Sequence record: PQ724394.1
DNA: 64,000 bases
Reading direction: 5' to 3' (one strand)
Source: a phage
Shown piece after piece: positions 1 through 64,000 of the stretch. The translations under genes were made by a program, and so were the position numbers. The stretch's first letter is position 1, and the number at the start of each line of letters is the position of its first letter. The notes below the pieces were generated by a model. That model saw nothing but the letters and a program-made list of their open reading frames with translations, was not told the origin of the DNA and made no database searches.

Positions 1-558
1 ATGGTTCGAGGATTGACATTGGCTAATATTTTACCTATGAGCACAGATTTAGGAGACTCCATGGAAGGAGCCTCAATCGATGTTACGTTTACCGCTCAAT
101 TAGAAACAAACGAAACATTAGTTGAAATAAATATAACAGAATATGAGCCAACAGAAGGCATTATTATCGATGGGGCCCGTTTATACGGAACCTATGAATC
201 GGTATTCGGATTTTCTGAAGATGCGTTAAAATATCGATTAGGTGATGAATTTAAAACAGCAGGTTCATGGAAAGATTTACCAGAGGACAAGAGCACTCAA
301 TTATACCTCTGGAAAGCCCCTGGTAATCTTCAGAAGACTTTTTCCTATACTGTCACATTAATCTATGACTTTCAGGAAGAGTCATCAGGAGGTGATACAG
401 GGAGCTCAGGAGGAAGTAATTCTAGAGCCGGTAACGAAACCGACCCTCCTCCAGCACCGGTAAGAAAAACTCTTACTAAGGTTTATACCAAGGTTATAGT
501 GGGTAATTGGAGTCGCTGGGGAGACCAATTAAGAGAATATGTATATGCGAGGCCATAA
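1..558 (+). CDS. hypothetical protein, possibly 5'-truncated by the window edge; lies upstream of the PAAR-like 5.4 gene
   Basis: ORF runs from position 1 to a TAA at 556-558 that overlaps the next ATG (TAATG); Gly/Ser-rich stretch, no family recognised. Confidence 0.4.
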
Positions 559-851
559 TGTCGGGCTTAAGTTATAATCAATGCGTAACAGCAGGTCATG
601 AAGCATGGCCTCCTACAGTAATAAATGCCACCCAGGGTAAAGTATTTACAGGCGGCATTCCTGTATTAGTCGATGGGGACCCAATAACTCCTCATACAGA
701 AATTAAAAAACCATATGAAACCCACGGTGGGGTAACCCAACCTAGAACATCAAAGGTATATGTTACAGGCAAAAAGGCTGTCCAAATGGCAGACCCTATT
801 TCGTGCGGAGATACAGTCGCACAAGCCTCATCTAAAGTATTCATAAAATAG
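558..851 (+). CDS. 5.4: PAAR-like baseplate spike tip protein (gp5.4-like), 97 aa
   Basis: Internal ATG at 558 with GAGG upstream; 97 aa matches T4 gp5.4 size; sits directly before gene 6; ORF-track start at 507 judged an upstream extension. Confidence 0.65.
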
Positions 852-859
852 GAATTAAA

Positions 860-2818
860 ATGGCTACTCCTACGAATTACCAATTAACAAGAACCGTTAA
901 CGCTATCCCAAAAGTATTTGTGGGAGCTACGTTTGAAGAAATTAAAAAGAATATTATCGATTGGCTTTCCAGCCAGGAAGAATTTAAGGATTATGATTTC
1001 GTTGGTTCTCGAATGAATATCCTTATTGATATGCTTGCTTATAATACTCTTTATATACAGCAATTTGCTAACACAGCTTTATACGAGTCTTTTATAGGAA
1101 CGGCAAACCTTCGTTCTTCGGTTGTCCAGGCTGCACAAGATAACGGATACCTTCCTAGTTCCAAATCTGCGGCAAAAACAAGTATTATGTTGACCTGTAC
1201 TCAGGCCCTGAATGAAAAGAATATTCGTATCCCACGTGGTACTAAATTCTTGGCCTATGCTCGTGATACTTCGGCAGACCCATATGCTTTTGTTACCACG
1301 GAAAACGTTATTGCCGTACGTGATGTTAATAACCAATATCTCCCTATTGTATCTTTAGCACAAGGTCGTATTATTCGTACCGAACTTAAGTATGACCCTA
1401 AAACTCCTATTCTTATTCGTGACCCGGATATTGATAGACAAGAAGTTAAACTTTATGTCGATGGTGCAGAATGGACTAACTGGACTAATAAATCCATGGT
1501 TCATGCTGGTAGTACATCAACCATTTACTATATGCGTGAAACCGTAGATGGTAATACTGAATTCTTCTTTGGTGAAGGCGTTGCCGAAAAATCAGTTGCG
1601 GGTGGTGTATTAGAAGCTAATTATATTGGTGGTTTAAAACCTGTTAAAGATGCTACAATTGTTATAGAATATCTTCGTACCGATGGTGAAGTTGCTAACG
1701 GCGCAGTGGACTTTAGTTATGCGGATTCTTTGGCATATATTACGGTTGAAAAAATTACAGAAAACTATGATGGGAATCCGGATTATGTAGGTGCTGATGG
1801 TGGCGGTGACCCTGAAGATATCGAACGTATTCGTGAACTAGCTGTAGTTAAACGCGAAGCCCAGATGCGTGCCGTAACTGGTACAGATTATGATACATTC
1901 GTTTCAGAGCGATTTGGTTCTATTGTACAAGCAGTACAAACCTTTACGGACCCAAATAAACCAGGTTACGCCTTTGTTACTATTAAACCTAAATCAGGAT
2001 TGTATTTGACTGCGGTTCAACGTGAAGATATCCAGAATTATCTTTCAGAATTTAACTTGGCGCCTATTACTCCTTCGGTTATTTCTCCGGACTACTTGTT
2101 CTTAAAGCATAAAATTAAGGTTTCATATGCACTGAACAAATTACAGGAATCCGAACAATGGCTAACGGCTCAAATCCTTTCCCAAATAGACCGTTATTAT
2201 ATTAACGAAGTTGAAATATTCAACCACGGATTTGCCAAGTCTAAAATGCTGACTTATATTGATAATGCAGACCACAGTATCCTTGGCTCTTCGGCTACGG
2301 TAACAATGGTTCGCGAGGTATTAAACTTCTTCAAAACACCTGAAGCAGGTATTAAATACTATAATCAATACACCAACCGTTCTGTAACTTCTAGTGAATT
2401 TGAGTTCGTCCCAACAAACGTATCGGATGATATTAAATCTTATAACGTACGTATTGTTGCCACAGATAAAGACGAACGAGGCGATGGTAAAATGGTTATA
2501 GGTCCTTTCCGTCCAGGTGATGTAATTGAAAACCAATACATCCAACCTTACACCGGAGATGACTTCGATAAAATGGCAGCTCCTGCAGACCAATCGGTCT
2601 ACTATGTTATTGGCGAAATTGATTATTACTCAGACTTTATTTTCTGGGATATCGCCGCGATAGGCCTTACTTCCGACCGTTTTGAAGTCCAGTCTATTGA
2701 ACTTTATGCAGGACCAGACCAAGACAACATCTTTACCAAAGACGGTTCTTTAATCGTATTTGAAGATGACCTTCGTCCTCAGTACACAACTATAGAGTTG
2801 GAACCAATTACAATATAA
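860..2818 (+). CDS. 6: baseplate wedge protein gp6
   Basis: 652 aa (T4 gp6 about 660 aa); position between 5.4 and 7. Confidence 0.85.
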   Translation: MATPTNYQLTRTVNAIPKVFVGATFEEIKKNIIDWLSSQEEFKDYDFVGSRMNILIDMLAYNTLYIQQFANTALYESFIGTANLRSSVVQAAQDNGYLPSSKSAAKTSIMLTCTQALNEKNIRIPRGTKFLAYARDTSADPYAFVTTENVIAVRDVNNQYLPIVSLAQGRIIRTELKYDPKTPILIRDPDIDRQEVKLYVDGAEWTNWTNKSMVHAGSTSTIYYMRETVDGNTEFFFGEGVAEKSVAGGVLEANYIGGLKPVKDATIVIEYLRTDGEVANGAVDFSYADSLAYITVEKITENYDGNPDYVGADGGGDPEDIERIRELAVVKREAQMRAVTGTDYDTFVSERFGSIVQAVQTFTDPNKPGYAFVTIKPKSGLYLTAVQREDIQNYLSEFNLAPITPSVISPDYLFLKHKIKVSYALNKLQESEQWLTAQILSQIDRYYINEVEIFNHGFAKSKMLTYIDNADHSILGSSATVTMVREVLNFFKTPEAGIKYYNQYTNRSVTSSEFEFVPTNVSDDIKSYNVRIVATDKDERGDGKMVIGPFRPGDVIENQYIQPYTGDDFDKMAAPADQSVYYVIGEIDYYSDFIFWDIAAIGLTSDRFEVQSIELYAGPDQDNIFTKDGSLIVFEDDLRPQYTTIELEPITI

Positions 2819-2832
2819 GCCTCTTCGGAGGT
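2819..2832 (+). other. short UUCG-tetraloop hairpin between genes 6 and 7
   Basis: gcctc-ttcg-gaggt immediately after the gene 6 stop and before the gene 7 AAGGAG ribosome-binding site. Confidence 0.35.
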
Positions 2833-2845
2833 TTAAGGAGATTTA

Positions 2846-5800
2846 ATGTCTGTACAAGCGCCTTATGTTACTAGTCTGAGAATTGATAAGCTCTCGGCTA
2901 ACCATGTGAGCATTCTTTGGGATGACGTAGGCGCCAACTTCTATTATTTCGTAGAACTGGCCCAAACGAAGGATGCGGGTGTAGAAATTCCCGACGATAG
3001 ATTATTTTGGAGAAATTTAGGTTACACCCCTAATAACGAATGGTTTGAAGAGGCATTCATTTCTCCTAATTCATTTTATAAAATGCGAGTTGCGGTAGCT
3101 GCTCAGGGGTTTGAGCAGTCTGAGTGGGTTTACACTGAAGAATTTGAAACTTTCTCTACCAACGCATATACATTTGAGCATATGCGTGAATTCACATTGT
3201 CTAATAAATTTATTGAAGAAAAATTCACAAAAAATAATCAGAATTATGTGAACTTTAATACTGACGCCATTATGGCTTCCTTAATGACGGAAGATTTTAA
3301 CTTTACGCCGGCGTATTCGCATTTGTCATCTATATCAAATTATGTTTTAAAAGCCGACCGATTCCATGAAATCCAAGGAAGCATTCAAGCAGTTTGTAAA
3401 GACCCTAAACGTTCTATTTTAATGGAACTTGGTGGAGTTCTGTATCTTTTAGAAAGATTCCAAAGCACTGCTAAAGTTTCTAATGATAAAGGACAAAACT
3501 GGCACTATATTAGATTGTTTAACGATAGAGTGGGTAATCCGGTATCTAGAACGGCCCATTACCAAACAGAAACTACTACATACGTACTAGGTTATGACCA
3601 AATATTTTACGGGCGTAAATCAAGTGATATTAGATGGTCTGCTGATGACGTTCGCTTTAGTTCTCAGGATGTAACATTTGCTAAAATCGGTAGTGATATC
3701 GACCTTCCGTTTGAAATAGAAATATTTGGGTCATATGCAAAACTCCCATTGCCTATTTCCACTATCGCCGAAGCTATGTGTGCTTCCGACGATTTCATTT
3801 ATGTTGCGGGTAGAGACAGAGTTTATAAAGCAAAAACATCTGAGGCCCCTATAGACACTGACCCTAGCTCACCAACTTATGGCGAGAAGATATTTGAAAG
3901 CGGATATTCAACTATCACAGGGAACCCTAAAGCTGTTTGTTATAAATTAGATTCTATCCAAGGGCATACGTTTGCTTTAATTACAGGCGAAGTTAAAGAA
4001 GAAAAAATGGACCCTACAGTAGAGGCTAACGTAATTGATTCTGAATCTAAAGGTGTCTATTGGTTGGATGTAGAAACAGATACTTGGACTCGTGTATTCG
4101 GAAATACTGAAGAAGAACGTCGTCGTATAGAGCATGGATATACTAGCATGTCTACAGATGGCGAAGAGTTATTTTTCAGTTCAAGCAACTTTAGATATGA
4201 AGTGGAGGTTGATTCTGAACTTCCTTGGAAATATCCTGAAATTGTTACTTCGGCTGTTAAATACGTTAAAGACGAACAGTGGATTCATAATAAGCATTAT
4301 TTGATGATGAGCTTTAGGTCTAACTCTAAATCAGATTTTAAAGAATTTAAACCAGGTCGTATGGCTTATTATGCTGAACCATTCTTCAGTTGGTCACGTC
4401 GTGATGGAACCCGTTCTTGGATTACTACAGGTGACCATGCGATGGTTGTTTATAACGATGCTTTGTATCAGAAAGTAATCGACCTTAATAGTGGTTCATC
4501 GCCAGAACGTATTGTTCATGAGATTTGGAATAAAGGATTTTGCAAAGTTACATCCCCTAATATCGAATTTAATGGCTTTAAAAAATATTCCTCTGGTATG
4601 ATGATTCACAAATCTACAGGTGAATTAGTTGGTTATTTTGAATTCGACTATCGTGTGCGTGATGAAGTCCGTGTTATTTGGAAGCCTAAAGAAATTATGT
4701 TTACGGCAGAGCTCCAAAACCAAGAGCATGAAATTCCATGGGCCCCTAAAGAAGAGACCGGCGAACAAGACCCCGATTTGAAACCATTATTAGTCAAAAT
4801 GGTTCCCGATAGTTATTTACTCCAAGATTCCAATTTTGAAAAATTCTGCGAATATTATCTACAGTTTATTAGTGATGGTTCCGGCACTCATTATAATAAT
4901 TTGTTAAACCTTATTCGTAATCAGTATCCTCGTGAAGAAGACTCATGGGAATACCTATGGTCTGAAATTTATAAACGTAATATCTATTTGTCAAAAGAAA
5001 AACGCGACGAAGTTGTTAGATTTTTCCAAGCTCGTCAGTCTGATTTTTGGTCAACTAAAGGTACTGAAGCTTCATATAAATTCCTGTTTAAATTGCTTTA
5101 TAATGAAGATGTCGAAATTGATATCGAGTCCAAGAACTCTATCGAATATGATATCATCGTAGAATCCGACAATATCAGTGAAGATATCGTAGGCCAAACG
5201 ATTTATACTCCTACAGGAAGAAGTAATGTTACTTATATAGAACGAAATTACAAAGACGGTAAATTGCAATGGCGTTTAACCATTCACAATCTTTTAGGTC
5301 GTTTTATAGTCGGTCAGGAAATCAAATCTGAACGTACTTCATTTAAGGGTATGATTGTTCAAGGTGTTCGCGGCAAAGAGCTTTTGAGTAACAATATAGA
5401 TTATATCAACCGTAACCGTTCTTACTATGTGATGACTATTAAGTCTAATCTCCCGACCTCTCGTTATCGCAACGACGTTTTGAGATTTGTTCACCCGGTA
5501 GGTTTCGGCTTTATAGGTATAACTTTGCTTTCTATGTTTGTTAACGTTGGTTTAACACTAAAACATACAGAAACCATTATTAATATCCTTAAGAACTATA
5601 AATGGGACTCAGGTTTGCCATCTGAATGGTATGATAGAGTTGCTGTAATAGGTTTTGATGGTAATATAGAACGAGACCCTCGTACAGGTGCTCCGATGTA
5701 CAACGTTGGACCTAAAGCGGGTGAACCATTTGATATTCCTGCTGATTATGATGCAGAAAATGATTTCTCTGTATTCCAAGGTCAATTACCACACGAACGT

Positions 5801-5941
5801 ATTAAAAAGCATAGTCCATTGTTTGACCAAAGTGCTGTGACTTTTGCCAATTGGCGTGCACTGGTTGATAAGCGTCTTAAAGACGATATTGGAAATCCTA
5901 GAGACCCTAAAGTTCCAACTCAGGTAAAAATTAATGATTAA
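2846..5941 (+). CDS. 7: baseplate wedge protein gp7
   Basis: 1031 aa (T4 gp7 1032 aa); strong AAGGAG ribosome-binding site; synteny. Confidence 0.85.
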   Translation: MSVQAPYVTSLRIDKLSANHVSILWDDVGANFYYFVELAQTKDAGVEIPDDRLFWRNLGYTPNNEWFEEAFISPNSFYKMRVAVAAQGFEQSEWVYTEEFETFSTNAYTFEHMREFTLSNKFIEEKFTKNNQNYVNFNTDAIMASLMTEDFNFTPAYSHLSSISNYVLKADRFHEIQGSIQAVCKDPKRSILMELGGVLYLLERFQSTAKVSNDKGQNWHYIRLFNDRVGNPVSRTAHYQTETTTYVLGYDQIFYGRKSSDIRWSADDVRFSSQDVTFAKIGSDIDLPFEIEIFGSYAKLPLPISTIAEAMCASDDFIYVAGRDRVYKAKTSEAPIDTDPSSPTYGEKIFESGYSTITGNPKAVCYKLDSIQGHTFALITGEVKEEKMDPTVEANVIDSESKGVYWLDVETDTWTRVFGNTEEERRRIEHGYTSMSTDGEELFFSSSNFRYEVEVDSELPWKYPEIVTSAVKYVKDEQWIHNKHYLMMSFRSNSKSDFKEFKPGRMAYYAEPFFSWSRRDGTRSWITTGDHAMVVYNDALYQKVIDLNSGSSPERIVHEIWNKGFCKVTSPNIEFNGFKKYSSGMMIHKSTGELVGYFEFDYRVRDEVRVIWKPKEIMFTAELQNQEHEIPWAPKEETGEQDPDLKPLLVKMVPDSYLLQDSNFEKFCEYYLQFISDGSGTHYNNLLNLIRNQYPREEDSWEYLWSEIYKRNIYLSKEKRDEVVRFFQARQSDFWSTKGTEASYKFLFKLLYNEDVEIDIESKNSIEYDIIVESDNISEDIVGQTIYTPTGRSNVTYIERNYKDGKLQWRLTIHNLLGRFIVGQEIKSERTSFKGMIVQGVRGKELLSNNIDYINRNRSYYVMTIKSNLPTSRYRNDVLRFVHPVGFGFIGITLLSMFVNVGLTLKHTETIINILKNYKWDSGLPSEWYDRVAVIGFDGNIERDPRTGAPMYNVGPKAGEPFDIPADYDAENDFSVFQGQLPHERIKKHSPLFDQSAVTFANWRALVDKRLKDDIGNPRDPKVPTQVKIND

Positions 5942-6938
5942 TTCTACAGTAGTTTATCGTTCTATTGTTACTTCAAAATTTAGAACGGAAAAAATGTACA
6001 ACTTTTACAGAACAATAGGTGACGGTGAAGACCAGAACACTATGTATGTATCTTTCGGAAGGGCCCGACCGTGGGCCGATAACGAAAATGACCCTGGTTT
6101 TGCACCACCCTATCCTGTAGATGATTCTGAAGGCGTAGAAGACGTCTGGACCAACATGATGGGTTGTGTTAAGGTTTATAAGAGTATGCTGGATTGTGTT
6201 GTCCCACGCAAAGACTGGGGTGACACAACTTATCCTAACCCATTTACTTTCCAGATAGGTGAAATTGTAGTAGCGAATAGCCAACCACAAAACCGTACTG
6301 ATGTAGGTGCTGGGTGGATGGTTTATCGTTGTGTAGATATTCCTGAATCAGGTACATGTTCTATTTTGTCCCTTGATAATAAAACCGAGTGTATTAAACT
6401 TGGTGGCAAATGGACTTCAAATGTGCAATCGGTTAAAGCCCCGGCAGGACAAGGTGATACGGAAGGTATGGTGGATACTGGTGATGGATATCTCTGGGAA
6501 TATTTGTATGAGATTCCACCTGATGTAAGTATTAACCGATGTACTAATGAATATATTGTAGTTCCATGGCCAGAAGAAATTGCTGAGGACCCTGAACGTT
6601 GGGGATACGAGAATAACCTCACTTGGCAACAAGACGATTATGGATTAATTTACCGTATTAAAGCCAATACTATTCGCTTTAAAGCATTCTTAGATTCGGT
6701 TTATTTCCCTGAATTTAGTTTGCCCGGCAATAAAGGTTTTAGACAGCTTTCGATAATTTCTAACCCGTTAGAAGCTAAAGCCCACCCATCCGATCCGATC
6801 ATTAAAGCCGAAAAAGAGTACTATGATGTTATAGACCTCTCCCGCCACTCCGGTGAAATGATTTATATGGAAAACCGTCCTCCGGTTATTCGTTCCATGG
6901 ACCAAACAGAAGAAATTAACATTGTCTTCGAATTCTAA
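5934..6938 (+). CDS. 8: baseplate wedge protein gp8
   Basis: 334 aa, same as T4 gp8; N-terminus resembles T4 gp8 (IVTSKFRTEKM, GFAPPYP); start overlaps gene 7 end. Confidence 0.85.
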   Translation: MINSTVVYRSIVTSKFRTEKMYNFYRTIGDGEDQNTMYVSFGRARPWADNENDPGFAPPYPVDDSEGVEDVWTNMMGCVKVYKSMLDCVVPRKDWGDTTYPNPFTFQIGEIVVANSQPQNRTDVGAGWMVYRCVDIPESGTCSILSLDNKTECIKLGGKWTSNVQSVKAPAGQGDTEGMVDTGDGYLWEYLYEIPPDVSINRCTNEYIVVPWPEEIAEDPERWGYENNLTWQQDDYGLIYRIKANTIRFKAFLDSVYFPEFSLPGNKGFRQLSIISNPLEAKAHPSDPIIKAEKEYYDVIDLSRHSGEMIYMENRPPVIRSMDQTEEINIVFEF

Positions 6939-6941
6939 TAA

Positions 6942-6963
6942 GGGCCGCAAGGCCCTTTCGGGT
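6942..6963 (+). terminator. intrinsic terminator-like hairpin after gene 8
   Basis: gggcc-gcaa-ggccc stem-loop followed by tttcgggttt. Confidence 0.55.
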
Positions 6964-6999
6964 TTAATAAATACAGTATATCAATAATGAGGCATACCT

Positions 7000-7860
7000 A
7001 TGATTAAGCAAACTGGTAAAGAACTAATTGACGTCGGTGAAATTGGTAATGCCAGCACCGGCGACATTCTTTATGACGGCGGTGTTAAACTGAACACTGA
7101 CTTAAACAACATCTATAATACTTTCGGCGACCAACGTAAAACTGCTTTAACCGGTGAATTGACCGGCCAGAAATTACACGCTACAGGTTATTATCAAAAA
7201 TTTGGTGATATGGACCAAGCAAGCTCGGTTGATTTAGGCTCTTTGGTGGATATCGATGCTTCTAGCGGTTCTATCGTATTAACCACTGTAAAGGGTGCAG
7301 TTGGTGAAGGAATTGAGATTATCAACTCTAACGGAAGTATTTCATCTACCAACTATCTTGAAATCCGTATATTAGATACTTTTGCAAGTCATCCTACTTC
7401 AACCCTACGTATTGTAACACCTTATACCCGAGTTCTTTTATGGTGTGTATCGGATACAAACGGTGTTGCGGTATGGGATTATTCAATTGAAAGCATGTTT
7501 GGTGATAAACGAGTTCCATTAAATAAGACATATAATATATCTTCTGTCGCTCGTGATATTCCGGTGGTTTATTCAGGTCAGTATTCATTGGTCAAACTTT
7601 TAGTTACTGCAGTGAATGCCAACGAAACCATTTACAAAGCTTCAGAATATCTTGTGTTTATCGATAACCAAGCTAAAAAGATTTATTCCACTGAATACGC
7701 AGTTATTAAACGTGGACAAACTTCAGATGATGACGAAATTTATTCTCTAGATTTTAAATTCGATACATCAAACTATATTATCGCGACCGCTTCTTCTGTC
7801 AATCCTATGAGGCTTGCAATTAAGGTCGTAGAAACCCAAACTATTGGAGTTCCAGTATAA
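7000..7860 (+). CDS. 9: baseplate wedge / long tail fibre attachment protein gp9
   Basis: 286 aa (T4 gp9 288 aa); synteny; AGG ribosome-binding site. Confidence 0.8.
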   Translation: MIKQTGKELIDVGEIGNASTGDILYDGGVKLNTDLNNIYNTFGDQRKTALTGELTGQKLHATGYYQKFGDMDQASSVDLGSLVDIDASSGSIVLTTVKGAVGEGIEIINSNGSISSTNYLEIRILDTFASHPTSTLRIVTPYTRVLLWCVSDTNGVAVWDYSIESMFGDKRVPLNKTYNISSVARDIPVVYSGQYSLVKLLVTAVNANETIYKASEYLVFIDNQAKKIYSTEYAVIKRGQTSDDDEIYSLDFKFDTSNYIIATASSVNPMRLAIKVVETQTIGVPV

Positions 7861-9671
7861 TGAAACAAGACTTAAAAGTAGGTTCCGCTGTTGATGACGG
7901 GTCCGGTGATTACCTGCGCGCAGGTGGTCTTAAAATTAATAACAACTTCAATGAGCTTTATTACCAATTAGGCGACGGCAATAACCCACATGCCGCAGGC
8001 GCTTGGAAACAACATTCTACTGAAGACGGTGCTTTGTTGAATGCCGTAATGGGTCATAGCTACACCCTTAATACCCAGGGTGGGCGTATTAACGTCCAGC
8101 TTCCTAAAGGCTCTCCTGAAGAATATAACTTTGTTATCCGTGTACGTGACGTGTATTCTTCATGGCAAGCTAACCCAGTAACCTTAATCCCTGCCACAGG
8201 TGATACCATTAAAGGTTCAGCTACTCCAGTTGAAATTGCTCGCAACTTCTCTGACCTTGAATTAGTTTATTGTGCACCTGGTCGTTGGGAATATGTTGAA
8301 AATAAGCAAGTAAACCGTATTCCAAATAACGACCTTGCTACCGTAGCAACTAAGCAGTTTATTGCTACTGAAGGTCAAACAGATTTTCTAGATGTTTTCC
8401 CTGGCCTTTCTTATAACGTAGCAAGTTTAAGCGTTTCACAACGTGGTAACAATTTGTTCTATGGTGTTGATGATATTTTTGATGCAGCTACCGCAGAGTT
8501 TGGTTCTCCAGGTGCTCAACCGGGTGAATTGGTTGCCTTGAATGGTAAGGACATCCGTTTAAAATATCCATGCGAAGCAGGTGATACTGTTATTATCAAA
8601 TCGTATAATGACGGACTTGCCCAATGGCGCAGTTCTTATAACCGCCGTGATATAACAATCAAAAGTTCAGAATTGACTAAAGACGTTTCTGTTCCTGGTT
8701 CTTCTTTCGTGGGCGATTTGAGTACTTCACATGTTATATCAGCAGCTGATTTGAATATTTCCGTTAACAGTCCTATCAACCCAAATGCTTGCCAAGTCAT
8801 GCTTAATAGCACATTACTTCATCAAGCTGGTACTGCTGGTCTTCCTTCGTTTTATTGTGAAGGTGCCGACGGACGTACTGCTACCGAGTGTTTTAATGCA
8901 GGTGGACAATGGACCCAATCTAAATCAGATTATATTTTTAATTTGACCGCTGAAGATAAGATTGAATCCATCGAATTTGGACGTGACTTTGAACATGGTG
9001 ATATTCTTACGGTAATTTGGTACAATAACGATATCGGTACCACCATGGAAATTGATGAGATTTTGGATTATACCAACAACATCTATATTTCTAAAGGCCC
9101 TTCTATTGATATATCAGGCCAGGTTCGTATAACTGATGTAGATAATCCTTTTGCACCTAACGTTGAACCTGTCGCCCCATCTAATATTACAATAGATACG
9201 GCATCGACATTTTTTGATTTAATTTACCCTGTAGGAACCATCTATGAGAACACGGTGAACCCTAATAACCCTAAAACTTATATGGGCTTTGGTTCATGGA
9301 AGCGTTTATCTGATGTGTTCTTGGTAGGTTGGTCTCCTGACGCTAGTTCTTTGTTTAATGCAAATAATAACGACCTGGATTCAGCGGGTGTTCCACAATC
9401 AACTGCAGGTGGGACTGGTGGTGCTCATGTGGCTAATTTGAAATATGAGAATATCCCAGAACTTAATACAGATGATAAAGTCCTTATTGCTGATAATGAT
9501 GGCCCTATTTTTGTAGGTGGATGTTTAGTTGACCCTGATTCACAAGGACCGGCTTATACAAAATATCGTGAAGATAAAGCCAGTATTAATAAGGCTCAAG
9601 GGACCACTCCTATCCCGGTTAATACTCTACCACCATACTTAACTGTTCATCGCTGGATGAGGATTGCATAA
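7860..9671 (+). CDS. 10: baseplate wedge / short tail fibre attachment protein gp10
   Basis: 603 aa (T4 gp10 602 aa); TAATG overlap with gene 9 stop. Confidence 0.8.
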   Translation: MKQDLKVGSAVDDGSGDYLRAGGLKINNNFNELYYQLGDGNNPHAAGAWKQHSTEDGALLNAVMGHSYTLNTQGGRINVQLPKGSPEEYNFVIRVRDVYSSWQANPVTLIPATGDTIKGSATPVEIARNFSDLELVYCAPGRWEYVENKQVNRIPNNDLATVATKQFIATEGQTDFLDVFPGLSYNVASLSVSQRGNNLFYGVDDIFDAATAEFGSPGAQPGELVALNGKDIRLKYPCEAGDTVIIKSYNDGLAQWRSSYNRRDITIKSSELTKDVSVPGSSFVGDLSTSHVISAADLNISVNSPINPNACQVMLNSTLLHQAGTAGLPSFYCEGADGRTATECFNAGGQWTQSKSDYIFNLTAEDKIESIEFGRDFEHGDILTVIWYNNDIGTTMEIDEILDYTNNIYISKGPSIDISGQVRITDVDNPFAPNVEPVAPSNITIDTASTFFDLIYPVGTIYENTVNPNNPKTYMGFGSWKRLSDVFLVGWSPDASSLFNANNNDLDSAGVPQSTAGGTGGAHVANLKYENIPELNTDDKVLIADNDGPIFVGGCLVDPDSQGPAYTKYREDKASINKAQGTTPIPVNTLPPYLTVHRWMRIA

Positions 9672-10336
9672 TGACTTTAACTGAAATGAAAAGCGGGTTA
9701 AAATCCCGCTTAGCTGACTATTTGGAATTATCTTACACCAGTGACAAGCCTACTGCTGTTGCTGACCAACGACCTATCGGTGGCCCTTCTGCAAACCAAA
9801 CCCAGAAGGGTGTTTATTTTCCTACAGTCCAAAGTGCAATAGATGATATTGCATTTAGAACAGAGCTTCCTGTGAACTCTGTTATTATTACCACAGAAAA
9901 CAGAGCACCCGGATTTATCCAACAATCTGATAAAATTACATTTACCGGTTCTATTTCTTCAGGCGGCGAACTTGGCGACCCGGTTATTATTAAAGTGTTT
10001 GGACTTCCTGTAGAAGTCTTAGTTGGTGATTCATCTGTATTGGTTGCATCTAAAGTAAATGAGGTATTTTTAGACGCCATTGCTAATAGCTATATTTTAG
10101 CCGAAACATCTATTGACGCCTTAGACCAATCTACCTTGAATATTAAATACAATGACTATCAGAATCATATTTTTTCACCATATAAACAATCGGGTTGTAC
10201 AATTTCCCATACTATAGTCCAGCAGCCAAGGGCCGGATATGGTAAGTGGGAATACTTAGGTAACTCTACCCAATCGTTAGCAGGTGGTACAGTTAACGGC
10301 ACGATTCCTTTATATTACTATAAGAGATTATATTAA
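9671..10336 (+). CDS. 11: baseplate wedge protein gp11
   Basis: 221 aa (T4 gp11 219 aa); start overlaps gene 10 stop. Confidence 0.8.
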   Translation: MTLTEMKSGLKSRLADYLELSYTSDKPTAVADQRPIGGPSANQTQKGVYFPTVQSAIDDIAFRTELPVNSVIITTENRAPGFIQQSDKITFTGSISSGGELGDPVIIKVFGLPVEVLVGDSSVLVASKVNEVFLDAIANSYILAETSIDALDQSTLNIKYNDYQNHIFSPYKQSGCTISHTIVQQPRAGYGKWEYLGNSTQSLAGGTVNGTIPLYYYKRLY

Positions 10337-11862
10337 TGTCAACAAACACACTAAAACACATTAGTGATAAATCGGAATTCAAATCATTCGACCCTACTGG
10401 GTCGAATTTCCCGCCTGATATTACTAATGTTCAAGAAGCATTGGCGGCTATTTCATTAATCGGTGTCACAGGTAATGTTCCTTCAGCCACAGAAACATCC
10501 CAAGGTATTATTCGTCTTGCCACAACACAAGAAGTAATGGATGGGTTGGATGCCTATAGTGCAGTGACTCCGGCAACTTTAAAAGCACGTTTAGATATTC
10601 CTACTCAGGCAACAGAAACTTATGTAGGTATTACCCGTTATGCTACTAACGCTGAAGCTATAGCAGGCACAGAGCCCCAGGCTGCAATCGTAGCAACCTC
10701 TTTGAAAGCGGTAATGGATTATACATTTGAGAACCGTTTATCAACAGAGAACACTACAGGCGTTATCAAGATTTCAACTACGCCTGCTGCATTAGCTGGT
10801 ACCGATGATACCACAGCAATGACCCCACTTAAAGTATCTCAAGCAATTGGTGCGGCCACAGCAGCGTTACCGGTTTATTCTACGGCAACGACCACAAATG
10901 AAGGTTTGGTTCGTTTAGCTACTAATGCTGAAGTTGGCAATGGAAGTCTTTCGGTAGGTATTGCTATTTCTCCAGCCGGATTAGCCACATTAACTTCCAC
11001 CGAAGCCAGAAGTGGTATTATTAAACTCGCAGGTTGGGATATGGTATCTAATGGTACTGACCATACTGCTGCTGTTACTCCGGCATCTTTGCTAGCTCGT
11101 ACAGGTAATACAGGACGAATTGGCTTGGTGCGTTTAACTACTACAGTAGGACAAGGCGATGGTAATACGGCCCTGGCTTATAATGCTAACGTTATTTCTA
11201 CTTCAGGTGGTGAAATATGGGGTACTTTAAACGTTAATGGCGCATTACGTCGTAATGGTGTTGATGTTGTTACCCACGACCAATTATCAGATAGCGTTCC
11301 GGTAGGTACTATTTGTATGTGGGGTGGACATGAAGGTAATATCCCAGGCAAATGGCGAGCTTGTGTAGGTGGGACTTATACTGGTGGTGCATATTTAAAT
11401 GCTGTTGGCGGACGTTGGGGATGGTGGGGTGCTATTCCGGATTTCCGTGGATTATATCCTCGCGGTGCCAACATGGTTGGTGGATATTCTGAAGGTGAAG
11501 TTAACCCGCATATTGCCGGTAACCGAGGAGAAGACGGTAAAGGTAAAGCCCGTTTAGGTAACGGTGTAGGTTCGTTCCCACAATCTTCTGTTCAAGCCCA
11601 AGCATTACGTTATCATAAACACGCCGGTGGTTTTGGTGAACATGATAACTATGGTGCTTTTGGTAACACCGCTAACTCTGGGTATGTTGGTACTCGTAAA
11701 GGCCTTGACTGGGATAACCGTAGTTATTATACTAACGAAGGGTTTGAGACCACCGAACCTTGGAACCGTGATGGCCATACCACACTGAATAGTGAAGGAC
11801 TTATTGCAAATGAAACACGTCCTTGGACAATGTCCGTTCTTTTTATTATTAAAGTAGAATAA
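10336..11862 (+). CDS. 12: short tail fibre protein gp12
   Basis: 508 aa (T4 gp12 527 aa); repetitive Ala/Thr-rich shaft followed by a Gly/Trp-rich C-terminal domain; synteny. Confidence 0.8.
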   Translation: MSTNTLKHISDKSEFKSFDPTGSNFPPDITNVQEALAAISLIGVTGNVPSATETSQGIIRLATTQEVMDGLDAYSAVTPATLKARLDIPTQATETYVGITRYATNAEAIAGTEPQAAIVATSLKAVMDYTFENRLSTENTTGVIKISTTPAALAGTDDTTAMTPLKVSQAIGAATAALPVYSTATTTNEGLVRLATNAEVGNGSLSVGIAISPAGLATLTSTEARSGIIKLAGWDMVSNGTDHTAAVTPASLLARTGNTGRIGLVRLTTTVGQGDGNTALAYNANVISTSGGEIWGTLNVNGALRRNGVDVVTHDQLSDSVPVGTICMWGGHEGNIPGKWRACVGGTYTGGAYLNAVGGRWGWWGAIPDFRGLYPRGANMVGGYSEGEVNPHIAGNRGEDGKGKARLGNGVGSFPQSSVQAQALRYHKHAGGFGEHDNYGAFGNTANSGYVGTRKGLDWDNRSYYTNEGFETTEPWNRDGHTTLNSEGLIANETRPWTMSVLFIIKVE

Positions 11863-11871
11863 GGGTAAAAA

Positions 11872-14406
11872 ATGATTAACAAATTGGAACTTAGTGAGTT
11901 ACCATTTGTTGACGGCGTACCTGATGCTCCTCAAAAGCGTATCCAATGGATACGCGAGGGTGATTGTATGTCTGCAGCAAAAACAAAATACGGCAATGAA
12001 GGTAATTTGAACGCTGCTGCTTTAGGAGTTCAGAAAAACGTAGAAGCTCTTGATGCCAACGATTTAAAAACTGCTGATAAAGTTAATGAGCTTATAGAAA
12101 ACGTTAATAATATCAATGACGCTTTAGAAATGTCAACAGATATTTCCATCATTCAACAAATAGAGAAAAACCGTGTTGATATTGTAGACCTTAAAAAAGT
12201 CACCGAAGATACAACAGAAAAATTGGACACCTTAACAACCAATTTTGATTTCTTGCGTGAAGATGTTGGATATCATGACCCTTTACAAGATGGGCCTTAT
12301 TTAACTGTACGTGAAAATATTGTTCTTCTTAAAAATGAAATTGGTCACTATGAGGACCAGGATATAAACGGTAATCCTTTACCTCCAGGTGAAACTAGTG
12401 AAGCCACTGGTATAAAACGCCGCATCATGGATAATACCACTGAATTGGTGGACCATCGTCTTCGTATTGATACCCTTGAAAGAAACTATGAAGATTCTGA
12501 TGTTGGGCAATTAGGTATTAAACTAAATGAAATTCGTGCCGAATTAGGACCACATTCTGATACGGTAGGTAAACAACCCGCTTACACCCGAATTTCAGTA
12601 TTAGAAACGGCTGCAGTTAATTTTAATACGGCTATTGACGAAATTAAGGATAATATTGATTTCTCTGGTATGCCTATAAAGGACCGAGTAACTACTTTAG
12701 AAAGCAAAACCTTTACCTTAGAAAATTCAGTTAACGTTGATTTAAAACCTAGAGTAACTTCTATAGAAACTCAAATCGGTTCTGAGTCTGCACCAGCATC
12801 TATTAATGGACGTTTAAGTGGGCTTCGTACCGATGTAAATGATTTAAAAACCGTTGTTGGTAATAGTTCTAGTGAAGGACTTCGTTTCCAGGTTTCCGAT
12901 ATTAATCGACGCCTTGGTAGTGAAGTGTCTCCTGCCGCTGGCACTATTAATAAGCGTTTGAATGATGTTATTATTCAAGCAAACCAATCTACCTCGTCCA
13001 TCCAGGATATTCAGGTAGAAATTGGTAACAACCAATCCGGTATAAAAGGTACTTTGCTTAAGCTCACAAATAAGGTTGACGGAACGAACCCTAACGGAGC
13101 TACCGTAGAAGAACGTGGTCTTATTAATGCGGTTACTTCTTTAGAAACCCAGATGCAAGGTAAATTAGGTGACGCGCCTTCTGATGGTAAACTCTATGCA
13201 CGTCGAAATGCGGCATGGGATGAAGTTGTTAATAATTCCACAGAAATAGAAACCGTTAAAGCCGATTTGGTTGTTACCAATGGTAAAGTGACCGCTTTAA
13301 CTTCCAGAGTAGATGATAATGATACTTCTATTTCATCTCTTAATACTCGCACTACTGCTCTAAATACTTCGGTTGGTGAGATTAAAGCCGATATAGTTTC
13401 TATAAAGGCTAAAGATGTTGAACAGGACGGTCGTTTAACTTCTTTGGAAGAGGCTGATGTTACTATTAACGGTAAAATTGCTGCTCTCGAAACTAAGACA
13501 GATACCACTGATGATGATGTCACAGCACTGGCTTTAGACGTTTCTTCTTTAGAGAACCAATTGACTCCTATAAAAGCCGATATTACCAAAAACAAAGGTG
13601 ATATTGTTGCCTTAACCGGTCGAGTGGCTTCTACTGAAGGCGAAATTACCGCAATTAAAGTTGATACAGCCAAAATTGCTCCTTTGACTACTAGAGTTAC
13701 TACGGCAGAAGGTAAAATCACTACTTTAGAAACAGGGCTTGCCGCTGTTAAAGTCGAATCCGATAAGGTAGCAGGTATTAATACCCGTTTAGGTACGGCA
13801 GAAGATGACATCGGAACACTTGAAACGGGTTTGGCTGAAGTTAAGGGTGAAGCCGATAAAGTAGCTGCTATAGATACCCGTTTGGGTGTTGTTGAAGCTG
13901 AAGTTGGTAAAGTAGCTTCTATAGATACCCGTTTAGGCGATGTTGAAGCTGAAGTCGGTACTCTTGAAACAGATTTATCTACTGTTAAAGGTAAAGTTGG
14001 TACTCTTGAAACAGGTTTGGCTGCCGTTAAAGTCGAATCCGATAAGGTAGCAGGTATTAATACCCGTTTAGGTACGGCAGAAGGTAAAATAACTACCCTT
14101 GAGTCTGGCTTGGCTGCTGTTGAAGTTGAATCAGATAAAGTAGCAGGGATTGATACCCGTTTAGCTACTGTTGAAGGCGAAGTTAGTACTCTTGAAACAG
14201 GTTTAGCTGCTGTTAAAGTTGAATCTGATAAAGTTGCTGACTTAGGAACCCGTTTAACCGCTGCCGAAGGTAAAATTACGGCCTTAGAAACAGAATTATC
14301 TAAACGTCCACCGGTGGCTCCTGCCGCAGACGGACTTCCGTATGTTCTGGTTGATAACGCATGGGTATTATTGTCTGATTTTGTGACTTTAAACTCAGCA
14401 CCATAA
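11872..14406 (+). CDS. wac: fibritin (whisker antigen control), expanded 844-aa form with C-terminal foldon
   Basis: N-terminus LPFVDG motif as in T4 fibritin; long coiled-coil with tandem repeats; C-terminal foldon-like LPYVLVDNAWVLLSDF; T4 fibritin is 487 aa. Confidence 0.8.
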   Translation: MINKLELSELPFVDGVPDAPQKRIQWIREGDCMSAAKTKYGNEGNLNAAALGVQKNVEALDANDLKTADKVNELIENVNNINDALEMSTDISIIQQIEKNRVDIVDLKKVTEDTTEKLDTLTTNFDFLREDVGYHDPLQDGPYLTVRENIVLLKNEIGHYEDQDINGNPLPPGETSEATGIKRRIMDNTTELVDHRLRIDTLERNYEDSDVGQLGIKLNEIRAELGPHSDTVGKQPAYTRISVLETAAVNFNTAIDEIKDNIDFSGMPIKDRVTTLESKTFTLENSVNVDLKPRVTSIETQIGSESAPASINGRLSGLRTDVNDLKTVVGNSSSEGLRFQVSDINRRLGSEVSPAAGTINKRLNDVIIQANQSTSSIQDIQVEIGNNQSGIKGTLLKLTNKVDGTNPNGATVEERGLINAVTSLETQMQGKLGDAPSDGKLYARRNAAWDEVVNNSTEIETVKADLVVTNGKVTALTSRVDDNDTSISSLNTRTTALNTSVGEIKADIVSIKAKDVEQDGRLTSLEEADVTINGKIAALETKTDTTDDDVTALALDVSSLENQLTPIKADITKNKGDIVALTGRVASTEGEITAIKVDTAKIAPLTTRVTTAEGKITTLETGLAAVKVESDKVAGINTRLGTAEDDIGTLETGLAEVKGEADKVAAIDTRLGVVEAEVGKVASIDTRLGDVEAEVGTLETDLSTVKGKVGTLETGLAAVKVESDKVAGINTRLGTAEGKITTLESGLAAVEVESDKVAGIDTRLATVEGEVSTLETGLAAVKVESDKVADLGTRLTAAEGKITALETELSKRPPVAPAADGLPYVLVDNAWVLLSDFVTLNSAP
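13669..14300 (+). repeat. tandem ~90-nt coiled-coil repeat units inside wac
   Basis: Near-identical DNA blocks, e.g. 13725-13800 versus 14005-14080 (gttaaagtcgaatccgataaggtagcaggtattaatacccgtttaggtacggcagaag); protein repeats TLETGLAAVKVESDKVAGINTRLGTAEGKIT. Confidence 0.8.
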
Positions 14407-14410
14407 TAAA

Positions 14411-14429
14411 AGGGCTTCGGCCCTTTTTT
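14411..14429 (+). terminator. intrinsic terminator after wac
   Basis: agggc-ttcg-gccct UUCG hairpin followed by a run of six T. Confidence 0.7.
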
Positions 14430-14431
14430 GC

Positions 14432-14439
14432 TATAAATA
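14432..14439 (+). promoter_or_regulatory. T4-type late promoter (TATAAATA) for gene 13
   Basis: Exact TATAAATA about 21 nt upstream of the gene 13 ATG. Confidence 0.6.
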
Positions 14440-14460
14440 CGGTTATTAGAGGAATAAAAC

Positions 14461-15396
14461 ATGGCAAGTGAATCATATAACCCTAAGCAACTCAAGGACG
14501 CTATTCTGCGCCGCCTGGGTGCACCGATTACAAATATTGAAGTAACTACTGACCAAGTGTATGATTGCATCCAGAGGGCCTTAGAGCTCTACGGCGAATA
14601 CCATTATAACGGGTATAACAAAGGTTATCAGGCTTTTTATATCGGCCATGACGATGAAGAAAAATTCCGTAATGGTGTATTCGACCTTAAAGGACGTAAT
14701 ATATTTGCAGTAACACAAATTTTGAGAACTAACGTTGGTTCTTTAACATCTATGGATGGGCAAGCAACTTATCCATGGTTTACAGATTTTGTACTAGGTT
14801 TGGCAGGTATTAATGGTGGCCTTGGGTCTTCATGTAATAGTTTTGGACCTAATGCCTTCGGCGCCGACCTTGGTTATTTCACACAATTAATGCAATATCG
14901 TTCTATGATGCAAGACCTTTTGGTTCCTCTGCCTGATTATTGGTATAATGATGCCACTGAACAATTAAAGGTAATGGGCAACTTTGTTAAAGGCGACTTT
15001 ATTGTAATTGAAGTTTATACCCGTTCATTTAATGGTGTTGATTCCATGGTTGGGAATACAGCAGGATATGGATATGCTTCTGGTGGCTGTGACGAAAATG
15101 AATGGAGCCCTGGGGCTATTTGGGACAATCCTGCACGTCGAATTTCAGGAATGAGAGCTGGTGAGGACCTTGGACTACAAGATGGGGCGTATAATAACCG
15201 TTGGGTCAAAGATTACGCTACAGCATTAGTTAAAGAGGTCAATGGTAATATTTTAGCCAAACACCAAGGTATGCAATTAGCTGGCGGAACCACTGTAGAT
15301 GGCATTCGATTGATTGAAGAAGCTCGTTTAGAAAAAGAACGTCTTCGCGAAGAATTAGATTTGCTCGACCCACCAACACCTATTTTAATTGGATAA
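14461..15396 (+). CDS. 13: neck protein gp13
   Basis: 311 aa (T4 gp13 309 aa); synteny; GAGG ribosome-binding site. Confidence 0.8.
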
Positions 15397-15398
15397 TT

Positions 15399-16172
15399 AT
15401 GGCTACTTTCGATTCGAGTTTATTTGCTAAGCTGGAAAATAACACCGGCTATGCTAACACGAACGAAACTGAAATAATGAACCCTTTCGTCAACTTTTAT
15501 CGCCATGAGAACACTCAAACATTGGCTGATGCTTTAGTTGCTGAGTCTATTCAAATGCGTGGTATCGAGCTTTATTATATACCACGCGAATACGTTAATC
15601 CTGACCAGCTATTTGGCGAAGACCTTCAGAACAAATTTACTAAAGCCTGGAAGTTTGCAGGTTATTTGGATTCCTTTGAAGGTTATTCCGGTGACAATAC
15701 TTATTTCAGTAAGTTCGGTATGATGGTTAATGATGAGGTAACAATCACAATTAACCCTAACCTTTTTAAACATCAATGCAACGGTACTGAACCTGTTTCA
15801 GGTGACTTGATTTATTTCCCTATGGACAATAGTCTATTTGAAATTAACTGGGTTCAACCTTACGACCCATTCTATCAAGTCGGTACAAACGTCCAGCGTC
15901 GCATTACTGCTACCAAGTTCATTTATAATGGTGAGGAACTTCGTCCTGAATTACAGAGAAATGAAGGCATTAATATTCCTGAATTCAGTGAGCTTGATTT
16001 AATGCCTGTTAAAAATATCGACGGGTTGGCTGACATCTCTGATATCCAATATGAAGAGGTTAATGAGATTAATGCTGAAGCAGCGGAATTCGTACACCCT
16101 TATGTAGTGATTAACGGTAGAGGAGAAGATGCTCCTCCTACAGCATTTGATGATGCTTTTTTAGATGATTAA
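15399..16172 (+). CDS. 14: neck protein gp14
   Basis: 257 aa (T4 gp14 256 aa); synteny. Confidence 0.8.
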
Positions 16173-16180
16173 ATAATACA

Positions 16181-16201
16181 TGGCGCATCCCGCGCCATTT
16201 T
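16181..16201 (+). terminator. terminator-like hairpin after gene 14
   Basis: tggcgc-atccc-gcgcca followed by tttt. Confidence 0.5.
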
Positions 16202-16211
16202 AGGAGGTTTG

Positions 16212-17074
16212 ATGTTTGGACATTGGTATAATAGTTCGCTACGTCGCTATATTGTTTTGATGGGTGATTTATTTTCCCATGTTCAAGTAGCACGTCAAAG
16301 AGAAGATACAGGGCTTAAATTTATTAAGGTTCCTATTACGTATGCTTCTAAAGAAAGATTTATGGCTAACTTAGGTAAATGGACGGCAGTACAGAATATC
16401 CCAAATCCTAATATGACGCCAAAAGAAAGAGCTGAACAAAAAGCTAAGGTGGAAACTGTTCTTCCACGTATGAACCTCCAAATGGTTGACATGCTTTATA
16501 ACTCACAATACAAAACAGCTCTTCAAAATAGAACACAAATTCAATTTGAGAATGGGGACCCTCGTAAACGAGTCAGCCAATATTCTCCTACTCCAGTAAA
16601 AATGATTTTTGAACTGGGTATTTACACTAGAACTCAAGATGATATGTTCCAGATTGTGGAACAAATTATGCCGTATTTCCAACCTCACTTTAATACAACA
16701 ATTACCGAACTCTATACAAACGAAATTAAATTTGACCGTGATATTCGTATTGTGTTCCAATCTATAGCAATGGACGAACAATTAGAAGGTGATACCACTT
16801 CACGTCGTCGCTTAGAATGGTCTATGATGTTTGAGGTTAACGGATGGCTATATCCTCCTGTTAAAGAAATGGAAGGCGAAATCAAAACCATTTATCTTGA
16901 TTTCTTTGCCAACTCTAAAGAACTCGCTCCTGAAGGTAATTTTGAATCGGTTGATAGCGAAGTGGTTCCTAGAGGTGTAGAAGAAAAAGAATGGGACGGT
17001 AAGTCCATTCAAACATATTCACAAGATATTCCGGTGCCTGTTGAACCAGAACCTCCAGCACCAAGGAGAAACCC

Positions 17075-17078
<4 letters not shown>
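16212..17078 (+). CDS. 15: tail sheath stabiliser / tail completion protein gp15
   Basis: ATG at 16212 preceded by AGGAGG; N-terminus [13 protein letters not shown] resembles T4 gp15; 288 aa. Confidence 0.8.
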
Positions 17079-19388
<2,310 letters not shown>

Positions 19389-19417
19389 ACAATAAAGCAT
19401 AACCAAGAGGATTCAAA

Positions 19418-21400
19418 ATGGCTTTATTATCACCGGGCATTGAGCTCAAAGAAACGTCCGTACAGAGTACTGTCGTTCGTAACGCAACGGGTCGTGCAGC
19501 GCTGGTTGGTAAATTCCAGTGGGGCCCTGCTTTCCAGGTAACTCAGATTACCAATGAAGTTGAACTGGTTGATTTGTTTGGAGGTCCTAATAACGAAGTA
19601 GCAGATTACTTTATGTCTGGTATGAACTTCCTCCAGTATGGTAATGACCTTCGTACAGTTCGTGTCGTTAGTCGCGAATTTGCTAAAAACGCATCTCCTA
19701 TCGCTGGTAATATTGAAACCACTATTACTACGGCTGGTTCCAACTATGCTGTAGGCGATAAAATTAATATTAAATATAACCAAACTGTAGTCGAATCTGA
19801 AGGTCGTGTGACTTCTGTAGATACAGACGGTAAAATTCTTTCTGTGTTTATTCCGTCAGCAAAAATTATTGCTTACGCACGTTCTTTAAACCAGTATCCT
19901 ACCCTAGGCCCGGCTTGGACTGCTGAAGTTACTTCTGCCTCTTCGGGTGTTTCTGGTACTATTACCGTCGGCCAAATTGTTACCGATTCCGGCATTCTTT
20001 TGACTGAAGCTGAGAATAGTGAAGAAGCTATTACTTCTCTTGAATTCCAAGCGGCCCTTAAGAAATTTGCTATGCCAGGCGTAGTGGCCCTTTATCCTGG
20101 TGAAATTGGTTCTACTCTGGAAGTAGAAATCGTTTCTAAAGCAGCTTATGAAGCCGGTTCTTCTAAAATGTTGGATGTTTATCCTGGTGGTGGTACCCGT
20201 GCTTCTATTGCCAAGGCAGTATTTAATTACGGACCTCAAACAGATGACCAATATGCCATTATCGTTCGTCGCGATGGCGCTATCGTAGAATCAGTCGTAC
20301 TTTCCACCAAAGAAGGTGAAAAAGACGTTTACGGTAATAACATTTATCTTGACGACTATTTCGCTAAAGGTACTTCTAATTACATCTATGCTACCTCGTT
20401 AAACTGGCCGAAAGGATTTAGCGGTATCATTAATCTGTCCGGTGGTATTTCCGCCAACGATAAAGTTACTGCAGGCGATTTGATGCAGGGTTGGGATTTG
20501 TTTGCCGACCGTGAAGCACTCCATATTAACCTGCTTATTGCTGGTGCTGTTGCCGGTGAAGGCGATGAAGTGGCTTCTACTGTTCAGAAACACGTTGTGA
20601 GTATTGCTGATGAACGTCAGGATTGCTTAGCATTTATTTCTCCTCCTAAAGGTCTGTTGGTTAACGTTCCACTTACTCGTGCAGTAGATAACCTTATCGA
20701 CTGGCGTACCGGTGCCGGTAATTTCGATGCCAACAACATGAACATCAGTACCACTTATGCCGCTATTGATGGTAACTATAAATATCAATACGACAAATAT
20801 AACGACGTAAACCGTTGGGTACCACTGGCTGCCGATTTGGCTGGTTTGTGTGCACGTACTGATGATGTGTCTCAGCCTTGGATGTCTCCTGCCGGTTATA
20901 ACCGTGGTCAGATTCTTAACGTTCTGAAATTGGCAATTGAACCACGTCAAGCACAACGTGACCGCATGTACCAGGAAGCTATTAACCCAGTTGTTGGTTT
21001 TGCTGGTGGTGATGGTTTCGTATTGTTTGGTGATAAGACTGCAACTAAAGTTCCATCTCCGATGGACCATATTAACGTTCGCCGTCTGTTCAACATGCTT
21101 AAGAAAAATATAGGTGATGCCTCTAAATATAAACTGTTTGAATTGAACGATAACTTCACTCGTTCAAGCTTCCGTATGGAAGTTTCTCAGTACTTAGATG
21201 GTATTAAGGCACTTGGTGGGATTTATGAAGGACGTGTGGTTTGTGATACTACAGTGAACACCCCTGCGGTTATCGACCGTAATGAGTTTATTGCTAATAT
21301 ATACATCAAACCTGCGAGATCGATAAATTACATCACGTTGAACTTCGTTGCAACGAGCACTGGTGCTGATTTTGATGAATTGATTGGACCTTTAGTATAA
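19418..21400 (+). CDS. 18: tail sheath protein gp18
   Basis: 660 aa (T4 gp18 659 aa); AGAGGA ribosome-binding site; synteny. Confidence 0.9.
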   Translation: MALLSPGIELKETSVQSTVVRNATGRAALVGKFQWGPAFQVTQITNEVELVDLFGGPNNEVADYFMSGMNFLQYGNDLRTVRVVSREFAKNASPIAGNIETTITTAGSNYAVGDKINIKYNQTVVESEGRVTSVDTDGKILSVFIPSAKIIAYARSLNQYPTLGPAWTAEVTSASSGVSGTITVGQIVTDSGILLTEAENSEEAITSLEFQAALKKFAMPGVVALYPGEIGSTLEVEIVSKAAYEAGSSKMLDVYPGGGTRASIAKAVFNYGPQTDDQYAIIVRRDGAIVESVVLSTKEGEKDVYGNNIYLDDYFAKGTSNYIYATSLNWPKGFSGIINLSGGISANDKVTAGDLMQGWDLFADREALHINLLIAGAVAGEGDEVASTVQKHVVSIADERQDCLAFISPPKGLLVNVPLTRAVDNLIDWRTGAGNFDANNMNISTTYAAIDGNYKYQYDKYNDVNRWVPLAADLAGLCARTDDVSQPWMSPAGYNRGQILNVLKLAIEPRQAQRDRMYQEAINPVVGFAGGDGFVLFGDKTATKVPSPMDHINVRRLFNMLKKNIGDASKYKLFELNDNFTRSSFRMEVSQYLDGIKALGGIYEGRVVCDTTVNTPAVIDRNEFIANIYIKPARSINYITLNFVATSTGADFDELIGPLV

Positions 21401-21525
21401 TCTATTATCCCAGGCTGTAATATAAAGAACCTAAAACCATTATACCATGTGTTTGGTTACAGCGTACATCACGTAGAATTGCGCCTGGGAGTGATTAACT
21501 ATCAGGAATATGATTTATCAACTGT

Positions 21526-21533
21526 TATAAATA
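21526..21533 (+). promoter_or_regulatory. T4-type late promoter (TATAAATA) for gene 19
   Basis: Exact TATAAATA in the 173-bp 18-19 intergenic region. Confidence 0.55.
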
Positions 21534-21546
21534 AATTAATCAGAAC

Positions 21547-21567
21547 GTTCCTGGTGTGGCCAGGAAC
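21547..21567 (+). other. 5'-leader hairpin between the late promoter and the gene 19 start
   Basis: Perfect inverted repeat gttcctgg-tgtgg-ccaggaac about 18 nt upstream of the ATG at 21586. Confidence 0.5.
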
Positions 21568-21585
21568 TGACTTATGAGGCATCCC

Positions 21586-22077
21586 ATGGAGTTGACAGAT
21601 ATCACTCGTGCGTTTGAGTCAGGTGACTTTGCACGCCCTAACCTTTTCGAAGTGGAAATTCCATTTCTTGGTAAAAACTTTAGCTTTAAATGTAAAGCAG
21701 CACCTATGCCGGCAGGCATTGTAGAAAAAGTACCGGTTGGCTACATGAACCGTAAAATTAACGTAGCCGGTGACCGTACGTTTGATGATTGGACCATTAC
21801 CATTTATAACGATGATGCCCATGACACCCGTCAGGCAATTGTCGATTGGCAAAACCTCTGCCATGGTATGACCAATGAAATTACCGGTGCTGCACCTGCA
21901 GAATATAAGAAACAAGCAGTAGTTCGTCAGTTCCATCGTGACGGTAAGACTGTGACTAAAGAAGTTACAATTTATGGCTTATGGCCTACTAACGTTGGTG
22001 AAGTCCAGATGGATTGGGATTCAAACAACGAGGTAGAAACTTTCGAATCTACGTTCGCTATCGATTGGTGGGAATGA
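21586..22077 (+). CDS. 19: tail tube protein gp19
   Basis: Start at second ATG (21586) gives 163 aa matching T4 gp19; N-terminal DITRAFESGDFARPNLF matches T4; GAGG ribosome-binding site. Confidence 0.9.
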   Translation: MELTDITRAFESGDFARPNLFEVEIPFLGKNFSFKCKAAPMPAGIVEKVPVGYMNRKINVAGDRTFDDWTITIYNDDAHDTRQAIVDWQNLCHGMTNEITGAAPAEYKKQAVVRQFHRDGKTVTKEVTIYGLWPTNVGEVQMDWDSNNEVETFESTFAIDWWE

Positions 22078-22078
22078 G

Positions 22079-22086
22079 TATAAATA
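22079..22086 (+). promoter_or_regulatory. T4-type late promoter (TATAAATA) for gene 20
   Basis: Exact TATAAATA directly after the gene 19 stop. Confidence 0.55.
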
Positions 22087-22096
22087 GAATTATAAA

Positions 22097-22110
22097 GGAG
22101 CTTCGGCTCC
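22097..22110 (+). other. UUCG-tetraloop hairpin in the 19-20 intergenic region
   Basis: ggagc-ttcg-gctcc; likely partial terminator or RNA stability element downstream of the highly expressed gene 19. Confidence 0.5.
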
Positions 22111-22134
22111 TTATCCCATTCATCGGAGACTCTA

Positions 22135-23709
22135 ATGGCAAACTTTAATACAATATTAAGTTTTCTTAAGCCATGGGCTAATGAAGACGAAAAAGAATAT
22201 AAACAACAATTAAATAACAATTTAGAGTCTGTCACTGCACCTAAGCTTGATGATGGCGCTCGCGAAATTGAAACCCAAGAGCAAAATATTCCTTATAACG
22301 CTCTTATGCAACAAATGTTTGGTAGTAATGAGCCTGAAGTTAAAAACACCAGGGAACTCATTGATACCTACCGTAATTTGATGAACAACTATGAAGTCGA
22401 TAACGCAGTTCAAGAAATTGTGTCTGACGCTATTGTCTACGAGGATGATAAAGAAGTAGTTGCATTAAATTTAGACGGGACAGATTTCAGTCAATCAATT
22501 AAAGATAAAATTTTGGCTGAATTTAGTGAAGTTTTGAATCTTTTAAATTTCCAACGTAAAGGCACCGACCATTTCCAACGTTGGTATGTAGACTCGAGAA
22601 TATTCTTTCATAAAATTATAAACCCTAAAAAAATGAAAGATGGTATACAAGAGCTCCGTCGTTTAGACCCTCGCCAACTCCAATATATCCGTGAAATTGT
22701 TACACGTATGGAAGATGGTGTTAAAATTGTAGATGGATACCGCGAGTTTTTCGTTTACGATACTGGTCATGAAAGTTATTGTGCTGATGGACGCATTTAT
22801 TCAGCTGGGACTAAAGTTAAAATTCCTCGTGCTGCTGTAGTTTATGCACATTCTGGGTTATTGGATTGTTGTGGTAAAAACATCATTGGCTATTTGCAAC
22901 GTGCTATTAAGCCTGCAAACCAGCTTAAATTGATGGAAGATGCAATGGTCATCTATCGTATTACCCGTGCTCCTGACCGTCGTGTATTTTATATCGATAC
23001 AGGAAATATGCCTTCTCGTAAGGCTGCAGCACAAATGCAACATATCATGAACACGATGAAAAACCGTGTGGTATATGATGCTTCGACCGGTAAAATTAAA
23101 AACCAGCAACATAATATGTCAATGACCGAAGACTATTGGTTGCAACGTCGAGACGGTAAAGCGGTAACAGAAGTTGATACCATGCCTGGAGCCACAGGTA
23201 TGAGTGATATGGATGACGTTCTTTATTTCCGCACAGCACTTTATCGTGCGCTGCGTATCCCAGAGTCGCGCATCCCTAGTGAATCTAATTCCGGTGTTAT
23301 GTTTGATGCTGGTACGGCTATAACTCGTGATGAGTTGAAATTTGCTAAATGGATTCGACAGCTCCAAAATAAATTTGAAGAAATTTTCTTAGACCCATTA
23401 AAAACAAACCTCATTCTTAAAAAGATTATTACAGAAGATGAGTGGGAAAGAGAAATAAATAATATTAAAGTTACGTTCAACCGTGATAGCTATTTCAGTG
23501 AAATGAAAGATGCGGAAATCATGGAACGCAGAATCAATATGCTAACGATGGCTGAACCATTTATTGGTAAGTATATTTCACATCAAACGGCTATGAAAGA
23601 TTTCCTTCAGATGACTGACGAAGAAATTAATCAAGAAGCTAAGCAAATTGAAGAAGAGTCTAAAGAGGCTCGTTTCCAAAACCCAGATGAAGAAGAAGAG
23701 GATTTCTAA
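22135..23709 (+). CDS. 20: portal vertex protein gp20
   Basis: 524 aa, same as T4 gp20; synteny. Confidence 0.9.
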
Positions 23710-23984
23710 TGGAAGATTTAATCGAAGCTATTAAATCAAACGACCTCGTAGCAGTTCGTAAAGCAGCAGCCCCGCTTATCGAATCTCGAGTAGCCGCTTT
23801 GATTGAAGCCCGTAAAGCAGAAATTGCTCGCTCCGTTATGATTGAAGGCGAAGAAGCCGACGAAGATGACGAAGACGAAGATAAAGACGAAAAATCCGAT
23901 AAAGCAGATAAGAAAGACAAAAAAGAATCTGACGATGCGGATGAAGGTGATGACGGCGATGATGAAGACGAGGACGACGAATAA
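23709..23984 (+). CDS. 67: prohead core protein gp67 (acidic)
   Basis: 91 aa with strongly acidic C-terminus; position between 20 and 68; ATGA-type overlap. Confidence 0.7.
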
Positions 23985-24412
23985 TGTTCCTTATCCCTGA
24001 TGATTACGAATTAACTCTAGAAAGCGTAGAGGCCAAAATTCCAGAAGCACAGGGACGTTTTGCTACTCTTTCTGAAGCCCTCGAGAAAAGCGATATAAAT
24101 AATCTTGTAGAGAACATGATTGCTGATGGTGATATCGATACCGCTATTGCCATCGCCTCTTTGAATGAAAATATGGCTCTTAACGAATTTATCGTTAAGC
24201 ACGTCTCTTCTAAAGGTGAGCTTACTCGTACTAAAGATATTAAAACCCGTCAACGCAACGCTTATCAAACGACCGGGTTGTCTAAAGCAAAACGCCGTCA
24301 GATTGCTCGCAAAGCATCTAAAACCAAACGTGCTAATCCATCTATTCAAGTACGTGCCGAACGTAAGCGTAAGAAAGCTCGTTCTAAACGTAAAGCCTTT
24401 GGACTTAACTAA
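23984..24412 (+). CDS. 68: prohead core protein gp68
   Basis: 142 aa (T4 gp68 141 aa); synteny. Confidence 0.7.
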
Positions 24413-25047
24413 TGAAACCTGAATTGCTCATCGAACATTGGGGACAACCAGGTGAAATTATCGATGGGGTTCCGATGTTGGAATCTCATGATGGAAAAGA
24501 TTCTGGACTTGCCCCAGGCCTTTATATAGAAGGCATATTCATGCAAGCCGAAGTGGTTAACCGTAATAAACGCCTTTATCCGAAACCTATTTTGGAAAAA
24601 GCTGTTGCTGATTATATGGCAGAACAGGTTGCTACTAAACAAGCTTTAGGAGAATTAAATCATCCGCCTCGTGCTAACGTCGACCCTATGCAAGCCGCTA
24701 TTATTATTGAAGATATGTGGTGGAAAGGTAATGACGTTTATGGACGTGCTCGTATTATTGAAGGCGACCATGGTCCTGGTGATAAACTAGCTGCTAATAT
24801 TAGAGCCGGTTGGGTGCCTGGTGTTAGTTCTCGTGGTCTAGGTTCTTTAACCGAAACCAATAAAGGATATAAGCGTGTAAACGAAGGTTATAAATTAACC
24901 GTCGGTGTTGATGCAGTATGGGGTCCATCTGCTCCTGATGCTTATGTAACTCCTAAACAAATTACAGAATCACAAACGGTAGATACCGATACCAGTGCCG
25001 ATGACGCCTTTATGGCTCTCGCAGAGGCCATGAAAAAAGCGTTATAA
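24412..25047 (+). CDS. 21: prohead core protease gp21
   Basis: 211 aa (T4 gp21 212 aa); synteny directly upstream of scaffold and capsid genes. Confidence 0.85.
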   Translation: MKPELLIEHWGQPGEIIDGVPMLESHDGKDSGLAPGLYIEGIFMQAEVVNRNKRLYPKPILEKAVADYMAEQVATKQALGELNHPPRANVDPMQAAIIIEDMWWKGNDVYGRARIIEGDHGPGDKLAANIRAGWVPGVSSRGLGSLTETNKGYKRVNEGYKLTVGVDAVWGPSAPDAYVTPKQITESQTVDTDTSADDAFMALAEAMKKAL

Positions 25048-25050
25048 ATA
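25043..25050 (+). promoter_or_regulatory. T4-type late promoter (TATAAATA) for gene 22
   Basis: Exact TATAAATA overlapping the gene 21 stop, about 28 nt upstream of the gene 22 ATG. Confidence 0.6.
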
Positions 25051-25077
25051 TTATTATCTAAACAACAGGACTACAAA

Positions 25078-25893
25078 ATGCTTAAAGAACAACTGATCGC
25101 CGAAGCACAGAATATTGATGCTTCCGTTGCTCTTGACAGTATTTTCGAATCAGTTAATATTTCTCCGGAAGCAAAAGAAACTTTCGGCACTGTATTCGAA
25201 GCTACCGTCAAGCAACATGCCGTTAAACTGGCTGAATCTCACATCGCTAAAATCGCTGAAAAAGCGGAAGAAGAAGTTGAGAAAAATAAAGAAGAAGCTG
25301 AAGAAAAAGCTGATAAGAAAATCCAAGAAGCTGCCGGTCGTTTCCTTGACCATGTTGCTAAAGAATGGATGGCTGAAAACCAGCTGGCTGTTGATAAAGG
25401 TATTAAAGCCGAACTGTTCGAATCCATGTTGATGGGTATGAAAGAACTGTTTGTTGAACATAACGTGGTTGTTCCAGAAGAAGCAGTAGACGTTGTCGCT
25501 GAAATGGAAGAAGAATTGGCTGAACAGAAAGCTGAAACCGCTCGTTTGTTCGAAGAAGTTGGCAAGCGTGACGCATATATTAATTACGTACAGCGTGAAC
25601 AAGCTGTTATGGAAGCAACTAAAGACCTGACTGAATCTCAGAAAGAAAAAGTTAGTTCTCTGGTAGAAGGCATGGATTATTCCGATGCATTTGGTAAAAA
25701 AATTGGCGCTATCGTTGAAATGGTTAAAGGCCAGACTGACGTTGAAAAACCAATCACCGAAGCCGCTATAAATAAAACTGAAGACGATGCTGCAGCACTG
25801 AATTACATTTCGGAAGCAGTTGAAGAAAAAGGCGCTAAGCCTACCCTGTCCTTCGCGGACCTGTCTGCAATCGCAGCATCTCGAATTTCTTAA
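25078..25893 (+). CDS. 22: prohead scaffolding core protein gp22
   Basis: 271 aa, Glu/Lys/Ala-rich coiled-coil; T4 gp22 269 aa; synteny. Confidence 0.85.
   Translation: MLKEQLIAEAQNIDASVALDSIFESVNISPEAKETFGTVFEATVKQHAVKLAESHIAKIAEKAEEEVEKNKEEAEEKADKKIQEAAGRFLDHVAKEWMAENQLAVDKGIKAELFESMLMGMKELFVEHNVVVPEEAVDVVAEMEEELAEQKAETARLFEEVGKRDAYINYVQREQAVMEATKDLTESQKEKVSSLVEGMDYSDAFGKKIGAIVEMVKGQTDVEKPITEAAINKTEDDAAALNYISEAVEEKGAKPTLSFADLSAIAASRIS
25767..25774 (+). promoter_or_regulatory. candidate late promoter for gene 23 located inside the 3' end of gene 22
   Basis: Exact TATAAATA about 140 nt upstream of the gene 23 ATG; no TATAAATA in the short 22-23 intergenic spacer. Confidence 0.35.
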
Positions 25894-25914
25894 TTTAATA
25901 AGGTTATACAACAC

Positions 25915-27474
25915 ATGAAAAAGAATGCATTAGTTCAAAAATGGTCCGCTCTGCTGGAAAACGAAGCTCTTCCTGAAATCGTTGGTGCTTCTAAACAAGC
26001 TATCATCGCTAAAATTTTCGAAAACCAGGAACAAGACATCCTGACTGCTCCGGAATACCGTGACGAAAAAATCTCTGAAGCATTTGGTTCTTTCCTGACC
26101 GAAGCTGAAATCGGTGGTGACCATGGTTATGATGCTACCAATATTGCAGCGGGCCAGACCTCTGGTGCTGTAACTCAGATTGGGCCGGCAGTAATGGGTA
26201 TGGTTCGTCGTGCTATTCCTCATCTGATTGCTTTTGATATTTGTGGTGTTCAGCCTCTGAATAACCCTACCGGCCAGGTATTTGCACTGCGTGCAGTATA
26301 TGGTAAAGACCCTATCGCTGCAGGCGCTAAAGAAGCTTTCCATCCGATGTATGCTCCGAATGCTATGTTCTCTGGTCAGGGCGCTGCTCAGACTTTTGAA
26401 GCACTGGCTGCAGGTAAAGTTCTGGAAGTTGGTAAAATTTATTCTCACTTCTTCGAATCTACCGGTTCTGCACACTTCCAGGCTGTTGAAGCCGTAACCG
26501 TTGATGCTGCTGCTACCGATGCTGCTAAACTGGATGTTGCCGTAACTGCTCTGTTGGAAGCTGGCCAGCTGGCTGAATTGGCTGAAGGTATGGCTACTTC
26601 TATCGCTGAACTTCAGGAAGGCTTTAACGGTTCTCAGGACAACCCGTGGAACGAAATGGGCTTCCGTATCGATAAACAAGTTATCGAAGCTAAATCCCGT
26701 CAGCTGAAAGCAAGCTATTCCATCGAACTGGCACAGGACCTTCGTGCAGTACACGGTATGGATGCAGATGCTGAACTGTCCGGTATCCTTGCTACCGAAA
26801 TTATGCTCGAAATCAACCGTGAAGTTATCGATTGGATTAACTACTCTGCACAGGTTGGTAAATCTGGTATGACCAACACCGTTGGCGCTAAAGCTGGTGT
26901 GTTTGACTTCCAGGACCCGATTGATATCCGTGGTGCTCGTTGGGCCGGTGAGAGCTTTAAAGCCCTTCTGTTCCAGATTGATAAAGAAGCAGCCGAAATC
27001 GCTCGTCAGACCGGTCGTGGTGCTGGTAACTTCATCATCGCTTCCCGTAACGTAGTTAACGTACTGGCTGCAGTTGATACTTCTGTAAGTTATGCAGCTC
27101 AAGGTCTGGGTCAGGGTTTCAACGTTGACACAACCAAAGCAGTATTTGCCGGTGTTCTTGGTGGTAAATATCGTGTTTACATCGACCAGTATGCTCGTTC
27201 CGATTACTTCACCATCGGTTATAAAGGTTCCAACGAAATGGACGCAGGTATCTACTATGCTCCGTACGTTGCACTGACTCCGCTGCGTGGTTCCGATCCG
27301 AAGAACTTCCAACCGGTAATGGGCTTCAAAACTCGTTACGGTATCGGTATTAACCCGTTCGCTGACCCAGCTGCTCAGGCACCTACCAAACGTATTCAGA
27401 ATGGTATGCCGGACATCGTTAACAGCCTTGGTCTGAATGGTTACTTTAGACGTGTATATGTGAAAGGTATCTAA
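25915..27474 (+). CDS. 23: major capsid protein gp23
   Basis: 519 aa (T4 gp23 521 aa); strongly biased codon usage and Ala/Gly-rich sequence typical of a highly expressed capsid protein; synteny. Confidence 0.95.
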   Translation: MKKNALVQKWSALLENEALPEIVGASKQAIIAKIFENQEQDILTAPEYRDEKISEAFGSFLTEAEIGGDHGYDATNIAAGQTSGAVTQIGPAVMGMVRRAIPHLIAFDICGVQPLNNPTGQVFALRAVYGKDPIAAGAKEAFHPMYAPNAMFSGQGAAQTFEALAAGKVLEVGKIYSHFFESTGSAHFQAVEAVTVDAAATDAAKLDVAVTALLEAGQLAELAEGMATSIAELQEGFNGSQDNPWNEMGFRIDKQVIEAKSRQLKASYSIELAQDLRAVHGMDADAELSGILATEIMLEINREVIDWINYSAQVGKSGMTNTVGAKAGVFDFQDPIDIRGARWAGESFKALLFQIDKEAAEIARQTGRGAGNFIIASRNVVNVLAAVDTSVSYAAQGLGQGFNVDTTKAVFAGVLGGKYRVYIDQYARSDYFTIGYKGSNEMDAGIYYAPYVALTPLRGSDPKNFQPVMGFKTRYGIGINPFADPAAQAPTKRIQNGMPDIVNSLGLNGYFRRVYVKGI

Positions 27475-27490
27475 GACCTAACCTTATTAT

Positions 27491-27520
27491 GGGAGACTTC
27501 GGTCTCCCATTCTTGTTTCT
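27491..27520 (+). terminator. terminator hairpin after gene 23
   Basis: gggagac-ttcg-gtctccc followed by a T-rich tail. Confidence 0.65.
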
Positions 27521-27523
27521 GTA

Positions 27524-27790
27524 CTATGCAATCTTAACTCGACGGTTGATGATATCACGGAAGTCAATACGATTTTCTTGGATTTTAAGCCAGTTACCAG
27601 ATTTGTCTTTGGTATGGGTAGAATATTCGCCGTTCCACCAGAAGTCGGTTTCATAAGCCAGAGCTTCGTATTTCTTAACCAATGCATTAACTGCATTACC
27701 GTTAGGATTGGAACCATATTTTTCTACCAGAGCTTTGATGTCTTTGTCAAGGTTAGAAAGCGTGGTACGGATAAAGTTTAATTTGTTCAT
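27524..27790 (-). CDS. hypothetical small protein (88 aa) at the 23/24 junction
   Basis: Minus-strand ORF; internal ATG at 27790 preceded by AGGAGA; own sigma70-like promoter upstream. Confidence 0.5.
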   Translation of the reverse strand: MNKLNFIRTTLSNLDKDIKALVEKYGSNPNGNAVNALVKKYEALAYETDFWWNGEYSTHTKDKSGNWLKIQENRIDFRDIINRRVKIA

Positions 27791-27819
27791 TTTTAATCTC
27801 CTCATGTTTTGATAGGACT

Positions 27820-27849
27820 ATAGTAACACGTGGGAACCTTGCTGTAAAC
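27820..27849 (-). promoter_or_regulatory. sigma70-like early promoter candidate (GTTTAC-N18-TACTAT)
   Basis: Minus strand: GTTTAC (27849-27844), 18-nt spacer, TACTAT (27825-27820); same architecture recurs at 31845-31874 and 46843-46872. Confidence 0.45.
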
Positions 27850-27855
27850 AACTTT

Positions 27856-27863
27856 TATAAATA
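27856..27863 (+). promoter_or_regulatory. T4-type late promoter (TATAAATA) for gene 24
   Basis: Exact TATAAATA about 29 nt upstream of the gene 24 ATG. Confidence 0.6.
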
Positions 27864-27891
27864 AACATATACCCTCAATAAGGAAAGCGCA

Positions 27892-29175
27892 ATGGCAAAG
27901 ATTAACGAATTACTGCGCGAGTCAACAACTACTACCAGCAACTCATTGGGTCGCCCTAATCTTGTTGCTTTGACCCGTGCTACCACTAAACTAATTTATC
28001 GCGATATCATCGCTGAACAACGTACTAGTCAGCCTATTGCTGCATTGTATGGTGTCAAATATCTTACCCCTGATAATGAATTTAGTTTCCAAACTGGTGC
28101 TGTTTATGGTGGTGAAGTTGGTTCTAAAGACCGTGAAACTATCCCAGAACTCACAGATAAAGCCCAGGCGATTGCCAAGGGTGACTACTTTAAGTATCAG
28201 AATGTGGTTTATAAGGCTCTTCAAGCAAGCCCACTCGCATCCACTAGCGCTACAGAATTGGCTGATGCTCTTCAAGAAGGTTTGGTGTCATTAACGTGTC
28301 GTTTGGTTCCTGATGCGGCGCATACCACTAAATTCGAAGCGAGTGATGTAGAAATCTCTGATGCTGTATTCCAGGTTAATAAATGGAATGCTCCTGTTAA
28401 GACCCGTAAATTGAAGACTGCTTTGACCGTAGAATTAGCACAGGATATGGAATCAAATGGCTTTGACGCCCCTGCGTTCTTAGAAGACCTCCTGGCTACG
28501 GTAATGGCAGATGAAATTAATAAAGACGTTCTACAATCTCTAATAACCGTATCTAAACGCTATAAAGTTACGGGCGTATCTGATAATGGTATTATTGATT
28601 TGACTTATGATAGTGCTCCGGAATCTGCACGTAAACTTTATGAAATTGTGTGTGAGATGAATTCTGAAATCCAGAAAACTACTTCTTATTCTGGTACGTT
28701 TGTTGTGGCTTCAAGTCGTGTGGCTGCAATGCTTGCAGGTTCTGGCTGGTTAAAACATAGACCTGAAGATAATAATTGGCTCCCGGAAACTGCCTATGGT
28801 TATTTGTTGAATGGATTACCTCTGTTCTGTGACGTTAACAGCCCATTGGATTATGTTATCGTAGGTGTTAAAGAGAATTATGGCGGAAATGAAGTCGTAG
28901 GCTCAATTTTCTATGCCCCGTATACAGAAGGCTTGGATTTAGACGACCCAGAACACGTCGGTGCTTATAAGGTTATTGTCGACCCGGATTCATTACAGCC
29001 TTCTATTTCTCTGATGGTTCGTTATGCACTGTCCGCTAACCCGTACACCGTAGCTAAAGACGATAAAGAAGCTCGTGTTATCGATGCAACCAATATGGAT
29101 TTAATGGCTGGTCAGAGTAATATGTCCTATCTGCTCGGTGTTAAACTTCCAGCAATTATTTACGAGGCTGATTAA
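27892..29175 (+). CDS. 24: capsid vertex protein gp24 (copy 1, T4-orthologous)
   Basis: 427 aa, same as T4 gp24; N-terminus MAKINELLRESTTT as in T4 gp24. Confidence 0.85.
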   Translation: MAKINELLRESTTTTSNSLGRPNLVALTRATTKLIYRDIIAEQRTSQPIAALYGVKYLTPDNEFSFQTGAVYGGEVGSKDRETIPELTDKAQAIAKGDYFKYQNVVYKALQASPLASTSATELADALQEGLVSLTCRLVPDAAHTTKFEASDVEISDAVFQVNKWNAPVKTRKLKTALTVELAQDMESNGFDAPAFLEDLLATVMADEINKDVLQSLITVSKRYKVTGVSDNGIIDLTYDSAPESARKLYEIVCEMNSEIQKTTSYSGTFVVASSRVAAMLAGSGWLKHRPEDNNWLPETAYGYLLNGLPLFCDVNSPLDYVIVGVKENYGGNEVVGSIFYAPYTEGLDLDDPEHVGAYKVIVDPDSLQPSISLMVRYALSANPYTVAKDDKEARVIDATNMDLMAGQSNMSYLLGVKLPAIIYEAD

Positions 29176-30455
29176 TGTCTAAGATTATAGACCTAATTAA
29201 AGAATCCACATTGACGGCTGCCAACTCGGTTGGCCGTCCTGCTCTTCTTTCATACACCCAAGCAACTAATAAACGAATCTTTAAAGCCCTAGTTGCTGAA
29301 CAAAAAACAAGCCAACCTGTTGCCGCTCTGTACGGGGTTCGTGTACTTAATCCTGACGACAAAATGACTTATCTTGGTGGCGCTACATTTGCAGGCCAGA
29401 TTGGTATGTCGGAACGTGAAAATATTCCTGAATTTACCGATTCGTCTACAGCTTATGCAGCCGGCGATATGTTCCAGTTTGAAAGTGTAGTGTTTAAAGT
29501 TCTAGAAGCATCTCCTTTCGCCGGAACCACAGAAACCGACCTAGGTGAAGTTATTTCTGAAGCAGTGGCAGCCGGACATATTCGTATGGTATCAGATGCT
29601 GCTATTACTTCTAAATTCGAACAAGGTCATCCCGAAATTGCTGAAGCAGGCTTCCGTATTGACAAATGGCAATCTGAAGTTAAATCACGTAAACTGAAAA
29701 CTTCATTGACAGTCGAATTAGCCCAAGACCTAGAATCAAACGGGTTTAATGCTCCTAATTTCATTGAAAATCTGCTAGGCATTCAAATGGCAGAAGAAAT
29801 TAATAAGGACGTATTACAGTCATTAATTACGGTGAGTTCTCGTTTTAAAGTCCAGGGTGTTTCTGAAAAGGGTGTATTAGACCTTACCAACCCACGTTAC
29901 GATAATGCCCAGGACCGTGCTCGTACATTATATTATTACATGTGTGAGATGAACTCTGCCGTCCAACGTCAAACTTCTTTCGCTGGGACTTATGCAGTAG
30001 CTAGTTCTCGTTGTGCTGCTATTCTCGCCGCTTCCGGTTGGGTTGAGAAAAAGGAAGACCAAGACGAACTGGCTTATGGTGTATTAAAGAATGGTCTGCC
30101 TCTTTATGCCGATATGAATAGTCCGTGTGATTATGTTATTGTTGGTGTAAATGCTCAGATGGGTGAAGGACAGACGGTCGCATCTTTATATTATGCGCCT
30201 TATACGGAAGGTTTGGATGTGGTTGATGAAGAAGGTGATACTTCAGTAGGTGAATTTAAGGTTATTGTTGACCCGGAAAGCTTACAACCTACAGTAGCAT
30301 TGCTTGCTCGTTATGCATTGACTGCAAACCCTTATACCGTCGCTAAGGACGATAAAGAAGCCCGCATTATTGATGGTTCTGATATGGACAAAATGGCTAA
30401 CCAAAGCCAGTTGAGTTCTTATCTTGGTGTTAAACTTCCACCTTTAGAAAAATAA
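29175..30455 (+). CDS. capsid vertex protein gp24 paralogue (copy 2, divergent)
   Basis: 426 aa, collinear with copy 1 at roughly 55-60 percent identity by eye; TAATG overlap with copy 1 stop. Confidence 0.8.
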   Translation: MSKIIDLIKESTLTAANSVGRPALLSYTQATNKRIFKALVAEQKTSQPVAALYGVRVLNPDDKMTYLGGATFAGQIGMSERENIPEFTDSSTAYAAGDMFQFESVVFKVLEASPFAGTTETDLGEVISEAVAAGHIRMVSDAAITSKFEQGHPEIAEAGFRIDKWQSEVKSRKLKTSLTVELAQDLESNGFNAPNFIENLLGIQMAEEINKDVLQSLITVSSRFKVQGVSEKGVLDLTNPRYDNAQDRARTLYYYMCEMNSAVQRQTSFAGTYAVASSRCAAILAASGWVEKKEDQDELAYGVLKNGLPLYADMNSPCDYVIVGVNAQMGEGQTVASLYYAPYTEGLDVVDEEGDTSVGEFKVIVDPESLQPTVALLARYALTANPYTVAKDDKEARIIDGSDMDKMANQSQLSSYLGVKLPPLEK

Positions 30456-30457
30456 AA

Positions 30458-30478
30458 GGGACCTCGCGGTCCCTTTAT
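30458..30478. terminator. bidirectional terminator between the second gene 24 copy and rnlB
   Basis: gggacc-tcgc-ggtccc flanked by an A-run upstream and T-run downstream; convergent genes on both sides. Confidence 0.7.
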
Positions 30479-30481
30479 TGT

Positions 30482-31489
30482 TTATTTGGATACTAATTCA
30501 ATCCACACAGCTCGTAGCGTATCTTTTACACACTCAACGAGCTGCTTTTTAACTTCAACAGGGTTTTCTGCATCGGTTAATTCTAATTCTTCACGGGCTG
30601 CCTCTTCCAAAATATCTTGGACCGTCAGTCCCATTACCTTTCCAAAATCTTTAGGTGATACTTCACCAATCTTACTGATAACGTTGTTAATACGGTTAAC
30701 AGTCACATAATCTGTGAATTGCCACATCAAGTCCATATCGTCTTGGGACAATACCACTGGAACCTTAATAGGCTTGTCAGACTTTTTCTTCTCGCTGAAT
30801 TTAGAGTTCTTACATTTAATAGCTACACGATTTCCGTTTGGAAGCCAAAGTGGGTAGCAAGGTTTTAATACATACCCTTCAGCCGTAAATACTTCGCCTT
30901 TTGCTTCAGACTTCCATACACGGGCATTAGCTTCAATTAACCCGACATTATCTACTGTAAAATTATAATCAGGAAGGACGGAATCTAAATCATTTGGCAA
31001 TTTAATAAGGTCTTCAAATTTACCACGACCTAAAAGTGGCGCCGTTTTAAATTTGAACGTCTTACAAAATGATTCCATCATATAATCGTCGACATAAGTC
31101 ACATCGCCACTTTCGGTGGTAACAATAATGTCAAATACATAAAAATCTTTATCACCGTAATCAACATTCTTCTGAATGCCTGTTCCAGCGAATTCACCGA
31201 AAACTTGATAAGATACGGCTGCCGAAGTTTCCATAATATCTTGTATGGATTTAATAGAATCGGCATAGTTCTTAAGTACAATTTCATAACCATAGAAATC
31301 TTCAGCAGGGAGAATTGGGCCAGTGCGCTTGGCGCATGTGACTGCGTCACGTTCTATGATTAAACTAAAGTTGGTTCCATGAATCTTCTCACGTGCTACC
31401 CATTCACCACCAGTCAAACCATTGGTACGGAGTTTTTCGATAAACTTACTGTTGTAGTGGTTTTCCAGACTGCTATATTTCTTGAACAT
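30482..31489 (-). CDS. rnlB: RNA ligase 2 (Rnl2)
   Basis: 335 aa; N-terminus [20 protein letters not shown] and nucleotidyltransferase motif KIHGTN match T4 Rnl2; same position after gene 24. Confidence 0.9.
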
Positions 31490-31575
31490 AAATCACCATA
31501 ATAAATATAATTAAATAGAAGAGCTAGTAATCTTCTGTCACCAAGCCAAATGGTTTAACGGAAGGACCTAGACCC

Positions 31576-31601
31576 ATTATAACATACCTAAATTTAAAGC
31601 A
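31576..31601 (-). promoter_or_regulatory. MotA-dependent middle promoter candidate upstream of rnlB
   Basis: Minus strand: MotA-box-like TGCTTTA, 13-nt spacer, TATAAT. Confidence 0.45.
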
Positions 31602-31603
31602 TA

Positions 31604-31816
31604 TTACTTTAGACCAAAAACGCGCTTTGCGCTGACTTTTTTGTTGTTTAATCTTTTACGATATACGACTTTCTCTCTTGCTTTAAACTTGGCCTTAGCA
31701 TTCTCAACTTCGGCCCAAGCTTTAGCCATATCTCTGGCAGTTCCGCCAATCTTTTTAGCAATATCAATAAAATTCATACCAGATTCATGTAAAAAATGTA
31801 CTTTAATCTTATCCAT
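31604..31816 (-). CDS. small basic protein with putative helix-turn-helix (70 aa)
   Basis: Minus-strand ORF; segment NFIDIAKKIGGTARDMAKAW resembles an HTH; basic C-terminus; position equivalent to the T4 24.2/24.3 region. Confidence 0.5.
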   Translation of the reverse strand: MDKIKVHFLHESGMNFIDIAKKIGGTARDMAKAWAEVENAKAKFKAREKVVYRKRLNNKKVSAKRVFGLK

Positions 31817-31844
31817 AACAATTCTCTTGTGATTTGACTATTCA

Positions 31845-31874
31845 ATAGTAACATGAGAATTTTAACTTGTAAAC
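31845..31874 (-). promoter_or_regulatory. sigma70-like early promoter candidate (GTTTAC-N18-TACTAT)
   Basis: Minus strand: GTTTAC (31874-31869), 18 nt, TACTAT (31850-31845), about 29 nt upstream of the ATG at 31816. Confidence 0.45.
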
Positions 31875-31884
31875 AGGAGATTTT

Positions 31885-33390
31885 ATGTCAGACAATCCAT
31901 TATACGGGCATGACGGTAGAGGTCACTTTAGAGGCGTATCATTAGTAGAAGTTCCGCAGGATAAATCATTGGAATTTGCAGACATACTCACTAGTGAAAG
32001 CACCTTAGACCCTACTATGTTGGATTCTTCTCAAAGTTATGGACTTGAATTTATAAAACAAGCTTCTAGGGAAGGCGCGTTGGCCCATTTAGGTATAACT
32101 AATGAGATGCTAACACCTGGTACTGAAGGTCCACAAGGCCCTAAAGGAGACCCAGGGCCGCAAGGTATTCAAGGTAACCCGGGTCCTAAAGGAGAAAAGG
32201 GCGAACCAGGACCAGCAGGTCCAGAAGGTCCTAAAGGAGACCCGGGTTCACCAGGAAAAGAAGGCCCTCAGGGTTTACAAGGGGCCCAAGGAGAAGTAGG
32301 ACCGCAAGGACCACAAGGTCCTATAGGCCCAGCAGGTTTGGTGTGGAAGGGAGCCTGGGATGAATCTACCCAATACTCTAAAGACGATGCAGTTGGATAC
32401 CAGGGAGCTTCTTATTTTTGCATCAGTTCTAATACAGGAACAATACCTCCTAGCGAAGGAGTTTGGGCGCTATTGGCTAATATCGGTGCACCAGGTCCTC
32501 AAGGACCAACCGGCCCAACCGGCCCTCAAGGTCCACAAGGCGCGCCAGGCCAAGATGGTAATGGGTTTATCTGGGCCGGAAACTGGGCCCTTGGTTCGTC
32601 TTATTATATAAACGATTTGGTCCAGTGCGAAGGGTCTTCTTGGATTTGTATCCAGGATAATATAGCAAATAATGATAGTTATCCCGGGAGTGGAGACCTG
32701 TGGGCCGATTATTGGAATTTATTTGTAAAAGAAGGGCGTCCAGGAAATCCCGGAGAAGATGGTGCACCTGGAGAGCAAGGCGCCCAAGGACCGCAAGGCG
32801 ACCCGGGTCCTAAAGGTGAAAAGGGCGAACCTGGGCCACAAGGTATTCAAGGTCCTATAGGGCCCGCAGGTGCTCCTGGTAAAGATGCAGTATTTGATGT
32901 TGATTCTTTAACCCAGTCTCAATTAAAATCTTTATATGATAAACTTTTCCCATTCTATCCACCTAGATATTGGAAAGGCTCTTTAAGATTTGATAAGCCT
33001 CTGAACACTTCAGAGTGGAAGGAAATACGTTTATGGGACCTTAATATGGTTCTTCATGTTCGTATGTATTCGTCTTTAGGCATCCATATAAGGGCTACTA
33101 ATGCGGGTCTTACCAACAGACTTGATATTAAAAGATTTACCAACTATGAAAACGGGATAGAATGCGCCAACTGGAGTAATGTTCTGTGGTCCTCAACTCC
33201 TGAATTATTCGACGATTTGGCTTATTCTAGTGCAAGACAATTTAACCGTTACGAAATATTTGACCGTGATACTAGAAAATACTACACTGTATCTGTGTTT
33301 ATTGTAGGCGGCCCTCTTAATACGACTACAGATATCCCTGTTGAAGTTTTATTTTCTGTCGAAGACCATACTAATATGAGCCCATTTTAA
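31885..33390 (+). CDS. collagen-like repeat protein with two tail-fibre-type W/Y/C-rich modules and a globular C-terminal domain
   Basis: 501 aa; three Gly-X-Y runs (about 24, 9 and 17 triplets) separated by two ~45-aa modules ([30 protein letters not shown] and [30 protein letters not shown]); GGAG ribosome-binding site. Confidence 0.75.
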
Positions 33391-33399
33391 GGAGGTCGA

Positions 33400-34266
33400 A
33401 TGATTACACTTAAAATAAATGGTCCTAGATATGAATTAGTTGGAAGAACTGTAACCTTTTATACCGGGTTTGTATTACCGCCCGGTTCTACTCTAGACGA
33501 TGTAGAAATTAATTGGTATAAAAACGATGTCCATATTCCACAACTTCCTACCGAGGACCCTTTTGAATTAAATTTGTGGGAAGTAGGATTCCCTGCTGCC
33601 GGAACATTTTATGCGACTATAACAAATAAGAAAAGTGGAGAAATAACTAAGAGTAATGAAATAGAACTTGAAATAGGTACCCTTCCAAGAAGGGTTATTT
33701 TAGATATAAATTCAAGACGATTAATATACGCTAATATAGGAGAAACTGTTGCACTTAGGCCATCATGTAGAGTAGAGCCTTCTTATGCGGAAAGGGTTTG
33801 TAGATGGTACAGAGACGGAGTCGAATTATCTAAAGATGAAGATATCGATATATTAATAGACAACTCTAGTAAATTCGGGGAGTATACATTAAAATCTATA
33901 GGAACTTGTGAAGGAGCATATATCCCTGCTTCTGAAGAACTTTTAGTTGAAATAAAACCTAGGGATGATGTATTGCAGTGCCCTTTCATATATGATAACG
34001 ACCTTAATGCTTATTTACCATATGGCGGTGGAAGAAATGAATCGTATATGTGGATAGGTTGGTGGGTATGGGACGAAATAAGAGAAGCCGTTAGATTGGG
34101 AGAAGATTGGACTTTGGATATAAACAACAGCCCATACAAGTATAAATGTGAGTTACAAAAAGTAGCCGACCTTTTGTCTAAGTATCCTGAAGTAGAGATA
34201 CAAGAGTCGAGAAATGGCTACATCTTAGAAAGGAAGGACTTAGTTTACGTCCCTCCTGAAAAATAA
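33400..34266 (+). CDS. Hoc-like protein 2: Ig-like N-terminal region plus conserved Hoc-type C-terminal module
   Basis: 288 aa; AAGGAGG ribosome-binding site 10 nt after the collagen-like gene stop; C-terminal ~70 aa (YMWIGWWVWDEI...YPEVEIQESRNGYILER) matches the C-terminus of the 470-aa Hoc at 34540-35952. Confidence 0.65.
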   Translation: MITLKINGPRYELVGRTVTFYTGFVLPPGSTLDDVEINWYKNDVHIPQLPTEDPFELNLWEVGFPAAGTFYATITNKKSGEITKSNEIELEIGTLPRRVILDINSRRLIYANIGETVALRPSCRVEPSYAERVCRWYRDGVELSKDEDIDILIDNSSKFGEYTLKSIGTCEGAYIPASEELLVEIKPRDDVLQCPFIYDNDLNAYLPYGGGRNESYMWIGWWVWDEIREAVRLGEDWTLDINNSPYKYKCELQKVADLLSKYPEVEIQESRNGYILERKDLVYVPPEK

Positions 34267-34270
34267 TAAA

Positions 34271-34289
34271 GGGCCTACGGGCCCTTTTT
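34271..34289 (+). terminator. intrinsic terminator after the Hoc-like 2 gene
   Basis: gggcc-tacg-ggccc followed by ttttt. Confidence 0.75.
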
Positions 34290-34454
34290 GGTTTGTAAAA
34301 TTTTATCTATAGTAGCTATTATCCCGAAAAATGAACTAATGCATGAGAAAAGAGCCAATATAGAAGCAAACAACCCACTAGTTAATGAAATTAACGAAAA
34401 CAAAAACAGCACTATAAAGAAAACCAACAACCCTATATCTTTGTTAAATTTCAT
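34275..34454 (-). CDS. candidate small hydrophobic protein (59 aa), not in the ORF track
   Basis: Minus-strand ATG at 34454 preceded by AGGTGG; translation MKFNKDIGLLVFFIVLFLFSLISLTSGLFASILALFSCISSFFGIIATIDKILQTKKGP; AT-rich region, so chance ORF not excluded. Confidence 0.3.
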   Translation of the reverse strand: MKFNKDIGLLVFFIVLFLFSLISLTSGLFASILALFSCISSFFGIIATIDKILQTKKGP

Positions 34455-34521
34455 ATATCCACCTATTAAAAATTATTCGTCAATAACTTAATCTCCCGAA
34501 ACACTATCATAAACTAAATAA

Positions 34522-34535
34522 GGGCCTTGCGGCCC
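34522..34535. terminator. bidirectional terminator-like hairpin downstream of hoc
   Basis: gggcc-ttgc-ggccc flanked by A/T-rich sequence on both sides, immediately after the hoc stop. Confidence 0.6.
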
Positions 34536-34539
34536 TTTA

Positions 34540-35952
34540 TTAATAAACGTAATCGTAAATAATTCCAGCATCCAAAGCGGTTCTGTGAATAATTCTACCA
34601 TTACGAGATTCCTGTACATCAACCTCAGGATAATCGGCTACCATTTTTTGAAGGGTATAACGATGGAGATAATATTCACTATCAGGTTCGTCAGTTTTCC
34701 AGTCTTTGCCTTCAAGGGTCATTTTCTGAATTTCGTCCATAACCCACCAACCACACCAAATATAAGCTGAATTACGAACTGGTAGCGGATGAACGTAAGG
34801 TAGTTCGCCCTCTGGTTCAGGAGCTACTTTAGCCGTAATTGTTACATTACCTGTTTTTTTGACAGTCACAGGATTATAGTCGGTAGCCGAAACAACAGCA
34901 GAAACTTCAATAACCTGTGAACCTTCAGCGCTTGTGTCAATTACTAATGTATCCGTAGCACCCACAACAGGTGAACCATCTTTCTTCCAAGAATAAGCAA
35001 AAGTAGCACCACTAGGCGCACCGACTACCGTGGCTTTAAAAGAAGCCGGGATTCCTTCAGAGACAGTAATAGAAGCAGGCGTTAAATTAACAGAAACACC
35101 TGTCATAGTCTTTTTAGTAATTGTTACACTTCCTGTTTTGGTAACGGTTAAATCATTATAATCCGTACCTTTTAGGAGTACCGAAACTTCAATAGAGTAA
35201 GAACCTATTGTAGACGTATCAACAGCAAGAGTATTACTGCTTTCGCCCGGAATAATAGAACCATCTTTCTTCCAAGAATAAGTTGCATTTACGCCGGAAG
35301 GAGCACCAACTACATCCGCTTTAAACTGTGCAGATGAGTCTTTCTCTGTACTAATTGAGGCGGGCGTTAAAGTAACAGAAACACCTGATATAGTTTTCTT
35401 AACAAAAGTTACCGCAACACCTTTAGTAGCGGTACCCGGGTCATATTCAGGGGCGGTAACAGTAACTTCACAGTTCAACGTGTAATTTGCTTCTGCTGCT
35501 TCGGTTACAGTAATAGTTTTACCAGTTTGTCCAGAGATTACGCTGGTGTTACGTTTCCAAACATAAGCAATTGTTGCGCCTGCAGGTGCACCCGTCACGT
35601 TAGCAGTAACAACTTGAGATTGGCCAACTTCTTTAGAAACAGAAATAGGGTCTAAGGCCAAAGAAATAGACATGGTCTTATTAGCTACGGTAACTTCAAA
35701 AGTATCTTCAGCTACCTCAGGTTCGCCTTCAGCCGGAGTAGAAGTTGCTACTACTTTTAAAACTTTCTTACCTGCAGGTGAAGCACCTGTATATTTCAAA
35801 ACATTGGTTGCTTCTGGATTAGAAGCACCATCAATAGACCATACATATGTAATGGTTCCTTCTACAGCTGCACCTGTTGCGGTAGCAGTGTAGTTAGCAC
35901 TTTCGCCTATTTTAATAGACGCTGTGCCGGCTATACTTACAGTAAAAGCCAT
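34540..35952 (-). CDS. hoc: Hoc-like outer capsid decoration protein with four Ig-like repeats and C-terminal capsid-binding-type module
   Basis: 470 aa; tandem ~95-aa Thr/Ser/Val-rich repeats; C-terminal module shared with the 288-aa paralogue; position between inh and the accessory cassette as for T4 hoc. Confidence 0.75.
   Translation of the reverse strand: MAFTVSIAGTASIKIGESANYTATATGAAVEGTITYVWSIDGASNPEATNVLKYTGASPAGKKVLKVVATSTPAEGEPEVAEDTFEVTVANKTMSISLALDPISVSKEVGQSQVVTANVTGAPAGATIAYVWKRNTSVISGQTGKTITVTEAAEANYTLNCEVTVTAPEYDPGTATKGVAVTFVKKTISGVSVTLTPASISTEKDSSAQFKADVVGAPSGVNATYSWKKDGSIIPGESSNTLAVDTSTIGSYSIEVSVLLKGTDYNDLTVTKTGSVTITKKTMTGVSVNLTPASITVSEGIPASFKATVVGAPSGATFAYSWKKDGSPVVGATDTLVIDTSAEGSQVIEVSAVVSATDYNPVTVKKTGNVTITAKVAPEPEGELPYVHPLPVRNSAYIWCGWWVMDEIQKMTLEGKDWKTDEPDSEYYLHRYTLQKMVADYPEVDVQESRNGRIIHRTALDAGIIYDYVY
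34815..35685 (-). repeat. tandem Ig-like domain repeats within hoc
   Basis: Repeated protein units (KKTISGVSVTLTPASIS..., KKTMTGVSVNLTPASIT...) with corresponding DNA similarity. Confidence 0.7.
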
Positions 35953-35961
35953 AGTTTACCC

Positions 35962-36633
35962 TTATTTTAAAGTTACAAAAGATGAATTACGTGTTTCACG
36001 TACTAATACTGAGCCATTACGATTGATGTAATAAATCAGACTGAATAATGTTTGGTGGGCAGAAGGGTGTTGGAAATCTTTAGGACGTTCTTTCCAATCA
36101 GGGGTTTCAGAAATCCATTGATAAATCCACCAAGGAACAGTACAGTAACCAGGGTTTTTACCAATAAGCAAAAGATTAGGACTAAAGTTTTCAGGCAAAG
36201 AGAATACAGGTTTTTCCGATTCAATAACCTTGGTTACGGCCTCTTTGAATTTCTCTTCGACAAACGGAACATCTTCTTCAATAATCTCTACCTTAGGAAG
36301 TTCGGCTACCTCAATAACTTCAACTACAGCTTCAGGGGCATCAAATAATAGGGTAGCTTCTTCTTTGGCAGGTTCCGCGCCATCAACAAATTCGTTAGCG
36401 CCTGTAAGTTCGTCGGCGGCATCAATCAAATCAGAAATAGACAAACCTTCGGTTTCTGGAAGTGGTTCATCAGCCAAGGCTTTAAGGCCTTCAGAGATAT
36501 CGATAATCAAATTATCAAACGAACGGGTTTTCTTAAGTTTTAAACCGAATTGTTCGCCGTATTCGATTAACTTAGCTTTAGCTTCTTTTTTATCTTCGAG
36601 TGCACGAAGCTCTTCAATATATTGAGTATCCAT
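35962..36633 (-). CDS. inh: Inh-like protein (putative inhibitor of prohead protease)
   Basis: 223 aa (T4 Inh about 226 aa); immediately upstream of hoc on the same strand as in T4; called by synteny and size only. Confidence 0.5.
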   Translation of the reverse strand: MDTQYIEELRALEDKKEAKAKLIEYGEQFGLKLKKTRSFDNLIIDISEGLKALADEPLPETEGLSISDLIDAADELTGANEFVDGAEPAKEEATLLFDAPEAVVEVIEVAELPKVEIIEEDVPFVEEKFKEAVTKVIESEKPVFSLPENFSPNLLLIGKNPGYCTVPWWIYQWISETPDWKERPKDFQHPSAHQTLFSLIYYINRNGSVLVRETRNSSFVTLK

Positions 36634-36652
36634 AATTAGTCTCTTGTTGGTG

Positions 36653-36660
36653 TATAAATA
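36653..36660 (+). promoter_or_regulatory. T4-type late promoter (TATAAATA) for uvsW
   Basis: Exact TATAAATA about 29 nt upstream of the uvsW ATG. Confidence 0.55.
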
Positions 36661-36666
36661 TAATTA

Positions 36667-36674
36667 TATTTATA
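36667..36674 (-). promoter_or_regulatory. T4-type late promoter (TATAAATA on minus strand) for inh-hoc
   Basis: Plus-strand TATTTATA, i.e. TATAAATA on minus, about 34 nt upstream of the inh ATG; divergent with the uvsW promoter. Confidence 0.5.
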
Positions 36675-36688
36675 ACTGAGAATTAGAC

Positions 36689-38185
36689 ATGCAAATTCAA
36701 GTACATTTTGATAATTTTAGTCATGTTCGTGTTGAGTGTGATGAATCCACCTTCTACGAACTCAGAGACTATTTCAGCTTTGAAGCTGATGGATATAAAT
36801 TTAACCCTAAATACCGTTACGGGCAATGGGATGGGAGAATTCGTCTTCTAGATTATAACCGTAAACTTCCGTATGGTCTAGTCCCACAAATTAAAAAATT
36901 CGCTGACCAGTTTGAATACTCTCTTTGGATAGACCCACGTATTCTTGAACAGGAAGATATTTCACGTGAAGATTTTGACTCATGGGTAGCTTCACAGGAG
37001 ATTTATTCAGGTTCTACCAGGATTGAGCCACATTGGTATCAGAATGAAGCCGTATACAACGGTCTGACAAAACGTCGTGCAATTCTGAATTTACCTACAT
37101 CTGCAGGTAAATCATTGATTCAGGCGCTCCTGAGTCGATATTACGTTGAGAACTATGAAGGTAAAATTCTTATCTTAGTTCCTACTACTGCACTTGTCGA
37201 TCAGATGATTAATGACTTCATTGATTATCGTTTGTTCCCTAAAGCTGCTATGCTTGGTATTCGTTCAGGTACTGCTCGTGATTCCGATGCAATGATTTAT
37301 GTTTCAACTTATCAAACGGCTATTAAACAACCTAAAGAATGGTTTGCTCAGTTTGGTATGTTTATGAACGACGAATGCCATTTGGCGACAGGTAAATCAA
37401 TTTCTACCATCATCGAAGGCCTTACCAATTGTATGTTTAAATTCGGTTTGTCCGGTTCTTTAAAAGACGGTAAAGCCAATTTAATGCAATATATGGGTTT
37501 GTTTGGTGATGTGTTTAAGCCAGTATCCACTTCACAGTTAATGGAAGAAGGACAGGTTACAGACCTTAAAATCAACAGTATCTTCCTTCGTTATCCGGAT
37601 GAATTCACTGTTAAGATGAAAGGTAAAGATTACCAATCAGAAATCAAGGTCATTACTAAGGCTACTCGTCGTAATAAATGGGTTGCTAATTTAGCTGTTA
37701 AACTCGCTAAGAAAGAAGAGAACGTATTCCTGATGTTTAAAAACATCGAACACGGTAAAACTCTTTTTGAAATGGTTAAAGAGCAACATAAAGAAGTTTA
37801 TTACGTATCAGGTGAAGTTAATACCGAAACGCGTAATGCTCTGAAAGTAATGGCGGAAAATGGTAAGGGTATTATTGTTGTGGCAAGTTATGGTGTGTTC
37901 TCTACTGGTATTTCCGTTAAGAACCTTCACCATGTTGTATTTGCTCATCCAGTAAAATCCAAAATCATTGTACTCCAGACAATTGGTCGTGTACTCCGTA
38001 AACATGCTTCTAAATCAACAGCACAAGTTTGGGACATTATAGACGACATGGGCGTTAAGCCTAAATCAGCAAATGCTAAAAAGAAATATGTTCATTTGAA
38101 TTACGCATTAAAACATGCCTTAGAACGTATTCAACGTTATGCTGACGAGAAATTTAATTACGTAATGAAACAGGTGGATTTATGA
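36689..38185 (+). CDS. uvsW: UvsW DNA helicase (recombination/repair)
   Basis: 498 aa; helicase motifs LNLPTSAGKS (Walker A) and DECH; N-terminus VHFDNFSHVRVECDESTFYELRDYFSFEADGYKFNP closely matches T4 UvsW. Confidence 0.9.
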   Translation: MQIQVHFDNFSHVRVECDESTFYELRDYFSFEADGYKFNPKYRYGQWDGRIRLLDYNRKLPYGLVPQIKKFADQFEYSLWIDPRILEQEDISREDFDSWVASQEIYSGSTRIEPHWYQNEAVYNGLTKRRAILNLPTSAGKSLIQALLSRYYVENYEGKILILVPTTALVDQMINDFIDYRLFPKAAMLGIRSGTARDSDAMIYVSTYQTAIKQPKEWFAQFGMFMNDECHLATGKSISTIIEGLTNCMFKFGLSGSLKDGKANLMQYMGLFGDVFKPVSTSQLMEEGQVTDLKINSIFLRYPDEFTVKMKGKDYQSEIKVITKATRRNKWVANLAVKLAKKEENVFLMFKNIEHGKTLFEMVKEQHKEVYYVSGEVNTETRNALKVMAENGKGIIVVASYGVFSTGISVKNLHHVVFAHPVKSKIIVLQTIGRVLRKHASKSTAQVWDIIDDMGVKPKSANAKKKYVHLNYALKHALERIQRYADEKFNYVMKQVDL

Positions 38186-38409
38186 AGTCCTTTAAAGAAG
38201 TTATCTATGAAGCCTCTATCGAGAGCTTCATGTCTAAAATTAGTTCTTGTCAGACCATGGAAGGTCTGGAGGAATTAGAGAAGTATTACAAAACTCGTAG
38301 TAAGGAAGCCGAACTTCGTGATTCGGATGATATCAGCGTACGCGATGCATTGGCTGGTAAGAGAGCCGAATTGGAGTCGATGGACGACGAGGAAGAGGAA
38401 GATTTCTAA
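38182..38409 (+). CDS. uvsW.1: UvsW.1 small acidic protein
   Basis: 75 aa ORF overlapping the uvsW stop (ATGA); acidic C-terminus; same arrangement as T4 uvsW.1. Confidence 0.7.
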   Translation: MKSFKEVIYEASIESFMSKISSCQTMEGLEELEKYYKTRSKEAELRDSDDISVRDALAGKRAELESMDDEEEEDF

Positions 38410-38416
38410 ACAAAAA

Positions 38417-38440
38417 GGGCCCAACCTTTCGGAAGGGCCA
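38417..38440. terminator. terminator-like hairpin between uvsW.1 and the convergent minus-strand genes
   Basis: gggccc...cctt-tcgg-aagg...gggcc nested stem-loop preceded by an A-run. Confidence 0.45.
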
Positions 38441-38469
38441 ATAACCATAAAATGGCTATACACACTAGA

Positions 38470-38637
38470 CTAAAGTAATAATTGTGTTTCGTTCAGCTGT
38501 TCTTCAGTGTTTTCCGTAACAGGCATGCTTTGAACGTAATTATAACATGAACCCGGATGAACCGGACCTTTTTCTGTTTCAACAACCAATGCAGCATCGA
38601 TTGGAGTTTTACAGACAACGCAAATCTTATCTGACAT
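38470..38637 (-). CDS. candidate small Cys-containing protein (55 aa), not in the ORF track
   Basis: ATG at 38637 preceded by TAAGGAGA; translation MSDKICVVCKTPIDAALVVETEKGPVHPGSCYNY... with CxxC and a downstream Cys. Confidence 0.4.
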   Translation of the reverse strand: MSDKICVVCKTPIDAALVVETEKGPVHPGSCYNYVQSMPVTENTEEQLNETQLLL

Positions 38638-38665
38638 GATTGTCTCCTTAGTTTAACTTACATAT

Positions 38666-38764
38666 CTATTTATTACTTGCTAAAGCGGCATTAATGAATT
38701 CTTGGAGAAGTTTCATCTTATCGGCATCTACTTTAATGGGTTTGGTATTTTTAGTACGTCTCAT
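38666..38764 (-). CDS. candidate 32-aa micro-ORF translationally coupled to uvsY
   Basis: ATG overlaps the uvsY stop (TAATG); very short, so weak. Confidence 0.2.
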   Translation of the reverse strand: MRRTKNTKPIKVDADKMKLLQEFINAALASNK

Positions 38765-39198
38765 TATTTGCCAGCCTCAAATTGTCTCATCTCATGCATG
38801 GTCTTAAGGTTAAAACCTCGCGCCTTAATAGCATCAAGTGCCGAACTACAAAAGTCCTGTAATAAAGCCCAATACTGGATTGATGTATCTATTTTAATCA
38901 CGCTAGAATCTGCGGCCATTACAGTCTTTAATTCTGACTTCTCGTATTGGTCCATACAAACCTCATCACCAGGCTCTCCACGTCCCGTGTAGAAATCTAA
39001 TCGCTTCTTAAGAGAGGTCTTTTTCTGGATTTCTAATCGCATTATCTCTTTCTTACAATTCGTATACAGCCTTAGCCATTTGCTGTGCAGCAAAACGTTG
39101 TTCTGTACTTCATACTGTAAACGAGTCCCATCAATCTTTAAATCTTCATCTAATGCATCTTGGAATGATTCCAATTTATATTCAATCTCTTTACTCAT
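38764..39198 (-). CDS. uvsY: UvsY recombination mediator
   Basis: Internal ATG at 39198 (MSKEIEY...); sequence LQYEVQNNVLLHSKWL...RGFNLKTMHEMRQFEAGK closely matches T4 UvsY. Confidence 0.85.
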   Translation of the reverse strand: MSKEIEYKLESFQDALDEDLKIDGTRLQYEVQNNVLLHSKWLRLYTNCKKEIMRLEIQKKTSLKKRLDFYTGRGEPGDEVCMDQYEKSELKTVMAADSSVIKIDTSIQYWALLQDFCSSALDAIKARGFNLKTMHEMRQFEAGK

Positions 39199-39229
39199 CG
39201 CATGTTTCCTGTGTAATAACCATAGGACC

Positions 39230-39256
39230 ATTATACACTATTCATTTGAACAGCAA
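39230..39256 (-). promoter_or_regulatory. middle-promoter-like element upstream of uvsY
   Basis: Minus strand: TTGCTGTTCA (MotA-box-like), 11 nt, perfect TATAAT. Confidence 0.35.
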
Positions 39257-39646
39257 TTAACCACTCTGTGAGAGCTGGATTCTAATTTGCTCTAATGTAT
39301 CCGGGTCGTCAACAATACTAAACTGGACGGTTACTATAATAGAGTTGTCATCATAAACAGGGGTAACGCCTACGGCAAGAGCAGAAATTCTAGGTTCGAA
39401 GTTCCGCACAGCGGAAACTATATTACGCTTAATGGTATCCGTGATTAATGGGGTAATATTTTCAAATAGTTGATTACTGATATCACAACCAAATTCAGGC
39501 ATAAAAGGGCGAGAACCTTTACGAGTAGTAATAATGCCTAACAAACTATTTTTTACTGCACGGGCCCCTGTAGCTTTAGCGACGTCTCTATTCCAAGACG
39601 TCCTCATTTCAGGGTCTAAATCTGAATACATTTTATCGATATTCAT
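39257..39646 (-). CDS. 25: baseplate wedge protein gp25
   Basis: 129 aa; LLGIITTRKGSRPFMPEFGCD and VYDDNSIIV motifs match T4 gp25. Confidence 0.9.
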   Translation of the reverse strand: MNIDKMYSDLDPEMRTSWNRDVAKATGARAVKNSLLGIITTRKGSRPFMPEFGCDISNQLFENITPLITDTIKRNIVSAVRNFEPRISALAVGVTPVYDDNSIIVTVQFSIVDDPDTLEQIRIQLSQSG

Positions 39647-40269
39647 TACATCACCTTAAAGAACTCTTTAAGTCCCTCAATAACGTGGACGGTATGCTCA
39701 CCACATTCACAAGAAATAGGTATGGCCAAAATAGGCTTAGGGGCGACTAGAGCATCATAAATTTCTTTTACATCTTTTTCCGTTATCACAGAATAAAGGT
39801 CGTCTAGTTCCGCATCACTTAAATCAGAAAGAAGAAGCTTTTCGCCTGCAGAAGTTAAAATATAATCGATACATCCTGCAACCATCATAGCCCTATTTTT
39901 GTCTTCAAAGAGCTTAGGATATCTGAACACTATTTTAAAGTTGCCGAAGTCCTTAATAATATCAGGCTCTTTACCTAATGTAGCGCGAGTTAATGTCATA
40001 GGGACAACCTGTGAGCGACCACAACTGCAAACCCACTCACGTTCTATATTCACTTCAGCCAGTGAATGAGCCCACAGGTTTATCACCAGGAGCTCAGATT
40101 CTTGCTTGTTTAAACCACGAGCATCTGTGCAATTCAAAATGAGTTCATTGATAAAGGGCTCTATTCTGTCTTCTAATTTAGCTTGGAGCAAGTCCTTATA
40201 CTCTCTGAGGGTAAATGCTCTGCATTTTATGGTCTTGTTTTTAATTTTTACGTCAAAAGTATAATTCAT
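39646..40269 (-). CDS. 26: baseplate hub protein gp26
   Basis: 207 aa (T4 gp26 208 aa); overlaps gene 25 start; synteny. Confidence 0.8.
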   Translation of the reverse strand: MNYTFDVKIKNKTIKCRAFTLREYKDLLQAKLEDRIEPFINELILNCTDARGLNKQESELLVINLWAHSLAEVNIEREWVCSCGRSQVVPMTLTRATLGKEPDIIKDFGNFKIVFRYPKLFEDKNRAMMVAGCIDYILTSAGEKLLLSDLSDAELDDLYSVITEKDVKEIYDALVAPKPILAIPISCECGEHTVHVIEGLKEFFKVM

Positions 40270-40287
40270 TGTCTTCTCCTTTAAGCT

Positions 40288-40299
40288 TATTTATAAATA
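40288..40299. promoter_or_regulatory. palindromic divergent late promoter pair (TATTTATAAATA) for genes 26 and 51
   Basis: TATAAATA on plus (40292-40299) and on minus (40295-40288) overlap in a 12-nt palindrome between divergent start codons at 40269 and 40320. Confidence 0.55.
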
Positions 40300-40319
40300 C
40301 ATCAATAAGAGGATACCCT

Positions 40320-41072
40320 ATGGCTAATATAGTACGTTGCGAAATGCCTGATGGAGTCCACCGATTTAAACCTTTTACAGTAGCTGATTATCGTGATTTT
40401 ATTTTGATTCGAAATGATATGAATAATAAATCACCTGAAGAGCAAAAACAAATTTTAGATGAGTTACTGGAAGAATACTTTGGTGAGTACCCTGTGTCAT
40501 GGCGCCCATACATGTTTATTGAATTGTATACGTCATCTCTCGGCAAGACCAAAATTCCTATCCGATACACTTGCAGTAAGTGTGAAAAGGATAGACAAGT
40601 TTTATTCAATTTGAAGCAGACCAAGTTAGTCAACCCTACAATTGAAGTGGCCGGCTTGAAATTGACATTCAAATTCCCTGAAATAGAATATCATGATAAA
40701 TCTGAATTGATTTTGAATACCCTCCAGACAGTAGAAGATGAAAATGGGGTTTATAACTGGTCAGACCTTTCTGAAGAAGACCAGTTAGCCGTAATAGATG
40801 CTATAGACTTATCTACTTTAGAGGATATAGTCAAACAAACAAGCCCTATTCATTTCGAGCTCAAATATGGATGCTGTAATCGTAGAACAATTACATACAC
40901 TGACATTTTAGAAGTGTTTAAACTTATAGTCAATCCAGATGAGATATTTTTATTTTACCAAATAAACCATTTACTGGTAAAGAACAATTATTCATTAGAA
41001 AGCATTATGCAGATGATTCCAATCGAACGCGGTATTGCTTTGTCTTTGGTTGAAAAGGACCTTAAGAAATGA
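40320..41072 (+). CDS. 51: baseplate hub assembly protein gp51
   Basis: ATG at 40320 with AGAGGA ribosome-binding site (ORF-track start 40269 rejected as extension); 250 aa (T4 gp51 249 aa); synteny. Confidence 0.7.
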
Positions 41073-42238
41073 GTTCAAAAACTATGCAGCGTGAAGGCTT
41101 TCCTAATATTAGTATACGCCTCTACGAAGATTATGACGCCTGGTTAGAGCATCGTTTTGTTGAACTAGGCGCGACATTTACTACCCTAACAATGCGAGAT
41201 GGTCTTTATGGTAATAATGAAGGATTGCTCCAGTTTTATGATGCAAAAAACCTTCATACTAAAATGGATGGTGAACAAATTATCCAAGTTTCTGTTAAGA
41301 ATGCCAACTCGGAACGTACCCAATCAAGAATTTACGGAAGTAAACACTTTGCAGTAGGGGTGGATTCTAAGGGCGACAATATCATAACAATACAACTCGC
41401 CCCTATCCACTTTTTAGAAAATCTTAAATTCGGACGTATGTTCTTCCCTAGTGTTCAAGAAACATTAACAGAAATGATTGGTGTTATTTACCAGGACCGA
41501 CCGCTCCTTGCACCTCCATTGAACGGGATAAACGTTTATGTTCCTAATGTTCCGTGGTGCGATTCTATGGACAGATATATGGAATTTGTACGAGAAGTTG
41601 GTATGGCTGTTGAATCCGATAAATTTGTATTTGTCTGGGAAGATATAGATGGTATTTCTATCATGGACTACGAATTTATGGTTAATCAAGAGCCTATCAA
41701 TTTTGTGGTTGGTGAGCCTCGTTTAATAGGCCAATACGTCCAAGATATGGATACTCCTATTGCATTTGATTTTGAGTGGTTAACTAAAGCCAACCAGCAT
41801 ACCCGAAAACCATACGAAAATGCTACAGTATATGCGCATTCGTTCTTAGATAAAAACGCTACACGAATTACTTTTGGTGATGGGCAAAACAGTATATTGG
41901 TTTCTCGTTCAGGTGGATATTCTGATTATACCTACCGAAACGGATTTGAAGAAGCTGATAGATTAGTTACAATGGCCCAGTATGACGGGTACGCTCATTG
42001 CAAGGTATATGGGAACTTTGAATTAACTCCTGGTGATAAGATTAACTTCTATGACCCTAAAAACCAATTCCAATACGATTTTTATGTAGACGAAGTTATT
42101 CATGAAGTGAGTAACAATACATCAATTACAAACCTTTATATGTTTACTAATGGTAAGCCTATTAAGATTGAAGAGCCACCGAAGGTTAAAAATGAACTTA
42201 AAACTGATACTCCCGATCAAGAAAATAACGCTGGGTGA
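41069..42238 (+). CDS. 27: baseplate hub protein gp27
   Basis: 389 aa (T4 gp27 391 aa); ATGA overlap with gene 51 stop. Confidence 0.85.
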
Positions 42239-42713
42239 TAAAGAGATTTCCATTCCTAAATTGGGTCTTAAACACCAAAAATTGGTTAAAGATGAAAAAG
42301 ACCCTTATAAAGCTCTTCATATATTAATGAGTTCCATTTATAAGGGTTTAACTGCAGCCGAAACCGATTTCGCTGCTCTTCATCTTTTAGAATTCAACGG
42401 ACGGTTAAAAGAAAAGGTAACTAAGGATGGGTTTACGTATAACCTAAATGACCTTTATATCTGCCAACGTCTTGAATTCCAATTCCAAGGTAAAACATTT
42501 AAATTTAAATCACACGAACCATTCCAAACATTTGGTCCTGTTGATAGTGTATTACAATCCCTTTACCTTGGGGACGATGTACCAGATTTTCTGGATATGC
42601 CTGCCTTTGTTGCTACATGGGCCGACGATATAACTTCTACTGTAGCTATCCCTGGTCCTAATGGTCCTATTAAAGGATTGCTTAAAATCATGGATATCTT
42701 AAATGAAGAATGA
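42192..42713 (+). CDS. 28: baseplate hub distal subunit gp28
   Basis: Internal ATG at 42192 with GAAGGT upstream; 173 aa (T4 gp28 177 aa); overlaps gene 27 end. Confidence 0.65.
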
Positions 42714-44439
42714 ATCTAATCAGAATAGTTTTCGTCGCAATAAACTGATTGAAGAAATGGCTCCTCAGCGTCGTGCTGAGGCGCTAGCCCAAACCCAGAA
42801 CGACGAATTAGGAAATATAACAGAAGCTTTATCAGAAACCCAGGCGGCGTCTGAATTGCTCTCTGAAGTTGTTGAAACAAAGTCTAATCAGATTATTAAT
42901 TCTATAGACAGAGTAGATAAAAGTGTTCAAGATGTTGTCGCCGGAACAGAATTAACAGCCGAAGCTATATCAGAACAAACCCAACAATCTAAAGCTCTTT
43001 CGGATGCCTTAAACGAAAAGATTAATAAGCTTTCTAATATGTTGGAGGCTAAATTCTCTGGTATTTCTATTCCGCCGGAAGGGAGCTCATTAAAGGTTAT
43101 TGAAGACTCTATTCCAGAAGAACCTAAGGCTGAAACTCCTAAAGTCCCGGCAGTTATTGAAGATATTCTTCCGCCTGAAGATAATAAACCTGACGCTGAA
43201 TTTGTACCAGAGCCTCCTAAAAATTCAAATGAAGGTAAAGAAGGTGATAAGTCTTCTCTTTCTGATAAAATCGAAGCCCTTACAAAAATAACCGAAAAAG
43301 GATTTAAAGCCTCTGTGGGTGTGGCTGATAGAATTTCAGGTATGCTTTTTAAGTATACTATTACTGCTGCTGCAGAAGCCGCTAAACTGGCTGCAGGCCT
43401 AGCCCTTTTAATATTTGGTATAGATGCTATTCGTGTATACTTCCAATATTTCATGGACCAATTTAATGAAGGATGGAAAAAATTTAACGATAAGTTTAAA
43501 GAGTGGGGACCCGTACTTGAAGGCTTAATGACCTGGGCCAAGAATGCTGAAGCTATGTTTAGCGAAAGAAATTGGCTAGGTCTGGCAGAAGCTATTATTC
43601 GCGGTATGGTTAATCTTACCAAAAATATGGCACAACTGCTAATGCTCGGTATTTCTAAATTGATTTCTGCTATTTTAAGTAAAATACCAGGTATGGGTGA
43701 TTTGGCTGAAAACGTAGAGGCATCAGCTTTAATGTCGTATCAACAAAATACTGGAGCCACTTTAGATGACGAAGACCAGACTAAAATAGCCAAGTACCAT
43801 GATAGACGTTCAGCTGAGGCTTTAGAAACAGCCGAGAAAATGAATAAGAAGTATAAGGATAAACCTGAGCTTATAAACCAGGCAGAGAAATACGGTAATC
43901 TTACTAAAGAACAAGCCGACCAATTACGCGCTGGTGGAATTGATACAAGCTTCCGTGACCTCCCTGAAGAAGAACGTTTAGAGTATTTTAAGAAACGTGA
44001 TAAAGCCCAGGCTGATATTATTCGTTTAACTCAAACCGCCGATAATATAATGAAGCCTGATTCTAAAGATATCGAAAATGCCAAGGCATTTAAAGCGGAT
44101 ATAGAGAAACAATTGGCTGACCCTATTATGGCTAAAGGTGGAGCACCTAAGGACCTTAATATTCAGCAATTACTTGATAAGATGAATAAATCTTTAGAGA
44201 AATTTAATGAAGCTGAAAAGCCTAAACCTGCTTCTGTAGCGGAATCTCCTGAAAATACCCAGGTTAAAAAGGTTGACGAGCAAATGAGAGCAAAGGAAAA
44301 TGCTAAATATAGTCAGCAAGCTCCAACTCAAATAAATCAGCAAACGAATATCAAGAAAACGAGTAAGACCAGTTATAATTTACCACCACAGTCTTCCACT
44401 CCTGCTCCTGGTATGCGTCAAGCTACTAAAGTTAATTAG
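42703..44439 (+). CDS. 29: baseplate hub / tail tube length determinator gp29
   Basis: 578 aa (T4 gp29 590 aa); Ala-rich helical central region; synteny. Confidence 0.8.
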   Translation: MKNESNQNSFRRNKLIEEMAPQRRAEALAQTQNDELGNITEALSETQAASELLSEVVETKSNQIINSIDRVDKSVQDVVAGTELTAEAISEQTQQSKALSDALNEKINKLSNMLEAKFSGISIPPEGSSLKVIEDSIPEEPKAETPKVPAVIEDILPPEDNKPDAEFVPEPPKNSNEGKEGDKSSLSDKIEALTKITEKGFKASVGVADRISGMLFKYTITAAAEAAKLAAGLALLIFGIDAIRVYFQYFMDQFNEGWKKFNDKFKEWGPVLEGLMTWAKNAEAMFSERNWLGLAEAIIRGMVNLTKNMAQLLMLGISKLISAILSKIPGMGDLAENVEASALMSYQQNTGATLDDEDQTKIAKYHDRRSAEALETAEKMNKKYKDKPELINQAEKYGNLTKEQADQLRAGGIDTSFRDLPEEERLEYFKKRDKAQADIIRLTQTADNIMKPDSKDIENAKAFKADIEKQLADPIMAKGGAPKDLNIQQLLDKMNKSLEKFNEAEKPKPASVAESPENTQVKKVDEQMRAKENAKYSQQAPTQINQQTNIKKTSKTSYNLPPQSSTPAPGMRQATKVN

Positions 44440-44447
44440 GATTGATA

Positions 44448-45536
44448 ATGAAAGTAAAAGAAATTGACATTGACGTAGCCTCCTTATTTAAAGGAGGTTC
44501 AAAAACCTCCGCGGGCCAATCTAAAGCTAAACCAGCCCAAACCACGGTAACTGCCCAGTATCCAGCCGAAAGGGCCTCGGGCAATGATACCTCTACAGAT
44601 ATGGTGTTAAACGATTTATATAAAAATGGATTACTTTTTACGGCATATAATTTTAGCTCTCGCGTATCACCTGATTTACGTAACGACCGCTCGAGCCAAA
44701 TGACTAAAAAGTTTTCAAAAGCCGCTAGTAAACTTACTGGTAATACCGGTGGGTTCAGCGCGGTTAAAAACTTGTTTAGTAACAACTCTAAAGGAGTTAA
44801 ATTTGATAGCCAGGCTTTAGCCAATATTTTGCTCCCACGTTCTAAATCTGATGTTGATTCGGTTACCCATAAATTTAATGATGTAGGCGAATCATTAATT
44901 ACTAAAGGTGGTGGTACTGCTACAGGTATTTTGAGTAACGTTGCCAGTACTGCTGTATTTGGCGCATTGGAATCTGTAACTAACGGTGTAATGGCCGATT
45001 CTGGTGAGCAAATATACACCACCGCTCGTAGTATGTATGCAGGGCCTGATAACCGTACTAAGGTATTCACTTGGGAAATGACCCCTAGAAACGCCCAAGA
45101 CCTTATTCAGATTATTAAAATATACGAAATCTTTAATTACTATTCTTATGGCGAAACAGGCAACTCTGCCTTTGCCGGTGAATTAAAAGAGAAGATTGAT
45201 ACATGGTACCGTTCCACATTTAAAAAAGAAGCTATTGATAACTTTGACGGCAAGCTATTAGGAGAAGGTATCACAAGTTTCCTTTCTAATGTTATTGTGG
45301 TAAGTAACCCAACTATTTGGTATATTCGAAACTTTGGTAATACAAGTTCATATGACGGACGTGAAGATATTTTCGGACCGTGCCAAATCCAAAGTATACG
45401 ATTTGATAAAACTCCCGACGGACATTTTAATGGTTTGGCTATTGCTCCTAACTTACCATCCACGTTTAGTTTAGAAGTTACTTTCCGTGAAATCATTACT
45501 TTGAACCGTGGCTCACTTTATACGGAAGGATTCTAA
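44448..45536 (+). CDS. 48: baseplate-tail tube junction protein gp48
   Basis: ATG at 44448 with AGGA ribosome-binding site; 362 aa (T4 gp48 364 aa). Confidence 0.8.
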   Translation: MKVKEIDIDVASLFKGGSKTSAGQSKAKPAQTTVTAQYPAERASGNDTSTDMVLNDLYKNGLLFTAYNFSSRVSPDLRNDRSSQMTKKFSKAASKLTGNTGGFSAVKNLFSNNSKGVKFDSQALANILLPRSKSDVDSVTHKFNDVGESLITKGGGTATGILSNVASTAVFGALESVTNGVMADSGEQIYTTARSMYAGPDNRTKVFTWEMTPRNAQDLIQIIKIYEIFNYYSYGETGNSAFAGELKEKIDTWYRSTFKKEAIDNFDGKLLGEGITSFLSNVIVVSNPTIWYIRNFGNTSSYDGREDIFGPCQIQSIRFDKTPDGHFNGLAIAPNLPSTFSLEVTFREIITLNRGSLYTEGF

Positions 45537-46489
45537 TGTATACTTTACAAGAATTTCAAAACCAGGCAATTAATATTGACCTACAAAGGAATAACCTGTT
45601 TAGTGTAGTATTTGCTACAGTTCCTTCTTCTAAATCCCAAGCGCTCCTCGACCAGTTCGGTGGAGCTTTATTTAACAATATCCCGTTGAATACCGATTTG
45701 TTTGGAATTACCCAAGGAGATTTAACCCAAGGTGTTACGACATTAGTGACAGCGGGCACTCAGAAGTTGATTCGTAAGTCCGGCATAAGTAAATATCTGA
45801 TTGGAGCTATGTCATCCAGGGTTGTGCAGAGCTTACTAGGTGAGTTTGAAGTCGGGACTTATCTTATGGATTTTTTCAATATGGCTTATCCTACGGCAGG
45901 TCTTTTAGTCCATGCAGTTAAAATTCCGGATAATACTTTGAACTATGAAATGGATTTGAACCACAACTCGCCTAATATCAAAATTACCGGAAGAGAATAT
46001 TCCCCATTGGTATTAAGCTTCCGTATGGATTCTGAAGCTGCTAACTACCGTGCTTTTAATGATTGGGTCAATAGTGTCCAAGACCCTATTACACAATTAA
46101 GAGCATTGCCTGAAGATGTTGAAGCTGACATCCAAGTCAACCTTCATTCTCGTAATGGATTGCCACATACGGTGGTAATGCTTAATGGATGTGTTCCTGT
46201 TAGTGTTTCATCGCCGGAATTATCCTATGATGGTGATAACCAAATTGCTTCGTTTGATGTTACATTTGCTTATAGAAGTGTGCAGACAGGTGCAGTTGGT
46301 AAACAAGCTGCTTATGAATGGCTGGAAGATAAAGTCCTTAAAGGCGTAGCAGGTATAAGTGAGAGTAACTCATTAAGTGCTTCTGTAGCTAAATTAAGCC
46401 GACTTTCAGGAGCTTCTAGTGGATTGACCGGATTGGTTAATACATTTGGTGGGCGTGCTATTAATAATGGAATATCCAGGTTGTTATAA
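45536..46489 (+). CDS. 54: baseplate-tail tube initiator gp54
   Basis: 317 aa (T4 gp54 320 aa); TAATG overlap with gene 48 stop. Confidence 0.8.
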   Translation: MYTLQEFQNQAINIDLQRNNLFSVVFATVPSSKSQALLDQFGGALFNNIPLNTDLFGITQGDLTQGVTTLVTAGTQKLIRKSGISKYLIGAMSSRVVQSLLGEFEVGTYLMDFFNMAYPTAGLLVHAVKIPDNTLNYEMDLNHNSPNIKITGREYSPLVLSFRMDSEAANYRAFNDWVNSVQDPITQLRALPEDVEADIQVNLHSRNGLPHTVVMLNGCVPVSVSSPELSYDGDNQIASFDVTFAYRSVQTGAVGKQAAYEWLEDKVLKGVAGISESNSLSASVAKLSRLSGASSGLTGLVNTFGGRAINNGISRLL

Positions 46490-46496
46490 CAAAAAA

Positions 46497-46517
46497 GGAG
46501 AGCTTACGCTCTCCTTT
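46497..46517. terminator. bidirectional terminator between gene 54 and the convergent minus-strand early block
   Basis: ggagagc-ttac-gctctcc with A-run upstream and T-rich downstream. Confidence 0.7.
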
Positions 46518-46523
46518 AGGGGT

Positions 46524-46814
46524 TTATTTACGGAACGAGATAAAACCTGCGGCGGTCATTAATGGCTGCTTTTTAACAAAGACCGTGATAGAAATAGGAG
46601 CTTCAGATTCAAGCTGGCCGGTTACTACACCATTAAAGATATTTTCAGTTTGTTCGGGTTGTGAAAAATTTTCAACCGGGCGTAAGTCAAACTGTTTGTC
46701 TTTGCCGAAAACTCGACGTAATTCATTACCGACTGCACTGTCGAACTCTTCAGAAGCAGGGATAACGTTTTCAACTACCAGCTCTTGACCATTAAAACGG
46801 AATGCAGATTTCAT
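46524..46814 (-). CDS. hypothetical protein (96 aa)
   Basis: Minus-strand ORF with leader ACATGAGGAGA and its own GTTTAC-N18-TACTAT promoter; position corresponds to the T4 alt.-1/-2 region. Confidence 0.5.
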   Translation of the reverse strand: MKSAFRFNGQELVVENVIPASEEFDSAVGNELRRVFGKDKQFDLRPVENFSQPEQTENIFNGVVTGQLESEAPISITVFVKKQPLMTAAGFISFRK

Positions 46815-46842
46815 AATGTTCTCCTCATGTTTGTGTAAGGTA

Positions 46843-46872
46843 ATAGTACCACATCCTTGTGGCGTTGTAAAC
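46843..46872 (-). promoter_or_regulatory. sigma70-like early promoter candidate (GTTTAC-N18-TACTAT)
   Basis: Minus strand: GTTTAC (46872-46867, overlapping the first Alt-like gene stop), 18 nt, TACTAT (46848-46843). Confidence 0.45.
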
Positions 46873-48995
46873 TACATTTTGAATTTATTTGATAAAGAAG
46901 AGATGTCCAAAGATGCAGCAAGGATTTCCATAGCCTCATTACTTTCTGAAACAGATTCTGAAACTAGGAATTCTTTAAACCCATTCATCAATTTAACTTC
47001 ACCGGTTTCCATCAGATGGTCGCCATCGTAAACGGATTCGCTGAGTTCTGAAGGAGATGTCACTGTAGCTTCCATAAGGTATTTGTGAGATACTCTATCA
47101 TTCATAGCAAAAGCCGCTACTTTATCAACCTTCAACAATAACCCGCGCGGAAGGATAATTTCCGCTTCTTCGGCATATTCTGTAAGGTCGCCAGGAGCGA
47201 TAACTTTAACTGCTTCAGCACCTCGAATAACCATACCAATTTCAGCAATCCTGTCTGCAGGGCCTTCAGGTGCAATTGGATTACCAAACTCGTCTTCTTC
47301 CCATTCTACCTCTTCGTCATCGACTTCACCTACGTCAGATGAACTACCACTGGCTAATTTAAACAACTCATCAGCGGAGGATAAAGAACCTTCATCACCG
47401 ACAAAAACTGCTTGGTTGTCGAGGGCCATATAATTTTTACCAAATTCGCCAAAGATATTAGGCTTTAATGAAGCGGACACAAAGTTCTTAAAGTAAAAGG
47501 TTTTGTTATCAATATTATGGCGCAGAATTTTGTATGGTAAATCCTGACCACGATACAAAATAGTACCCTTAGGAAGTTTAATACCCTTGGTAAATGCCGA
47601 GTCTAAATCCTTAATCAATTTAATAGCTGTTGTATTGTTTTCGGATTCAGGTTTACCTAAAAGGAATAAGTTCATAGGAGCATATTCAGCCGCACAATAT
47701 TCAATAATGGCATTACTTTCGTCTTTGGTCAAGCCCTTAGGTTTAATGAGCTCGCCTGAATAAGCATATGCATCGCTAATAGAATCGTTAATCAGTTTAT
47801 AAACGGCTTCCATAGCGAAAGCAATTCGAGATGCTTTCTCTGAAGGAGACCCCTGAAAACGGGCACTCAGGTTATTAACAATTCTCTTAATAATATCCAG
47901 ACTATTGGTAGTATTGATTTGAGAAAGACCGCTTAAAAGTCTATCGACTTCCGTATTAAAAAATGCCATATTATTAGAGTAAATTTCAAACCCTTGTTTA
48001 TCTCTATTAGCATAATTTAGTTTAAATTTACTATCAGTCATTAAAGCGTGCGTGAGAGCAATGGTGTATCTAAAGTTGGCAAGGTCCTCACTCTTAGATT
48101 TAAACTGAGAGGCCTGTCGCATTTTAGTAATAGAACCTTTTTTAAAGTTCTGGCTAATCTGCTCAATACCTTCGTTCTCAGGGCCTTCGGCCGAGTGAAC
48201 AGGGACAGAAGCTTCAAACTCGTTATAAATCTGCAATTCTTTAGGTGATAAAGTTTCGGGTTCGGCAGTAGAATACTGCGCCGCTGCAGCCATACGACGG
48301 GAAATCTTAGTACGAGAAATAACAGCCTTATCGGTACGTTTCTCTTCAACCTGTGCAATAGATGCCGCTACGGCTTCTACTTTACTTACGGCCTGGCCGG
48401 TTTTCTTAGAAACATAAACTTCACCGACTTTAGACTCAACCTTGGTATAAAGGTCTGCATCAATTTCAGGCATACCCTTGATATCTTCGATATTAGAACC
48501 ACGACGTACTAAAAGAACGTAGGTATGTTTACCACTAAACTGGAACATATCATCGACAACTTTAAACTTACCACCGGTACGTGCCATCACCAAACGAGCT
48601 AATACACGCTGAACGGTAGGACCCTTACCTTTCATTTTCTTGGTAGGGAAACGGAACAAAACTGCATCCATTTTAAGTTTGTTTACTTGTTCGTATACGG
48701 TATCGAAAATAGTATTCAGTGTACCAAGTGGGTCAGAACCAAGCCCACCTTTGAGTTCAGCCGGAGCACCCTTGCTAGACAAACTCATTAAAATAATATG
48801 AACGTATTTGTCGCCAGGCTTAACCATTTTAATAGCGTCTCCTTGAGACGCATAAGATACCATACGAGCAACCAGGTTATCATTACCTGGTGCTTGGATA
48901 GAGAAAATCTGTGGGATACCTGAGCCTGGCTTAAGATTTGTTACTGGATAGTTTTTAGCTGAATCACTATCAAAAACTTCGTTTAAATTTTCCAT
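46872..48995 (-). CDS. alt: Alt-like ADP-ribosyltransferase paralogue 1
   Basis: 707 aa; R-S-E motifs in the C-terminal half (LYRGQ, FVSAS, EAEIILPRG); position between gene 54 and DNA ligase as for T4 alt (682 aa). Confidence 0.7.
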   Translation of the reverse strand: MENLNEVFDSDSAKNYPVTNLKPGSGIPQIFSIQAPGNDNLVARMVSYASQGDAIKMVKPGDKYVHIILMSLSSKGAPAELKGGLGSDPLGTLNTIFDTVYEQVNKLKMDAVLFRFPTKKMKGKGPTVQRVLARLVMARTGGKFKVVDDMFQFSGKHTYVLLVRRGSNIEDIKGMPEIDADLYTKVESKVGEVYVSKKTGQAVSKVEAVAASIAQVEEKRTDKAVISRTKISRRMAAAAQYSTAEPETLSPKELQIYNEFEASVPVHSAEGPENEGIEQISQNFKKGSITKMRQASQFKSKSEDLANFRYTIALTHALMTDSKFKLNYANRDKQGFEIYSNNMAFFNTEVDRLLSGLSQINTTNSLDIIKRIVNNLSARFQGSPSEKASRIAFAMEAVYKLINDSISDAYAYSGELIKPKGLTKDESNAIIEYCAAEYAPMNLFLLGKPESENNTTAIKLIKDLDSAFTKGIKLPKGTILYRGQDLPYKILRHNIDNKTFYFKNFVSASLKPNIFGEFGKNYMALDNQAVFVGDEGSLSSADELFKLASGSSSDVGEVDDEEVEWEEDEFGNPIAPEGPADRIAEIGMVIRGAEAVKVIAPGDLTEYAEEAEIILPRGLLLKVDKVAAFAMNDRVSHKYLMEATVTSPSELSESVYDGDHLMETGEVKLMNGFKEFLVSESVSESNEAMEILAASLDISSLSNKFKM

Positions 48996-48998
48996 TAT

Positions 48999-51083
48999 TT
49001 ACCCTTGGATGAATTTTTCTGGTATGTCATAGAGGTCTATGCATGAAGCCAAAAGTGGCAGTACGTCAAACCGTGTAGATTTAACAAATGAATCAAAAGA
49101 TACAGGGCTTTCGGAAGTATCGAAGTCATCTTGGTATACAACCAATTCACCAGTTTCCATTAGTACGTCACCATCATACACCACAGATTCTTGAAGCTCA
49201 TCTGTGGTCATAACTTCGGCTTGAACGAGTTTTGTATTACTAGATGTTGTTCCGTCATTATTAGAGGCATCGGTTATTTTATTAACTTTGACCATCAATC
49301 CACGCGGTAGAATAACTTCAGCTTCTGTTGCTATTCCGAGACTTCCTGGATATACAACATTAACTTTATGGGCTCCATCAATTGCCCATCCTATTTGAAC
49401 TTTAACGTAATCAGGGTTTTCTTTATACGCTCTTATTTCATTAGGATTAATGGTTATTCCTTCTTCATTTTTATCGACTGTCAATTCATTGCGAACTTCC
49501 GGTTCTAAAAGACCGACACCCGCGTGTGTAACACCAAAACGACCAAAAATGATAGGAGTCAGTGAAGTAGATACAAAATTTCTAAAATAAAATACCTTAT
49601 TTTTAACTAGTGCTTCGTATATAGGAGCAGTCATACTTTGAGCACGATAAACTGTAATGCCTTCTGGTATACGGTCACCATTTTCAAAAGCTGAATCAAG
49701 ATTATTAACAGCAGATTCAATAGACCTTTCATTCATTACATCATAGTTCTGAGGATTATAACGTCCTAAAAGAAGATTATTGATGTCGGTATAACCTGAG
49801 CCGCAGTATTCTCTGATGCCGCGCTTTTGTGATGGGGTGTATTTAGAACCATCGCGAGCAATAGTAATATCGACCATAATACCACCGCCTACACCAGCAA
49901 AACTATATACACGTTTTTTAATGAACTTGGTCTTGGCTGCTTTCCACTTGGACTCGGTTAATTCATTCCAGACGTCGTCAGGCTGACCTTTACGAGTTTT
50001 GTTATGTATAGCCAGCCATTCGCCTTTATATTCTTCAAAAACTGTATTAATAACAGAGGCATACTTTTCTAGAGCTTTAACAGATGTCAAAGGTTCGTTT
50101 TTGATGGCTGTAAGAATTCTCTCTTTAATTTTCTCTTGGATTTCACCTATACCGTGAAGAGGAAACATTTTATATTCATAATGCAACTCTTCAGCAGTGC
50201 CTTCAGCTACTATATTAGCAACTTTATTTTTAGCCGCAGGAGAATTGTTATTGGTGACCATTTCCTGTGCCTCAGGGATTAATGGAGCTGTTGCAGGTTT
50301 ATTAAAATCTGCTGCAGTAGCTTCATATTTCTTAAACAGTTCACTTTCATTACGATAAGATTCTAAAGACTGACTTGCTGCAATAGCGCGACGAGAAATC
50401 TTAGTCTTGGTTATAACCATTTTATCAGTGCGACGTTCTTCAACTTTAGCAATACTGCCGGCAATAGCAGTTTCTTTAGTAACCTGCACACCTTCTTTTT
50501 TAGAAATATAAACTTCACCAACATCAGAATCTACCTTAGTATATAATTCGGCATTAATTCCTGGCATACCTTTGATATCTTCAATATCAGCTTGTTTACG
50601 AACTACTAGGATATAAGTATGTTTACCGGTAAATTGGTACATGGCTGGAACTACTTTAAAACGTCCACCGGTTTTCTGTGCTACCAAACGTTGGATAATC
50701 CGTTGGACGATAGGTCCTTGTCCTTTCATTTTCTTGGTTGGAAAACGGAACATCACAGCATCCATACGAAGCTTTTTAACTTGTTCGAATACTACGTCGA
50801 AAATGGTATTAATAGCATCAATAGGAGTAGGGCCTAAGCCGCCTTTAAGTTCGGCTGGAGAACCTTTAGCTGAAAGGCTCATAAGGATGACGTGGGCGTA
50901 TTTATCACCTAATTTAACCTGTTTAATAGCATCGCCTTCAGAGGCATAAGATACCATACGGGCCACTAATTGGGATTCGGCGTCGCCAATCTTCCAAATC
51001 TGCGGTACTTTAAGTTTTGGGTTTAAGTTTACAGTAGGCAGGGTGCCTTCAGACTCAAACACTTCATTTAATTGTTCGGTCAT
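48999..51083 (-). CDS. Alt-like ADP-ribosyltransferase paralogue 2
   Basis: 694 aa; N-terminal ~140 aa highly similar to paralogue 1; R-S-E motifs (VYRAQ, FVSTS, EAEVILPRG). Confidence 0.7.
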   Translation of the reverse strand: MTEQLNEVFESEGTLPTVNLNPKLKVPQIWKIGDAESQLVARMVSYASEGDAIKQVKLGDKYAHVILMSLSAKGSPAELKGGLGPTPIDAINTIFDVVFEQVKKLRMDAVMFRFPTKKMKGQGPIVQRIIQRLVAQKTGGRFKVVPAMYQFTGKHTYILVVRKQADIEDIKGMPGINAELYTKVDSDVGEVYISKKEGVQVTKETAIAGSIAKVEERRTDKMVITKTKISRRAIAASQSLESYRNESELFKKYEATAADFNKPATAPLIPEAQEMVTNNNSPAAKNKVANIVAEGTAEELHYEYKMFPLHGIGEIQEKIKERILTAIKNEPLTSVKALEKYASVINTVFEEYKGEWLAIHNKTRKGQPDDVWNELTESKWKAAKTKFIKKRVYSFAGVGGGIMVDITIARDGSKYTPSQKRGIREYCGSGYTDINNLLLGRYNPQNYDVMNERSIESAVNNLDSAFENGDRIPEGITVYRAQSMTAPIYEALVKNKVFYFRNFVSTSLTPIIFGRFGVTHAGVGLLEPEVRNELTVDKNEEGITINPNEIRAYKENPDYVKVQIGWAIDGAHKVNVVYPGSLGIATEAEVILPRGLMVKVNKITDASNNDGTTSSNTKLVQAEVMTTDELQESVVYDGDVLMETGELVVYQDDFDTSESPVSFDSFVKSTRFDVLPLLASCIDLYDIPEKFIQG

Positions 51084-51120
51084 AATAATTCCTCTTTAAT
51101 AACCGTATTTATGCCATAAA

Positions 51121-51134
51121 AGGCCCGAAGGCCT
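51121..51134 (-). other. UUCG-type hairpin upstream of the second Alt-like gene
   Basis: Plus aggcc-cgaa-ggcct, reading ggcc-UUCG-ggcc on the minus strand. Confidence 0.4.
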
Positions 51135-51304
51135 TAAAGTGGTAGCAACGTACGATATACTTCGAATGTCGGGCCTTTTTCATAGCCATCAAACATGTCT
51201 TTAAAATCGGCAAAAGCTATTTCATCCTCAAACTCTAGGATGATTTGAGAGGCCGCGGTGGTATTTGTATTTGTTACAACAATTGTTTCTAAATAAGCTT
51301 TCAT
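51134..51304 (-). CDS. hypothetical small protein (56 aa)
   Basis: ATG at 51304 lies 2 nt after the ligase stop; short. Confidence 0.35.
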   Translation of the reverse strand: MKAYLETIVVTNTNTTAASQIILEFEDEIAFADFKDMFDGYEKGPTFEVYRTLLPL

Positions 51305-51305
51305 A

Positions 51306-52811
51306 TTATAGTCCAGTTTGAGACCAATCACCAAATACATCTTCAAATGTATCAGCTTCTGTTTTATCGAAACGCCAACCTTTAATAGTTGGAAGGAAAA
51401 TACCTACAGTATCAGTACGTCCTTTAGAATGAACCCAACCATTACATTCACAGTCAGCAATACGTCCAATCAACTTACCTTCACGGGCTTGTTTCATAAG
51501 AAGTTCACGGTCTAAATCAGGACGGTTTTCTAATGGGATTAATACCTTTTTACCGGATTTATCTTTCTTATGGGTGGTATCTTTAAAACCGGAACCACAG
51601 TCAGTTGTAATACGACGGCACCGTGATACTAACTCAATACCACCAATCTTGTTAGGGTCTTTAGAGTGTTCATAATAACCTACTACTTCTAAAGCAATAT
51701 CGATTACTTCTTTGAACTTTATAAGATTCTTAGAACGGCGGTTCTCCCAGTAGGAGTCCATGTTCTTAAGGATAATACCTTCCAAGCGTTTGCCGATATA
51801 TTTCTTATAAACTGCTTTAGCTTCGTCCAGGTTATTAACCCACTGCGTTTCGATAGGCTCGACACGTGTAAAACCTTCAGCCATTTGTACTAATGCCGCT
51901 AAACGAACATCGTATTTTTGACCTTTAATTTTGCCTTCAGAATAAACTTCATCCAATGGAACATAGTCCCACGCCTGTAATACCATGCCATCAGCTTCAG
52001 CTGGAGTAATAGTTCCTTGAAGAGCCTTGTTAGCCAAGCCATTTGACGTAGAACGATCGGCTACGGTTTGGAACTCCTTAGCCTTACTTAATTCAGGAAG
52101 TTCTTCATCAAACATACTAAACAAATCATTAGATGCTTTAGGTTCTACTTTAGGTGTATGGTAAACTAATTCACCATCAATCATAACACCATTAGGATGA
52201 CGCTGACGAGCTTCTTCGGTCATTTTAATAAGTTCGGCCGCAAGCTTAGTAAGCCCTTGATATTCGTTCCCACCACGAGTAAGGAATGTTACCCCATCGT
52301 TACGAACTTCAGCAAAACAACGGGCACCGTCAGCTTTTAATTGGGCGAACGCTGGCCATTTAATATTTTTCTTAATCAGGGCTTCGTCATAAGAACTAGC
52401 CAACATTTGAGGTTGTTCAGGGATTAAACCTTTCCAAACCTTGTTAGCAATAGAAATCGATGCACCACATTCAAGGTCACGCATCATTACTCGACGTAAT
52501 ACCTCAGCGTCAGGACCCTTAGCATCGGCAATAATTTGGGCAAGCTCTTCAATAGCCGCATTACCTGTAATCTTACGGGTGGCTAATGTGAACTCAGCGA
52601 AATCAAGAAGGTCTTCAAGTGTAATCATACCAAAGGATTGAGACGTAAATCCAGGTTCAGGCCACTTTTTAATACCGTAGTTTAAACGACGGGTATAAGC
52701 CATACGATATACACGTTTCAGAAGCTCGTTATCCTTTTCACGAGCAATAATAGCTTCTTTAGCTTTAGTAGAATCAATAGAAGCAATTTCGTTTAAAATA
52801 TCTAAAATCAT
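51306..52811 (-). CDS. 30: ATP-dependent DNA ligase gp30
   Basis: 501 aa; N-terminus MILDILNEIASIDSTK and adenylation motif KADGAR closely match T4 DNA ligase. Confidence 0.95.
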   Translation of the reverse strand: MILDILNEIASIDSTKAKEAIIAREKDNELLKRVYRMAYTRRLNYGIKKWPEPGFTSQSFGMITLEDLLDFAEFTLATRKITGNAAIEELAQIIADAKGPDAEVLRRVMMRDLECGASISIANKVWKGLIPEQPQMLASSYDEALIKKNIKWPAFAQLKADGARCFAEVRNDGVTFLTRGGNEYQGLTKLAAELIKMTEEARQRHPNGVMIDGELVYHTPKVEPKASNDLFSMFDEELPELSKAKEFQTVADRSTSNGLANKALQGTITPAEADGMVLQAWDYVPLDEVYSEGKIKGQKYDVRLAALVQMAEGFTRVEPIETQWVNNLDEAKAVYKKYIGKRLEGIILKNMDSYWENRRSKNLIKFKEVIDIALEVVGYYEHSKDPNKIGGIELVSRCRRITTDCGSGFKDTTHKKDKSGKKVLIPLENRPDLDRELLMKQAREGKLIGRIADCECNGWVHSKGRTDTVGIFLPTIKGWRFDKTEADTFEDVFGDWSQTGL

Positions 52812-53071
52812 TTTACCGTCCTTACAGTTTGTGTACTTCTATTATAAGCTACTTCATCTAAAAGCTCATTTAAAGTTTTGTGATACGATATAATACGCTT
52901 ATCTTTAATATCATATTCAGTAACATACATAAATCCACGCCGAACACATTGGATAAAGATATCTTCATCTTTGGCTTGGAAATATACAGGGTTCAATCGA
53001 AGGAATTGTCTAACGTTTCCATAATCATGGGATTTAGGGATTCCATCAGTAATAGTATGAACAACAAACAT
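52808..53071 (-). CDS. hypothetical protein (87 aa)
   Basis: ATGA-type overlap with the ligase start; start taken at internal ATG 53071 preceded by GAGG. Confidence 0.5.
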   Translation of the reverse strand: MFVVHTITDGIPKSHDYGNVRQFLRLNPVYFQAKDEDIFIQCVRRGFMYVTEYDIKDKRIISYHKTLNELLDEVAYNRSTQTVRTVK

Positions 53072-53072
53072 A

Positions 53073-53711
53073 TTAACCTCGTGCAATCCATTCAACGGCT
53101 GCATTATTACGAAGGGATTCGATTGCTGCAATATCGTCCCATGAATTAACCTTTACGGCTAAATTAGGTTTAAAGTCGCGTTCACCACGGGCTAACCAAT
53201 AAACTTGGATATCCATGAGAATATTAGATGCAGCATCACAGTGGTGAGCCAAATCGTCAACATAAAACTTAATGCGTTTACCGTATGTATTTTTAGCTCT
53301 TATGAACAGGTCTTCTTTTGATTCTGAATGACCACACATCAGAATCTCCTTGAATGCACCAGGGAACAAAGCATTCAAATTGAATTGTCTATTCAGCAGA
53401 GCATCAATTGAGTCGCCTAGCGCAGTCACGGCTACAAAATCGAAGTCTTTTTTGAGCTTGTTGATGTGTTTTAATGCATCCATGTAAGGGGACAGATAAC
53501 GAATAAAATCTGACTGGTTATATTTCTCGATTAAACGTGCGCCTAATTCGTCGTCACAATTAAACAGTTCGCCTGGAGATAAGAAACGTTCGTCCTGAAT
53601 CATATTCAAAATATGTTCTAAAGGCAAATTATATTTCTGTGCGAAATAAGGCAAGCCGGACTGCCAACTTAAACATACTCCATCGATATCTGTTAAGATA
53701 ACTGGTTTCAT
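53073..53711 (-). CDS. HAD-superfamily hydrolase-like protein
   Basis: 212 aa; N-terminal DIDGV motif typical of HAD phosphatases. Confidence 0.55.
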   Translation of the reverse strand: MKPVILTDIDGVCLSWQSGLPYFAQKYNLPLEHILNMIQDERFLSPGELFNCDDELGARLIEKYNQSDFIRYLSPYMDALKHINKLKKDFDFVAVTALGDSIDALLNRQFNLNALFPGAFKEILMCGHSESKEDLFIRAKNTYGKRIKFYVDDLAHHCDAASNILMDIQVYWLARGERDFKPNLAVKVNSWDDIAAIESLRNNAAVEWIARG

Positions 53712-54175
53712 AATAAATCTCTCAATTTGTTTAGGATGTCGATAAACTCTTTTTCAGTTAGTATTGTATCACATTCTTTGAGGTGGCTTGCCATTGAATG
53801 CTTTAAAACCTTACCTTTAGTGGCTTGTAAAGCTTCTCGGAATCCTTTGTTCTGGAGTGCTGCTTCAAAATACGCACTTTCGTAAAGCTCTTTCCATGCT
53901 TCGGAATATCTTGAAAACGGGGTTCCAAGCCAGAACAACGTGCCACGGTCCTGAGCTCTAGCATAAGCTCGTCCAGCTTTTTGTGCGTCTAACCCGGACA
54001 TCCTAAATATACGTCTTTGTTGTTCAACACTTTTCACCTTACATCCTTGGAGGAATCCTTCGAGTCCACCAAATTGGATACCGTCCATAACGAAAGGCCA
54101 TTTAGCAAAGTTACTTAATGCGCATGATGGCCACGGAAAGTTACTTCTAATTTCTAACTCAGACATCTTTGACAC
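53708..54175 (-). CDS. NADAR/YbiA-like (DUF1768) domain protein
   Basis: 155 aa; LSNFAKWPFVMDGIQFGGLEGFLQGCK resembles the conserved N-terminal block of E. coli YbiA (FSNFAAWPIKVDGKTWPTSEHYFQAQKF); ATGA overlap with the HAD-like gene. Confidence 0.5.
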   Translation of the reverse strand: MSKMSELEIRSNFPWPSCALSNFAKWPFVMDGIQFGGLEGFLQGCKVKSVEQQRRIFRMSGLDAQKAGRAYARAQDRGTLFWLGTPFSRYSEAWKELYESAYFEAALQNKGFREALQATKGKVLKHSMASHLKECDTILTEKEFIDILNKLRDLL

Positions 54176-54371
54176 TTATAATCTTGGTAGCGTACCACAT
54201 ACCATGGTCCGGTAATCTGGATTTAATTGACCGCCCACGATATGTTTTTCGCATTATAACAGTCTTAATAACATCTTCATCACAAGCATATGGCGGCGAT
54301 AAGTCGATAACACGATAAGTCACTTCAACCATTTCTAGGCCAAACAGCTTTTTAAGCCATTTCTTAACCAT
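54159..54371 (-). CDS. hypothetical protein (70 aa)
   Basis: Minus-strand ORF in a tightly packed early operon. Confidence 0.45.
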   Translation of the reverse strand: MVKKWLKKLFGLEMVEVTYRVIDLSPPYACDEDVIKTVIMRKTYRGRSIKSRLPDHGMWYATKIISVKDV

Positions 54372-54372
54372 A

Positions 54373-54567
54373 TTATCCTCGCTTCAAACATTTGATTACA
54401 GATAATTCAGAACCCATACGAACGTCTTCAGTTCCATCGACCCACAGGACGGTGTAGGCTTCTTTAATAGTAGCATTACCTAATTTAAAACCAGGCAAGA
54501 CCTTAGAAATCATTCCAGGAATACCTACACCTTTTAACTGGACGGTTTGTGATAAGAATAGTTGCAT
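54373..54567 (-). CDS. hypothetical protein (64 aa)
   Basis: Minus-strand ORF; start overlaps the upstream ORF stop. Confidence 0.4.
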   Translation of the reverse strand: MQLFLSQTVQLKGVGIPGMISKVLPGFKLGNATIKEAYTVLWVDGTEDVRMGSELSVIKCLKRG

Positions 54568-54854
54568 TAGAACCTCATCTGAAATCCATGTGATTTAACA
54601 TTACCGCCGTAGATGTCAGAAGTATTGACTTCGCGGGCAGCGCTAGGGTCGATGTTAATATCATGGTTGAGCTTAGTGATTGCTAGGGTGTCACGACCAT
54701 TGACTGTACGGAATTCTACTGGACAAACCACATCAGCATAAGCCTTAATGGATTCACGAGTAGGCTGTTTGTCGGCAGGAACATCTTTACCTGCCTTAGA
54801 GAAAACAACTTCACAGAAATTTTTACGAGTATCGAAATAAGTGGTCATAAACAT
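54567..54854 (-). CDS. hypothetical protein (about 95 aa)
   Basis: Start placed at internal ATG 54854 (GAGGA upstream) so the terminator hairpin at 54870-54885 lies outside the coding region. Confidence 0.45.
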   Translation of the reverse strand: MFMTTYFDTRKNFCEVVFSKAGKDVPADKQPTRESIKAYADVVCPVEFRTVNGRDTLAITKLNHDINIDPSAAREVNTSDIYGGNVKSHGFQMRF

Positions 54855-54869
54855 AATATTTTCCTCAAA

Positions 54870-54885
54870 GGAGGCCGAAGCCTCC
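54870..54885 (-). terminator. UUCG hairpin terminator after the 121-aa gene
   Basis: Plus ggaggc-cgaa-gcctcc; on minus an A-run, the hairpin, then a T-run. Confidence 0.6.
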
Positions 54886-54895
54886 ATTTTTAAGA

Positions 54896-55261
54896 TTAGA
54901 TATCAAATTCATTCAGAACTACATCAAAGATTGCTTCCAGGTGTTCAGGTTTAGCACGGTTGCTCAGGATGTGACGAATCCAGGTTTTAACCAGAAGCTT
55001 ACGATTATCACCGTTCCAGCAAGGATGGGTACCTAAATCACGTTGACGGAAATCATCATCCAAAGCGATTTTAAAAGTAGAACCTTCCATAGTGATTGAA
55101 ACCGTGATACCATTTTCAAAGCGCATATAAACGTAGTTAGGAGTCATGCACTGTTCGATTTCGCACACTGTGCTGTTGTTGTGTTTCCACAGGCAAATAA
55201 CTTCAGAAGAACCAGCAATACCGTTAGAAACATATTTACGTTCGAAGTTGATGTAGTTCAT
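54896..55261 (-). CDS. hypothetical protein (121 aa), leader shared with the adjacent upstream gene
   Basis: Minus-strand ORF preceded by a ~40-nt leader identical to that of the 55336-55704 gene; GGAG ribosome-binding site. Confidence 0.5.
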   Translation of the reverse strand: MNYINFERKYVSNGIAGSSEVICLWKHNNSTVCEIEQCMTPNYVYMRFENGITVSITMEGSTFKIALDDDFRQRDLGTHPCWNGDNRKLLVKTWIRHILSNRAKPEHLEAIFDVVLNEFDI

Positions 55262-55310
55262 TTTATTCTCCAGTTTGTTTTCGTATTATTTGGTACAGGT
55301 CTATAATAAC
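55259..55310 (-). repeat. repeated 5' leader/promoter module, copy A
   Basis: cattttattctccagtttgttttcgtattatttggtaca identical to 55703-55741; contains GTTTAC-N17-TATTAT on minus and a hairpin ggtacaggt...acctgtacc (55291-55321). Confidence 0.7.
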
Positions 55311-55335
55311 ACAACCTGTACCAAAGTAAACCGTT

Positions 55336-55704
55336 TTATGCAACTTTAATCCAATTATCTAAATTTAATTCACCTTTGGCTTTCATTTTTTCGATCAGGT
55401 CATCTGCAGTTATACGACCATTTTGATACCATGTAACATCTTCAGAATAACCAGTTTCTTCATCTTCATAGGTCTTACAACGAATCTTACCGGTTATGAT
55501 AGTTTTCAGTTCGTAGGTATCACCGGTAAAAAAGTTTGTTACCAAAATTTTCCAAGAGAAGTCATCAGAAGGACCTTCAGGAGTCATACAACCTACAAAT
55601 TCAAATTGTTCTTTGTACAAGCGCCATTGCATCTCTTTAGTTTCAATAGCTTTATAACCGTCGTGGTCTTTACATTTGATATATGAGTTAAGATTGATTT
55701 TCAT
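55336..55704 (-). CDS. hypothetical protein (122 aa)
   Basis: Minus-strand ORF with the same leader as the 54896-55261 gene; weak similarity between the two proteins (CMTP motif). Confidence 0.5.
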   Translation of the reverse strand: MKINLNSYIKCKDHDGYKAIETKEMQWRLYKEQFEFVGCMTPEGPSDDFSWKILVTNFFTGDTYELKTIITGKIRCKTYEDEETGYSEDVTWYQNGRITADDLIEKMKAKGELNLDNWIKVA

Positions 55705-55775
55705 TTTATTCTCCAGTTTGTTTTCGTATTATTTGGTACATGTCTATAGTATCATGCCTACCGGAGATGTATACC
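55703..55775 (-). repeat. repeated 5' leader/promoter module, copy B
   Basis: Same ~40-nt leader; minus strand GTATAC-N17-TACTAT upstream. Confidence 0.7.
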
Positions 55776-55800
55776 CTTTTTTTAAGATTTAGAAACAAAA

Positions 55801-55822
55801 ATGGGACTCCGAAGAGTCCCAT
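55801..55822 (-). terminator. UUCG hairpin terminator
   Basis: Plus atgggactc-cgaa-gagtcccat; on minus followed by a T-rich run. Confidence 0.6.
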
Positions 55823-55825
55823 AAC

Positions 55826-55987
55826 TTATGCAATAACTTTACCGAAGCAAGCAGCATCTGCACGCAATACTGCACGAGCACGAGCTTGAAGCTTATCAAC
55901 TACCTGATTGATACGCTTGTTAGACGCACGCTTGTAACCAGCGCGTTTAGAGGTTCCGTCAACTACTTTAACTTCTTTCTTAGCCAT
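55826..55987 (-). CDS. candidate small basic protein (53 aa), not in the ORF track
   Basis: ATG at 55987; translation MAKKEVKVVDGTSKRAGYKRASNKRINQVVDKLQARARAVLRADAACFGKVIA; followed by a terminator hairpin. Confidence 0.35.
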   Translation of the reverse strand: MAKKEVKVVDGTSKRAGYKRASNKRINQVVDKLQARARAVLRADAACFGKVIA

Positions 55988-56340
55988 TTTTAAATCTCTT
56001 AAATTAGGATGCAGGACTTATTGGCATTGCCTGCGCAAGCCCTCAAGGGGAACATAGGTTTTAGATATTTAACGACAGGATAACCGTAAACCTCGTCATC
56101 ATAGCTCTTATCTGTTGCACACCGTTAGCTTAAAGGTTCCGGGTTCGATTTCTCGAGGATAAGATATATACTGATGGATATATAGGCCTTGAGGCGTACT
56201 CCCGATTGGCCATCACCTCGGGGTAGCATGCACTTGCCGCTATAAAATAACATTCAAGAGGTACACCGTAAAACTGCCGGGGTCTTAAAACTATAATGAT
56301 TCGCAAATCATTAATCAGACAGTTCGACGGCTCCTCGATT

Positions 56341-56589
56341 TTACTTCAGGGTAATAATAAAATGACGTACTGCTTTACGAGCTGCTGAAGCCAAAGGCTT
56401 AGCATATTTCAGTTCATCTTTTGCTTCCAATTCAGCGGCCAGAGTAGCCTGAGCAGGATTAAGATGTTTGAAATAACGCAGGATTTCCAGTGCTTCGGCT
56501 TCAACATCAATAGATGCGCCGTAGTTTTCGTGACCGTTGTTCCAAGCGTTGCGTTGCAGTTCAAGAGCGTGATTCAGATGTTTGTTCAT
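56341..56589 (-). CDS. rIII: rIII lysis inhibition accessory protein
   Basis: Internal ATG at 56589 gives 82 aa (MNKHLNHALELQRNAWNNGHENYGASIDVEAEALEILRYF...), matching T4 rIII in length and sequence. Confidence 0.8.
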   Translation of the reverse strand: MNKHLNHALELQRNAWNNGHENYGASIDVEAEALEILRYFKHLNPAQATLAAELEAKDELKYAKPLASAARKAVRHFIITLK

Positions 56590-56727
56590 TTTAAATTCTC
56601 GATTCGAGATAAAGATTGGTGGACACGTTCTTCTGAATTTCACTTCCTTTCGGCAAGTCTCTCAGTTGTAGTCCACCGCTTAGGATTCTCCGGTTAACTA
56701 ACTAGTCCGGCAGCCAATCCATATTAT

Positions 56728-56735
56728 TATTTATA
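56728..56735 (-). promoter_or_regulatory. late promoter (TATAAATA on minus) upstream of rIII
   Basis: Plus TATTTATA immediately after the gene 31 stop; about 140 nt upstream of the rIII ATG, leader contains inverted repeat ggtggac/gtccacc. Confidence 0.45.
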
Positions 56736-57059
56736 TCACTTATAAAGACACGGAATAGCTTTATAGTGGCAGGTAACGAATTTCTGTTTAATTTCTTTAG
56801 GCTGTTTAATACCAAGCGCAACTAAAGGATGAGGCACGTTAGCAATCTTACCAACAGGAAGTGGAGTCAAATCACCTACTTCACAAAAACCTTCAGGGAC
56901 ATCAGGCCCTACAGAATAAATTTCGCAAAGTTCAGGGATTTCACCTTGATGAAGTTTGCCAATAACGATACCAGATGCAGTAGTTTCTTCATCACCAGCT
57001 TGTTTTGGTTCGGAAACGAGAATAACATATTCTCCGACCGCTTTAATAGGAAGTTCCAT
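56736..57059 (-). CDS. 31: co-chaperonin gp31 (GroES-like)
   Basis: 107 aa; [12 protein letters not shown]...[14 protein letters not shown]...[23 protein letters not shown] closely matches T4 gp31. Confidence 0.9.
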
Positions 57060-57090
57060 ATTTAATCCATGTTGTTTTGTTGATAGATTA

Positions 57091-57115
57091 ATAATAACAC
57101 GCTATTCTTAAAGCA
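57091..57115 (-). promoter_or_regulatory. MotA-dependent middle promoter candidate for gene 31
   Basis: Minus strand: TGCTTTA MotA box, 12-nt spacer, TATTAT. Confidence 0.5.
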
Positions 57116-57117
57116 TA

Positions 57118-57417
57118 TTACAGGACAAGCAGAGTTTCAGTCTGAAGCCCATTAATAGAAATCAGTTTATCGAAACGGAATGAACGCCAGTCATTAACCT
57201 TGGTATCAAATACACGAATATAATTAACCGGTTCTTTATTAGCTTCTTGGCCCGGGGCTTGAATTTCTTTATACGGGAGGAGGTCCAGGTCGCGAGTACA
57301 AGTCATACGACGAACGCTACCATCCGCCTTTTCAAACAGAACTTCGTGAGTACCCACAGACAGAATAGTCTTGGCTTTTTCACGGAGTCGAATAGTTTCT
57401 TGTTCAGTTAAAATCAT
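57118..57417 (-). CDS. hypothetical protein (99 aa)
   Basis: Minus-strand ORF between cd and gene 31 (T4 31.1/31.2 region). Confidence 0.5.
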   Translation of the reverse strand: MILTEQETIRLREKAKTILSVGTHEVLFEKADGSVRRMTCTRDLDLLPYKEIQAPGQEANKEPVNYIRVFDTKVNDWRSFRFDKLISINGLQTETLLVL

Positions 57418-57419
57418 AA

Positions 57420-57653
57420 TTATTCCAGGATAGTTTTAATAGTTGTTGCATTACGCTCTTTTAGAGCACTTAATAGGCTATGGCAATTATCAAGAATAGG
57501 CACTGTTTTGTATTTCATTTCGGCGCGAACCCACTCGGATTTATAGTATGATTTCCAACGAGAGAAAAAGTACTTTTTATATTCCACTGAATAGGCTACT
57601 AAGCTTTCGCCTTTTGAGTTCAGACCTGAAAACTTCACTAATCGAAATTTCAT
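57420..57653 (-). CDS. hypothetical protein (77 aa)
   Basis: Minus-strand ORF; start overlaps the cd stop region. Confidence 0.45.
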   Translation of the reverse strand: MKFRLVKFSGLNSKGESLVAYSVEYKKYFFSRWKSYYKSEWVRAEMKYKTVPILDNCHSLLSALKERNATTIKTILE

Positions 57654-58198
57654 TATTCACCACAATAGTTTTGAATTGATTCCCAGTTCAGAGAACGGAG
57701 ACCGGTACGGTTATACTGGATAACTTCGATGCCTGATTCACGGAGGATATCATCCCAACCTTCAGGATTTCGGTCATAGAGTTCAGCATAAACCAGAGTT
57801 TTAATTCCGGACTGCGCAATAGACTTAGCACAATCTGCACATGGAGATAGTGTCACATACATTGTAGCACCGTCAATAGAACTTCCTGTACGAGCTGCGA
57901 ACAGAATAGCATTCAGTTCGGCATGGATTTCATTTTTGGATGACCATGCGGCATGAGCCATACGATGTTCTTTAAGAAGAATCGATTTATGGGACATTCG
58001 TGCTGTGTCATACACAACACGAGTCCAGTTCTGTTCTGCCGCGTGGTCACAACAGTTCACACCACCGGAAGGCGAACCATTATACCCTGTAGAAATAATG
58101 CGACCATTCTTTTCAATAACCGCACCCACTTTCCATGAACAACATTTTGATTCTTGAGAAATCAGGTATGCAATCTGAAGGTATGTGCTTGCTTTCAT
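57653..58198 (-). CDS. cd: dCMP deaminase
   Basis: 181 aa; zinc-binding deaminase motifs HAELNAI and PCADC; N-terminus MKASTYLQIAYLISQESKCCSWKVGAVIE matches T4 Cd. Confidence 0.9.
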   Translation of the reverse strand: MKASTYLQIAYLISQESKCCSWKVGAVIEKNGRIISTGYNGSPSGGVNCCDHAAEQNWTRVVYDTARMSHKSILLKEHRMAHAAWSSKNEIHAELNAILFAARTGSSIDGATMYVTLSPCADCAKSIAQSGIKTLVYAELYDRNPEGWDDILRESGIEVIQYNRTGLRSLNWESIQNYCGE

Positions 58199-58428
58199 TC
58201 CACGTACACTCGCTGCGCTTCGACTAGACCATCAGAACCAAGTTTTAACTGGGTAATCTGGTCGCCATTTTTAGGATTAACGATAACCAATACTGCACGT
58301 GGTGATTCCTGAATTACTCGCAGAGTTGCATCAGGAAAACGTACAGAAACCTTATTAATCAGGGCCTGAGCAAATTCTTTAACTTTAACTTGGAACTGCT
58401 CTACAGTAATAGGTTGTTCGCTCAGCAT
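58195..58428 (-). CDS. hypothetical protein (77 aa)
   Basis: ATGA overlap with the cd start. Confidence 0.45.
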   Translation of the reverse strand: MLSEQPITVEQFQVKVKEFAQALINKVSVRFPDATLRVIQESPRAVLVIVNPKNGDQITQLKLGSDGLVEAQRVYVE

Positions 58429-58982
58429 TAGATGGTCTCCAACTTAAGTTGTTTGGTAGTGGTAGCTTGGGTAACGTCGCCTTTAACAATATAACACACC
58501 TGTTGGAACGAACTGGTCAAAAGCTCTTCGGCTTGACGGTCGGCTTGTTCTTTTGTGTTATGGCGAGAATGAACTTCAATCTTACCATTTTTAACGATAA
58601 GCACTTTCCATTCAGCAGTGGCTTTTACCAGCTTAGGTTCATCATTTTCAGGAATACTCACCGAGGCCAGTGGACGTACTACTTCAATAAAGTAATCGAA
58701 TTCATGGCCAAAAAAGCCTGAGGAATTAAAAAGAACAGCATTTGCATCATCAGGATTACCTGTGATTTTGCTCGGGTCGACAAACATCATCTCGTCATAT
58801 ACACGAATTCGGCTTACACGTTCACGCCCATTATGGTAATCAATTTCAACTTCAAACGGGTTCATACCTACATACTTGGCAAAAGCTGTATTGAGGCCAT
58901 AAGCGCCGTTATTAGTGAATTTGTTTTTAGTGTATTCACTACCGAACTTATAAAACTTACGCTCTTCAAAGAACTTGCTCAT
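58428..58982 (-). CDS. hypothetical protein (about 184 aa)
   Basis: Start taken at internal ATG (MSKFFEERKF...) because the ORF-track N-terminal extension overlaps the upstream gene. Confidence 0.45.
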   Translation of the reverse strand: MSKFFEERKFYKFGSEYTKNKFTNNGAYGLNTAFAKYVGMNPFEVEIDYHNGRERVSRIRVYDEMMFVDPSKITGNPDDANAVLFNSSGFFGHEFDYFIEVVRPLASVSIPENDEPKLVKATAEWKVLIVKNGKIEVHSRHNTKEQADRQAEELLTSSFQQVCYIVKGDVTQATTTKQLKLETI

Positions 58983-59044
58983 TTCGATTTCCTCATTTGT
59001 TTCGGTAGGACTACTATACCACAGTCCTACCATGATGTAAACAC

Positions 59045-59323
59045 TTAAATTGCTTCGACAACTACCGTTTGTTTCTGGAAGTCCATTTTGCATGAAATAG
59101 CCAAAATGTGGTCATCAATTTTAAATGGAACAATTGCAAATGCTGCACCAGGTGTGAGTTGAACAGTGATTGCATCAACTGCATCCGGGAACATGATTTC
59201 CAGAATAGCAGACAAACGACCATGAACTTTTAGTTCAGTCGACGTGTCGACAGGTTCGTATAGGTAATCAGATACAATCTGACTAAAAACTACTTTAACA
59301 ATTTCAGAATAAGTAGGGAACAT
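59045..59323 (-). CDS. hypothetical protein (92 aa)
   Basis: Minus-strand ORF in operon context. Confidence 0.4.
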   Translation of the reverse strand: MFPTYSEIVKVVFSQIVSDYLYEPVDTSTELKVHGRLSAILEIMFPDAVDAITVQLTPGAAFAIVPFKIDDHILAISCKMDFQKQTVVVEAI

Positions 59324-59330
59324 AATTACC

Positions 59331-59546
59331 TCAGTGTACTGTATGGACCTTCACGTTAACAATAAACCGGTCAACGACTTCAGTCAGAGGAACGAACTCA
59401 ACATAGTACTCACCTTTGTAACGTTCATTCAAATCGTTACGGAGAGCGGCCAGTGAGTTAATGAGGGTAGGAGACATATTAAGCCCTACCAGTTTCTGAA
59501 GCTCTTTATAAGCTTCTTCTTCAACTTCATGGTGTTTGTTATACAT
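59331..59546 (-). CDS. hypothetical protein (about 71 aa)
   Basis: Start taken at internal ATG 59546 (MYNKHHEVEEE...) overlapping the upstream ORF stop by 8 nt. Confidence 0.35.
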   Translation of the reverse strand: MYNKHHEVEEEAYKELQKLVGLNMSPTLINSLAALRNDLNERYKGEYYVEFVPLTEVVDRFIVNVKVHTVH

Positions 59547-59735
59547 AATGTTCTTCCAAGAAGGCAAGGAGTTCAGGAGCGGATTTAAAAATACCACCAT
59601 CGACCCTGTCTTCATCTCTGTAGTCCATAACATCCAGGCCAATACGTCCATCAGTTAAAGGCCATACGCCGAAGAAAAAGCATTTACGTTTTTCAATTTC
59701 TTCGATTGTACGAAAAATCTTTTCGATATTATTCA

Positions 59736-59736
<1 letters not shown>
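59539..59736 (-). CDS. hypothetical protein (65 aa) translationally coupled to pseT
   Basis: ATG overlaps the pseT stop (TAATG). Confidence 0.4.
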
Positions 59737-60957
<1,221 letters not shown>

Positions 60958-60961
<4 letters not shown>

Positions 60962-61455
60962 ACACCAAGCTCCTTATAAAGTTCTTCACGGCAGGTTTTA
61001 AGGATTTTACCAGTTTCATAAGCCGCACTTTCAGAAACATCACCAAGTGTAGCAGCAGCTTGCATTTGGCCATGGCGCTTAGCCGCATATTCAAAACTTT
61101 TTACCAGCTCACGAATACGTTCTTTTTCTTCGTGAAGTGATTGGTTTTCTTTATAGCACGCCGTAACATCTAAGATTGAATTCCACACATCAGAAGGAAT
61201 AGGCTCGGACAATTTCAACACTCGGCTCGGGAAATCATTCCATGGGGCATAGTATTCAACTTCTGTAATAACTCCACCTTTACATTCTGTAATAAAAAAT
61301 CGAGCTTTACCTTCCAAAGGTGTTTTACGGCAAGAACCAATTCGGGCCAGCTTTTGGAAGAATTCGTCTTTACACTTCATGATATTATTAGCGTTCTCAA
61401 CATACCATAATATTTTCATGTCCAATTCCTCAATTTTTATAATCCGTAGGAGCAT
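60958..61455 (-). CDS. hypothetical protein (165 aa)
   Basis: ATGA overlap with the downstream gene; no recognised motif. Confidence 0.45.
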
Positions 61456-61482
61456 TATACTCTGCTCCCAAGAGTTTGTAAA

Positions 61483-61590
61483 CTACTTTCCAAAAATACC
61501 ATTCATACACATGCTGAACACGATACCAAAGCAAAAACATGCAGCGCCGAATTTAAAAACATCCCACCCATCGATACAGGCTTCAATCAT
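61483..61590 (-). CDS. candidate hydrophobic micro-protein (35 aa) coupled to the o-spanin gene
   Basis: ATG overlaps the o-spanin stop (ATGA); translation MIEACIDGWDVFKFGAACFCFGIVFSMCMNGIFGK. Confidence 0.3.
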   Translation of the reverse strand: MIEACIDGWDVFKFGAACFCFGIVFSMCMNGIFGK

Positions 61591-61877
61591 TTGCACTTCT
61601 CCTCTTTTAGTCCAGAACGATAATAACATAACATAGATTTTTGGTCTTGTACATATCTTTTTACGTCGTTCAACCAAATGCGGTGTTCTTGAGAGTCTTC
61701 AAATGGCATTCCTACCCAAGCCTTACCATCGAGTACCTTAACCTGCCACTTAACATTATGTTCGGCAATAGGTTGTGGCCATGAAGGGTGGAGTTGTTGT
61801 TTAGGCGCTACAGGAACATCCTGGGCACATCCAACTAGCAATCCAATAGATAACATTACAGCAGCCAATTTAATCAT
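61587..61877 (-). CDS. pseT.2: outer-membrane spanin lipoprotein (o-spanin, PseT.2-like)
   Basis: 96 aa; signal peptide with lipobox LLVGC; immediately downstream of the i-spanin-like gene with ATGA overlap. Confidence 0.65.
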   Translation of the reverse strand: MIKLAAVMLSIGLLVGCAQDVPVAPKQQLHPSWPQPIAEHNVKWQVKVLDGKAWVGMPFEDSQEHRIWLNDVKRYVQDQKSMLCYYRSGLKEEKCK

Positions 61878-62227
61878 TCTGTGATGCTCCTGAAGTCTTC
61901 TGTAAAGGAATCGAAGGACTTGTTGATTTGTTTTTCGACCAATCCTGGTTTACTTGCCACCACGTGCGCCTTCTTCGAATCTTTACGGAGCTTTTCATTT
62001 TCTACCTTAATTTTATCCAGTCTGGCATTCATTTCAGTAGTACGGAATTCAATATCTGAATATTGACCACGAAGGTCATCAACAGCTTCAGCGTTCTGTT
62101 TAGCCGCTTCCTGGGTTGTTTTCAGTTCTTCAGTTAATGTATCGATACGGCTTGATTGATATGAAATCAAACCATAAGCACCTACTGCAAGAGCTCCAGC
62201 TAAAAGGTAAATATTTAATTTAGACAT
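61874..62227 (-). CDS. pseT.3: inner-membrane spanin (i-spanin, PseT.3-like)
   Basis: 117 aa; N-terminal transmembrane helix followed by a charged coiled-coil region. Confidence 0.65.
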   Translation of the reverse strand: MSKLNIYLLAGALAVGAYGLISYQSSRIDTLTEELKTTQEAAKQNAEAVDDLRGQYSDIEFRTTEMNARLDKIKVENEKLRKDSKKAHVVASKPGLVEKQINKSFDSFTEDFRSITE

Positions 62228-62715
62228 TTGGTAATAATCTCGATGATGTCATCACGTGACAGGGAGTTGATAAGAACCGTTTTAGGGTTTTCACACTGGA
62301 TTTTATACGTTTCGAACATCACGCACAATTCTTCAGCGGTATGGTAAGGGCTCGAAATGCCAAGGCGATTAAACTTATCGCTTAATGGGTCGCAAATCAA
62401 ATAGAATGTGATTCCAGCGATTTTGACATTAGGCTGACTGATATTAATGAATACCTCAGCATCATACTTGGAAAGGTTGTTTTGGAGAAACTCAACCATA
62501 GAGTTAACAGCTTCCGGCATGGCTTCACGCTTTTCTTCTGCATAACGGGTAGAGTATTCTTTTTGCTTAATTTTCTTTTTAGCATTTTTAGCTAAAGTAA
62601 CACGAAGATCGGTTAGGTACCCTACTGCACGAGAACCTTTAAAAACTTGGATACCGTCAGTAGAGTCACCAAAAGCTTTAACAACCATTTCGTTGGTAAT
62701 CATTTGCATATTCAT
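62215..62715 (-). CDS. hypothetical protein (166 aa), possibly Alc-like by position
   Basis: Adjacent to and downstream of rnlA, where T4 carries alc (167 aa); size and synteny only. Confidence 0.35.
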   Translation of the reverse strand: MNMQMITNEMVVKAFGDSTDGIQVFKGSRAVGYLTDLRVTLAKNAKKKIKQKEYSTRYAEEKREAMPEAVNSMVEFLQNNLSKYDAEVFINISQPNVKIAGITFYLICDPLSDKFNRLGISSPYHTAEELCVMFETYKIQCENPKTVLINSLSRDDIIEIITKCLN

Positions 62716-62773
62716 TTTGTTTTCTCCTCATTAGTTGGTAAGTCTATACTAACACATCATGAGGAGATGTAAA

Positions 62774-63922
62774 CTACTCTATCACAATTTCTTTCAAATA
62801 TTTTTCAGGGATTTGGGCCTTATGATTTTTCAAGAACACAGAGTTAATCTGGTCCACGACTGTATCATAATTAATACCGTCTACGTACGCCTGCATAAGA
62901 ATAGAGAACAGCCCTGGGAAGTCTTTGAGGATTAACTGACCGGTAACAGCGTAGTCTTTACGGTCACGACCCTTGAGCTGAGAATATGCTGCTTCTAACA
63001 AAGCCAAGGACTGTTCTAAGTAGTCTAAATGGATACGTTCAAATGCATTGATTTTCTCGATAGCAAATGAATCGGTGCTGAACAAACCTCGGAGGTCATC
63101 AGTTCCACCAGCCACTACAACTTCAAACAAACGTTCGTTATTGTTAATGGAATCTTTGGTATGATGCAGTGCGCTATACCAAGCGGTTTTGAGTTTAAAG
63201 AACGTGCCATCTTTAAGTACAAAGATAAAGCCTTCAATACCCTCTTGTTTACGGATATTGTCAACAAAATCACCTTCAGAGAGTTCATAGCTTTTAACCA
63301 AATGCTTACGCAGAGCGCCATCTTTAAACAGTTCAGCATAAGGGATATACTCACCCGTTTCGTTATTACGAACGTTCAGTAAGATAAGGTTTGTTTCTTG
63401 GTAAGCCAGCACAATACGGTTAGTAGGCGAAACATACTCGAGGTTGCATGTGTAGCCTGCTTTAGTAATTTCTTCTAAACGAGCAGCGAAGGCCTCGTTT
63501 TCAGGGAGTCGAAGGAAACGTAAAGAATCATGTACCATCGACGAATGGATAGAGCCTTTAGATTTAACAGAAAGATATTGTCTGTCCATGAAGGTAGAAA
63601 TCAAGGAACCATCTTCCTTAGCCATTACGAGGTCGATATTTTCTTGTGATAAATCTAAACCAATAGTCAACGGGTTTTCATCGAGATTAAAGAACTTTTG
63701 CATAGGACGAGCAGCGATACGTACCGGACCATTCTCGTCCATTTCAAACATAATGCCTCGGCACTCTAGTGCGCCGTCTTCCAACCAATCACTGTATGAT
63801 GCATAGTTATAACTAAAGATGCGATAGTTGACTCCTAGAGCACTCTGGAAGTCTTTAAAGAAGAACTTAGATTTAGTTGAGTTTTTAACCAAAGTCATCA
63901 AGTTATCATATAATTCAATCAT
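62774..63922 (-). CDS. rnlA: RNA ligase 1 (Rnl1)
   Basis: 382 aa; YRIFSYNYASYSDW, ECRGIMFEMD and lysine motif KEDGSL match T4 Rnl1. Confidence 0.9.
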   Translation of the reverse strand: MIELYDNLMTLVKNSTKSKFFFKDFQSALGVNYRIFSYNYASYSDWLEDGALECRGIMFEMDENGPVRIAARPMQKFFNLDENPLTIGLDLSQENIDLVMAKEDGSLISTFMDRQYLSVKSKGSIHSSMVHDSLRFLRLPENEAFAARLEEITKAGYTCNLEYVSPTNRIVLAYQETNLILLNVRNNETGEYIPYAELFKDGALRKHLVKSYELSEGDFVDNIRKQEGIEGFIFVLKDGTFFKLKTAWYSALHHTKDSINNNERLFEVVVAGGTDDLRGLFSTDSFAIEKINAFERIHLDYLEQSLALLEAAYSQLKGRDRKDYAVTGQLILKDFPGLFSILMQAYVDGINYDTVVDQINSVFLKNHKAQIPEKYLKEIVIE

Positions 63923-64000
63923 TGCTTTATCCTATGTTGGGTATTCCAAGGTGGATTAAATTTCTTTATGAACATTGGCTCTTCAAGAGACATGGTCTCA

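Follow-up and report, generated by a model that had tools for sequence, protein, structure and literature searches.

The window analyzed in this work (64,000 nt of phage DNA) carries two adjoining minus-strand open reading frames coding for proteins of 707 and 694 aa (Table 1), as the preliminary description had reported, and sequence comparison identifies them as altA and altB of Dhakavirus, i.e., of a T4-type coliphage similar to JS10 and NC-G. The likely explanation of the gene pair as a whole is that both encode intact T4 Alt-family proteins, that is, mono-ADP-ribosyltransferases which would be packaged into the phage head, trimmed by the gp21 prohead protease and injected into the host. 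The finding itself is ordinary, as the genes are already annotated (as alta/altb in JS10 and IME08) and alt duplications, with JS98 among the reported cases, were mentioned in published phage comparisons. What is added here are the alignments of the putative gp21 sites in both copies, the distinction between a genus-specific frame and an exchanged payload, and the chimeric structure of AltB.

Genomic context and relatives of the altA–altB pair

The stop codon of altA and the start codon of altB are separated by 3 nt, and the pair is flanked by gene 30/alt.1 on one side and by alt.-3/gene 54 on the other, which is the genomic position of the Alt family. The same synteny and 3-nt spacer were found in T4 (alt/alt.-1), T2, JS10, and MX01. 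Across the whole locus, the window shows 96.7% nucleotide identity to JS10 (EU863409; Alta and Altb, ACL78420 and ACL78419) and 97.7% to NC-G, both of which carry the same pair as IME08. The JS10-type proteins match those of the window in length (694 and 707 aa), their genes have identical neighbours, and the only differences are strain-level substitutions (97–100% aa identity per domain).

Upstream of altA, a conserved hairpin is followed by CATAAATA. In T4, the same hairpin occupies the same spot, with the perfect late promoter TATAAATA directly after it, whereas JS10 and the window have CATAAATA instead; no perfect late promoter was found near the alt genes in the window. A terminator upstream of alt is kept among T4-like phages (PMC1524935). 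The terminator-like hairpin located after alt.-3 is probably the end of an altA-altB-alt.-3 transcription unit.

Table 1. Positions of the features discussed in the text (all within the window; arrows mark predicted gp21 cuts)
Feature	Position	Strand	Description
Hairpin and following motif	51106..51133	-	conserved hairpin GGCCTTCGGGCC (51133-51122), then CATAAATA (51113-51106); upstream of altA
altA	48999..51083	-	694-aa Alt-type ADP-ribosyltransferase, A-type payload; counterpart of T4/T2 alt
AltA N-propeptide	51063..51083	-	MTEQLNE; predicted gp21 cut after E7 (LNE↓V)
AltA N-domain	50370..51062	-	aa 8-238; basic, alpha/beta, genus-specific
AltA middle region	49839..50369	-	aa ~239-415; all-helical, model helices 248-407, pLDDT >90
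AltA ART catalytic domain	49188..49838	-	aa ~416-632; R480, S505-T-S507, E587-x-E589
AltA C-propeptide	49002..49187	-	aa 633-694; acidic (pI 4.05), predicted gp21 removal after LQE-632
altB	46872..48995	-	707-aa second Alt-type ADP-ribosyltransferase, B-type payload; counterpart of T2 alt.-1
AltB N-propeptide	48978..48995	-	MENLNE; predicted gp21 cut after E6 (LNE↓V)
AltB N-domain	48276..48977	-	aa 7-240; first ~60 codons like middle copy of three-copy relatives, remainder like last copy
AltB middle region	47736..48275	-	aa 241-420; all-helical, model helices 251-417; diagnostic of B-type paralogue
AltB ART catalytic domain	47037..47735	-	aa 421-653; R482, S507-A-S509, E610-x-E612
AltB C-propeptide	46875..47036	-	aa 654-707; acidic, predicted gp21 removal after LSE-653
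Terminator-like hairpin	46494..46517	-	intrinsic type, after alt.-3; 10-bp stem, then T-run
gp21 prohead protease gene	24412..25047	+	Pfam Peptidase_S77, E = 1.1e-103; gp20, gp22, and gp23 genes adjoin

AltA and AltB share a five-part build, comprising an N-propeptide of 6–7 residues ending in LNE, a basic N-domain (~230 aa), a helical middle region (~180 aa), an R-S-E ADP-ribosyltransferase (ART) domain, and an acidic C-propeptide of 54–62 aa that begins behind an LxE motif. T4 Alt (NP_049811) has the same architecture, catalytic residues, gp21-site motifs, locus, and hairpin/promoter position. Its identity to AltA amounts to 46% in the N-domain, 35% in the middle region (where T2 Alt shows 66%), and 60–63% in the ART domain, and the corresponding values for AltB are 42%, 15–17%, and 38–39%.

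According to the preliminary description, only one alt occurs here in T4, which is literally true, but a decayed second copy (the stump alt.-1/alt.-2, with only ~128 codons left) lies at the exact position of the 707-aa gene. In T2 (MH751506), Alt and alt.-1 (AYD82792 and AYD82791) form a tandem full-length pair with a 3-nt spacer, like that of the window. The first ~125 residues of the 685-aa T2 alt.-1 protein are 87% identical to T4 alt.-1+alt.-2, and the protein is the B-type orthologue of AltB (45% identity in the middle region and 58% in the ART domain). A tblastn search with the AltB middle region as a query revealed the B-type middle domain in 446 phage records, including 44 at 95–99% identity (with JS10, IME08, dhabil, and other Dhakavirus among the matches listed) and 402 below 60% (~44–47% among the matches listed; these include T2, RB6, ime09, and phiD1). 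As judged from these records, T-even phages commonly have two copies, and the degenerate state is that of T4.

Three-copy arrays are present in Dhakavirus MX01, QL01, WG01, AnYang, and C6, where the first and last copies are orthologous to AltA and AltB (95–97% aa identity). The extra middle copy, MX01_195 (681 aa), combines a B-like N-domain with a third type of payload, showing 15–23% identity to the other copies in the middle region and 33–46% in the ART/C-terminal part. The first ~180 nt of altB of the window match this middle copy; AltB is chimeric relative to the three-copy relatives.

Catalytic domain, processing sites and the N-domain

The Alt-like ADP-ribosyltransferase identity initially proposed for both proteins was supported by profile searches: PHROG 802 (Alt-like RNA polymerase ADP-ribosyltransferase) spans residues 1–707 of AltB and 1–693 of AltA (E about 9e-251 and 1.3e-263, respectively), and Pfam PF03496 matches both above the gathering score (E = 1e-17 and 1.5e-35). 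The C-terminal R-S-E motifs pointed out earlier are LYRG/VYRA, FVSAS/FVSTS, and EAEIILPRG/EAEVILPRG (in AltB/AltA order), and they contain the catalytic residues listed in Table 1. Among 78 homologues, both glutamates and the serine are invariant and the arginine is present in 77, while A508 of AltB (S-A-S for S-T-S) recurs in 3 of the 78. In an alignment with iota-toxin Ia, R480 of AltA falls on the arginine of the toxin YRR motif and its EAE (E587/E589) on EYE. AF2 models predict a C3/iota/Vis-type ART fold for AltA and AltB, with an acidic, low-confidence insertion at ~aa 535–582 within the ART domain of the latter. Neither a missing fold nor a copy devoid of the catalytic Arg or Glu, either of which would have contradicted the preliminary description, was encountered. 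The bacterial toxins C3, iota-Ia, VIP2, Vis, and Certhrax resemble AltA and AltB in catalytic fold and in the R, S-T-S, and E-x-E residues; however, sequence identity is only 12–25%, they lack the Alt-type N-domain, middle region, and gp21 propeptides, and their delivery relies on toxin translocation or secretion, whereas Alt is delivered from the phage head.

The LNEVF motif noticed near both starts (MENLNEVF in AltB and MTEQLNEVF in AltA) was put forward as a putative prohead-protease site, and homology supports this, since it aligns with the mapped ITE-6 site of T4 Alt (MELITE↓L). Mass spectrometry showed that T4 Alt is cleaved at ITE-6 and at LTE-619, with loss of the 63 residues that follow the latter, giving a product of 68.2 kDa (PMC5694885); the mass of mature T4 Alt computed from the T4 sequence is the same. 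The second mapped site aligns with LQE-632 of AltA and LSE-653 of AltB. In the 78 homologues, the N-terminal site has L/I at P3 in 75 and E at P1 in 77, and the C-terminal site has E in all 78 and L/I/V at P3 in 77. It should be stressed that (L/I)xE is a short motif occurring 7–13 times per protein, so that weight can be given only to its alignment with the sites mapped in T4. The enzyme trimming both Alt proteins would be the phage's own gp21. The predicted mature AltB has a pI of 5.8, versus 8.4–8.9 for AltA and T4 Alt, and it might therefore behave differently inside the DNA-filled head. No Dhakavirus virion proteome was found in the literature consulted.

The N-terminal ~140 aa of the two proteins, previously described as near-identical, turned out to be 66% identical (aa 1–140), with a longest identical run of 10 residues. 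The homologous block extends further, to ~aa 239, and the identity over aa 1–240 is also 66%. BLASTP aligned AltA with AltB in this block (E = 4e-104) and in a C-terminal block (E = 3e-38), i.e., far beyond chance, and, in line with the earlier observation that the central regions differ, gave no alignment between them (about 12–16% identity). At the DNA level, the altA/altB repeat is only ~71% identical. Four-fold degenerate sites at identical residues of the two N-domains match in 28 of 75 cases (37%), against a chance expectation of 35% calculated from base composition. As these synonymous sites match at chance level, the copies are old and have been kept by protein-level selection.

The N-domain may serve as a packaging/core-association module, and the middle region of AltA may be the target-recognition part of the payload. 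Membership of the N-domain in the GNAT acetyltransferases was considered and found no support at the sequence level: its conserved loop LKGGLGxxP contains the G-x-G, but the Q/R of acetyl-CoA motif A (Q/R-x-x-G-x-G/A) is absent. The N-domain had no Pfam match at E ≤ 1, its profile had no PDB match below E = 0.2, and hhalign against E. coli RimI (with an approximate RimI sequence) gave a probability of 0.05.

Payload exchange, proposed mechanism and alternatives

Comparison of the homologues showed that the N-domain and C-propeptide are genus-specific, and the middle region with the ART domain (the payload) follows the paralogue type. T2 Alt is 99% identical to T4 Alt in the N-domain and 94% in the C-propeptide, and its payload is of the A type and nearly identical to that of AltA (94% aa identity in the ART domain); the N-domains and C-propeptides of T2 are 42–47% and 37–52% identical to those of the window, respectively. 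At the nucleotide level, T2 alt is 95–100% identical to T4 in codons 1–235 and from ~625 to the end, and 86–98% identical to altA of the window in codons ~460–610 (97–98% in the ART core). Moreover, 22 homologue pairs combine N-domains at least 85% identical with ART domains at most 50% identical. Payloads of middle region and ART domain have thus apparently been exchanged between genera by recombination. The tandem pair is older than the Tequatrovirus/Dhakavirus split, and T4 has since lost most of the B copy.

The mature T4 head contains approximately 40 copies of Alt, which are co-injected with the DNA (PMC9026906), and the enzyme ADP-ribosylates the alpha subunit of host RNA polymerase and other proteins (PMC9503650). 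By analogy with T4 Alt, altA, altB, and alt.-3 would be transcribed late as a single unit, AltA and AltB would be built into the prohead core, gp21 would trim both ends of each protein (after E7/E632 and E6/E653, respectively), and the trimmed products would remain in the head, enter the host with the DNA and at once modify arginines of host proteins with ADP-ribose taken from NAD+. AltA probably performs the classical modification of RNA polymerase alpha and related ones, and AltB, with its unrelated middle region, acidic insertion, and T2 alt.-1 orthologue, probably acts on other targets than AltA does.

Could AltB instead be a redundant, decaying duplicate heading toward stubs like those of T4? 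The loss of all but ~128 codons of the B copy in T4, the dispensability of alt in that phage (PMC9026906), and the S-A-S motif and disordered acidic insertion of AltB would fit such a scenario. We nevertheless consider it very improbable, given the intact 707-aa reading frame, in which neither a catalytic residue nor a processing motif is missing, a full-length orthologue in T2 that retains the ART identity given above, the occurrence of the B-type middle domain in hundreds of records across genera, and synonymous sites that have reached saturation alongside a retained protein identity, which points to purifying selection. The same saturation bears on the idea that recent gene conversion between the tandem repeats, and not selection on a shared packaging function, made the N-termini of AltA and AltB similar. 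In its favour, N-domains group by genome (66% between A and B in the window and 67–68% between Alt and alt.-1 in T2, against 42–47% across genera), and recombination within the N-domain coding region is clear among B-type copies. However, no stretch of highly similar nucleotide sequence was detected between altA and altB, which, together with the chance-level four-fold sites and the ~71% identity of the repeat, means that any conversion between them must date far back; the grouping is explained equally well by lineage-specific co-adaptation with the capsid core, and recent conversion is unlikely.

Two further alternatives concern the role of AltB. That only AltA is packaged, with AltB produced in the infected cell as a cytoplasmic enzyme in the manner of ModA/ModB, would agree with the acidic mature AltB predicted next to the basic AltA and T4 Alt. 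Still, AltB retains a basic N-domain (pI 9.8), the LNE↓V and LSE↓S sites and the propeptide, all of which make sense only for a prohead-core protein, and altB translationally adjoins altA within one probable unit, so we consider this option unlikely. It is similarly unlikely that AltB is not a protein-arginine ART at all but acts on another class of substrate (a nucleic acid or a small molecule, or by RNAylation in the way of T4 ModB) or as an anti-defence enzyme. R-S-E-clade ARTs with other substrates do exist, Vis, the best structural match, binds agmatine, T4 ModB reportedly RNAylates proteins (bioRxiv 10.1101/2021.06.04.446905), and the middle region and acidic insertion of AltB are without counterpart in T4 Alt. 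On the other hand, the ARTT motif in its E-x-E form, the arginine-specific signature in C2/iota/VIP2/ART2-type enzymes, is invariant among the homologues, and the ART domain of AltB is overall clearly of the Alt family.

Within the preferred explanation of AltA and AltB as two packaged Alt enzymes, a broader reading can be offered tentatively, with slightly more doubt than confidence, namely that the T-even alt locus is a polymorphic array of injected effectors in which AltB represents a second effector class. The delivery frame, i.e., the basic, possibly GNAT-like N-domain and the acidic C-propeptide, each delimited by a gp21 site, would remain in place, co-adapted with the prohead core of its phage, and cassettes of middle region and ART domain would be gained, lost, and swapped within it by homologous recombination, among adjacent copies as well as across phage genera. 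A given phage would then possess between one and three ADP-ribosylating effectors with differing targets, and AltB/T2-alt.-1 would form a widespread class, absent from T4, with targets other than RNA polymerase alpha.

Implications for T-even phages

As far as we are aware, almost all knowledge of injected phage ADP-ribosyltransferases derives from T4, i.e., from a phage that lost the B-type enzyme, while a B-type sequence is encoded by T2, by the JS10-type phages, and in several hundred further T-even records. No functional study of the AltB/T2-alt.-1 class was found in the literature searched here. Once defined, the targets of AltB would extend the picture of host reprogramming in the first seconds of infection. 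Furthermore, payloads apparently swapped while the packaging frame stays constant hint at a natural design rule by which T4-type heads could be loaded with foreign enzymes.

Organization and Expression Signals of the alt Locus

Gene 30, which encodes DNA ligase, and alt.1 are located upstream of the two adjacent genes, altA and altB; on the downstream side are an alt.-3 homologue and, on the opposite strand, genes 54, 48, and 29. With Escherichia phage JS10, a member of the genus Dhakavirus, the 4.9-kb alt region shares 96.7% identity, and with phage NC-G 97.7%; the JS10 annotation names the two genes alta (beside alt.1) and altb. The preliminary description, which recognized here two tandem Alt-like ADP-ribosyltransferase (ART) paralogues, was correct, but this pair was already known and annotated.

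Coordinates of the alt locus genes and of the prohead protease gene
Feature	Product size	Coordinates	Strand	Remarks
altA	694 aa	48999..51083	minus	adjacent ORF
altB	707 aa	46872..48995	minus	3 nt between altA and altB
alt.-3 homologue	96 aa	46524..46814	minus	Pfam DUF5498, E = 3e-34
alt.1 homologue		51134-51304	minus	Pfam PF24647 'Phage blade protein', E = 1e-21
gp21 protease gene		24412..25047		Peptidase_S77, E = 1e-103; adjoins gp20, gp22, gp23

In the JS10 annotation, alt.1 encodes 56 aa and starts with the ATG at 51304; a mechanically called 70-aa ORF, starting with TTG at 51346, runs into the ligase gene. The alt.-3 homologue is apparently the final gene of the alt transcription unit, and T4 Alt.-3 mutants with a C-terminal extension evade the CmdTAC defence system (PMC11618068).

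Upstream of altA, the hairpin GGCCTTCGGGCC followed by CATAAATA was found. In T4, the same hairpin precedes a perfect late promoter, TATAAATA, whereas the window has CATAAATA at the syntenic spot, with JS10 showing the same reading as the window. A search for the perfect T4 late promoter near the alt genes gave no match. Within the whole window this motif occurs 15 times (7.5 expected), and ten of these occurrences are localized on the plus strand, in the block of head and tail structural genes (14432-27863). A strong terminator-like hairpin is present 3' of alt.-3; this terminator excepted, the scans for sigma-70 promoters and terminators yielded site numbers not above those of shuffled sequence. 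The ATG of altB lies 3 nt past the altA stop codon and AAGGG is present within the final altA codons; we infer that the two genes are co-transcribed and that their translation is coupled.

ART Domains, Processing Sites, and the N-domain

PHROG 802 ('Alt-like RNA polymerase ADP-ribosyltransferase') matches both proteins over their entire length (E = 9e-251 and 1.3e-263), and both show an above-threshold match to Pfam PF03496, while NCBIfam gave no match for either. The previously noticed motifs, i.e., LNEVF near the start, YRG/YRA, FVSAS/FVSTS, and EAEIILPRG/EAEVILPRG, were all found, and neither the absence of an ART fold nor the loss of the catalytic Arg or Glu in one copy, named beforehand as counterevidence, was observed. 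In a phmmer alignment of iota toxin Ia with AltA, VYRA falls on VYRR and EAEV on EYEV. An alignment of 78 homologues shows the Arg in 77 of them and no variation at the first Ser or at either Glu; the S-A-S of AltB is a minority form of S-T-S (3/78). The AlphaFold2 models are confident (pLDDT 80.4 and pTM 0.72 for AltB; 83.4 and 0.73 for AltA), and a search for a solved Alt structure returned none, only weak matches to iota/CDT toxins.

In T4 heads analyzed by mass spectrometry, Alt is cut at ITE-6, with the loss of six residues (PMC5694885), and at LTE-619, with the loss of 63 residues, giving a product of 68.2 kDa (PMC5694885; review PMC9026906); the same mass was calculated for the T4 Alt sequence trimmed at both mapped positions. 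The suggestion that LNEVF may be a prohead-protease site gains support, as LNE↓VF aligns with the mapped ITE↓LF of T4 Alt. The counterparts of LTE-619 in the alignment are LQE-632↓SVVYDGD in AltA and LSE-653↓SVYDGD in AltB. Since (L/I)xE occurs 7-13 times per Alt protein, the evidence for these predicted sites is the alignment with the mapped T4 positions and not the motif alone. Among the 78 homologues, the N-terminal site has L/I at P3 in 75 and E at P1 in 77, and the C-terminal site has L/I/V at P3 in 77 and E at P1 in all. The predicted mature proteins comprise residues 8-632 of AltA (69.4 kDa, pI 8.9) and 7-653 of AltB (71.2 kDa, pI 5.8). AltA, AltB, and T4 Alt all combine a basic N-domain (pI 9.5-9.8) with an acidic C-propeptide (pI 4.1-4.4). 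By analogy with T4 Alt, both proteins would be packaged in the head, trimmed at both ends by gp21, and injected, and would act as arginine-specific ARTs.

The N-domain is seldom encountered: a search of 1.84 billion representatives gave 71 clusters, in which it nearly always occurs together with the ART domain and the C-propeptide. It gave no Pfam match at E <= 1; the best match of its profile in PDB (E 0.22) is noise, and hhalign against RimI returned a probability of 0.05. Homologues P0001-P0120 all carry the precomputed Pfam family PF26846 besides PF03496, and PF26846 possibly represents a curated family for the Alt N-domain. A few distant proteins, P0170 (1142 aa), P0169, P0172, and P0174, also contain its initial ~150 residues; an ART was detected in neither P0172 nor P0174, and P0169 and P0170 gave weak partial matches. 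The Alt frame (N-domain and C-propeptide) may occasionally carry other payloads.

Modular Structure of the alt Genes

BLASTP aligned AltB with AltA over residues 2-240 (65% identity, E = 4e-104) and over the C-terminal 300 residues (34%, E = 3e-38), and nothing at ~240-420. In the global alignment, identity amounts to 66% in residues 1-140, 66% in 1-240, 16% in 241-420, and 42% in the remainder, which bears out the reported difference of the central regions. The shared N-terminal block is real, but its description as near-identical over ~140 aa was overstated, because identity is 66% over both 1-140 and 1-240, so that the block reaches ~240; the longest run without a mismatch is 10 residues. 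Recent gene conversion between altA and altB as the source of this similarity was rejected, as four-fold degenerate sites match in 28/75 cases (37%) versus 35% by chance, and it is also disfavoured by a DNA repeat identity of only ~71%.

The per-domain identities disagree with one another: N-domains group by genus, while the middle and ART parts group by paralogue type. N-domain identity is 66% for AltA/AltB, 67-68% for T2 Alt/alt.-1, and 42-47% for pairs across genera, whereas AltA and T2 Alt share 66% in the middle and 94% in the ART domain, and AltB and T2 alt.-1 share 45% and 58%, respectively. Moreover, 22 homologue pairs among the 78 proteins have N-domains at least 85% identical and ART domains at most 50% identical.

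At the nucleotide level, T2 alt (L004:1142-3235, the T2 locus) is 95-100% identical to T4 alt (L003:3455-5503, the T4 locus) in codons 1 to ~235 and from ~625 to the end, but between these points it departs from T4 and matches altA of the window. In codons ~460-610, it shows 86-98% identity to altA (97-98% in the ART core) and only 52-75% to T4 alt. One breakpoint thus falls where the N-domain ends and the other close to the C-terminal gp21 site. Judged from these sequences, T2 alt is a mosaic.

In altB (N-domain at 48276-48995), ~750 nt were compared with the middle and last alt copies of phage MX01 (copies 195 and 194, respectively; L002:1874-6046). The first ~180 nt show 90-98% identity to the middle copy and 67-83% to the last one, whereas from nt ~450, within the compared part, identity is 87-95% to the last copy and 59-73% to the middle copy, except at nt ~510-570, where a short stretch reaches ~90%. 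Codons 241-707 show 93% nucleotide identity to the last copy. Relative to their three-copy relatives, altB of the window and JS10 altb are, on such comparisons, chimeric, and the chimera matches the expected product of unequal recombination between N-domain repeats.

Distribution of the Tandem Pair and the Condition of T4

In tblastn searches, the AltB middle region was found at 95-99% identity in 44 records (the listed ones include JS10, IME08, dhabil, and further Dhakavirus phages) and, below 60% identity at coverage of at least 80%, in 402 further ones, at ~44-47% in all listed matches, T2, RB6, ime09, and phiD1 included. In T2, a spacer of 3 nt likewise lies between alt and the downstream alt.-1 (685 aa), and three alt copies are present in MX01, QL01, WG01, and others. 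Duplications of alt have been published for JS98, Bp7, and Ac42 (PMC4177764) and for RB49, 44RR, and T4 (PMC1524935); our literature searches found no publication on the function of altB/alt.-1 or on a Dhakavirus virion proteome.

The preliminary statement that T4 has a single alt holds for full-length copies, but a remnant, alt.-1 and alt.-2, occupies the exact position of altB, likewise 3 nt past alt. The T4 record itself describes it as 'an old duplication of the first part of gene alt'; the interval between alt and alt.-3 is just 421 nt long. As T4 alt.-1+alt.-2 (L003:3066-3451) show 87% identity to the N-terminus of T2 alt.-1 (L004:3239-5296), and 56% to T4 Alt, ~560 codons of the B-type gene kept in T2 are gone from T4. 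Given the B-type middle region in 44 and 402 records, the full-length T2 gene, and the T4 remnant, the tandem alt pair is the usual condition of T-even phages and T4 is a decayed exception.

Because the middle regions of the two copies are unrelated and their ART domains share only 36-42% identity, AltA and AltB probably have different targets. What goes beyond routine interest is only the pattern of cassette exchange and the fact that T4 is without a widespread second effector.

Follow-up and report, generated by a model that had tools for sequence, protein, structure and literature searches.

Introduction

According to papers citing their work, the NADAR superfamily was defined by De Souza and Aravind. 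Bioinformatic studies predicted the gp30.3/NADAR family in 2012 and a second time in 2022; biochemical work followed in 2023–2024 and genetic work in 2024. NADARs associated with DarT1 were found to hydrolyse guanine-N2-ADP-ribose, and a catalytic Glu/Lys pair was identified (Schuller et al. 2023, PMC11543638). At the third catalytic position, YbiA-type NADARs have Glu, DarG1-type NADARs Asp and phage NADARs His (PMC11543638), and the His123-type signature of the phage proteins has been treated in PMC11543638, PMC11125620, and PMC12945103. In the summary table of PMC12945103, reversal of cytidine-ADPr is listed for the NADAR and YbiA families only and not for phage NADAR.

The phage NADARs were termed “gp30.3 proteins” in a Toxins paper from 2024 (PMC11125620). 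All of the E. coli and phage NADARs characterised there were active in vitro on ADP-ribosylated DNA, and phage NADAR failed to protect uninfected cells from DarT1. In the methods section of the same paper the T4 gp30.3 construct is given as “residues 1–208”, yet T4 gp30.3 consists of 152 aa.

Resistance to DarTG1 was mapped to gene 30.3 with the aid of phage crosses, and the gene was renamed adfN (Johannesman, Carlson and LeRoux 2024, PMC11257639 / PMC11825919). It was found to be necessary, with deletions in T4 and T2 causing a loss of four logs in plating in the presence of DarTG1, and AdfN was found to be sufficient, with expression in trans rescuing RB69 (PMC11257639). The exchanges E36A and K43A abolish the function of T4 AdfN, the purified protein strips ADP-ribose from DarT1-modified DNA, and AdfN is without effect on DarTG2 (PMC11257639). 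The gp30.3 allele of RB69 is inactive; it carries a one-base insertion and the resulting frameshift removes the final 15 residues, and RB69 is sensitive to DarTG1 because of this truncation (PMC11257639). AdfN performs best in T-even infections, possibly owing to a preference for hydroxymethylated DNA (PMC11257639), and T4 AdfN barely aids phages outside Tevenvirinae (PMC11125620, PMC11257639).

Phage identity and gene neighbourhood

The window, that is, the whole stretch of phage DNA that was analysed (64,000 nucleotides), contains a copy of this gene. The region 53000..54900 is 94 to 96% identical to the JS98-group phages JS98, JS10, dhaeg, and MN04, and on sequence identity the source is a JS98-like T4-type phage of the genus Dhakavirus, subfamily Tevenvirinae. 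The genes are arranged in the order two Alt-type ADP-ribosyltransferases, alt.1, DNA ligase (gene 30), 30.1 (DUF3045), 30.2, 30.3, 30.4 to 30.9, rIII, and gene 31 (Cpn10-like); around adfN the succession alt–30–30.1–30.2–30.3–30.4 is that of T4. The slot of adfN between 30.2 and 30.4 is the same as in T4 and JS98, both in order and in start/stop overlaps. The following features were located:

46872..48995, minus strand: Alt-type ADP-ribosyltransferase paralogue, 707 aa (PF03496)
48999..51083, minus strand: Alt-type ADP-ribosyltransferase paralogue, 694 aa (PF03496)
53073..53711, minus strand: gp30.2, 212 aa (phrog_420), ATGA-joined to adfN
53708..54166, minus strand: adfN (gene 30.3) coding sequence, predicted phage-type NADAR ADP-ribosylglycohydrolase, 152 aa, ATG start
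53803..53964, minus strand: counterpart of T4 30.3' (annotated with 75 aa in T4), internal ORF in an alternative frame, 53 codons

An earlier note on this DNA, made from the sequence alone, had mentioned Alt-like ADP-ribosyltransferases a few kilobases away, and these are indeed encoded by the two tandem PF03496 genes, both full-length, at distances of 2.6 to 6.8 kb from adfN and on the same strand. The label “early block”, also used there, is based on knowledge of T4 and on Iyer et al. 2022 rather than on promoter scanning: a sigma-70 scan of 52500..58500 returned six sites versus 16 expected by chance and was uninformative with regard to early transcription. An Rfam scan of the entire 64-kb window gave zero matches.

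Several observations were made on the surrounding genes. The N-terminus of gp30.2 is HAD-phosphatase-like (MKPVILTDIDGV, with a DIDGV start), and a weak Pfam match to NT5C (5'-nucleotidase) was obtained at E 0.1, below threshold; the protein is 75% identical to residues 1–191 of T4 gp30.2, the C-terminal tail of which (~85 aa) is absent. The mechanically called ORF of gene 30.1 (DUF3045; 52808..53131, minus strand) has a TTG start and overlaps 30.2 by 59 nt, and the Pfam match together with the JS98 annotation places the true start at an internal ATG at ~53071, with zero overlap with 30.2. Between 30.9 and rIII a stretch of ~353 nt (55988..56340) is without a convincing ORF, a gap shared by JS98; immediately past 30.9, a strong hairpin precedes a T-run (55822..55801, minus strand). 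The 30.3' counterpart is 53% identical to T4 30.3', versus 84% for the main adfN frame. In view of its 53 codons and 53% identity it is probably not a conserved gene here and looks like a by-product of the main frame.

Start codon and overlaps of adfN

The ends of the gene were read from the following features:

54167..54175, minus strand: nine bases GTG TCA AAG, within the mechanical ORF call, probably untranslated in adfN
54159..54166, minus strand: ATGTCTGA overlap of the gene 30.4 stop with the adfN start (direct sequence reading)
53708..53711, minus strand: ATGA overlap of the adfN stop with the gene 30.2 start (sequence and ORF list)

In the mechanical ORF list the gene appears as an ORF of 155 aa with a GTG start (53708..54175, minus strand), in which the ATG at 54166 is the fourth codon. 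In both T4 and JS98, gp30.3 is annotated with 459 nt / 152 aa and the N-terminus MSELEIRSNF, as obtained here upon translation from ATG 54166, and the closest database homologue (P0001) likewise has 152 aa. Because the T4 and JS98 orthologues are 152 aa long and begin in this way, the true start is most likely ATG 54166, giving a protein of 152 aa; the GTG at 54175 was dropped in its favour on the basis of the T4 and JS98 gene starts and of the gapless alignment with T4. The 155-aa ORF described earlier is therefore real as an ORF, and its nine 5' bases are probably not translated. In the T4 record (L001), 30.3 occupies 7308..7766 and 30.4 occupies 7759..7965, with the same 8-nt overlap as here, and the 4-nt overlap of 30.3 with 30.2 is identical in T4 and the window. 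Translational coupling through the ATGTCTGA overlap of 30.4 and adfN is probable.

Family assignment and distribution

The only match of the window protein in a Pfam scan was PF08010 (Phage_30_3; E 1.4e-64, 216.5 bits against a gathering cut-off of 36 bits, model positions 2–138 of 138). A search of PHROGs returned phrog_652 (E 1.5e-51), a family without assigned function. When aligned with BLASTP, T4 gp30.3 and the window protein share 128 of 152 residues (84%), gapless and over the full length. On these comparisons the window gene is identified as the adfN (anti-DarT factor NADAR) of a Dhakavirus, orthologous to gene 30.3 of T4.

The gp30.3 gene was found with tblastn in 1,511 phage records, with hosts including Escherichia, Klebsiella, Aeromonas, Acinetobacter, Vibrio, and Caulobacter; Caulobacter phage CcrColossus is a distant carrier. 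An exhaustive HMM search with the gp30.3 family gave 1,091 cluster representatives (50% identity) at E<=0.001. Metagenomic gp30.3-type domains occur fused to a Tpt1/KptA RNA 2'-phosphotransferase (ART-fold), a GDSL lipase/esterase, and BspA-type LRR (P0160, P0045, and P0139). In relatives of ~290 aa (P0022, P0024, P0026, and P0031) two stretches match the profile, suggesting tandem duplication, and in P0022 both were confirmed as PF08010 stretches. PF22075 (DUF6939) was touched by three of 61 single-domain members.

Homology to NADAR

A direct Pfam scan of the window protein gave no PF08719 (NADAR) match, even at E<=0.1, because gp30.3 is modelled in Pfam as a separate family. Sub-threshold matches to PF08719 were present in 10 of 61 family members (best E 1.1e-4), and those of fusion proteins reached 4.9e-6. 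When PDB sequences were searched, the sole match was E. coli YbiA (2b3w), in the block LSNFAKWPF..DG..F..LEGFLQGCK, and the E value of this match fell from 1 with the single sequence to 0.0049 with a profile of nine sequences and to 0.0007 with a profile of 61 sequences. The structures 8bau and 8bat were not reached by profile searches of PDB sequences and required a structural search. Comparison of the 61-member profile with YbiA by hhalign gave a probability of 95% and E 4e-8; with 136 aligned columns, the alignment covered the domain in full.

An AlphaFold2 model of the window protein was obtained with pLDDT 80 and pTM 0.79, with low confidence for the first 17 residues, of which 9–17 are poorly defined. 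When the model was compared with the PDB by Foldseek, three NADAR structures ranked at the top with a probability of >=0.99, and all others remained below 0.1; YbiA was the closest solved structure. The NADAR alpha+beta fold, a helical core flanked by small beta-hairpins, is present in the predicted model.

Homology of the window protein to NADAR is thus well supported by sequence profiles and by the predicted model. The N-terminal NADAR/YbiA-like block on which the earlier note had relied is real, YbiA being aligned over LSNFAKWPF..DG..F..LEGFLQGCK in the search of PDB sequences. The profile search proposed there gave a divided answer: the Pfam match to PF08719 is missing, and the family is recovered by profile–profile and structure comparisons, which overturn the reading of this miss as evidence against NADAR homology.

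Catalytic residues and C-terminal helix

Residues were counted from ATG 54166, and the numbering matches that of T4. The relevant positions are:

54059..54061, minus strand: Glu36 codon GAA, predicted catalytic, aligned to Glu of YbiA SEHYFQAQK
54038..54040, minus strand: Lys43 codon AAG, predicted catalytic, aligned to Lys of YbiA SEHYFQAQK
53798..53800, minus strand: His123 codon CAT, phage NADAR signature, aligned to Glu of YbiA LVEH
53714..53755, minus strand: C-terminal alpha-helix, residues 138–151, intact according to the model and the gapless T4 alignment

In the predicted model, His123 is situated within the last beta-strand (120–124). Among 61 family members, with identities down to 32%, there is no variation at N19, E36, H123, and T137, and the conservation of K43 is 90% or higher. 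The C-terminal helix, intact here, is what the inactive RB69 allele has lost. The window protein keeps E36, K43, and H123 at the positions of T4 AdfN, and the catalytic Glu/Lys block, named beforehand as the feature to be checked against YbiA, is retained on alignment (Glu36 and Lys43).

Proposed function and alternatives

The window gene is very probably a functional adfN, encoding a guanine-specific DNA ADP-ribosylglycohydrolase that would counter DarTG1. AdfN would be a free-standing, minimal N-glycosidase of the NADAR fold. The host toxin DarT1 would ADP-ribosylate guanine (N2) in replicating phage DNA and so block replication; AdfN would then hydrolyse the N-glycosidic bond that links ADP-ribose to guanine by means of Glu36, Lys43, and His123, and a replicable template would be restored, allowing the phage to escape the abortive defence of DarTG1. 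The identity of the gene, its synteny, its intact frame, the fold, and the presence of the catalytic residues were established in this analysis, and enzyme activity and phenotype are taken from the T4 literature, from which this 84%-identical allele may be expected to act as T4 AdfN does. Counter-defence against DarT-type ADP-ribosylation, the first of two roles suggested in the earlier note, has been demonstrated for the T4 orthologue (PMC11257639), to which the window protein is 84% identical with E36, K43, and H123 kept. Full transfer of the T4 results is opposed by the 24 of 152 residues that differ; the missing direct match to PF08719, the low confidence of the first 17 residues in the model, and the limits of T4 AdfN itself in uninfected cells and outside Tevenvirinae also weigh against it.

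There is a small chance that the protein, or phage NADARs in general, has a second substrate beyond DarT1-modified guanine in hmC-DNA, such as RNA G-ADPr or adducts of other host ART toxins, or that its substitutions relative to T4 retune it to the DNA modification of its own genus. The metagenomic fusions of gp30.3-type domains to Tpt1/KptA suggest that in some relatives the domain may serve a function connected with RNA.

The second role suggested earlier, regulation of the Alt-type ADP-ribosylation that the phage itself directs, found no support. In its wider form, as an eraser or regulator of ADP-ribosylation by Alt-type enzymes or ModA/ModB on host proteins or RNA, this explanation is very unlikely. 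It could draw on the two Alt paralogues, encoded on the strand of adfN at 2.6 to 6.8 kb from it, and on the position of T4-like NADAR genes among early genes alongside ARTs (Iyer et al. 2022); however, adfN lies near alt because the T4 gene order is conserved, and the ligase and two other genes intervene. Moreover, Alt-type enzymes act on the arginines of proteins and NADARs on base–ribose bonds, which they cleave, and the characterised NADARs, including that of T4, are guanine-ADPr N-glycosidases, some non-phage members also acting on cytidine-ADPr (PMC11543638, PMC12945103). The reported phenotype of T4 delta-adfN is specific to DarTG1 (PMC11257639), and the gp30.3 family is also encoded by distant phages such as CcrColossus.

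Hydrolysis of a small molecule, either of riboflavin intermediates as by YbiA or of ADP-ribose-derived immune signals, has an equally slender likelihood as the main function. YbiA is the nearest solved structure, and phage NADARs have been proposed to prefer soluble ADPr derivatives as substrates (Iyer et al. 2022), but the Glu that defines YbiA is replaced by His123 in every family member examined (n=61), and T4 AdfN acts on DNA in vitro with an in vivo phenotype that fits de-ADP-ribosylation of DNA (PMC11257639). Such hydrolysis would be an additional activity at most and is unneeded to explain the data.

A decayed, non-functional copy is the least probable explanation and hardly credible: single-base frameshifting has naturally inactivated gene 30.3 in RB69 (PMC11257639) and truncated or chimeric database fragments of gp30.3 occur (P0012 to P0021), but here the frame runs to its full 152 aa, no catalytic residue is missing, the C-terminal helix is retained, and the identity of the protein to close relatives (97 to 99%), exceeding the DNA identity over the surrounding 1.9-kb region (~94%), is consistent with purifying selection on adfN.

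Significance

The anti-DarTG1 biology of AdfN has already been published, and the window gene is an ordinary intact copy that adds nothing new to it. Carrying a known counter-defence gene in intact form, the phage is expected to plate on DarTG1 hosts, and the assignment is of practical use for annotation and for prediction of host range in phage therapy. Public records of gene 30.3 in close relatives are labelled “hypothetical protein”, and the link to NADAR is lost in a plain Pfam search because gp30.3 is filed under PF08010 and not under NADAR.

Comparison with known systems

E. coli YbiA (2b3w, PF08719 NADAR/DUF1768) is only ~22% identical to the window protein and carries Glu at the position of His123. 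It acts as an N-glycosidase on riboflavin intermediates and does not protect against DarT1 in vivo (PMC11125620).

DarG1, the antitoxin of DarTG1 (G. lovleyi 8bat, E. coli C7 NADAR), has an N-terminal extension, whereas the window protein is a bare core domain, and Asp is present in DarG1 where AdfN has His123. DarG1 is encoded beside DarT1 and guards uninfected cells; AdfN is an orphan that is mainly effective in T-even infection, and no DarT gene lies beside adfN in the window, its neighbours being 30.2 and 30.4. By analogy, the window protein would act like DarG1, but it stands outside the DarG1 clade.

The NADARs of Bas32 and Bas60 (T5-like and Vequintavirinae phages) are, like AdfN, phage orphan NADARs that counter DarTG1 (PMC11257639 / PMC11825919). 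They differ from it in belonging to other, independently acquired clades and in neutralising DarT1 without infection and beyond T-even phages (PMC11257639 / PMC11825919).

The closest known system is that of T4, a Tequatrovirus, the phage of the window being a Dhakavirus. T4 has a single alt with the short remnants alt.-1 and alt.-2 in place of the two full-length Alt paralogues found here. Relative to T4 AdfN the window protein carries 24 substitutions, among them R11P, Q22K, and N46S towards the N-terminus, and it shares with T4 AdfN the length of 152 aa, the genomic slot, the overlaps with 30.2 and 30.4, the residues E36, K43, and H123, and the terminal helix.

Follow-up and report, generated by a model that had tools for sequence, protein, structure and literature searches.

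Promoter-early stem-loop (PeSL) cassettes have been described in T4-type phages (Arbiol, Comeau, Kutateladze, Adamia and Krisch, 2010, PMC2839356). Their stem-loops fall into five subclasses and often overlap the -10 box, a Shine-Dalgarno sequence and an ATG are found at the 3' end, and crossovers were placed in the A/T-rich region. The PeSL promoter of T-even phages has the form TTTACW-N17-TAYWAT (Comeau, Arbiol and Krisch, 2014, PMC4122927), and the T4 early 'uber' promoters are composed of UP, -35, TGn and -10 elements (Hinton, 2010, PMC2988021). In T4 early mRNAs, the strong consensus for RegB/S1 cleavage is GG*AGRAYARAA (Durand et al., reviewed in Uzan and Miller, 2010, PMC3014915). The T4 genes e, soc, 49 and I-TevI have a late promoter located within a hairpin, which folds in read-through RNA only and masks the ribosome-binding site (PMC3014915).

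The locus described here was analysed in a window of 64,000 nt (the whole stretch of DNA under analysis), which is from a T4-like phage, a Dhakavirus. All features are specified in Table 1. Genes 30.8 and 30.7 have the lengths given in the initial annotation (122 and 121 aa), and the gene after 30.7, a 30.6 homologue, has GAGG as its ribosome-binding site and lacks a separate promoter. The cassette pair sits in the hyperplastic rIII-to-30 region.

Table 1. Features of the 30.9 to 30.7 locus, in order of transcription (positions in the window).
Feature	Position	Strand	Description
Gene 30.9 homologue, 53 aa	55826..55987	(-)	annotated 30.9 in IME08; phrog_1427; closes the upstream transcription unit
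Intrinsic terminator after 30.9	55796..55822	(-)	AUGGGACUC-UUCG-GAGUCCCAU, then UUUUU; stem-loop part of cassette B
Promoter B (P30.8)	55746..55774	(-)	-35 GTATAC 55774-55769, 17-nt spacer, TGa, -10 TACTAT 55751-55746
Repeat copy B	55700..55754	(-)	55 nt; perfect core 55700-55740; 3' part of -10 box, predicted start, leader, Shine-Dalgarno, ATGAA
GGAGAATAAAA, 30.8 Shine-Dalgarno / predicted RegB site	55704..55714	(-)	exact consensus match
Gene 30.8, 122 aa	55336..55704	(-)	PF06019; exchangeable gene between the repeats
Promoter A (P30.7)	55303..55331	(-)	-35 GTTTAC 55331-55326, 17-nt spacer, TGt, -10 TATTAT 55308-55303
Hairpin around the P30.7 -10 box	55289..55325	(-)	UUUGGUACAGGU / ACCUGUACCAAA; stem-loop part of cassette A
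Repeat copy A	55257..55311	(-)	55 nt; perfect 41-nt core 55257-55297; predicted start G ~55296
GGAGAATAAAA, 30.7 Shine-Dalgarno / predicted RegB site	55261..55271	(-)	exact consensus match
Gene 30.7, 121 aa	54896..55261	(-)	PF06919; 89-99% conserved among coliphage genera
Hairpin GGAGGC-UUCG-GCCUCC between 30.7 and the 30.6 homologue	54870..54885	(-)	-15.1 kcal/mol, z = -3.0

Overall, the two genes are probably driven by tandem PeSL-type cassettes, the leaders of which became identical by recombination in the Dhakavirus lineage and the repeats of which bracket an exchangeable 30.8. The initial annotation had reported an identity of about 40 nt upstream of the two ATGs. When both upstream regions were aligned, the identity was no shorter than claimed: it was perfect over 41/41 nt (TGTACCAAATAATACGAAAACAAACTGGAGAATAAAATGAA) and widened by ungapped extension to 52/55 identical positions, with a spacing of 443 nt. 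This 41-nt word occurs exactly twice in the window, and no further leader copy was found there at up to 3 mismatches. The perfect identity consists of 36 nt of leader and ATGAA; upstream of it, the match continues, at the cost of 3 mismatches, across the 3' part of the -10 box, and alignment of the -35 boxes and spacers revealed no homology past the consensus. The duplicated unit extends from the -10 box to ATGAA, to the exclusion of the -35 box, the spacer and the promoter as a whole. The description of a duplicated promoter/leader module holds for that unit and fails for the -35 box and spacer. The related proposal that a promoter cassette was reused agrees with the presence of a predicted T4-type early promoter for each gene and of one common leader, but such reuse stops at the same limits.

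Both promoters are predicted to be of the T4 early type (UP-like tract, -35, TGn, -10). The sigma70-like elements of the initial annotation (GTTTAC or GTATAC, 17 nt, TATTAT or TACTAT) were recovered on reading the sequence. Compared with the T-even PeSL consensus, promoter A (TTTACT-17-TATTAT) matched at 12/12 positions and promoter B (TATACA-17-TACTAT) at 11/12, with TGn in both. The A/T-rich tract ahead of the -35 box is TTTTTGTTTCTAAATCTTAAAAAAAGG for B, where the A-rich part covers 55775-55790, and ATTAAAGTTGCATAAAACG for A, the latter with the 30.8 stop codon, 5 nt past which promoter A begins. Promoter A is kept in every genus sampled, and the -35 box of promoter B reads GTGTAC or GTTTAC in relatives. 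A generic sigma-70 scan listed promoter A and missed promoter B, because the -35 box of the latter matches less well. The likeness to the T4 early promoters comprises GTTTAC, the 17-nt spacing, TGn, TAnnAT and the A-rich tract, and the orthologues of both genes are early in T4 at the RNA and protein level (PMC9697503 supplement); the differences are the GTATAC of copy B and a common sequence that reaches well past the promoter consensus into the leader. No mapped promoter for 30.8 or 30.7 was present in the T4 GenBank records, where the stretch carries coding-sequence annotation only, and a literature text search on 30.7/30.8 returned nothing relevant.

The common leaders are predicted to be about 35 nt long and nearly unstructured (-0.7 and -0.9 kcal/mol, weaker than shuffles), and in both copies GGAG stands 6 nt ahead of the ATG. 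Each leader matches GGAGRAYARAA at 11/11 positions, and these are the sole two matches in 64 kb; GGAG is also unpaired in the predicted fold of the read-through RNA of the window. As with the RegB/S1 sites of T4, the complete match lies in the unstructured intergenic initiation region of an early gene and the genus holds a RegB homologue (in the Dhakaviruses MN04 and VR5, 58-60% identical to the T4 protein); the cut is known for T4 early mRNAs and is predicted for the present sites. That each leader carries an exact RegB target suggests a joint switching on and off of 30.8 and 30.7. The initial annotation had recognised neither the PeSL cassettes, nor the RegB target, nor the dimorphic, exchangeable 30.8.

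Between identical flanks, Dhakavirus genomes hold one of two 30.8 alleles that are about 38% identical to each other; each allele is frequent in the genus, the matches listed having spans of either 685 or 722 bp. From upstream to downstream, the window was 96-100% identical to JS98 up to ATGAAAA, about 50% identical in the 30.8 coding sequence and 100% identical again from the -35 box of P30.7. In 30.7, the window differed at 3/366 positions from JS98 and at 11/366 from IME08, which has the same 30.8 allele as the window; the flank phylogeny appears to conflict with the 30.8 allele type. Hundreds of bases on either side of 30.8 are ~100% identical between the window and JS98, so the allele exchange may have had its crossovers in the cassettes or farther out, within 30.9 or 30.7. 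Compared with its sisters L055 and L024, one Klebsiella-type locus (L056) has lost 30.8 and a 170-aa gene: its P30.8 module is joined to the 30.7 ATG, with the crossover within CGGAGAATAAA, the shared Shine-Dalgarno core. A synthetic deletion junction (30.9 end, cassette B and 30.7 start) was used as a query, and no Dhakavirus with a deleted 30.8 was found: the 25 listed records that matched span the whole query, and 30.8 was kept in all of them (25/25). Repeat-mediated exchange can apparently be seen in relatives, and for the phage of the window we infer it.

In these respects the 30.8/30.7 pair fits the published PeSL cassettes, and appears to be a further case of a known type. Both cassettes contain a promoter, an A/T-rich tract with an upstream stop codon, a stem-loop and a 3' Shine-Dalgarno sequence with ATG. 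As in PeSLs, the stem-loop lies upstream of the sigma-70 early promoter or over its -10 box, the surroundings are small, non-essential ORFs in a hyperplastic region, and the genes enclosed by adjacent cassettes vary by replacement or deletion among close relatives (here the 30.8 replacement, the L056 deletion and a slot with 0, 1, 2 or 3 genes depending on the genus). The differences concern the exact stretch, which is far longer here (41 nt) and lies in the transcribed leader, unlike the A/T-rich crossover region of Arbiol et al.; the two copies per genome, which make a local pair and not a dispersed family; the hairpin, which has no G/C tracts; and the nature of the evidence, promoter, terminator and mini-circle activities being predicted from sequence here. 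Integrons and their attC sites offer a further parallel, with one ORF of promoterless size between short repeated sites and alternative alleles in the slot; here, neither an integrase nor an attC fold is present, general homologous recombination is expected, and each cassette brings its own promoter.

The identity of the leaders is a feature of one lineage. The leaders of 30.8 and 30.7 have only GGAGAATAAAATGAA in common in T4, and in T4 and other genera they differ outside a 15-nt ribosome-binding core. The 55-nt module was found in 46 phage records, all of Dhakavirus type, with at most two copies per genome. Module identity matrices were weakly informative (shuffle background 0.57) and the longest word shared by both modules was the clearer measure: 41 nt in Dhakavirus, 28 nt (of different sequence) in a Klebsiella phage, and 8-19 nt elsewhere, where it is at most the core (11 nt in T4), except for the 19 nt of phage Ursula. 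The leader is not a dispersed mobile element, because the window has no extra copies and there are never more than two per genome. Since the long identity is confined to Dhakaviruses and to no more than two copies per genome, it is most likely not ancestral, and would have arisen by non-reciprocal recombination between neighbouring cassettes in the Dhakavirus lineage. The direction of this presumed copying is clear for one part only: TGTACC, which belongs to the 3' arm of the cassette A hairpin, is present in copy B without a pairing partner, and that part would therefore have been copied from A to B. For the A-rich middle (20-mers), the Mosigvirus 30.8 leader (76% identical) and the Gaprivervirus 30.7 leader (75%) are about as close as each other.

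An alternative origin, which we consider unlikely, is a Campbell-type insertion: a circle with 30.8 and one cassette would have entered the 30.7 leader and duplicated it by the PeSL mini-circle route, with no gene conversion between two resident cassettes. Integration of a circle by a single crossover yields direct repeats that flank exactly one gene, as observed here, but the -35 box and spacer of promoter B are orthologous to their Mosigvirus counterparts, and 30.8 occupies the slot in nearly all genera, with long repeats or not, and is therefore no new insertion in Dhakavirus. Mini-circles between PeSLs were nevertheless found by inverse PCR in RB49 and phi1 (PMC2839356), and two 30.8 alleles exist in one frame; the route also overlaps with recombination between the cassettes, in that excision followed by integration could produce a replacement.

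There is similarly little to recommend purifying selection on a common cis-acting RNA element, which would keep the leaders identical with no need for recombination (for instance if a single translational regulator or small RNA controlled both genes with the entire leader as its operator). Perfect identity from 1 nt before the predicted start to 5 nt into the coding sequence does correspond to the transcribed leader, and the core GGAGAATAAAATGAA is kept across genera and fits the RegB site. Beyond the 15-nt core, however, the leader is different in every other genus; it is of low complexity and unstructured, and an Rfam search with it gave no family match (nothing above E = 0.95). Uncompensated changes in one copy are also seen (G to A in IME08, G to T in the QL01 type, an altered Shine-Dalgarno region in VR5), and two unrelated ancestral leaders would not converge to 41/41 by selection alone.

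Duplication of the whole gene with its leader in tandem, with proteins that diverged past recognition and a leader that stayed unchanged, is very improbable. The initial annotation had offered this option and had described the proteins as weakly similar; strong similarity is indeed lacking, but so is the weak similarity, since gp30.7 and gp30.8 gave 9/28 by BLASTP (E = 0.039 over 28 residues) and a probability of 0.13% by profile-profile comparison (hhalign, 9-sequence profiles), and belong to different Pfam and separate PHROG families. No relatives of either protein were found in the PDB. The proteins are unrelated, so a diverged gene duplication does not apply, even though the ORFs are adjacent, on one strand and of near-equal length and both encode CMTP (residues 38-41 and 39-42), a motif which is absent from T4 gp30.8. 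Nor can the 100% identical leader be dated to an ancient gene duplication, because elsewhere the leaders differ outside the 15-nt core: T4, Mosigvirus and Gaprivervirus have both genes with unlike leaders, and a neutral 36-nt leader cannot stay 100% identical while coding similarity vanishes.

A chance match, or a generic consensus common to T4 early promoters and ribosome-binding sites at large, has a negligible probability and was ruled out by shuffles (0 matches expected in 100 shuffles with 3 mismatches allowed) and by comparison with other promoter pairs: other early modules in the window are 76-79% identical over 33 nt, but the A/B pair reaches 95% over 55 nt versus ~77% over 33 nt for those pairs, and its identical part is mostly leader, which has no class-wide consensus.

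The two cassettes differ in their stem-loops. The 9-bp inverted repeat that the initial annotation had placed around promoter A was confirmed (GGTACAGGT, 55322-55314, pairing with ACCTGTACC, 55300-55292) and can be extended to 12 bp with TTT/AAA. As RNA, the cassette A hairpin has a predicted energy of -18.8 kcal/mol (z = -4.8); repeat copy B itself has no significant hairpin (z = -1.2). Because it encloses the -10 box, the hairpin can be formed only in RNA begun upstream of P30.7. Its stem is followed by AAAUAAUACG, without a U-run, and it is therefore not a canonical intrinsic terminator; the site was absent from the terminator scan. The stem-loop ahead of cassette B was classed as an intrinsic terminator by that scan (-15.9 kcal/mol, z = -5.0), and is kept in T4, Mosigvirus and Klebsiella phages.

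The P30.7 hairpin covaries across Tevenvirinae genera: 86% of the cells were paired versus 34-41% with the partner slid, and 6 columns were changed on both sides. For this count, the 1-nt gap introduced by MAFFT in the stem of the T4/Dhakavirus class was shifted into the loop before pairs were counted, and two stem classes that pair in other registers (L052/L053 and Klebsiella) were left out. Compensatory changes occurred in at least six stem classes, and all single-sided variants (5/5) keep pairing as G.U on the sense strand. The 3' arm of the window's hairpin stops 17 nt short of GGAG and leaves the ribosome-binding site uncovered. In Karamvirus, phage Ursula and L057, the hairpin at the orthologous P30.7 masks GGAG with its 3' arm (CUCCGUUGUAU/AUACAACGGAG, z = -5.3 to -6.6), as it does in the read-through fold of the Winklervirus L020. 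The locus resembles T4 e, soc, 49 and I-TevI in having a promoter within a hairpin whose fold is limited to read-through RNA; it differs in that the hairpin of the window leaves the ribosome-binding site free and the internal promoter is early (sigma-70) and not late. Tentatively, the P30.7 hairpin might be a conserved RNA element, under selection in the sense transcript, that tells read-through RNA from promoter-initiated RNA, although we would not count on this reading. Read-through RNA of some genera would have the 30.7 ribosome-binding and RegB site hidden by the hairpin, whereas for the T4/Dhakavirus class attenuation of read-through or protection of the 30.8 message at its 3' end may be its role.

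The proposed working model is as follows. Host sigma-70 polymerase would start ~7 nt past each -10 box, at the G of TGTACC (~55296 and ~55739), and the two resulting mRNAs would share an unstructured 35-nt leader with GGAG 6 nt ahead of the AUG. Both messages would be translated straight after infection and then jointly silenced by a RegB cut inside GGAG; this joint shut-off is proposed because both Shine-Dalgarno sites exactly copy the strong RegB target. The canonical terminator would insulate cassette B from upstream transcription, and cassette A, with no room for a terminator, would carry the hairpin around its own -10 box, formed in 30.8 read-through RNA only. If this reading of the hairpin is true, then with identical leaders the 30.8/30.7 pair would be a self-contained slot, insulated on both sides, into which any gene could be inserted by recombination in the repeats.

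Direct repeats of 41-55 bp, 443 bp apart, are short homologies that T4 recombination could use for the deletion, insertion or replacement of a gene. The locus would represent a clean, well-delimited natural example of accessory early-gene exchange in T4-type phages: two cassettes, probably made identical by recombination, bracket one gene that has two very different alleles in one genus, and a different genus has lost the genes lying between these same cassettes. The general picture of T4 regulation and genome plasticity is unchanged by these findings, which add a case, together with evidence of hairpin covariation, to the published model.

The 1.6-kb region around the repeats matched two Dhakaviruses (Straboviridae, T4-like), Escherichia phage dhaeg at 98.5% identity and IME08 at 95.6%, and carries rIII, 30.9, 30.8, 30.7 and 30.6 in this order on the minus strand. 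The initial annotation had reported an identical stretch upstream of the start codons of 30.8 and 30.7, with a sigma70-like element before each copy, and both descriptions held. A 41-nt word (TGTACCAAATAATACGAAAACAAACTGGAGAATAAAATGAA) was found at two places and nowhere else in the window (up to 3 mismatches allowed), never occurred in shuffled sequence, and extended to a 55-nt repeat (52/55 identical). The promoter upstream of 30.7 (P30.7) consists of GTTTAC, 17 nt and (TGt)TATTAT; the promoter upstream of 30.8 (P30.8) consists of GTATAC, 17 nt and (TGa)TACTAT. When the two upstream regions were aligned, as the annotation had proposed, the -35 boxes and spacers were alike by consensus only: the duplicated unit is the segment from the -10 box through ATGAA. 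The inverted repeat noted at P30.7 was also recovered (GGTACAGGT/ACCTGTACC, enclosing the -10 box; RNA fold -18.8 kcal/mol, z = -4.8), and a hairpin of this type was absent from the P30.8 copy (RNA fold z = -1.2).

Duplication and divergence of a gene together with its leader, one origin suggested earlier for the pair, was not supported: BLASTP between gp30.7 and gp30.8 gave E = 0.039 across 28 residues, the proteins are assigned to separate Pfam and separate PHROG families, and profile-profile comparison (two alignments, 9 sequences each) returned a probability of 0.13%. PHROG and structure searches found no known function and no relative with a solved structure for either protein. The downstream 106-aa ORF probably has an internal start, at the ATG that follows GAGGAAAATATT (window 54854-54887); its first 11 residues overlap a UUCG hairpin, and its PHROG match starts at residue 12.

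Positions of the features in the window and in related loci, and stems at P30.7
Feature	Position	Strand	Detail
gp30.8	55336-55704	minus	122-aa ORF, PF06019
gp30.7	54896-55261	minus	121-aa ORF, PF06919
41-nt word	55257-55297; 55700-55740		
106-aa ORF	54567-54887		
Early promoter/leader module	61425-61490	minus	GGGAGCA/UGCUCCU hairpin around -10 box, z = -2.55
Early promoter/leader module	46815-46880	minus	CCACA/UGUGG between boxes
Early promoter/leader modules	27785-27855; 31845-31873	minus	
T4-type early promoter	62706-62785	minus	GTTTAC...TAGTAT
Tandem array and Gly-X-Y coding repeats	13607-14281; 32114-32885		tandem unit ~93 nt
Direct repeats	34835-35412		51-68 nt
P30.7 stem			GGTACAGGT/ACCTGTACC; T4, Dhakavirus, Mosigvirus, Gaprivervirus
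P30.7 stem			GGTGAGAGTC/GACTCTCACC; Winklervirus
P30.7 stem			GTGAGATAAC/GTTATCTCAC; Serratia phage 4S
P30.7 stem			GGTGTAGGAGTA/TACTCTTACACC; L045
P30.7 stem			GCTGATTGAGTGT/ACACTCAATCAGC; L053
P30.7 stem			GGGTGGT.CTGGGT/GACCTG.TACCACCC; Klebsiella phage
Stem	L021 1425-1512; L023 1425-1512		CUCCGUUGUAU/AUACAACGGAG; phage Ursula (L021), Karamvirus (L023)
Stem	L057 1525-1612		CCGAGGUUU/AAACCUCGG, compensatory version of CUCCGUUGUAU/AUACAACGGAG
Outer helix	L020 1430-1512		Winklervirus
Deletion	L056 1272-1960		Klebsiella-type, IMGVR_UViG_2974754850
Undeleted sister	L055 258-1960		
Module hybrid	L051 ~1535-1600		

The longest word common to the two modules within one genome was 41 nt in Dhakavirus, 28 nt in Klebsiella phage L024 (GGTTACTATAGACCTGTACCACCCAAAC), 19 nt in Citrobacter phage Ursula, 18 nt in Gaprivervirus, 13 nt in Karamvirus and 11 nt in T4, the background of ~15 nt being set by the common ribosome-binding core. 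T4 has both genes and both promoters and keeps the P30.7 hairpin, and its leaders have only GGAGAATAAAATGAA in common. The 55-nt module turned up in 46 phage records, every one Dhakavirus-type, at no more than two places per genome. This pattern and this confinement indicate that neighbouring modules were homogenised repeatedly and independently with genus-specific sequences, and argue for concerted evolution by recombination rather than for common descent or a class-wide consensus. The P30.8 copy in Dhakavirus, Mosigvirus and the Klebsiella phage has the 3' arm of the P30.7 hairpin (TGTACC...) without the matching 5' arm, which means that the TGTACC part was copied from P30.7 to P30.8; the A-rich middle of the leader gives no direction. 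Substitutions in one copy only (IME08, QL01-type phages, VR5) indicate that homogenisation was not continuous. In one related locus (L051), a 30.7-type promoter half is joined to a 30.8-type leader (aactcaataaccaatacggtaacggag) upstream of 30.7, which looks like another hybrid of the two modules.

Among Dhakavirus, Mosigvirus, Gaprivervirus and Tequatrovirus, gp30.7 was 89-99% identical. gp30.8 has two forms, ~38% identical to each other: the widespread form, found in the window (58-94% identity in Mosigvirus, Gaprivervirus, Karamvirus, Klebsiella, Serratia and Winklervirus phages), and the divergent form of T4. Both occur in Dhakavirus with the same flanks. The window and JS98 were 96-100% identical up to ATGAAAA, ~50% identical through the 30.8 coding sequence and 100% identical again from the TTTAC of P30.7 onward. 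The best 25 Dhakavirus records comprised arrangements of 722 bp (7 records) and 685 bp (18 records), and none lacked 30.8. The window differed in 30.7 from JS98 at 3/366 positions and from IME08, which has the same 30.8 allele, at 11/366, so allele type does not track the flanks. Because the Dhakavirus flanks are near-identical for hundreds of bases, the points of crossover in the allele swap cannot be assigned to the cassettes. L056, judged against its sisters L055 and L024 (both with 30.8 and a 170-aa gene), has a natural deletion of these two genes: the P30.8 module leads straight into the 30.7 ATG, and the crossover lies within the CGGAGAATAAA core common to both cassettes. The slot is empty in phiR1-RT; the coliphage genera have a single gene there, Karamvirus, Ursula and the Klebsiella phages have two, and Winklervirus has three. 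In loci of the Yersinia phage phiR1-RT type (L022/L054), which lack 30.8, a terminator, a promoter and 30.7 come directly after 30.9.

The roles of the cassettes were inferred from sequence and published knowledge. Both promoters show the hallmarks of T4 early promoters, namely an A-rich tract, a -35 box, TGn and a -10 box (PMC2988021), and both fit TTTACW-N17-TAYWAT, the T-even form of the promoter in promoter-early stem-loop (PeSL) cassettes (PMC4122927); T4 30.7 and 30.8 are early at the RNA and protein level (PMC9697503 supplement). Transcription would start ~7 nt past the -10 box, at the G of TGTACC, so that both mRNAs would begin with the same 35-nt leader, predicted to be unstructured (folds of -0.7 and -0.9 kcal/mol). 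The ribosome-binding site GGAGAATAAAA matched the strong RegB/S1 site consensus GG*AGRAYARAA (PMC3014915) at 11/11 positions, only two such matches occur in the window, and homologues of the endoribonuclease RegB were found in Dhakaviruses MN04 and VR5. Given the canonical terminator 3' of 30.9, 30.8 would depend on P30.8. The terminator scan found none between 30.8 and 30.7, where the sole structure is the hairpin around the P30.7 -10 box.

At orthologous P30.7 promoters, the -10 box sits inside one of at least six stems that are unrelated to one another in sequence, with folding energies of ~-17 to -23 kcal/mol. For four stem classes sharing one register, 86% of cells were paired, against 34-41% with the partner slid by 1-3 columns, and six stem columns had changes on both sides. 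The single-sided variants (L034, L043, L045, L052, L055) gave G.U on the sense strand in 5/5 cases and A.C in 0, which is suggestive only (n = 5) of selection on the sense RNA, i.e. on read-through transcripts from upstream. In Karamvirus, Ursula and L057, the hairpin predicted for read-through RNA sequesters all of GGAG (z = -5.3 to -6.6) and the promoter-initiated leader is predicted to be unfolded; the outer helix of the predicted Winklervirus fold likewise hides GGAG. In these four, an anti-Shine-Dalgarno CUCC in or before the promoter pairs with the 30.7 GGAG. The window hairpin stops short of GGAG and is without a U-run; it may be an attenuator, protect the 3' end of the 30.8 message, or do something else.

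Elsewhere in the window, the modules at 27797, 46820 and 62723 were 76-79% alike over 33 nt. The T4-type early promoter at 62706-62785 has a spacer (UCUCCUCAU) able to pair over 9 bp with a ribosome-binding site further downstream, AUGAGGAGA; the resulting hairpin surrounds the -10 box (-17.4 kcal/mol, z = -2.0), and the site would be hidden in read-through RNA and free in promoter-initiated RNA. The tandem array (5 copies, 60-79%) and a run of collagen-like Gly-X-Y coding repeats (GGTCCACAAGGC...) presumably lie in structural genes, and the spacing of the several direct repeats (282-285 nt, 75-80% identity) hints at an internally duplicated ~95-aa domain in a structural gene.

The 3' end of a PeSL carries a Shine-Dalgarno sequence and ATG; these cassettes cluster in hyperplastic regions and mediate deletion, insertion and replacement of intervening ORFs; PeSL mini-circles have been detected by inverse PCR (Arbiol et al. 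2010; Comeau et al. 2014). As judged from their sequence, the 30.8 and 30.7 cassettes have every sequence-level character of PeSLs, and the differences are of degree: here the exact repeat is unusually long, sits within transcribed leader sequence and not in the A/T-rich region, forms a local two-copy pair and carries an exact RegB site. A description of this pair was not found in the text of the PeSL papers. The repeat is real and is well explained by known PeSL-type cassettes; it adds a clean example of a dimorphic gene and a covariation-supported hairpin embedded in a promoter.

Follow-up and report, generated by a model that had tools for sequence, protein, structure and literature searches.

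Few viruses have been studied as thoroughly as the T4-type phages, which are also much used in phage therapy work. In the 64,000-nt stretch of phage DNA analysed here (sequence record PQ724394.1, below called the window), genes rIII and 30.9 are separated by 353 bp, and the question raised is what this gap encodes. A sequence-only reading had noted that it held no ORF of at least 60 codons, which was confirmed (largest ORFs 58, 42, 30 and 24 aa), and had offered a structured non-coding RNA, a long regulated leader or the remnant of a lost mobile element as explanations. The gap comprised three conserved non-coding modules, A, B and C (Table 1), none of which had a second copy elsewhere in the 64-kb window. 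Neither a sigma-70 promoter scan nor the strict T4 early-promoter pattern TTTACW-N17-TAYWAT gave a match in the gap.

Table 1. Features of the rIII–30.9 locus (positions in the window)
Feature	Position	Strand	Remarks
Terminator-like hairpin	55801–55822		3′ of 30.9
30.9 (53 aa)	55826–55987	-	Downstream gene
rIII–30.9 gap	55988–56340		353 bp
Module A	55988–56099	-	Hairpins in front of 30.9, and 30.9 ribosome-binding site
Module A hairpin GCAGG..CCUGC	56011–56034	-	Stem read from sequence
Module A hairpin CCCUUGAGGG	56040–56049	-	Stem read from sequence
Module A proposed hairpin GAC(G)AGG-UUUACGGUUAU-CCUGUC	56072–56099	-	Stems read from sequence
Module B (~145-nt structured ncRNA)	56100–56244	-	RNAalifold, pair counts, covariance model
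P0 5′ strand UAUAGC	56239–56244	-	Pairs with GCUAUG 56100–56105
P1	56185–56238	-	GGC 56236–56238 / GCC 56185–56187; RNAalifold
H3 arm	56197–56228	-	UGCU/AGUA, CCCGA/UCGGG and GG/CC; 5/11 pairs double-changed
H3 apical loop UGAUGG	56210–56215	-	Kissing-loop partner
H2	56165–56184	-	6-bp AU-rich hairpin
H2 loop bases CCAUCA	56172–56177	-	Pairing with H3 loop
Pa arm	56106–56164	-	UCUUAUC 56158–56164 / GAUAAGA 56106–56112; 5/7 pairs covary
H1	56145–56156	-	Inside Pa arm; GAAA loop 56149–56152; 3/3 pairs covary
Pb	56140–56144 / 56119–56124	-	Inside Pa arm; 2/5 pairs covary
Module C (branched hairpin)	56258–56336	-	Starts 5 nt past rIII stop codon
Module C hairpin UAAUGAUU-UGCG-AAUCAUUA	56294–56313	-
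rIII (82 aa)	56341–56589	-	Upstream gene; match to annotated rIII of JS98 and MN04

An alignment of 25 distinct, related module B sequences was analysed with RNAalifold and by pair counts. The predicted fold had 42 pairs, 24 of them changed on both sides; family diversity was low, and kinship among the sequences means that part of these covariation counts reflects shared descent. Paired cells amounted to 96.4%, compared with 28–44% in slid controls, and none of 500 shuffles equalled the observed value. A covariance model built on the fold found exactly one match in the window, at 165.8 bits. When cells were read on the minus strand, G·U occurred 65 times and A·C four times, indicating that the minus strand was the folded one. 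Compensatory pairs together with this strand asymmetry are what is expected of a structured ncRNA, and they upheld that suggestion for the central 145 nt. The fold was comparatively well supported, and by these comparisons module B is very probably an RNA structure under selection on the minus strand.

As listed in Table 1, the closing helix P0 joined the two ends of the RNA and opened into a linker-free four-way junction (P0, the P1/H3 arm, H2 and the Pa arm); five further helices and a kissing loop completed the architecture. All six P0 pairs showed double-sided changes in the family (e.g. UAAAC/GUUUA, ACAC/GUGU and AAUUGUAG/CUACGAUU), and H3 occurred in the variants CUCUA/UAGAG, CCCAA/UUGGG and CCUGA/UCAGG. 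The kissing loop between H3 and H2 comprised 6 bp, with covariation at all six positions and 100% of cells paired. Six versions of it were seen, each forming six Watson-Crick pairs: UGAUGG/CCAUCA, CGAUGG/CCAUCG, CUAUGG/CCAUAG, UGUAUU/AAUACA, UGCAUU/AAUGCA and CAAUGA/UCAUUG. The kiss may be intra- or intermolecular. In the Pa arm, an invariant 15-nt loop (GAACCUUUAAGCUAA) was carried on Pb, in which C-G was replaced by U-A in GWPR59 and L052, and the junction GCAACA was also invariant. Read on the minus strand, and on that strand alone, the H1 loop was a GNRA loop (GAAA or GUAA) in 20 of 25 alignment members, among them all E. coli and Klebsiella copies save three. P1 closed the H3 arm via a conserved internal loop (AAGNGCA/CGCCUCAAG); its pairs were invariant in all sequences, so covariation neither supports nor contradicts it. 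Apart from the kissing loop, the tertiary contacts proposed for module B all fell on invariant bases. An H-type pseudoknot GGYG/CGCC (alignment A1, columns 24–27 with 47–50) was 92.9% paired with some double changes; because it overlaps the better-supported H3 extension and kissing loop, it was set aside as a possible alternative conformer only.

Several repeats picked out by the sequence-only reading were parts of this structure. The CTTATC/GATAAG pair was recovered inside an inverted repeat (I1, 56096–56112 / 56158–56174) and corresponded to helix Pa, and the AT-rich hairpin (GATATATA at 56163–56170 and 56177–56184) corresponded to H2. Folding of both strands, which had been proposed as a check, gave no significant single-sequence result (z = -1.16 for the minus strand and 0.01 for the plus strand), the folding energy being no better than that of shuffles; the region stood above chance because of the comparative evidence, Pa and H2 lying within a structure in which 24 of 42 pairs covaried. 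By our estimate, about one repeated 8-mer or 8-bp inverted repeat is to be expected by chance in 353 bp, so a lone one is unremarkable. A repeat search did confirm the long-range complementarity of CCTCAAGG (56041–56048) and CCTTGAGG (56187–56194), which was 100% over 8 nt in the window, but the pairing was not conserved: in L015 and KpnBM7, CCUUAUGG stood opposite an unchanged CCCCUUGAGG. It was rejected as a structural element. The two copies of ACCGTAAA were likewise present (56083–56093 and 56265–56275), but their standing as a functional motif was not borne out. One copy (56265–56275) was the complement of a module C helix strand, and the other (56083–56093), read from the sequences, lay in the loop of the proposed module A hairpin. 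As -35 boxes of early promoters or as PeSLs the copies were rejected on three grounds: no acceptable -10 box or spacing was present, the modules were unrepeated in the window, and one copy was itself a helix strand.

Many GenBank records place a “hypothetical protein” feature over module B (e.g. the 49-aa CPT_Mineola_216), and the window ORFs of 42 and 58 aa overlapped it on the minus strand. A conserved short coding frame was looked for in all six frames and none was open across the family: nearly all members had stop codons in every frame, and a single member kept one frame open. Module B lengths ranged from 136 to 148 nt with differences that were not multiples of three and shifted the frame, the window and JC221 ORFs ran in different frames across an invariant segment, and substitutions in the helices were compensatory. 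That module B codes for a small protein is thus scarcely credible, and the ORF calls over it should be removed from annotations.

The two flanking modules were also conserved. Of the 25 pairs of module C, five were double-changed; three pairs were G·U on the minus strand, two of them in 20 of 20 sequences and one in 16. Its minimum free energy (z = -2.68) was reached by one of 200 shuffles. These comparisons suggest a covarying RNA structure, with support that is moderate because sequence variation was low; a structured non-coding RNA is therefore also supported for the rIII-proximal 80 nt, less strongly than for module B. Module A was ~95% conserved from Dhakavirus to Tequatrovirus; its fold alone was not significant (z = -0.23), and its stems showed one compensatory change (A-U to U-A, in EcL8g). 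The long regulated leader that had been suggested is possible for this 30.9-proximal module, but does not explain module B, since B also ends the uvsY operon of Pseudotevenvirus, where no gene lies downstream. T4-type -35-like TTTACG motifs were observed on the minus strand of modules A and C.

Module B was detected in 407 phage records and, with the covariance model, in 10 of 29 IMG/VR rIII loci. It was absent from T4, T6, QL01 and RB33, so the comparison with the rIII-downstream region of T4 that had been proposed yielded no counterpart of B; in phages lacking B the deletion ended at P0 or a few nt away. As T4, T2 and T6 manage without it, B is dispensable. It was the most conserved segment at its locus, with 85–100% identity to seven of eight genera compared (EcS1, 73%), against 70–86% for rIII, 30.9 and gp31 across the same genera. 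Three different insertion points were found among phages. In Dhaka-, Tequatro- and Karamvirus, module B came after A2; in Jiaodavirus it lay between the A1 and A2 segments, in Moonvirus it began 2–5 nt past the rIII stop codon, and in Pseudotevenvirus it occupied the convergent uvsW.1/uvsY.-2 gap. Present in some phages and absent from close relatives, and inserted at three points, module B behaves as a movable cassette. E. coli genomes and plasmids gave no match to it and GTDB genomes a chance match only, and a bacterial origin was rejected. More distant relatives were sought by scanning IMG/VR and metagenomes with sequence patterns and by running the model on the 29 rIII loci; only enterobacterial T4-like phages came up. 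The literature, searched both by topic and by sequence, gave no description of module B (the motif list of a 10,000-motif viral RNA survey, PMC10690425, lay outside this search).

Known RNA families were also compared. Rfam 15 gave no gathering-score match in the 64-kb window, and in the Rfam/Infernal scan that had been suggested nothing overlapped the gap (55988–56340) at E ≤ 10. A tRNA-like reading, with plus-strand GGTTCCGGGTTCGATTTC as a T-arm (GGTTCGAT), was rejected: ARAGORN found 0 tRNA/tmRNA genes in the window, and the segment belonged to H1, a variable hairpin folded on the opposite strand. T4 rnaC and rnaD (species 1 and 2) are stable T-even RNAs of unassigned role, and rnaC, at 139 nt, is similar to B in size, but they lie at a different locus, in the tRNA cluster. 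Homology to them was rejected: with filters off, the B model gave no match at the rnaC/rnaD positions, its best match in that 8-kb T4 stretch (11.1 bits) lying elsewhere on the opposite strand. In phi29 pRNA the pairing of complementary loops has been proved intermolecular and builds a ring. Like module B it is a phage ncRNA whose sequence contains two mutually complementary loops that covary among relatives; unlike pRNA, B can be dispensed with, as its absence from T4 shows, and no likeness in sequence or secondary structure was seen. To our knowledge, T4-type packaging needs no RNA.

Taken as a whole, the locus might be a gap of RNA modules transcribed together with rIII on the minus strand, with module B at its core as an autonomous folded ncRNA of ~145 nt, most likely a trans-acting accessory RNA; we put this reading a little short of an even chance. 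Module B would be released from the rIII 3′ UTR, would act through its shape by binding a protein or a small ligand, and might serve host takeover or counter-defence. Action in trans through shape is favoured because the same fold occurred in three genomic settings, one without a downstream gene, and a counter-defence or takeover role is the most plausible because mimics of the ToxI antitoxin occupy the same gap in sister phages. From these sequence comparisons, the assignment of module B as a trans-acting accessory or counter-defence RNA is more tentative and falls further below even. The idea that B and the 30.9 protein form a co-varying pair was rejected, since Pseudotevenvirus copies had no 30.9 homologue nearby and T4 has 30.9 without B. 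No base-pairing targets for the invariant single-stranded motifs of B were found within the window.

The same facts can be read as a cis-acting element of the rIII–30.9 mRNA, a 3′ UTR or intercistronic structure that might, for instance, stabilise the transcript or shield it from nucleases, be a site of processing, or regulate 30.9 as a riboswitch does. Module B always lay directly 3′ of a minus-strand gene, which was rIII in most genera and a small uvsY-cluster ORF in Pseudotevenvirus. In Moonvirus its P0 began 2–5 nt past the rIII stop codon, requiring co-transcription, and the lack of room for a separate promoter there and in Karamvirus indicates that the rIII mRNA includes B. A promoter of its own just upstream of B was also rejected because the A/T-rich, -10-like flank is the P0 5′ strand. 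Modules C and A on either side of B are likewise conserved RNA structures, and a junction that is closed by P0 and has unpaired bases that do not vary is reminiscent of riboswitch aptamers; those of the purine and lysine riboswitches share with B the closing helix, the multi-helix junction with such bases and a loop-loop contact between neighbouring arms. However, no Rfam riboswitch matched, and neither a downstream gene nor an expression platform was conserved: the spacer from B to 30.9 varied from 77 to 157 nt with unrelated sequence, and in GWPR59 no gene followed B on the same strand. A simple hairpin would suffice as an exonuclease block, and T4 expresses rIII and 30.9 without B. A cis-acting role is thus rather unlikely. 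A role as a self-cleaving ribozyme in the processing of the polycistronic transcript would fit the position between two cistrons, the size (comparable to the VS and hairpin ribozymes) and the compact multi-helix junction with its kissing loop, GNRA loop and invariant bases, but no Rfam ribozyme model matched even at E ≤ 10 and no conserved candidate cleavage site was found, which makes it improbable.

Presence/absence polymorphism, sharp borders and several insertion points would also suit an element acting as DNA, such as a MITE-like transposon remnant, a PeSL-type recombination cassette or a DNA hairpin site, and similar 11-mers (ACCGTAAACCT and ACCGTAAAACT) were present on the flanks of B. 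Cassette shuffling is known in T4-type phages (PMC2839356, PMC4122927), and PeSL cassettes (Arbiol 2010; Comeau 2014) are, like module B, tied to insertion, deletion or replacement in a variable region. Against this, the terminal inverted repeat P0 was not conserved but changed with compensation in every lineage, no target-site duplication was present at the borders, and RNA is indicated by the excess of G·U over A·C, by the GNRA loops and by the covariation of the loop-loop pairs. Modules A and C were unrepeated in the window and did not fit the strict T4 early-promoter pattern, and B is a large covarying fold rather than a promoter plus a hairpin. An element acting as DNA is accordingly very improbable, and the earlier suggestion of a mobile-element remnant was not supported in the form given: module B was intact, its structure was under selection and it had no conserved terminal repeats.

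Among the closest known parallels to module B is pseudo-ToxI of the Pectobacterium phage ΦTE (PMC3475682), a phage-borne, ORF-free RNA in an intergenic gap that mimics the ToxI antitoxin of the type III system ToxIN. Bona fide ToxI-like units were found in the rIII–30.9 gap of Jiaoda-, Marfa- and Gaprivervirus-type phages; such stand-alone units of relatives clearly matched the 36-nt ToxI unit (sequence from PMC8610362). The T4 gap held a degenerate unit, and in the window the stand-alone unit was lost. Module B itself could be a folded, single-copy derivative of such an RNA that sequesters ToxN-family endoribonucleases. Two of its conserved blocks resembled ToxI: in the 5′ block, AAGUGCA-U-GCUACC...AGGUGAU aligned to ToxI positions 19–36 and then 1–7 (p = 0.002), and in the 3′ block, ACCUUUAAG-CUA-GGUG-UGCAAC aligned to positions 13–50 of repeated ToxI (p = 0.02–0.03), but these blocks were picked after inspection, and for the whole of B p was 0.08–0.09. 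A near-complete ToxI unit adjoined P0 in >160 Klebsiella T4-like phages, T4 is restricted by an E. coli ToxIN homologue, and the H1 loop carried GAAAU, the ToxN cleavage motif (PMC10853763), in most members. However, GAAAU was missing in Pseudotevenvirus copies and some others, the CUA aligned with the essential C27/U28 was invariant in the 3′ block only, and the similarity vanished in divergent members (5′ block, p = 0.9 in JC221 and 0.6 in EcS1; 3′ block, p = 0.2 in Muldoon and 0.14 in GWPR59). Pseudo-ToxI is an array of 36-nt pseudoknots, whereas B is single-copy, non-repetitive and ~145 nt long with a four-way junction; Tandem Repeats Finder (55900–56450, score at least 30) detected no repeats of ~34–45 nt. 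The resemblance of B itself to ToxI was thus weak, inconsistent and not family-wide, and descent from a ToxI-type antitoxin appears decidedly unlikely.

A bolder form of the trans-acting reading, which as a whole we consider unlikely, is that module B founds a new class: a single-copy, cassette-borne folded RNA that would neutralise a host defence protein, with a ToxN-type endoribonuclease as the lead candidate target and ToxI-derived blocks set on a four-way-junction scaffold. Its loops may form dimers or rings, and the rIII–30.9 gap would amount to an “RNA anti-defence island” in which pseudo-ToxI units, B and C are combined in various ways. If module B is a counter-defence or takeover RNA, an RNA-only player would be added to a protein-dominated field, and it would help to explain host-range differences between similar phages with and without it, such as Lutter and T4. 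At present >400 genomes either lack an annotation for it or list it wrongly as a hypothetical protein. ToxI-like units were also found in N4-, T5- and FelixO1-like phages; together with those in many T4-like gaps, they suggest that mimicry of type III antitoxin RNA may exceed the single example of ΦTE. The VR20/VR26-type unit and that of ΦTE had in common a U9C/A25G compensatory pair, a UUU-to-UU change and an extra 3′ A.

The window came from a T4-like phage, a Dhakavirus of the JS98 type. All genes of the locus were on the - strand, and its sequence shared 99% identity with phages Esco_phi_B-01, MN04 and UP19. The sequence-only reading had noted an ORF-free region with inverted repeats downstream of rIII, perhaps a structured non-coding RNA, a long regulated leader or the remnant of a mobile element. 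This observation was confirmed as a whole: ORFs of at least 60 codons were absent from the 353-bp gap between 30.9 and rIII, and a repeat search recovered all the listed repeats. No tRNA was found in this gap, and an Rfam search, as that reading had suggested, gave no match even at E ≤ 10. Taken singly, the repeats were at about chance expectation, and RNA folding of the single sequence, also suggested there, gave an unremarkable energy, so the case depended on comparison with relatives. A second ORF-free stretch (146 bp, 56590-56735) lay between gp31 and rIII.

With the gap alone as query, blastn matched about 1000 T4-like phage records at 90–99% identity, in pieces. Alignment of eight phages gave the borders of three conserved non-coding modules (A, B and C). 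Module B (~145 nt) was absent from T4 and RB33, and its flanks in Mineola were not alignable. T6 (L006, about 634-700) and QL01 (L007, about 602-660) had in its place an unrelated ~45-bp filler (ACCAACCACGACTTAGACAGATAACC...), which may be an alternative cassette at this site; its similarity to ToxI, the RNA antitoxin of the type III system ToxIN, was not significant (p = 0.2).

Features of the locus, helices and loops of the module B RNA, and ToxI-like units in related phages
Feature	Position or sequence	Strand	Remarks
gp31	56736-57059	-	
rIII	56341-56589	-	
30.9	55826-55987	-	
Terminator-like hairpin	55801-55822		UUCG loop
Module A	55988-56099		present in T4, T6, RB33, Lutter, JS98, QL01
Module B	about 56100-56244		present in the window, JS98, Lutter (Tequatrovirus), Mineola (Klebsiella Jiaodavirus)
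Module C	56245-56340		absent from RB33, Mineola
Module C fold	56258-56336	-	branched hairpin directly after rIII stop codon
P0	UAUAGC 56244-39 / GCUAUG 56105-00	-	
P1	GGC/GCC	-	invariant
Internal loop of B	between P1 and H3	-	conserved
H3	UGCU/AGUA + CCCGA/UCGGG + GG/CC	-	6-nt loop UGAUGG
H2	UAUAUA + 8-nt loop + UAUAUA	-	
Pa	UCUUAUC/GAUAAGA	-	encloses H1 and Pb
H1	UCGA-GAAA-UCGA	-	inside Pa
Pb	ACCCG/CGG-U-GU	-	inside Pa
Kissing loop version 1	H3 UGAUGG, H2 CCAUCA		
Kissing loop version 2	H3 CGAUGG, H2 CCAUCG		
Kissing loop version 3	H3 CUAUGG, H2 CCAUAG		
Kissing loop version 4	H3 UGUAUU, H2 AAUACA		
Kissing loop version 5	H3 UGCAUU, H2 AAUGCA		
Kissing loop version 6	H3 CAAUGA, H2 UCAUUG		
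ToxI-like unit	L069 and L070 2255-2293	+	VR20/VR26-type
ToxI-like unit	L004 1341-1370	-	Jiaodavirus/Marfavirus
ToxI-like unit	L073 2334-2364	+	Jiaodavirus/Marfavirus
Degenerate ToxI-like unit	L003 about 808-835	-	T4/T6/Lutter form

Distinct versions of module B were taken from GenBank phages, IMG/VR and metagenomes, covering Dhakavirus, Tequatrovirus, Jiaodavirus, Karamvirus, Moonvirus, Marfavirus and Pseudotevenvirus (JC221, Kp_GWPR59), and also Serratia phages Muldoon and PS2, Edwardsiella phage PEi20 and Escherichia phage EcS1. RNAalifold on 21 sequences predicted 36 pairs and compensatory double changes in 18, and widening the alignment by 10 nt per side brought out the closing helix P0, in which 6/6 pairs change on both sides. 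The full nested structure had 42 pairs with double changes in 24, counts that overstate the independent events because the sequences are related. Many changes were clearly separate, e.g. CCCGA/UCGGG to CUCUA/UAGAG, CCCAA/UUGGG, CCUGA/UCAGG, CCGAU/AUCGG and CGGAU/AUCCG. In this structure 96.4% of cells were paired, against 28–44% when the partners were slid by 1–3 columns, and none of 500 column shuffles matched it on any of five measures. Read on the - strand, there were 65 G·U cells versus 4 A·C cells, and the H1 loop was GAAA or GUAA on this strand only (20 of 25 aligned sequences), indicating that the folded strand was the transcribed - strand. The covariation argues for a structured RNA in module B, folded on the - strand, and the earlier proposal of a structured non-coding RNA was right for this core of the region. 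P0, P1, H2 and Pa adjoined without linkers, giving a four-way junction. Being invariant, P1 is beyond covariation testing; the 15-nt Pb loop (GAACCUUUAAGCUAA) and a GCAACA junction were also invariant.

In every member six of the eight bases in the H2 loop formed the complement of the six-base H3 loop, in six versions. For each loop type, an unbiased search gave an uninterrupted run of at least six Watson-Crick pairs, always at the same apical position; with the H2 loop shuffled, such a run arose somewhere in the H3 region in just 3–5% of trials. When the two hairpins were aligned without gaps, after extraction by hand that left the test not fully independent, 6/6 kissing pairs changed on both sides and pairing reached 100% of cells. 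These results argue for a kissing interaction of H3 and H2, within one molecule or between molecules.

No reading frame was conserved in B (136 to 148 nt): all frames on both strands were interrupted in nearly all members, and the ORFs of the window and JC221 used different frames over its invariant segment. GenBank records were blank or had “hypothetical protein” over B, many with ORFs across it (e.g. CPT_Mineola_216, L004 1204-1353), and some carried a “1,4-alpha-glucan branching enzyme” label within the rIII-30.9 gap. Since no frame was conserved, these labels are very likely annotation artefacts. A covariance model from the B alignment detected a single copy in the window (165.8 bits), one per positive locus, and none in T4, T6, QL01 or RB33. 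B did not match T4 rnaC (139 nt) or rnaD, and nothing similar was found in 5,426 E. coli genomes or 72,556 plasmids; in 185,579 GTDB genomes a pattern scan turned up one match, by chance. No paper with the B sequence was found in the literature searched, and the family appears undescribed, save for a possible listing in the supplement of a viral RNA-motif survey (PMC10690425), which lay outside that search.

Module B was detected in 407 phage records with hosts across the Enterobacterales, and at 10 of 29 IMG/VR rIII loci. Its identity to seven of the eight genera compared was 85–100%, where that of rIII, 30.9 and gp31 was 70–86%; identity to EcS1 was 73%. The order on the - strand was rIII-(C)-B-A2-A1-30.9 in Dhakavirus, Tequatrovirus and Karamvirus; in Jiaodavirus B had an A2-like segment on its rIII side and was followed directly by A1. 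Only 2–5 nt separated the rIII stop codon from the start of P0 in Moonvirus, and in Pseudotevenvirus B occupied the gap where uvsW.1 and the uvsY cluster converge, with no feature downstream on its strand. The segment missing from T4 spanned B from one P0 strand to the other, with about four further bases towards rIII. This variable position and the ends of the T4 deletion indicated that B was a self-contained, relocatable unit. In Yersinia phage JC221, ~830 bp around B, from uvsW.1 to the uvsY cluster (L010 1105-1938), had no convincing ORF and may hold further non-coding elements.

Single ToxI-like units occurred in the same gap of sister phages. In Jiaodavirus, GGUGAUUUGCUACC-AAAGUGCAGCUAGAAA immediately 5′ of B was near-identical to the 36-nt ToxI repeat of a Pectobacterium type III toxin-antitoxin system, AGGUGAUUUGCUACCUUUAAGUGCAGCUAGAAAUUC (PMC8610362), and VR20/VR26-type phages had AGGUGAUUCGCUACCUUAAGUGCGGCUAGAAAAUC right after the rIII stop codon. 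The latter unit shared with the pseudo-ToxI mimic of Pectobacterium phage ΦTE the U9C/A25G compensatory pair, the UUU-to-UU change and an extra 3′ A but, unlike it, retained C27 and U28, both essential to the binding of the toxin ToxN (PMC3475682). The degenerate unit of T4, T6 and Lutter kept three pseudoknot pairs (C9-G25, A10-U24, C11-G23; p = 0.014), and in the window the unit was cleanly deleted (GAAGUAA|AAUCGAGG). A ToxI dimer query matched 200 phage records; these belonged to several unrelated groups, N4-, T5- and FelixO1-like phages among them. The units in sister phages indicated that the rIII-30.9 gap was a site of T4-type phages for RNA mimics of a defence antitoxin; T4 is restricted by an E. 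coli ToxIN homologue (PMC10853763).

Two conserved blocks of B itself, chosen after inspection, aligned with permuted ToxI (5′ p = 0.002, 3′ p = 0.02–0.03, dinucleotide shuffles), and the H1 loop was in most members GAAAU, the ToxN cleavage motif (PMC10853763). Several divergent members gave no significant similarity (5′: JC221 p = 0.9, EcS1 p = 0.6; 3′: Muldoon p = 0.2, GWPR59 p = 0.14), and B was not a repeat array. Derivation of B from ToxI is, on this comparison, hypothetical and rather unlikely. From its sequence context, B is predicted to share a transcript with the gene upstream of it in some genera at least, and the main rival explanation is that it acts in cis within the rIII-30.9 transcript. 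Since B is autonomous, highly conserved and spread like a cassette, and in view of its neighbourhood, we favour a trans-acting accessory RNA working through its fold, possibly with a role in counter-defence.

The module C fold, common to the window, T4, T6 and Lutter, had an MFE z-score of -2.68 and a consensus of 25 pairs, five with double changes; three pairs were G·U on the - strand (two in 20/20 sequences, one in 16/20). Its support was moderate because the sequences varied little. One copy of ACCGTAAA was the complement of a module C helix strand, and the other lay in the loop of the first of three module A hairpins (stems read from sequence) that precede the ribosome-binding site of 30.9. 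The first of these stems had one compensatory change, read by eye, in Karamvirus EcL8g. Modules A and C had no second copy within the 64-kb window and did not match the T4 early-promoter pattern. Module A, which may be a regulatory site or an RNA structure, was ~95% conserved between genera with flanking genes 73–85% identical, and its segment GGUUAUCC...CGUUAAAUAUC...AAACC recurred in Karamvirus and also in Jiaodavirus, there on the opposite side of B. T4 30.9 as annotated (L003 415-633) started ~42 nt upstream of the Lutter start, the extension overlapping the module A hairpins; the shorter start looks more likely.
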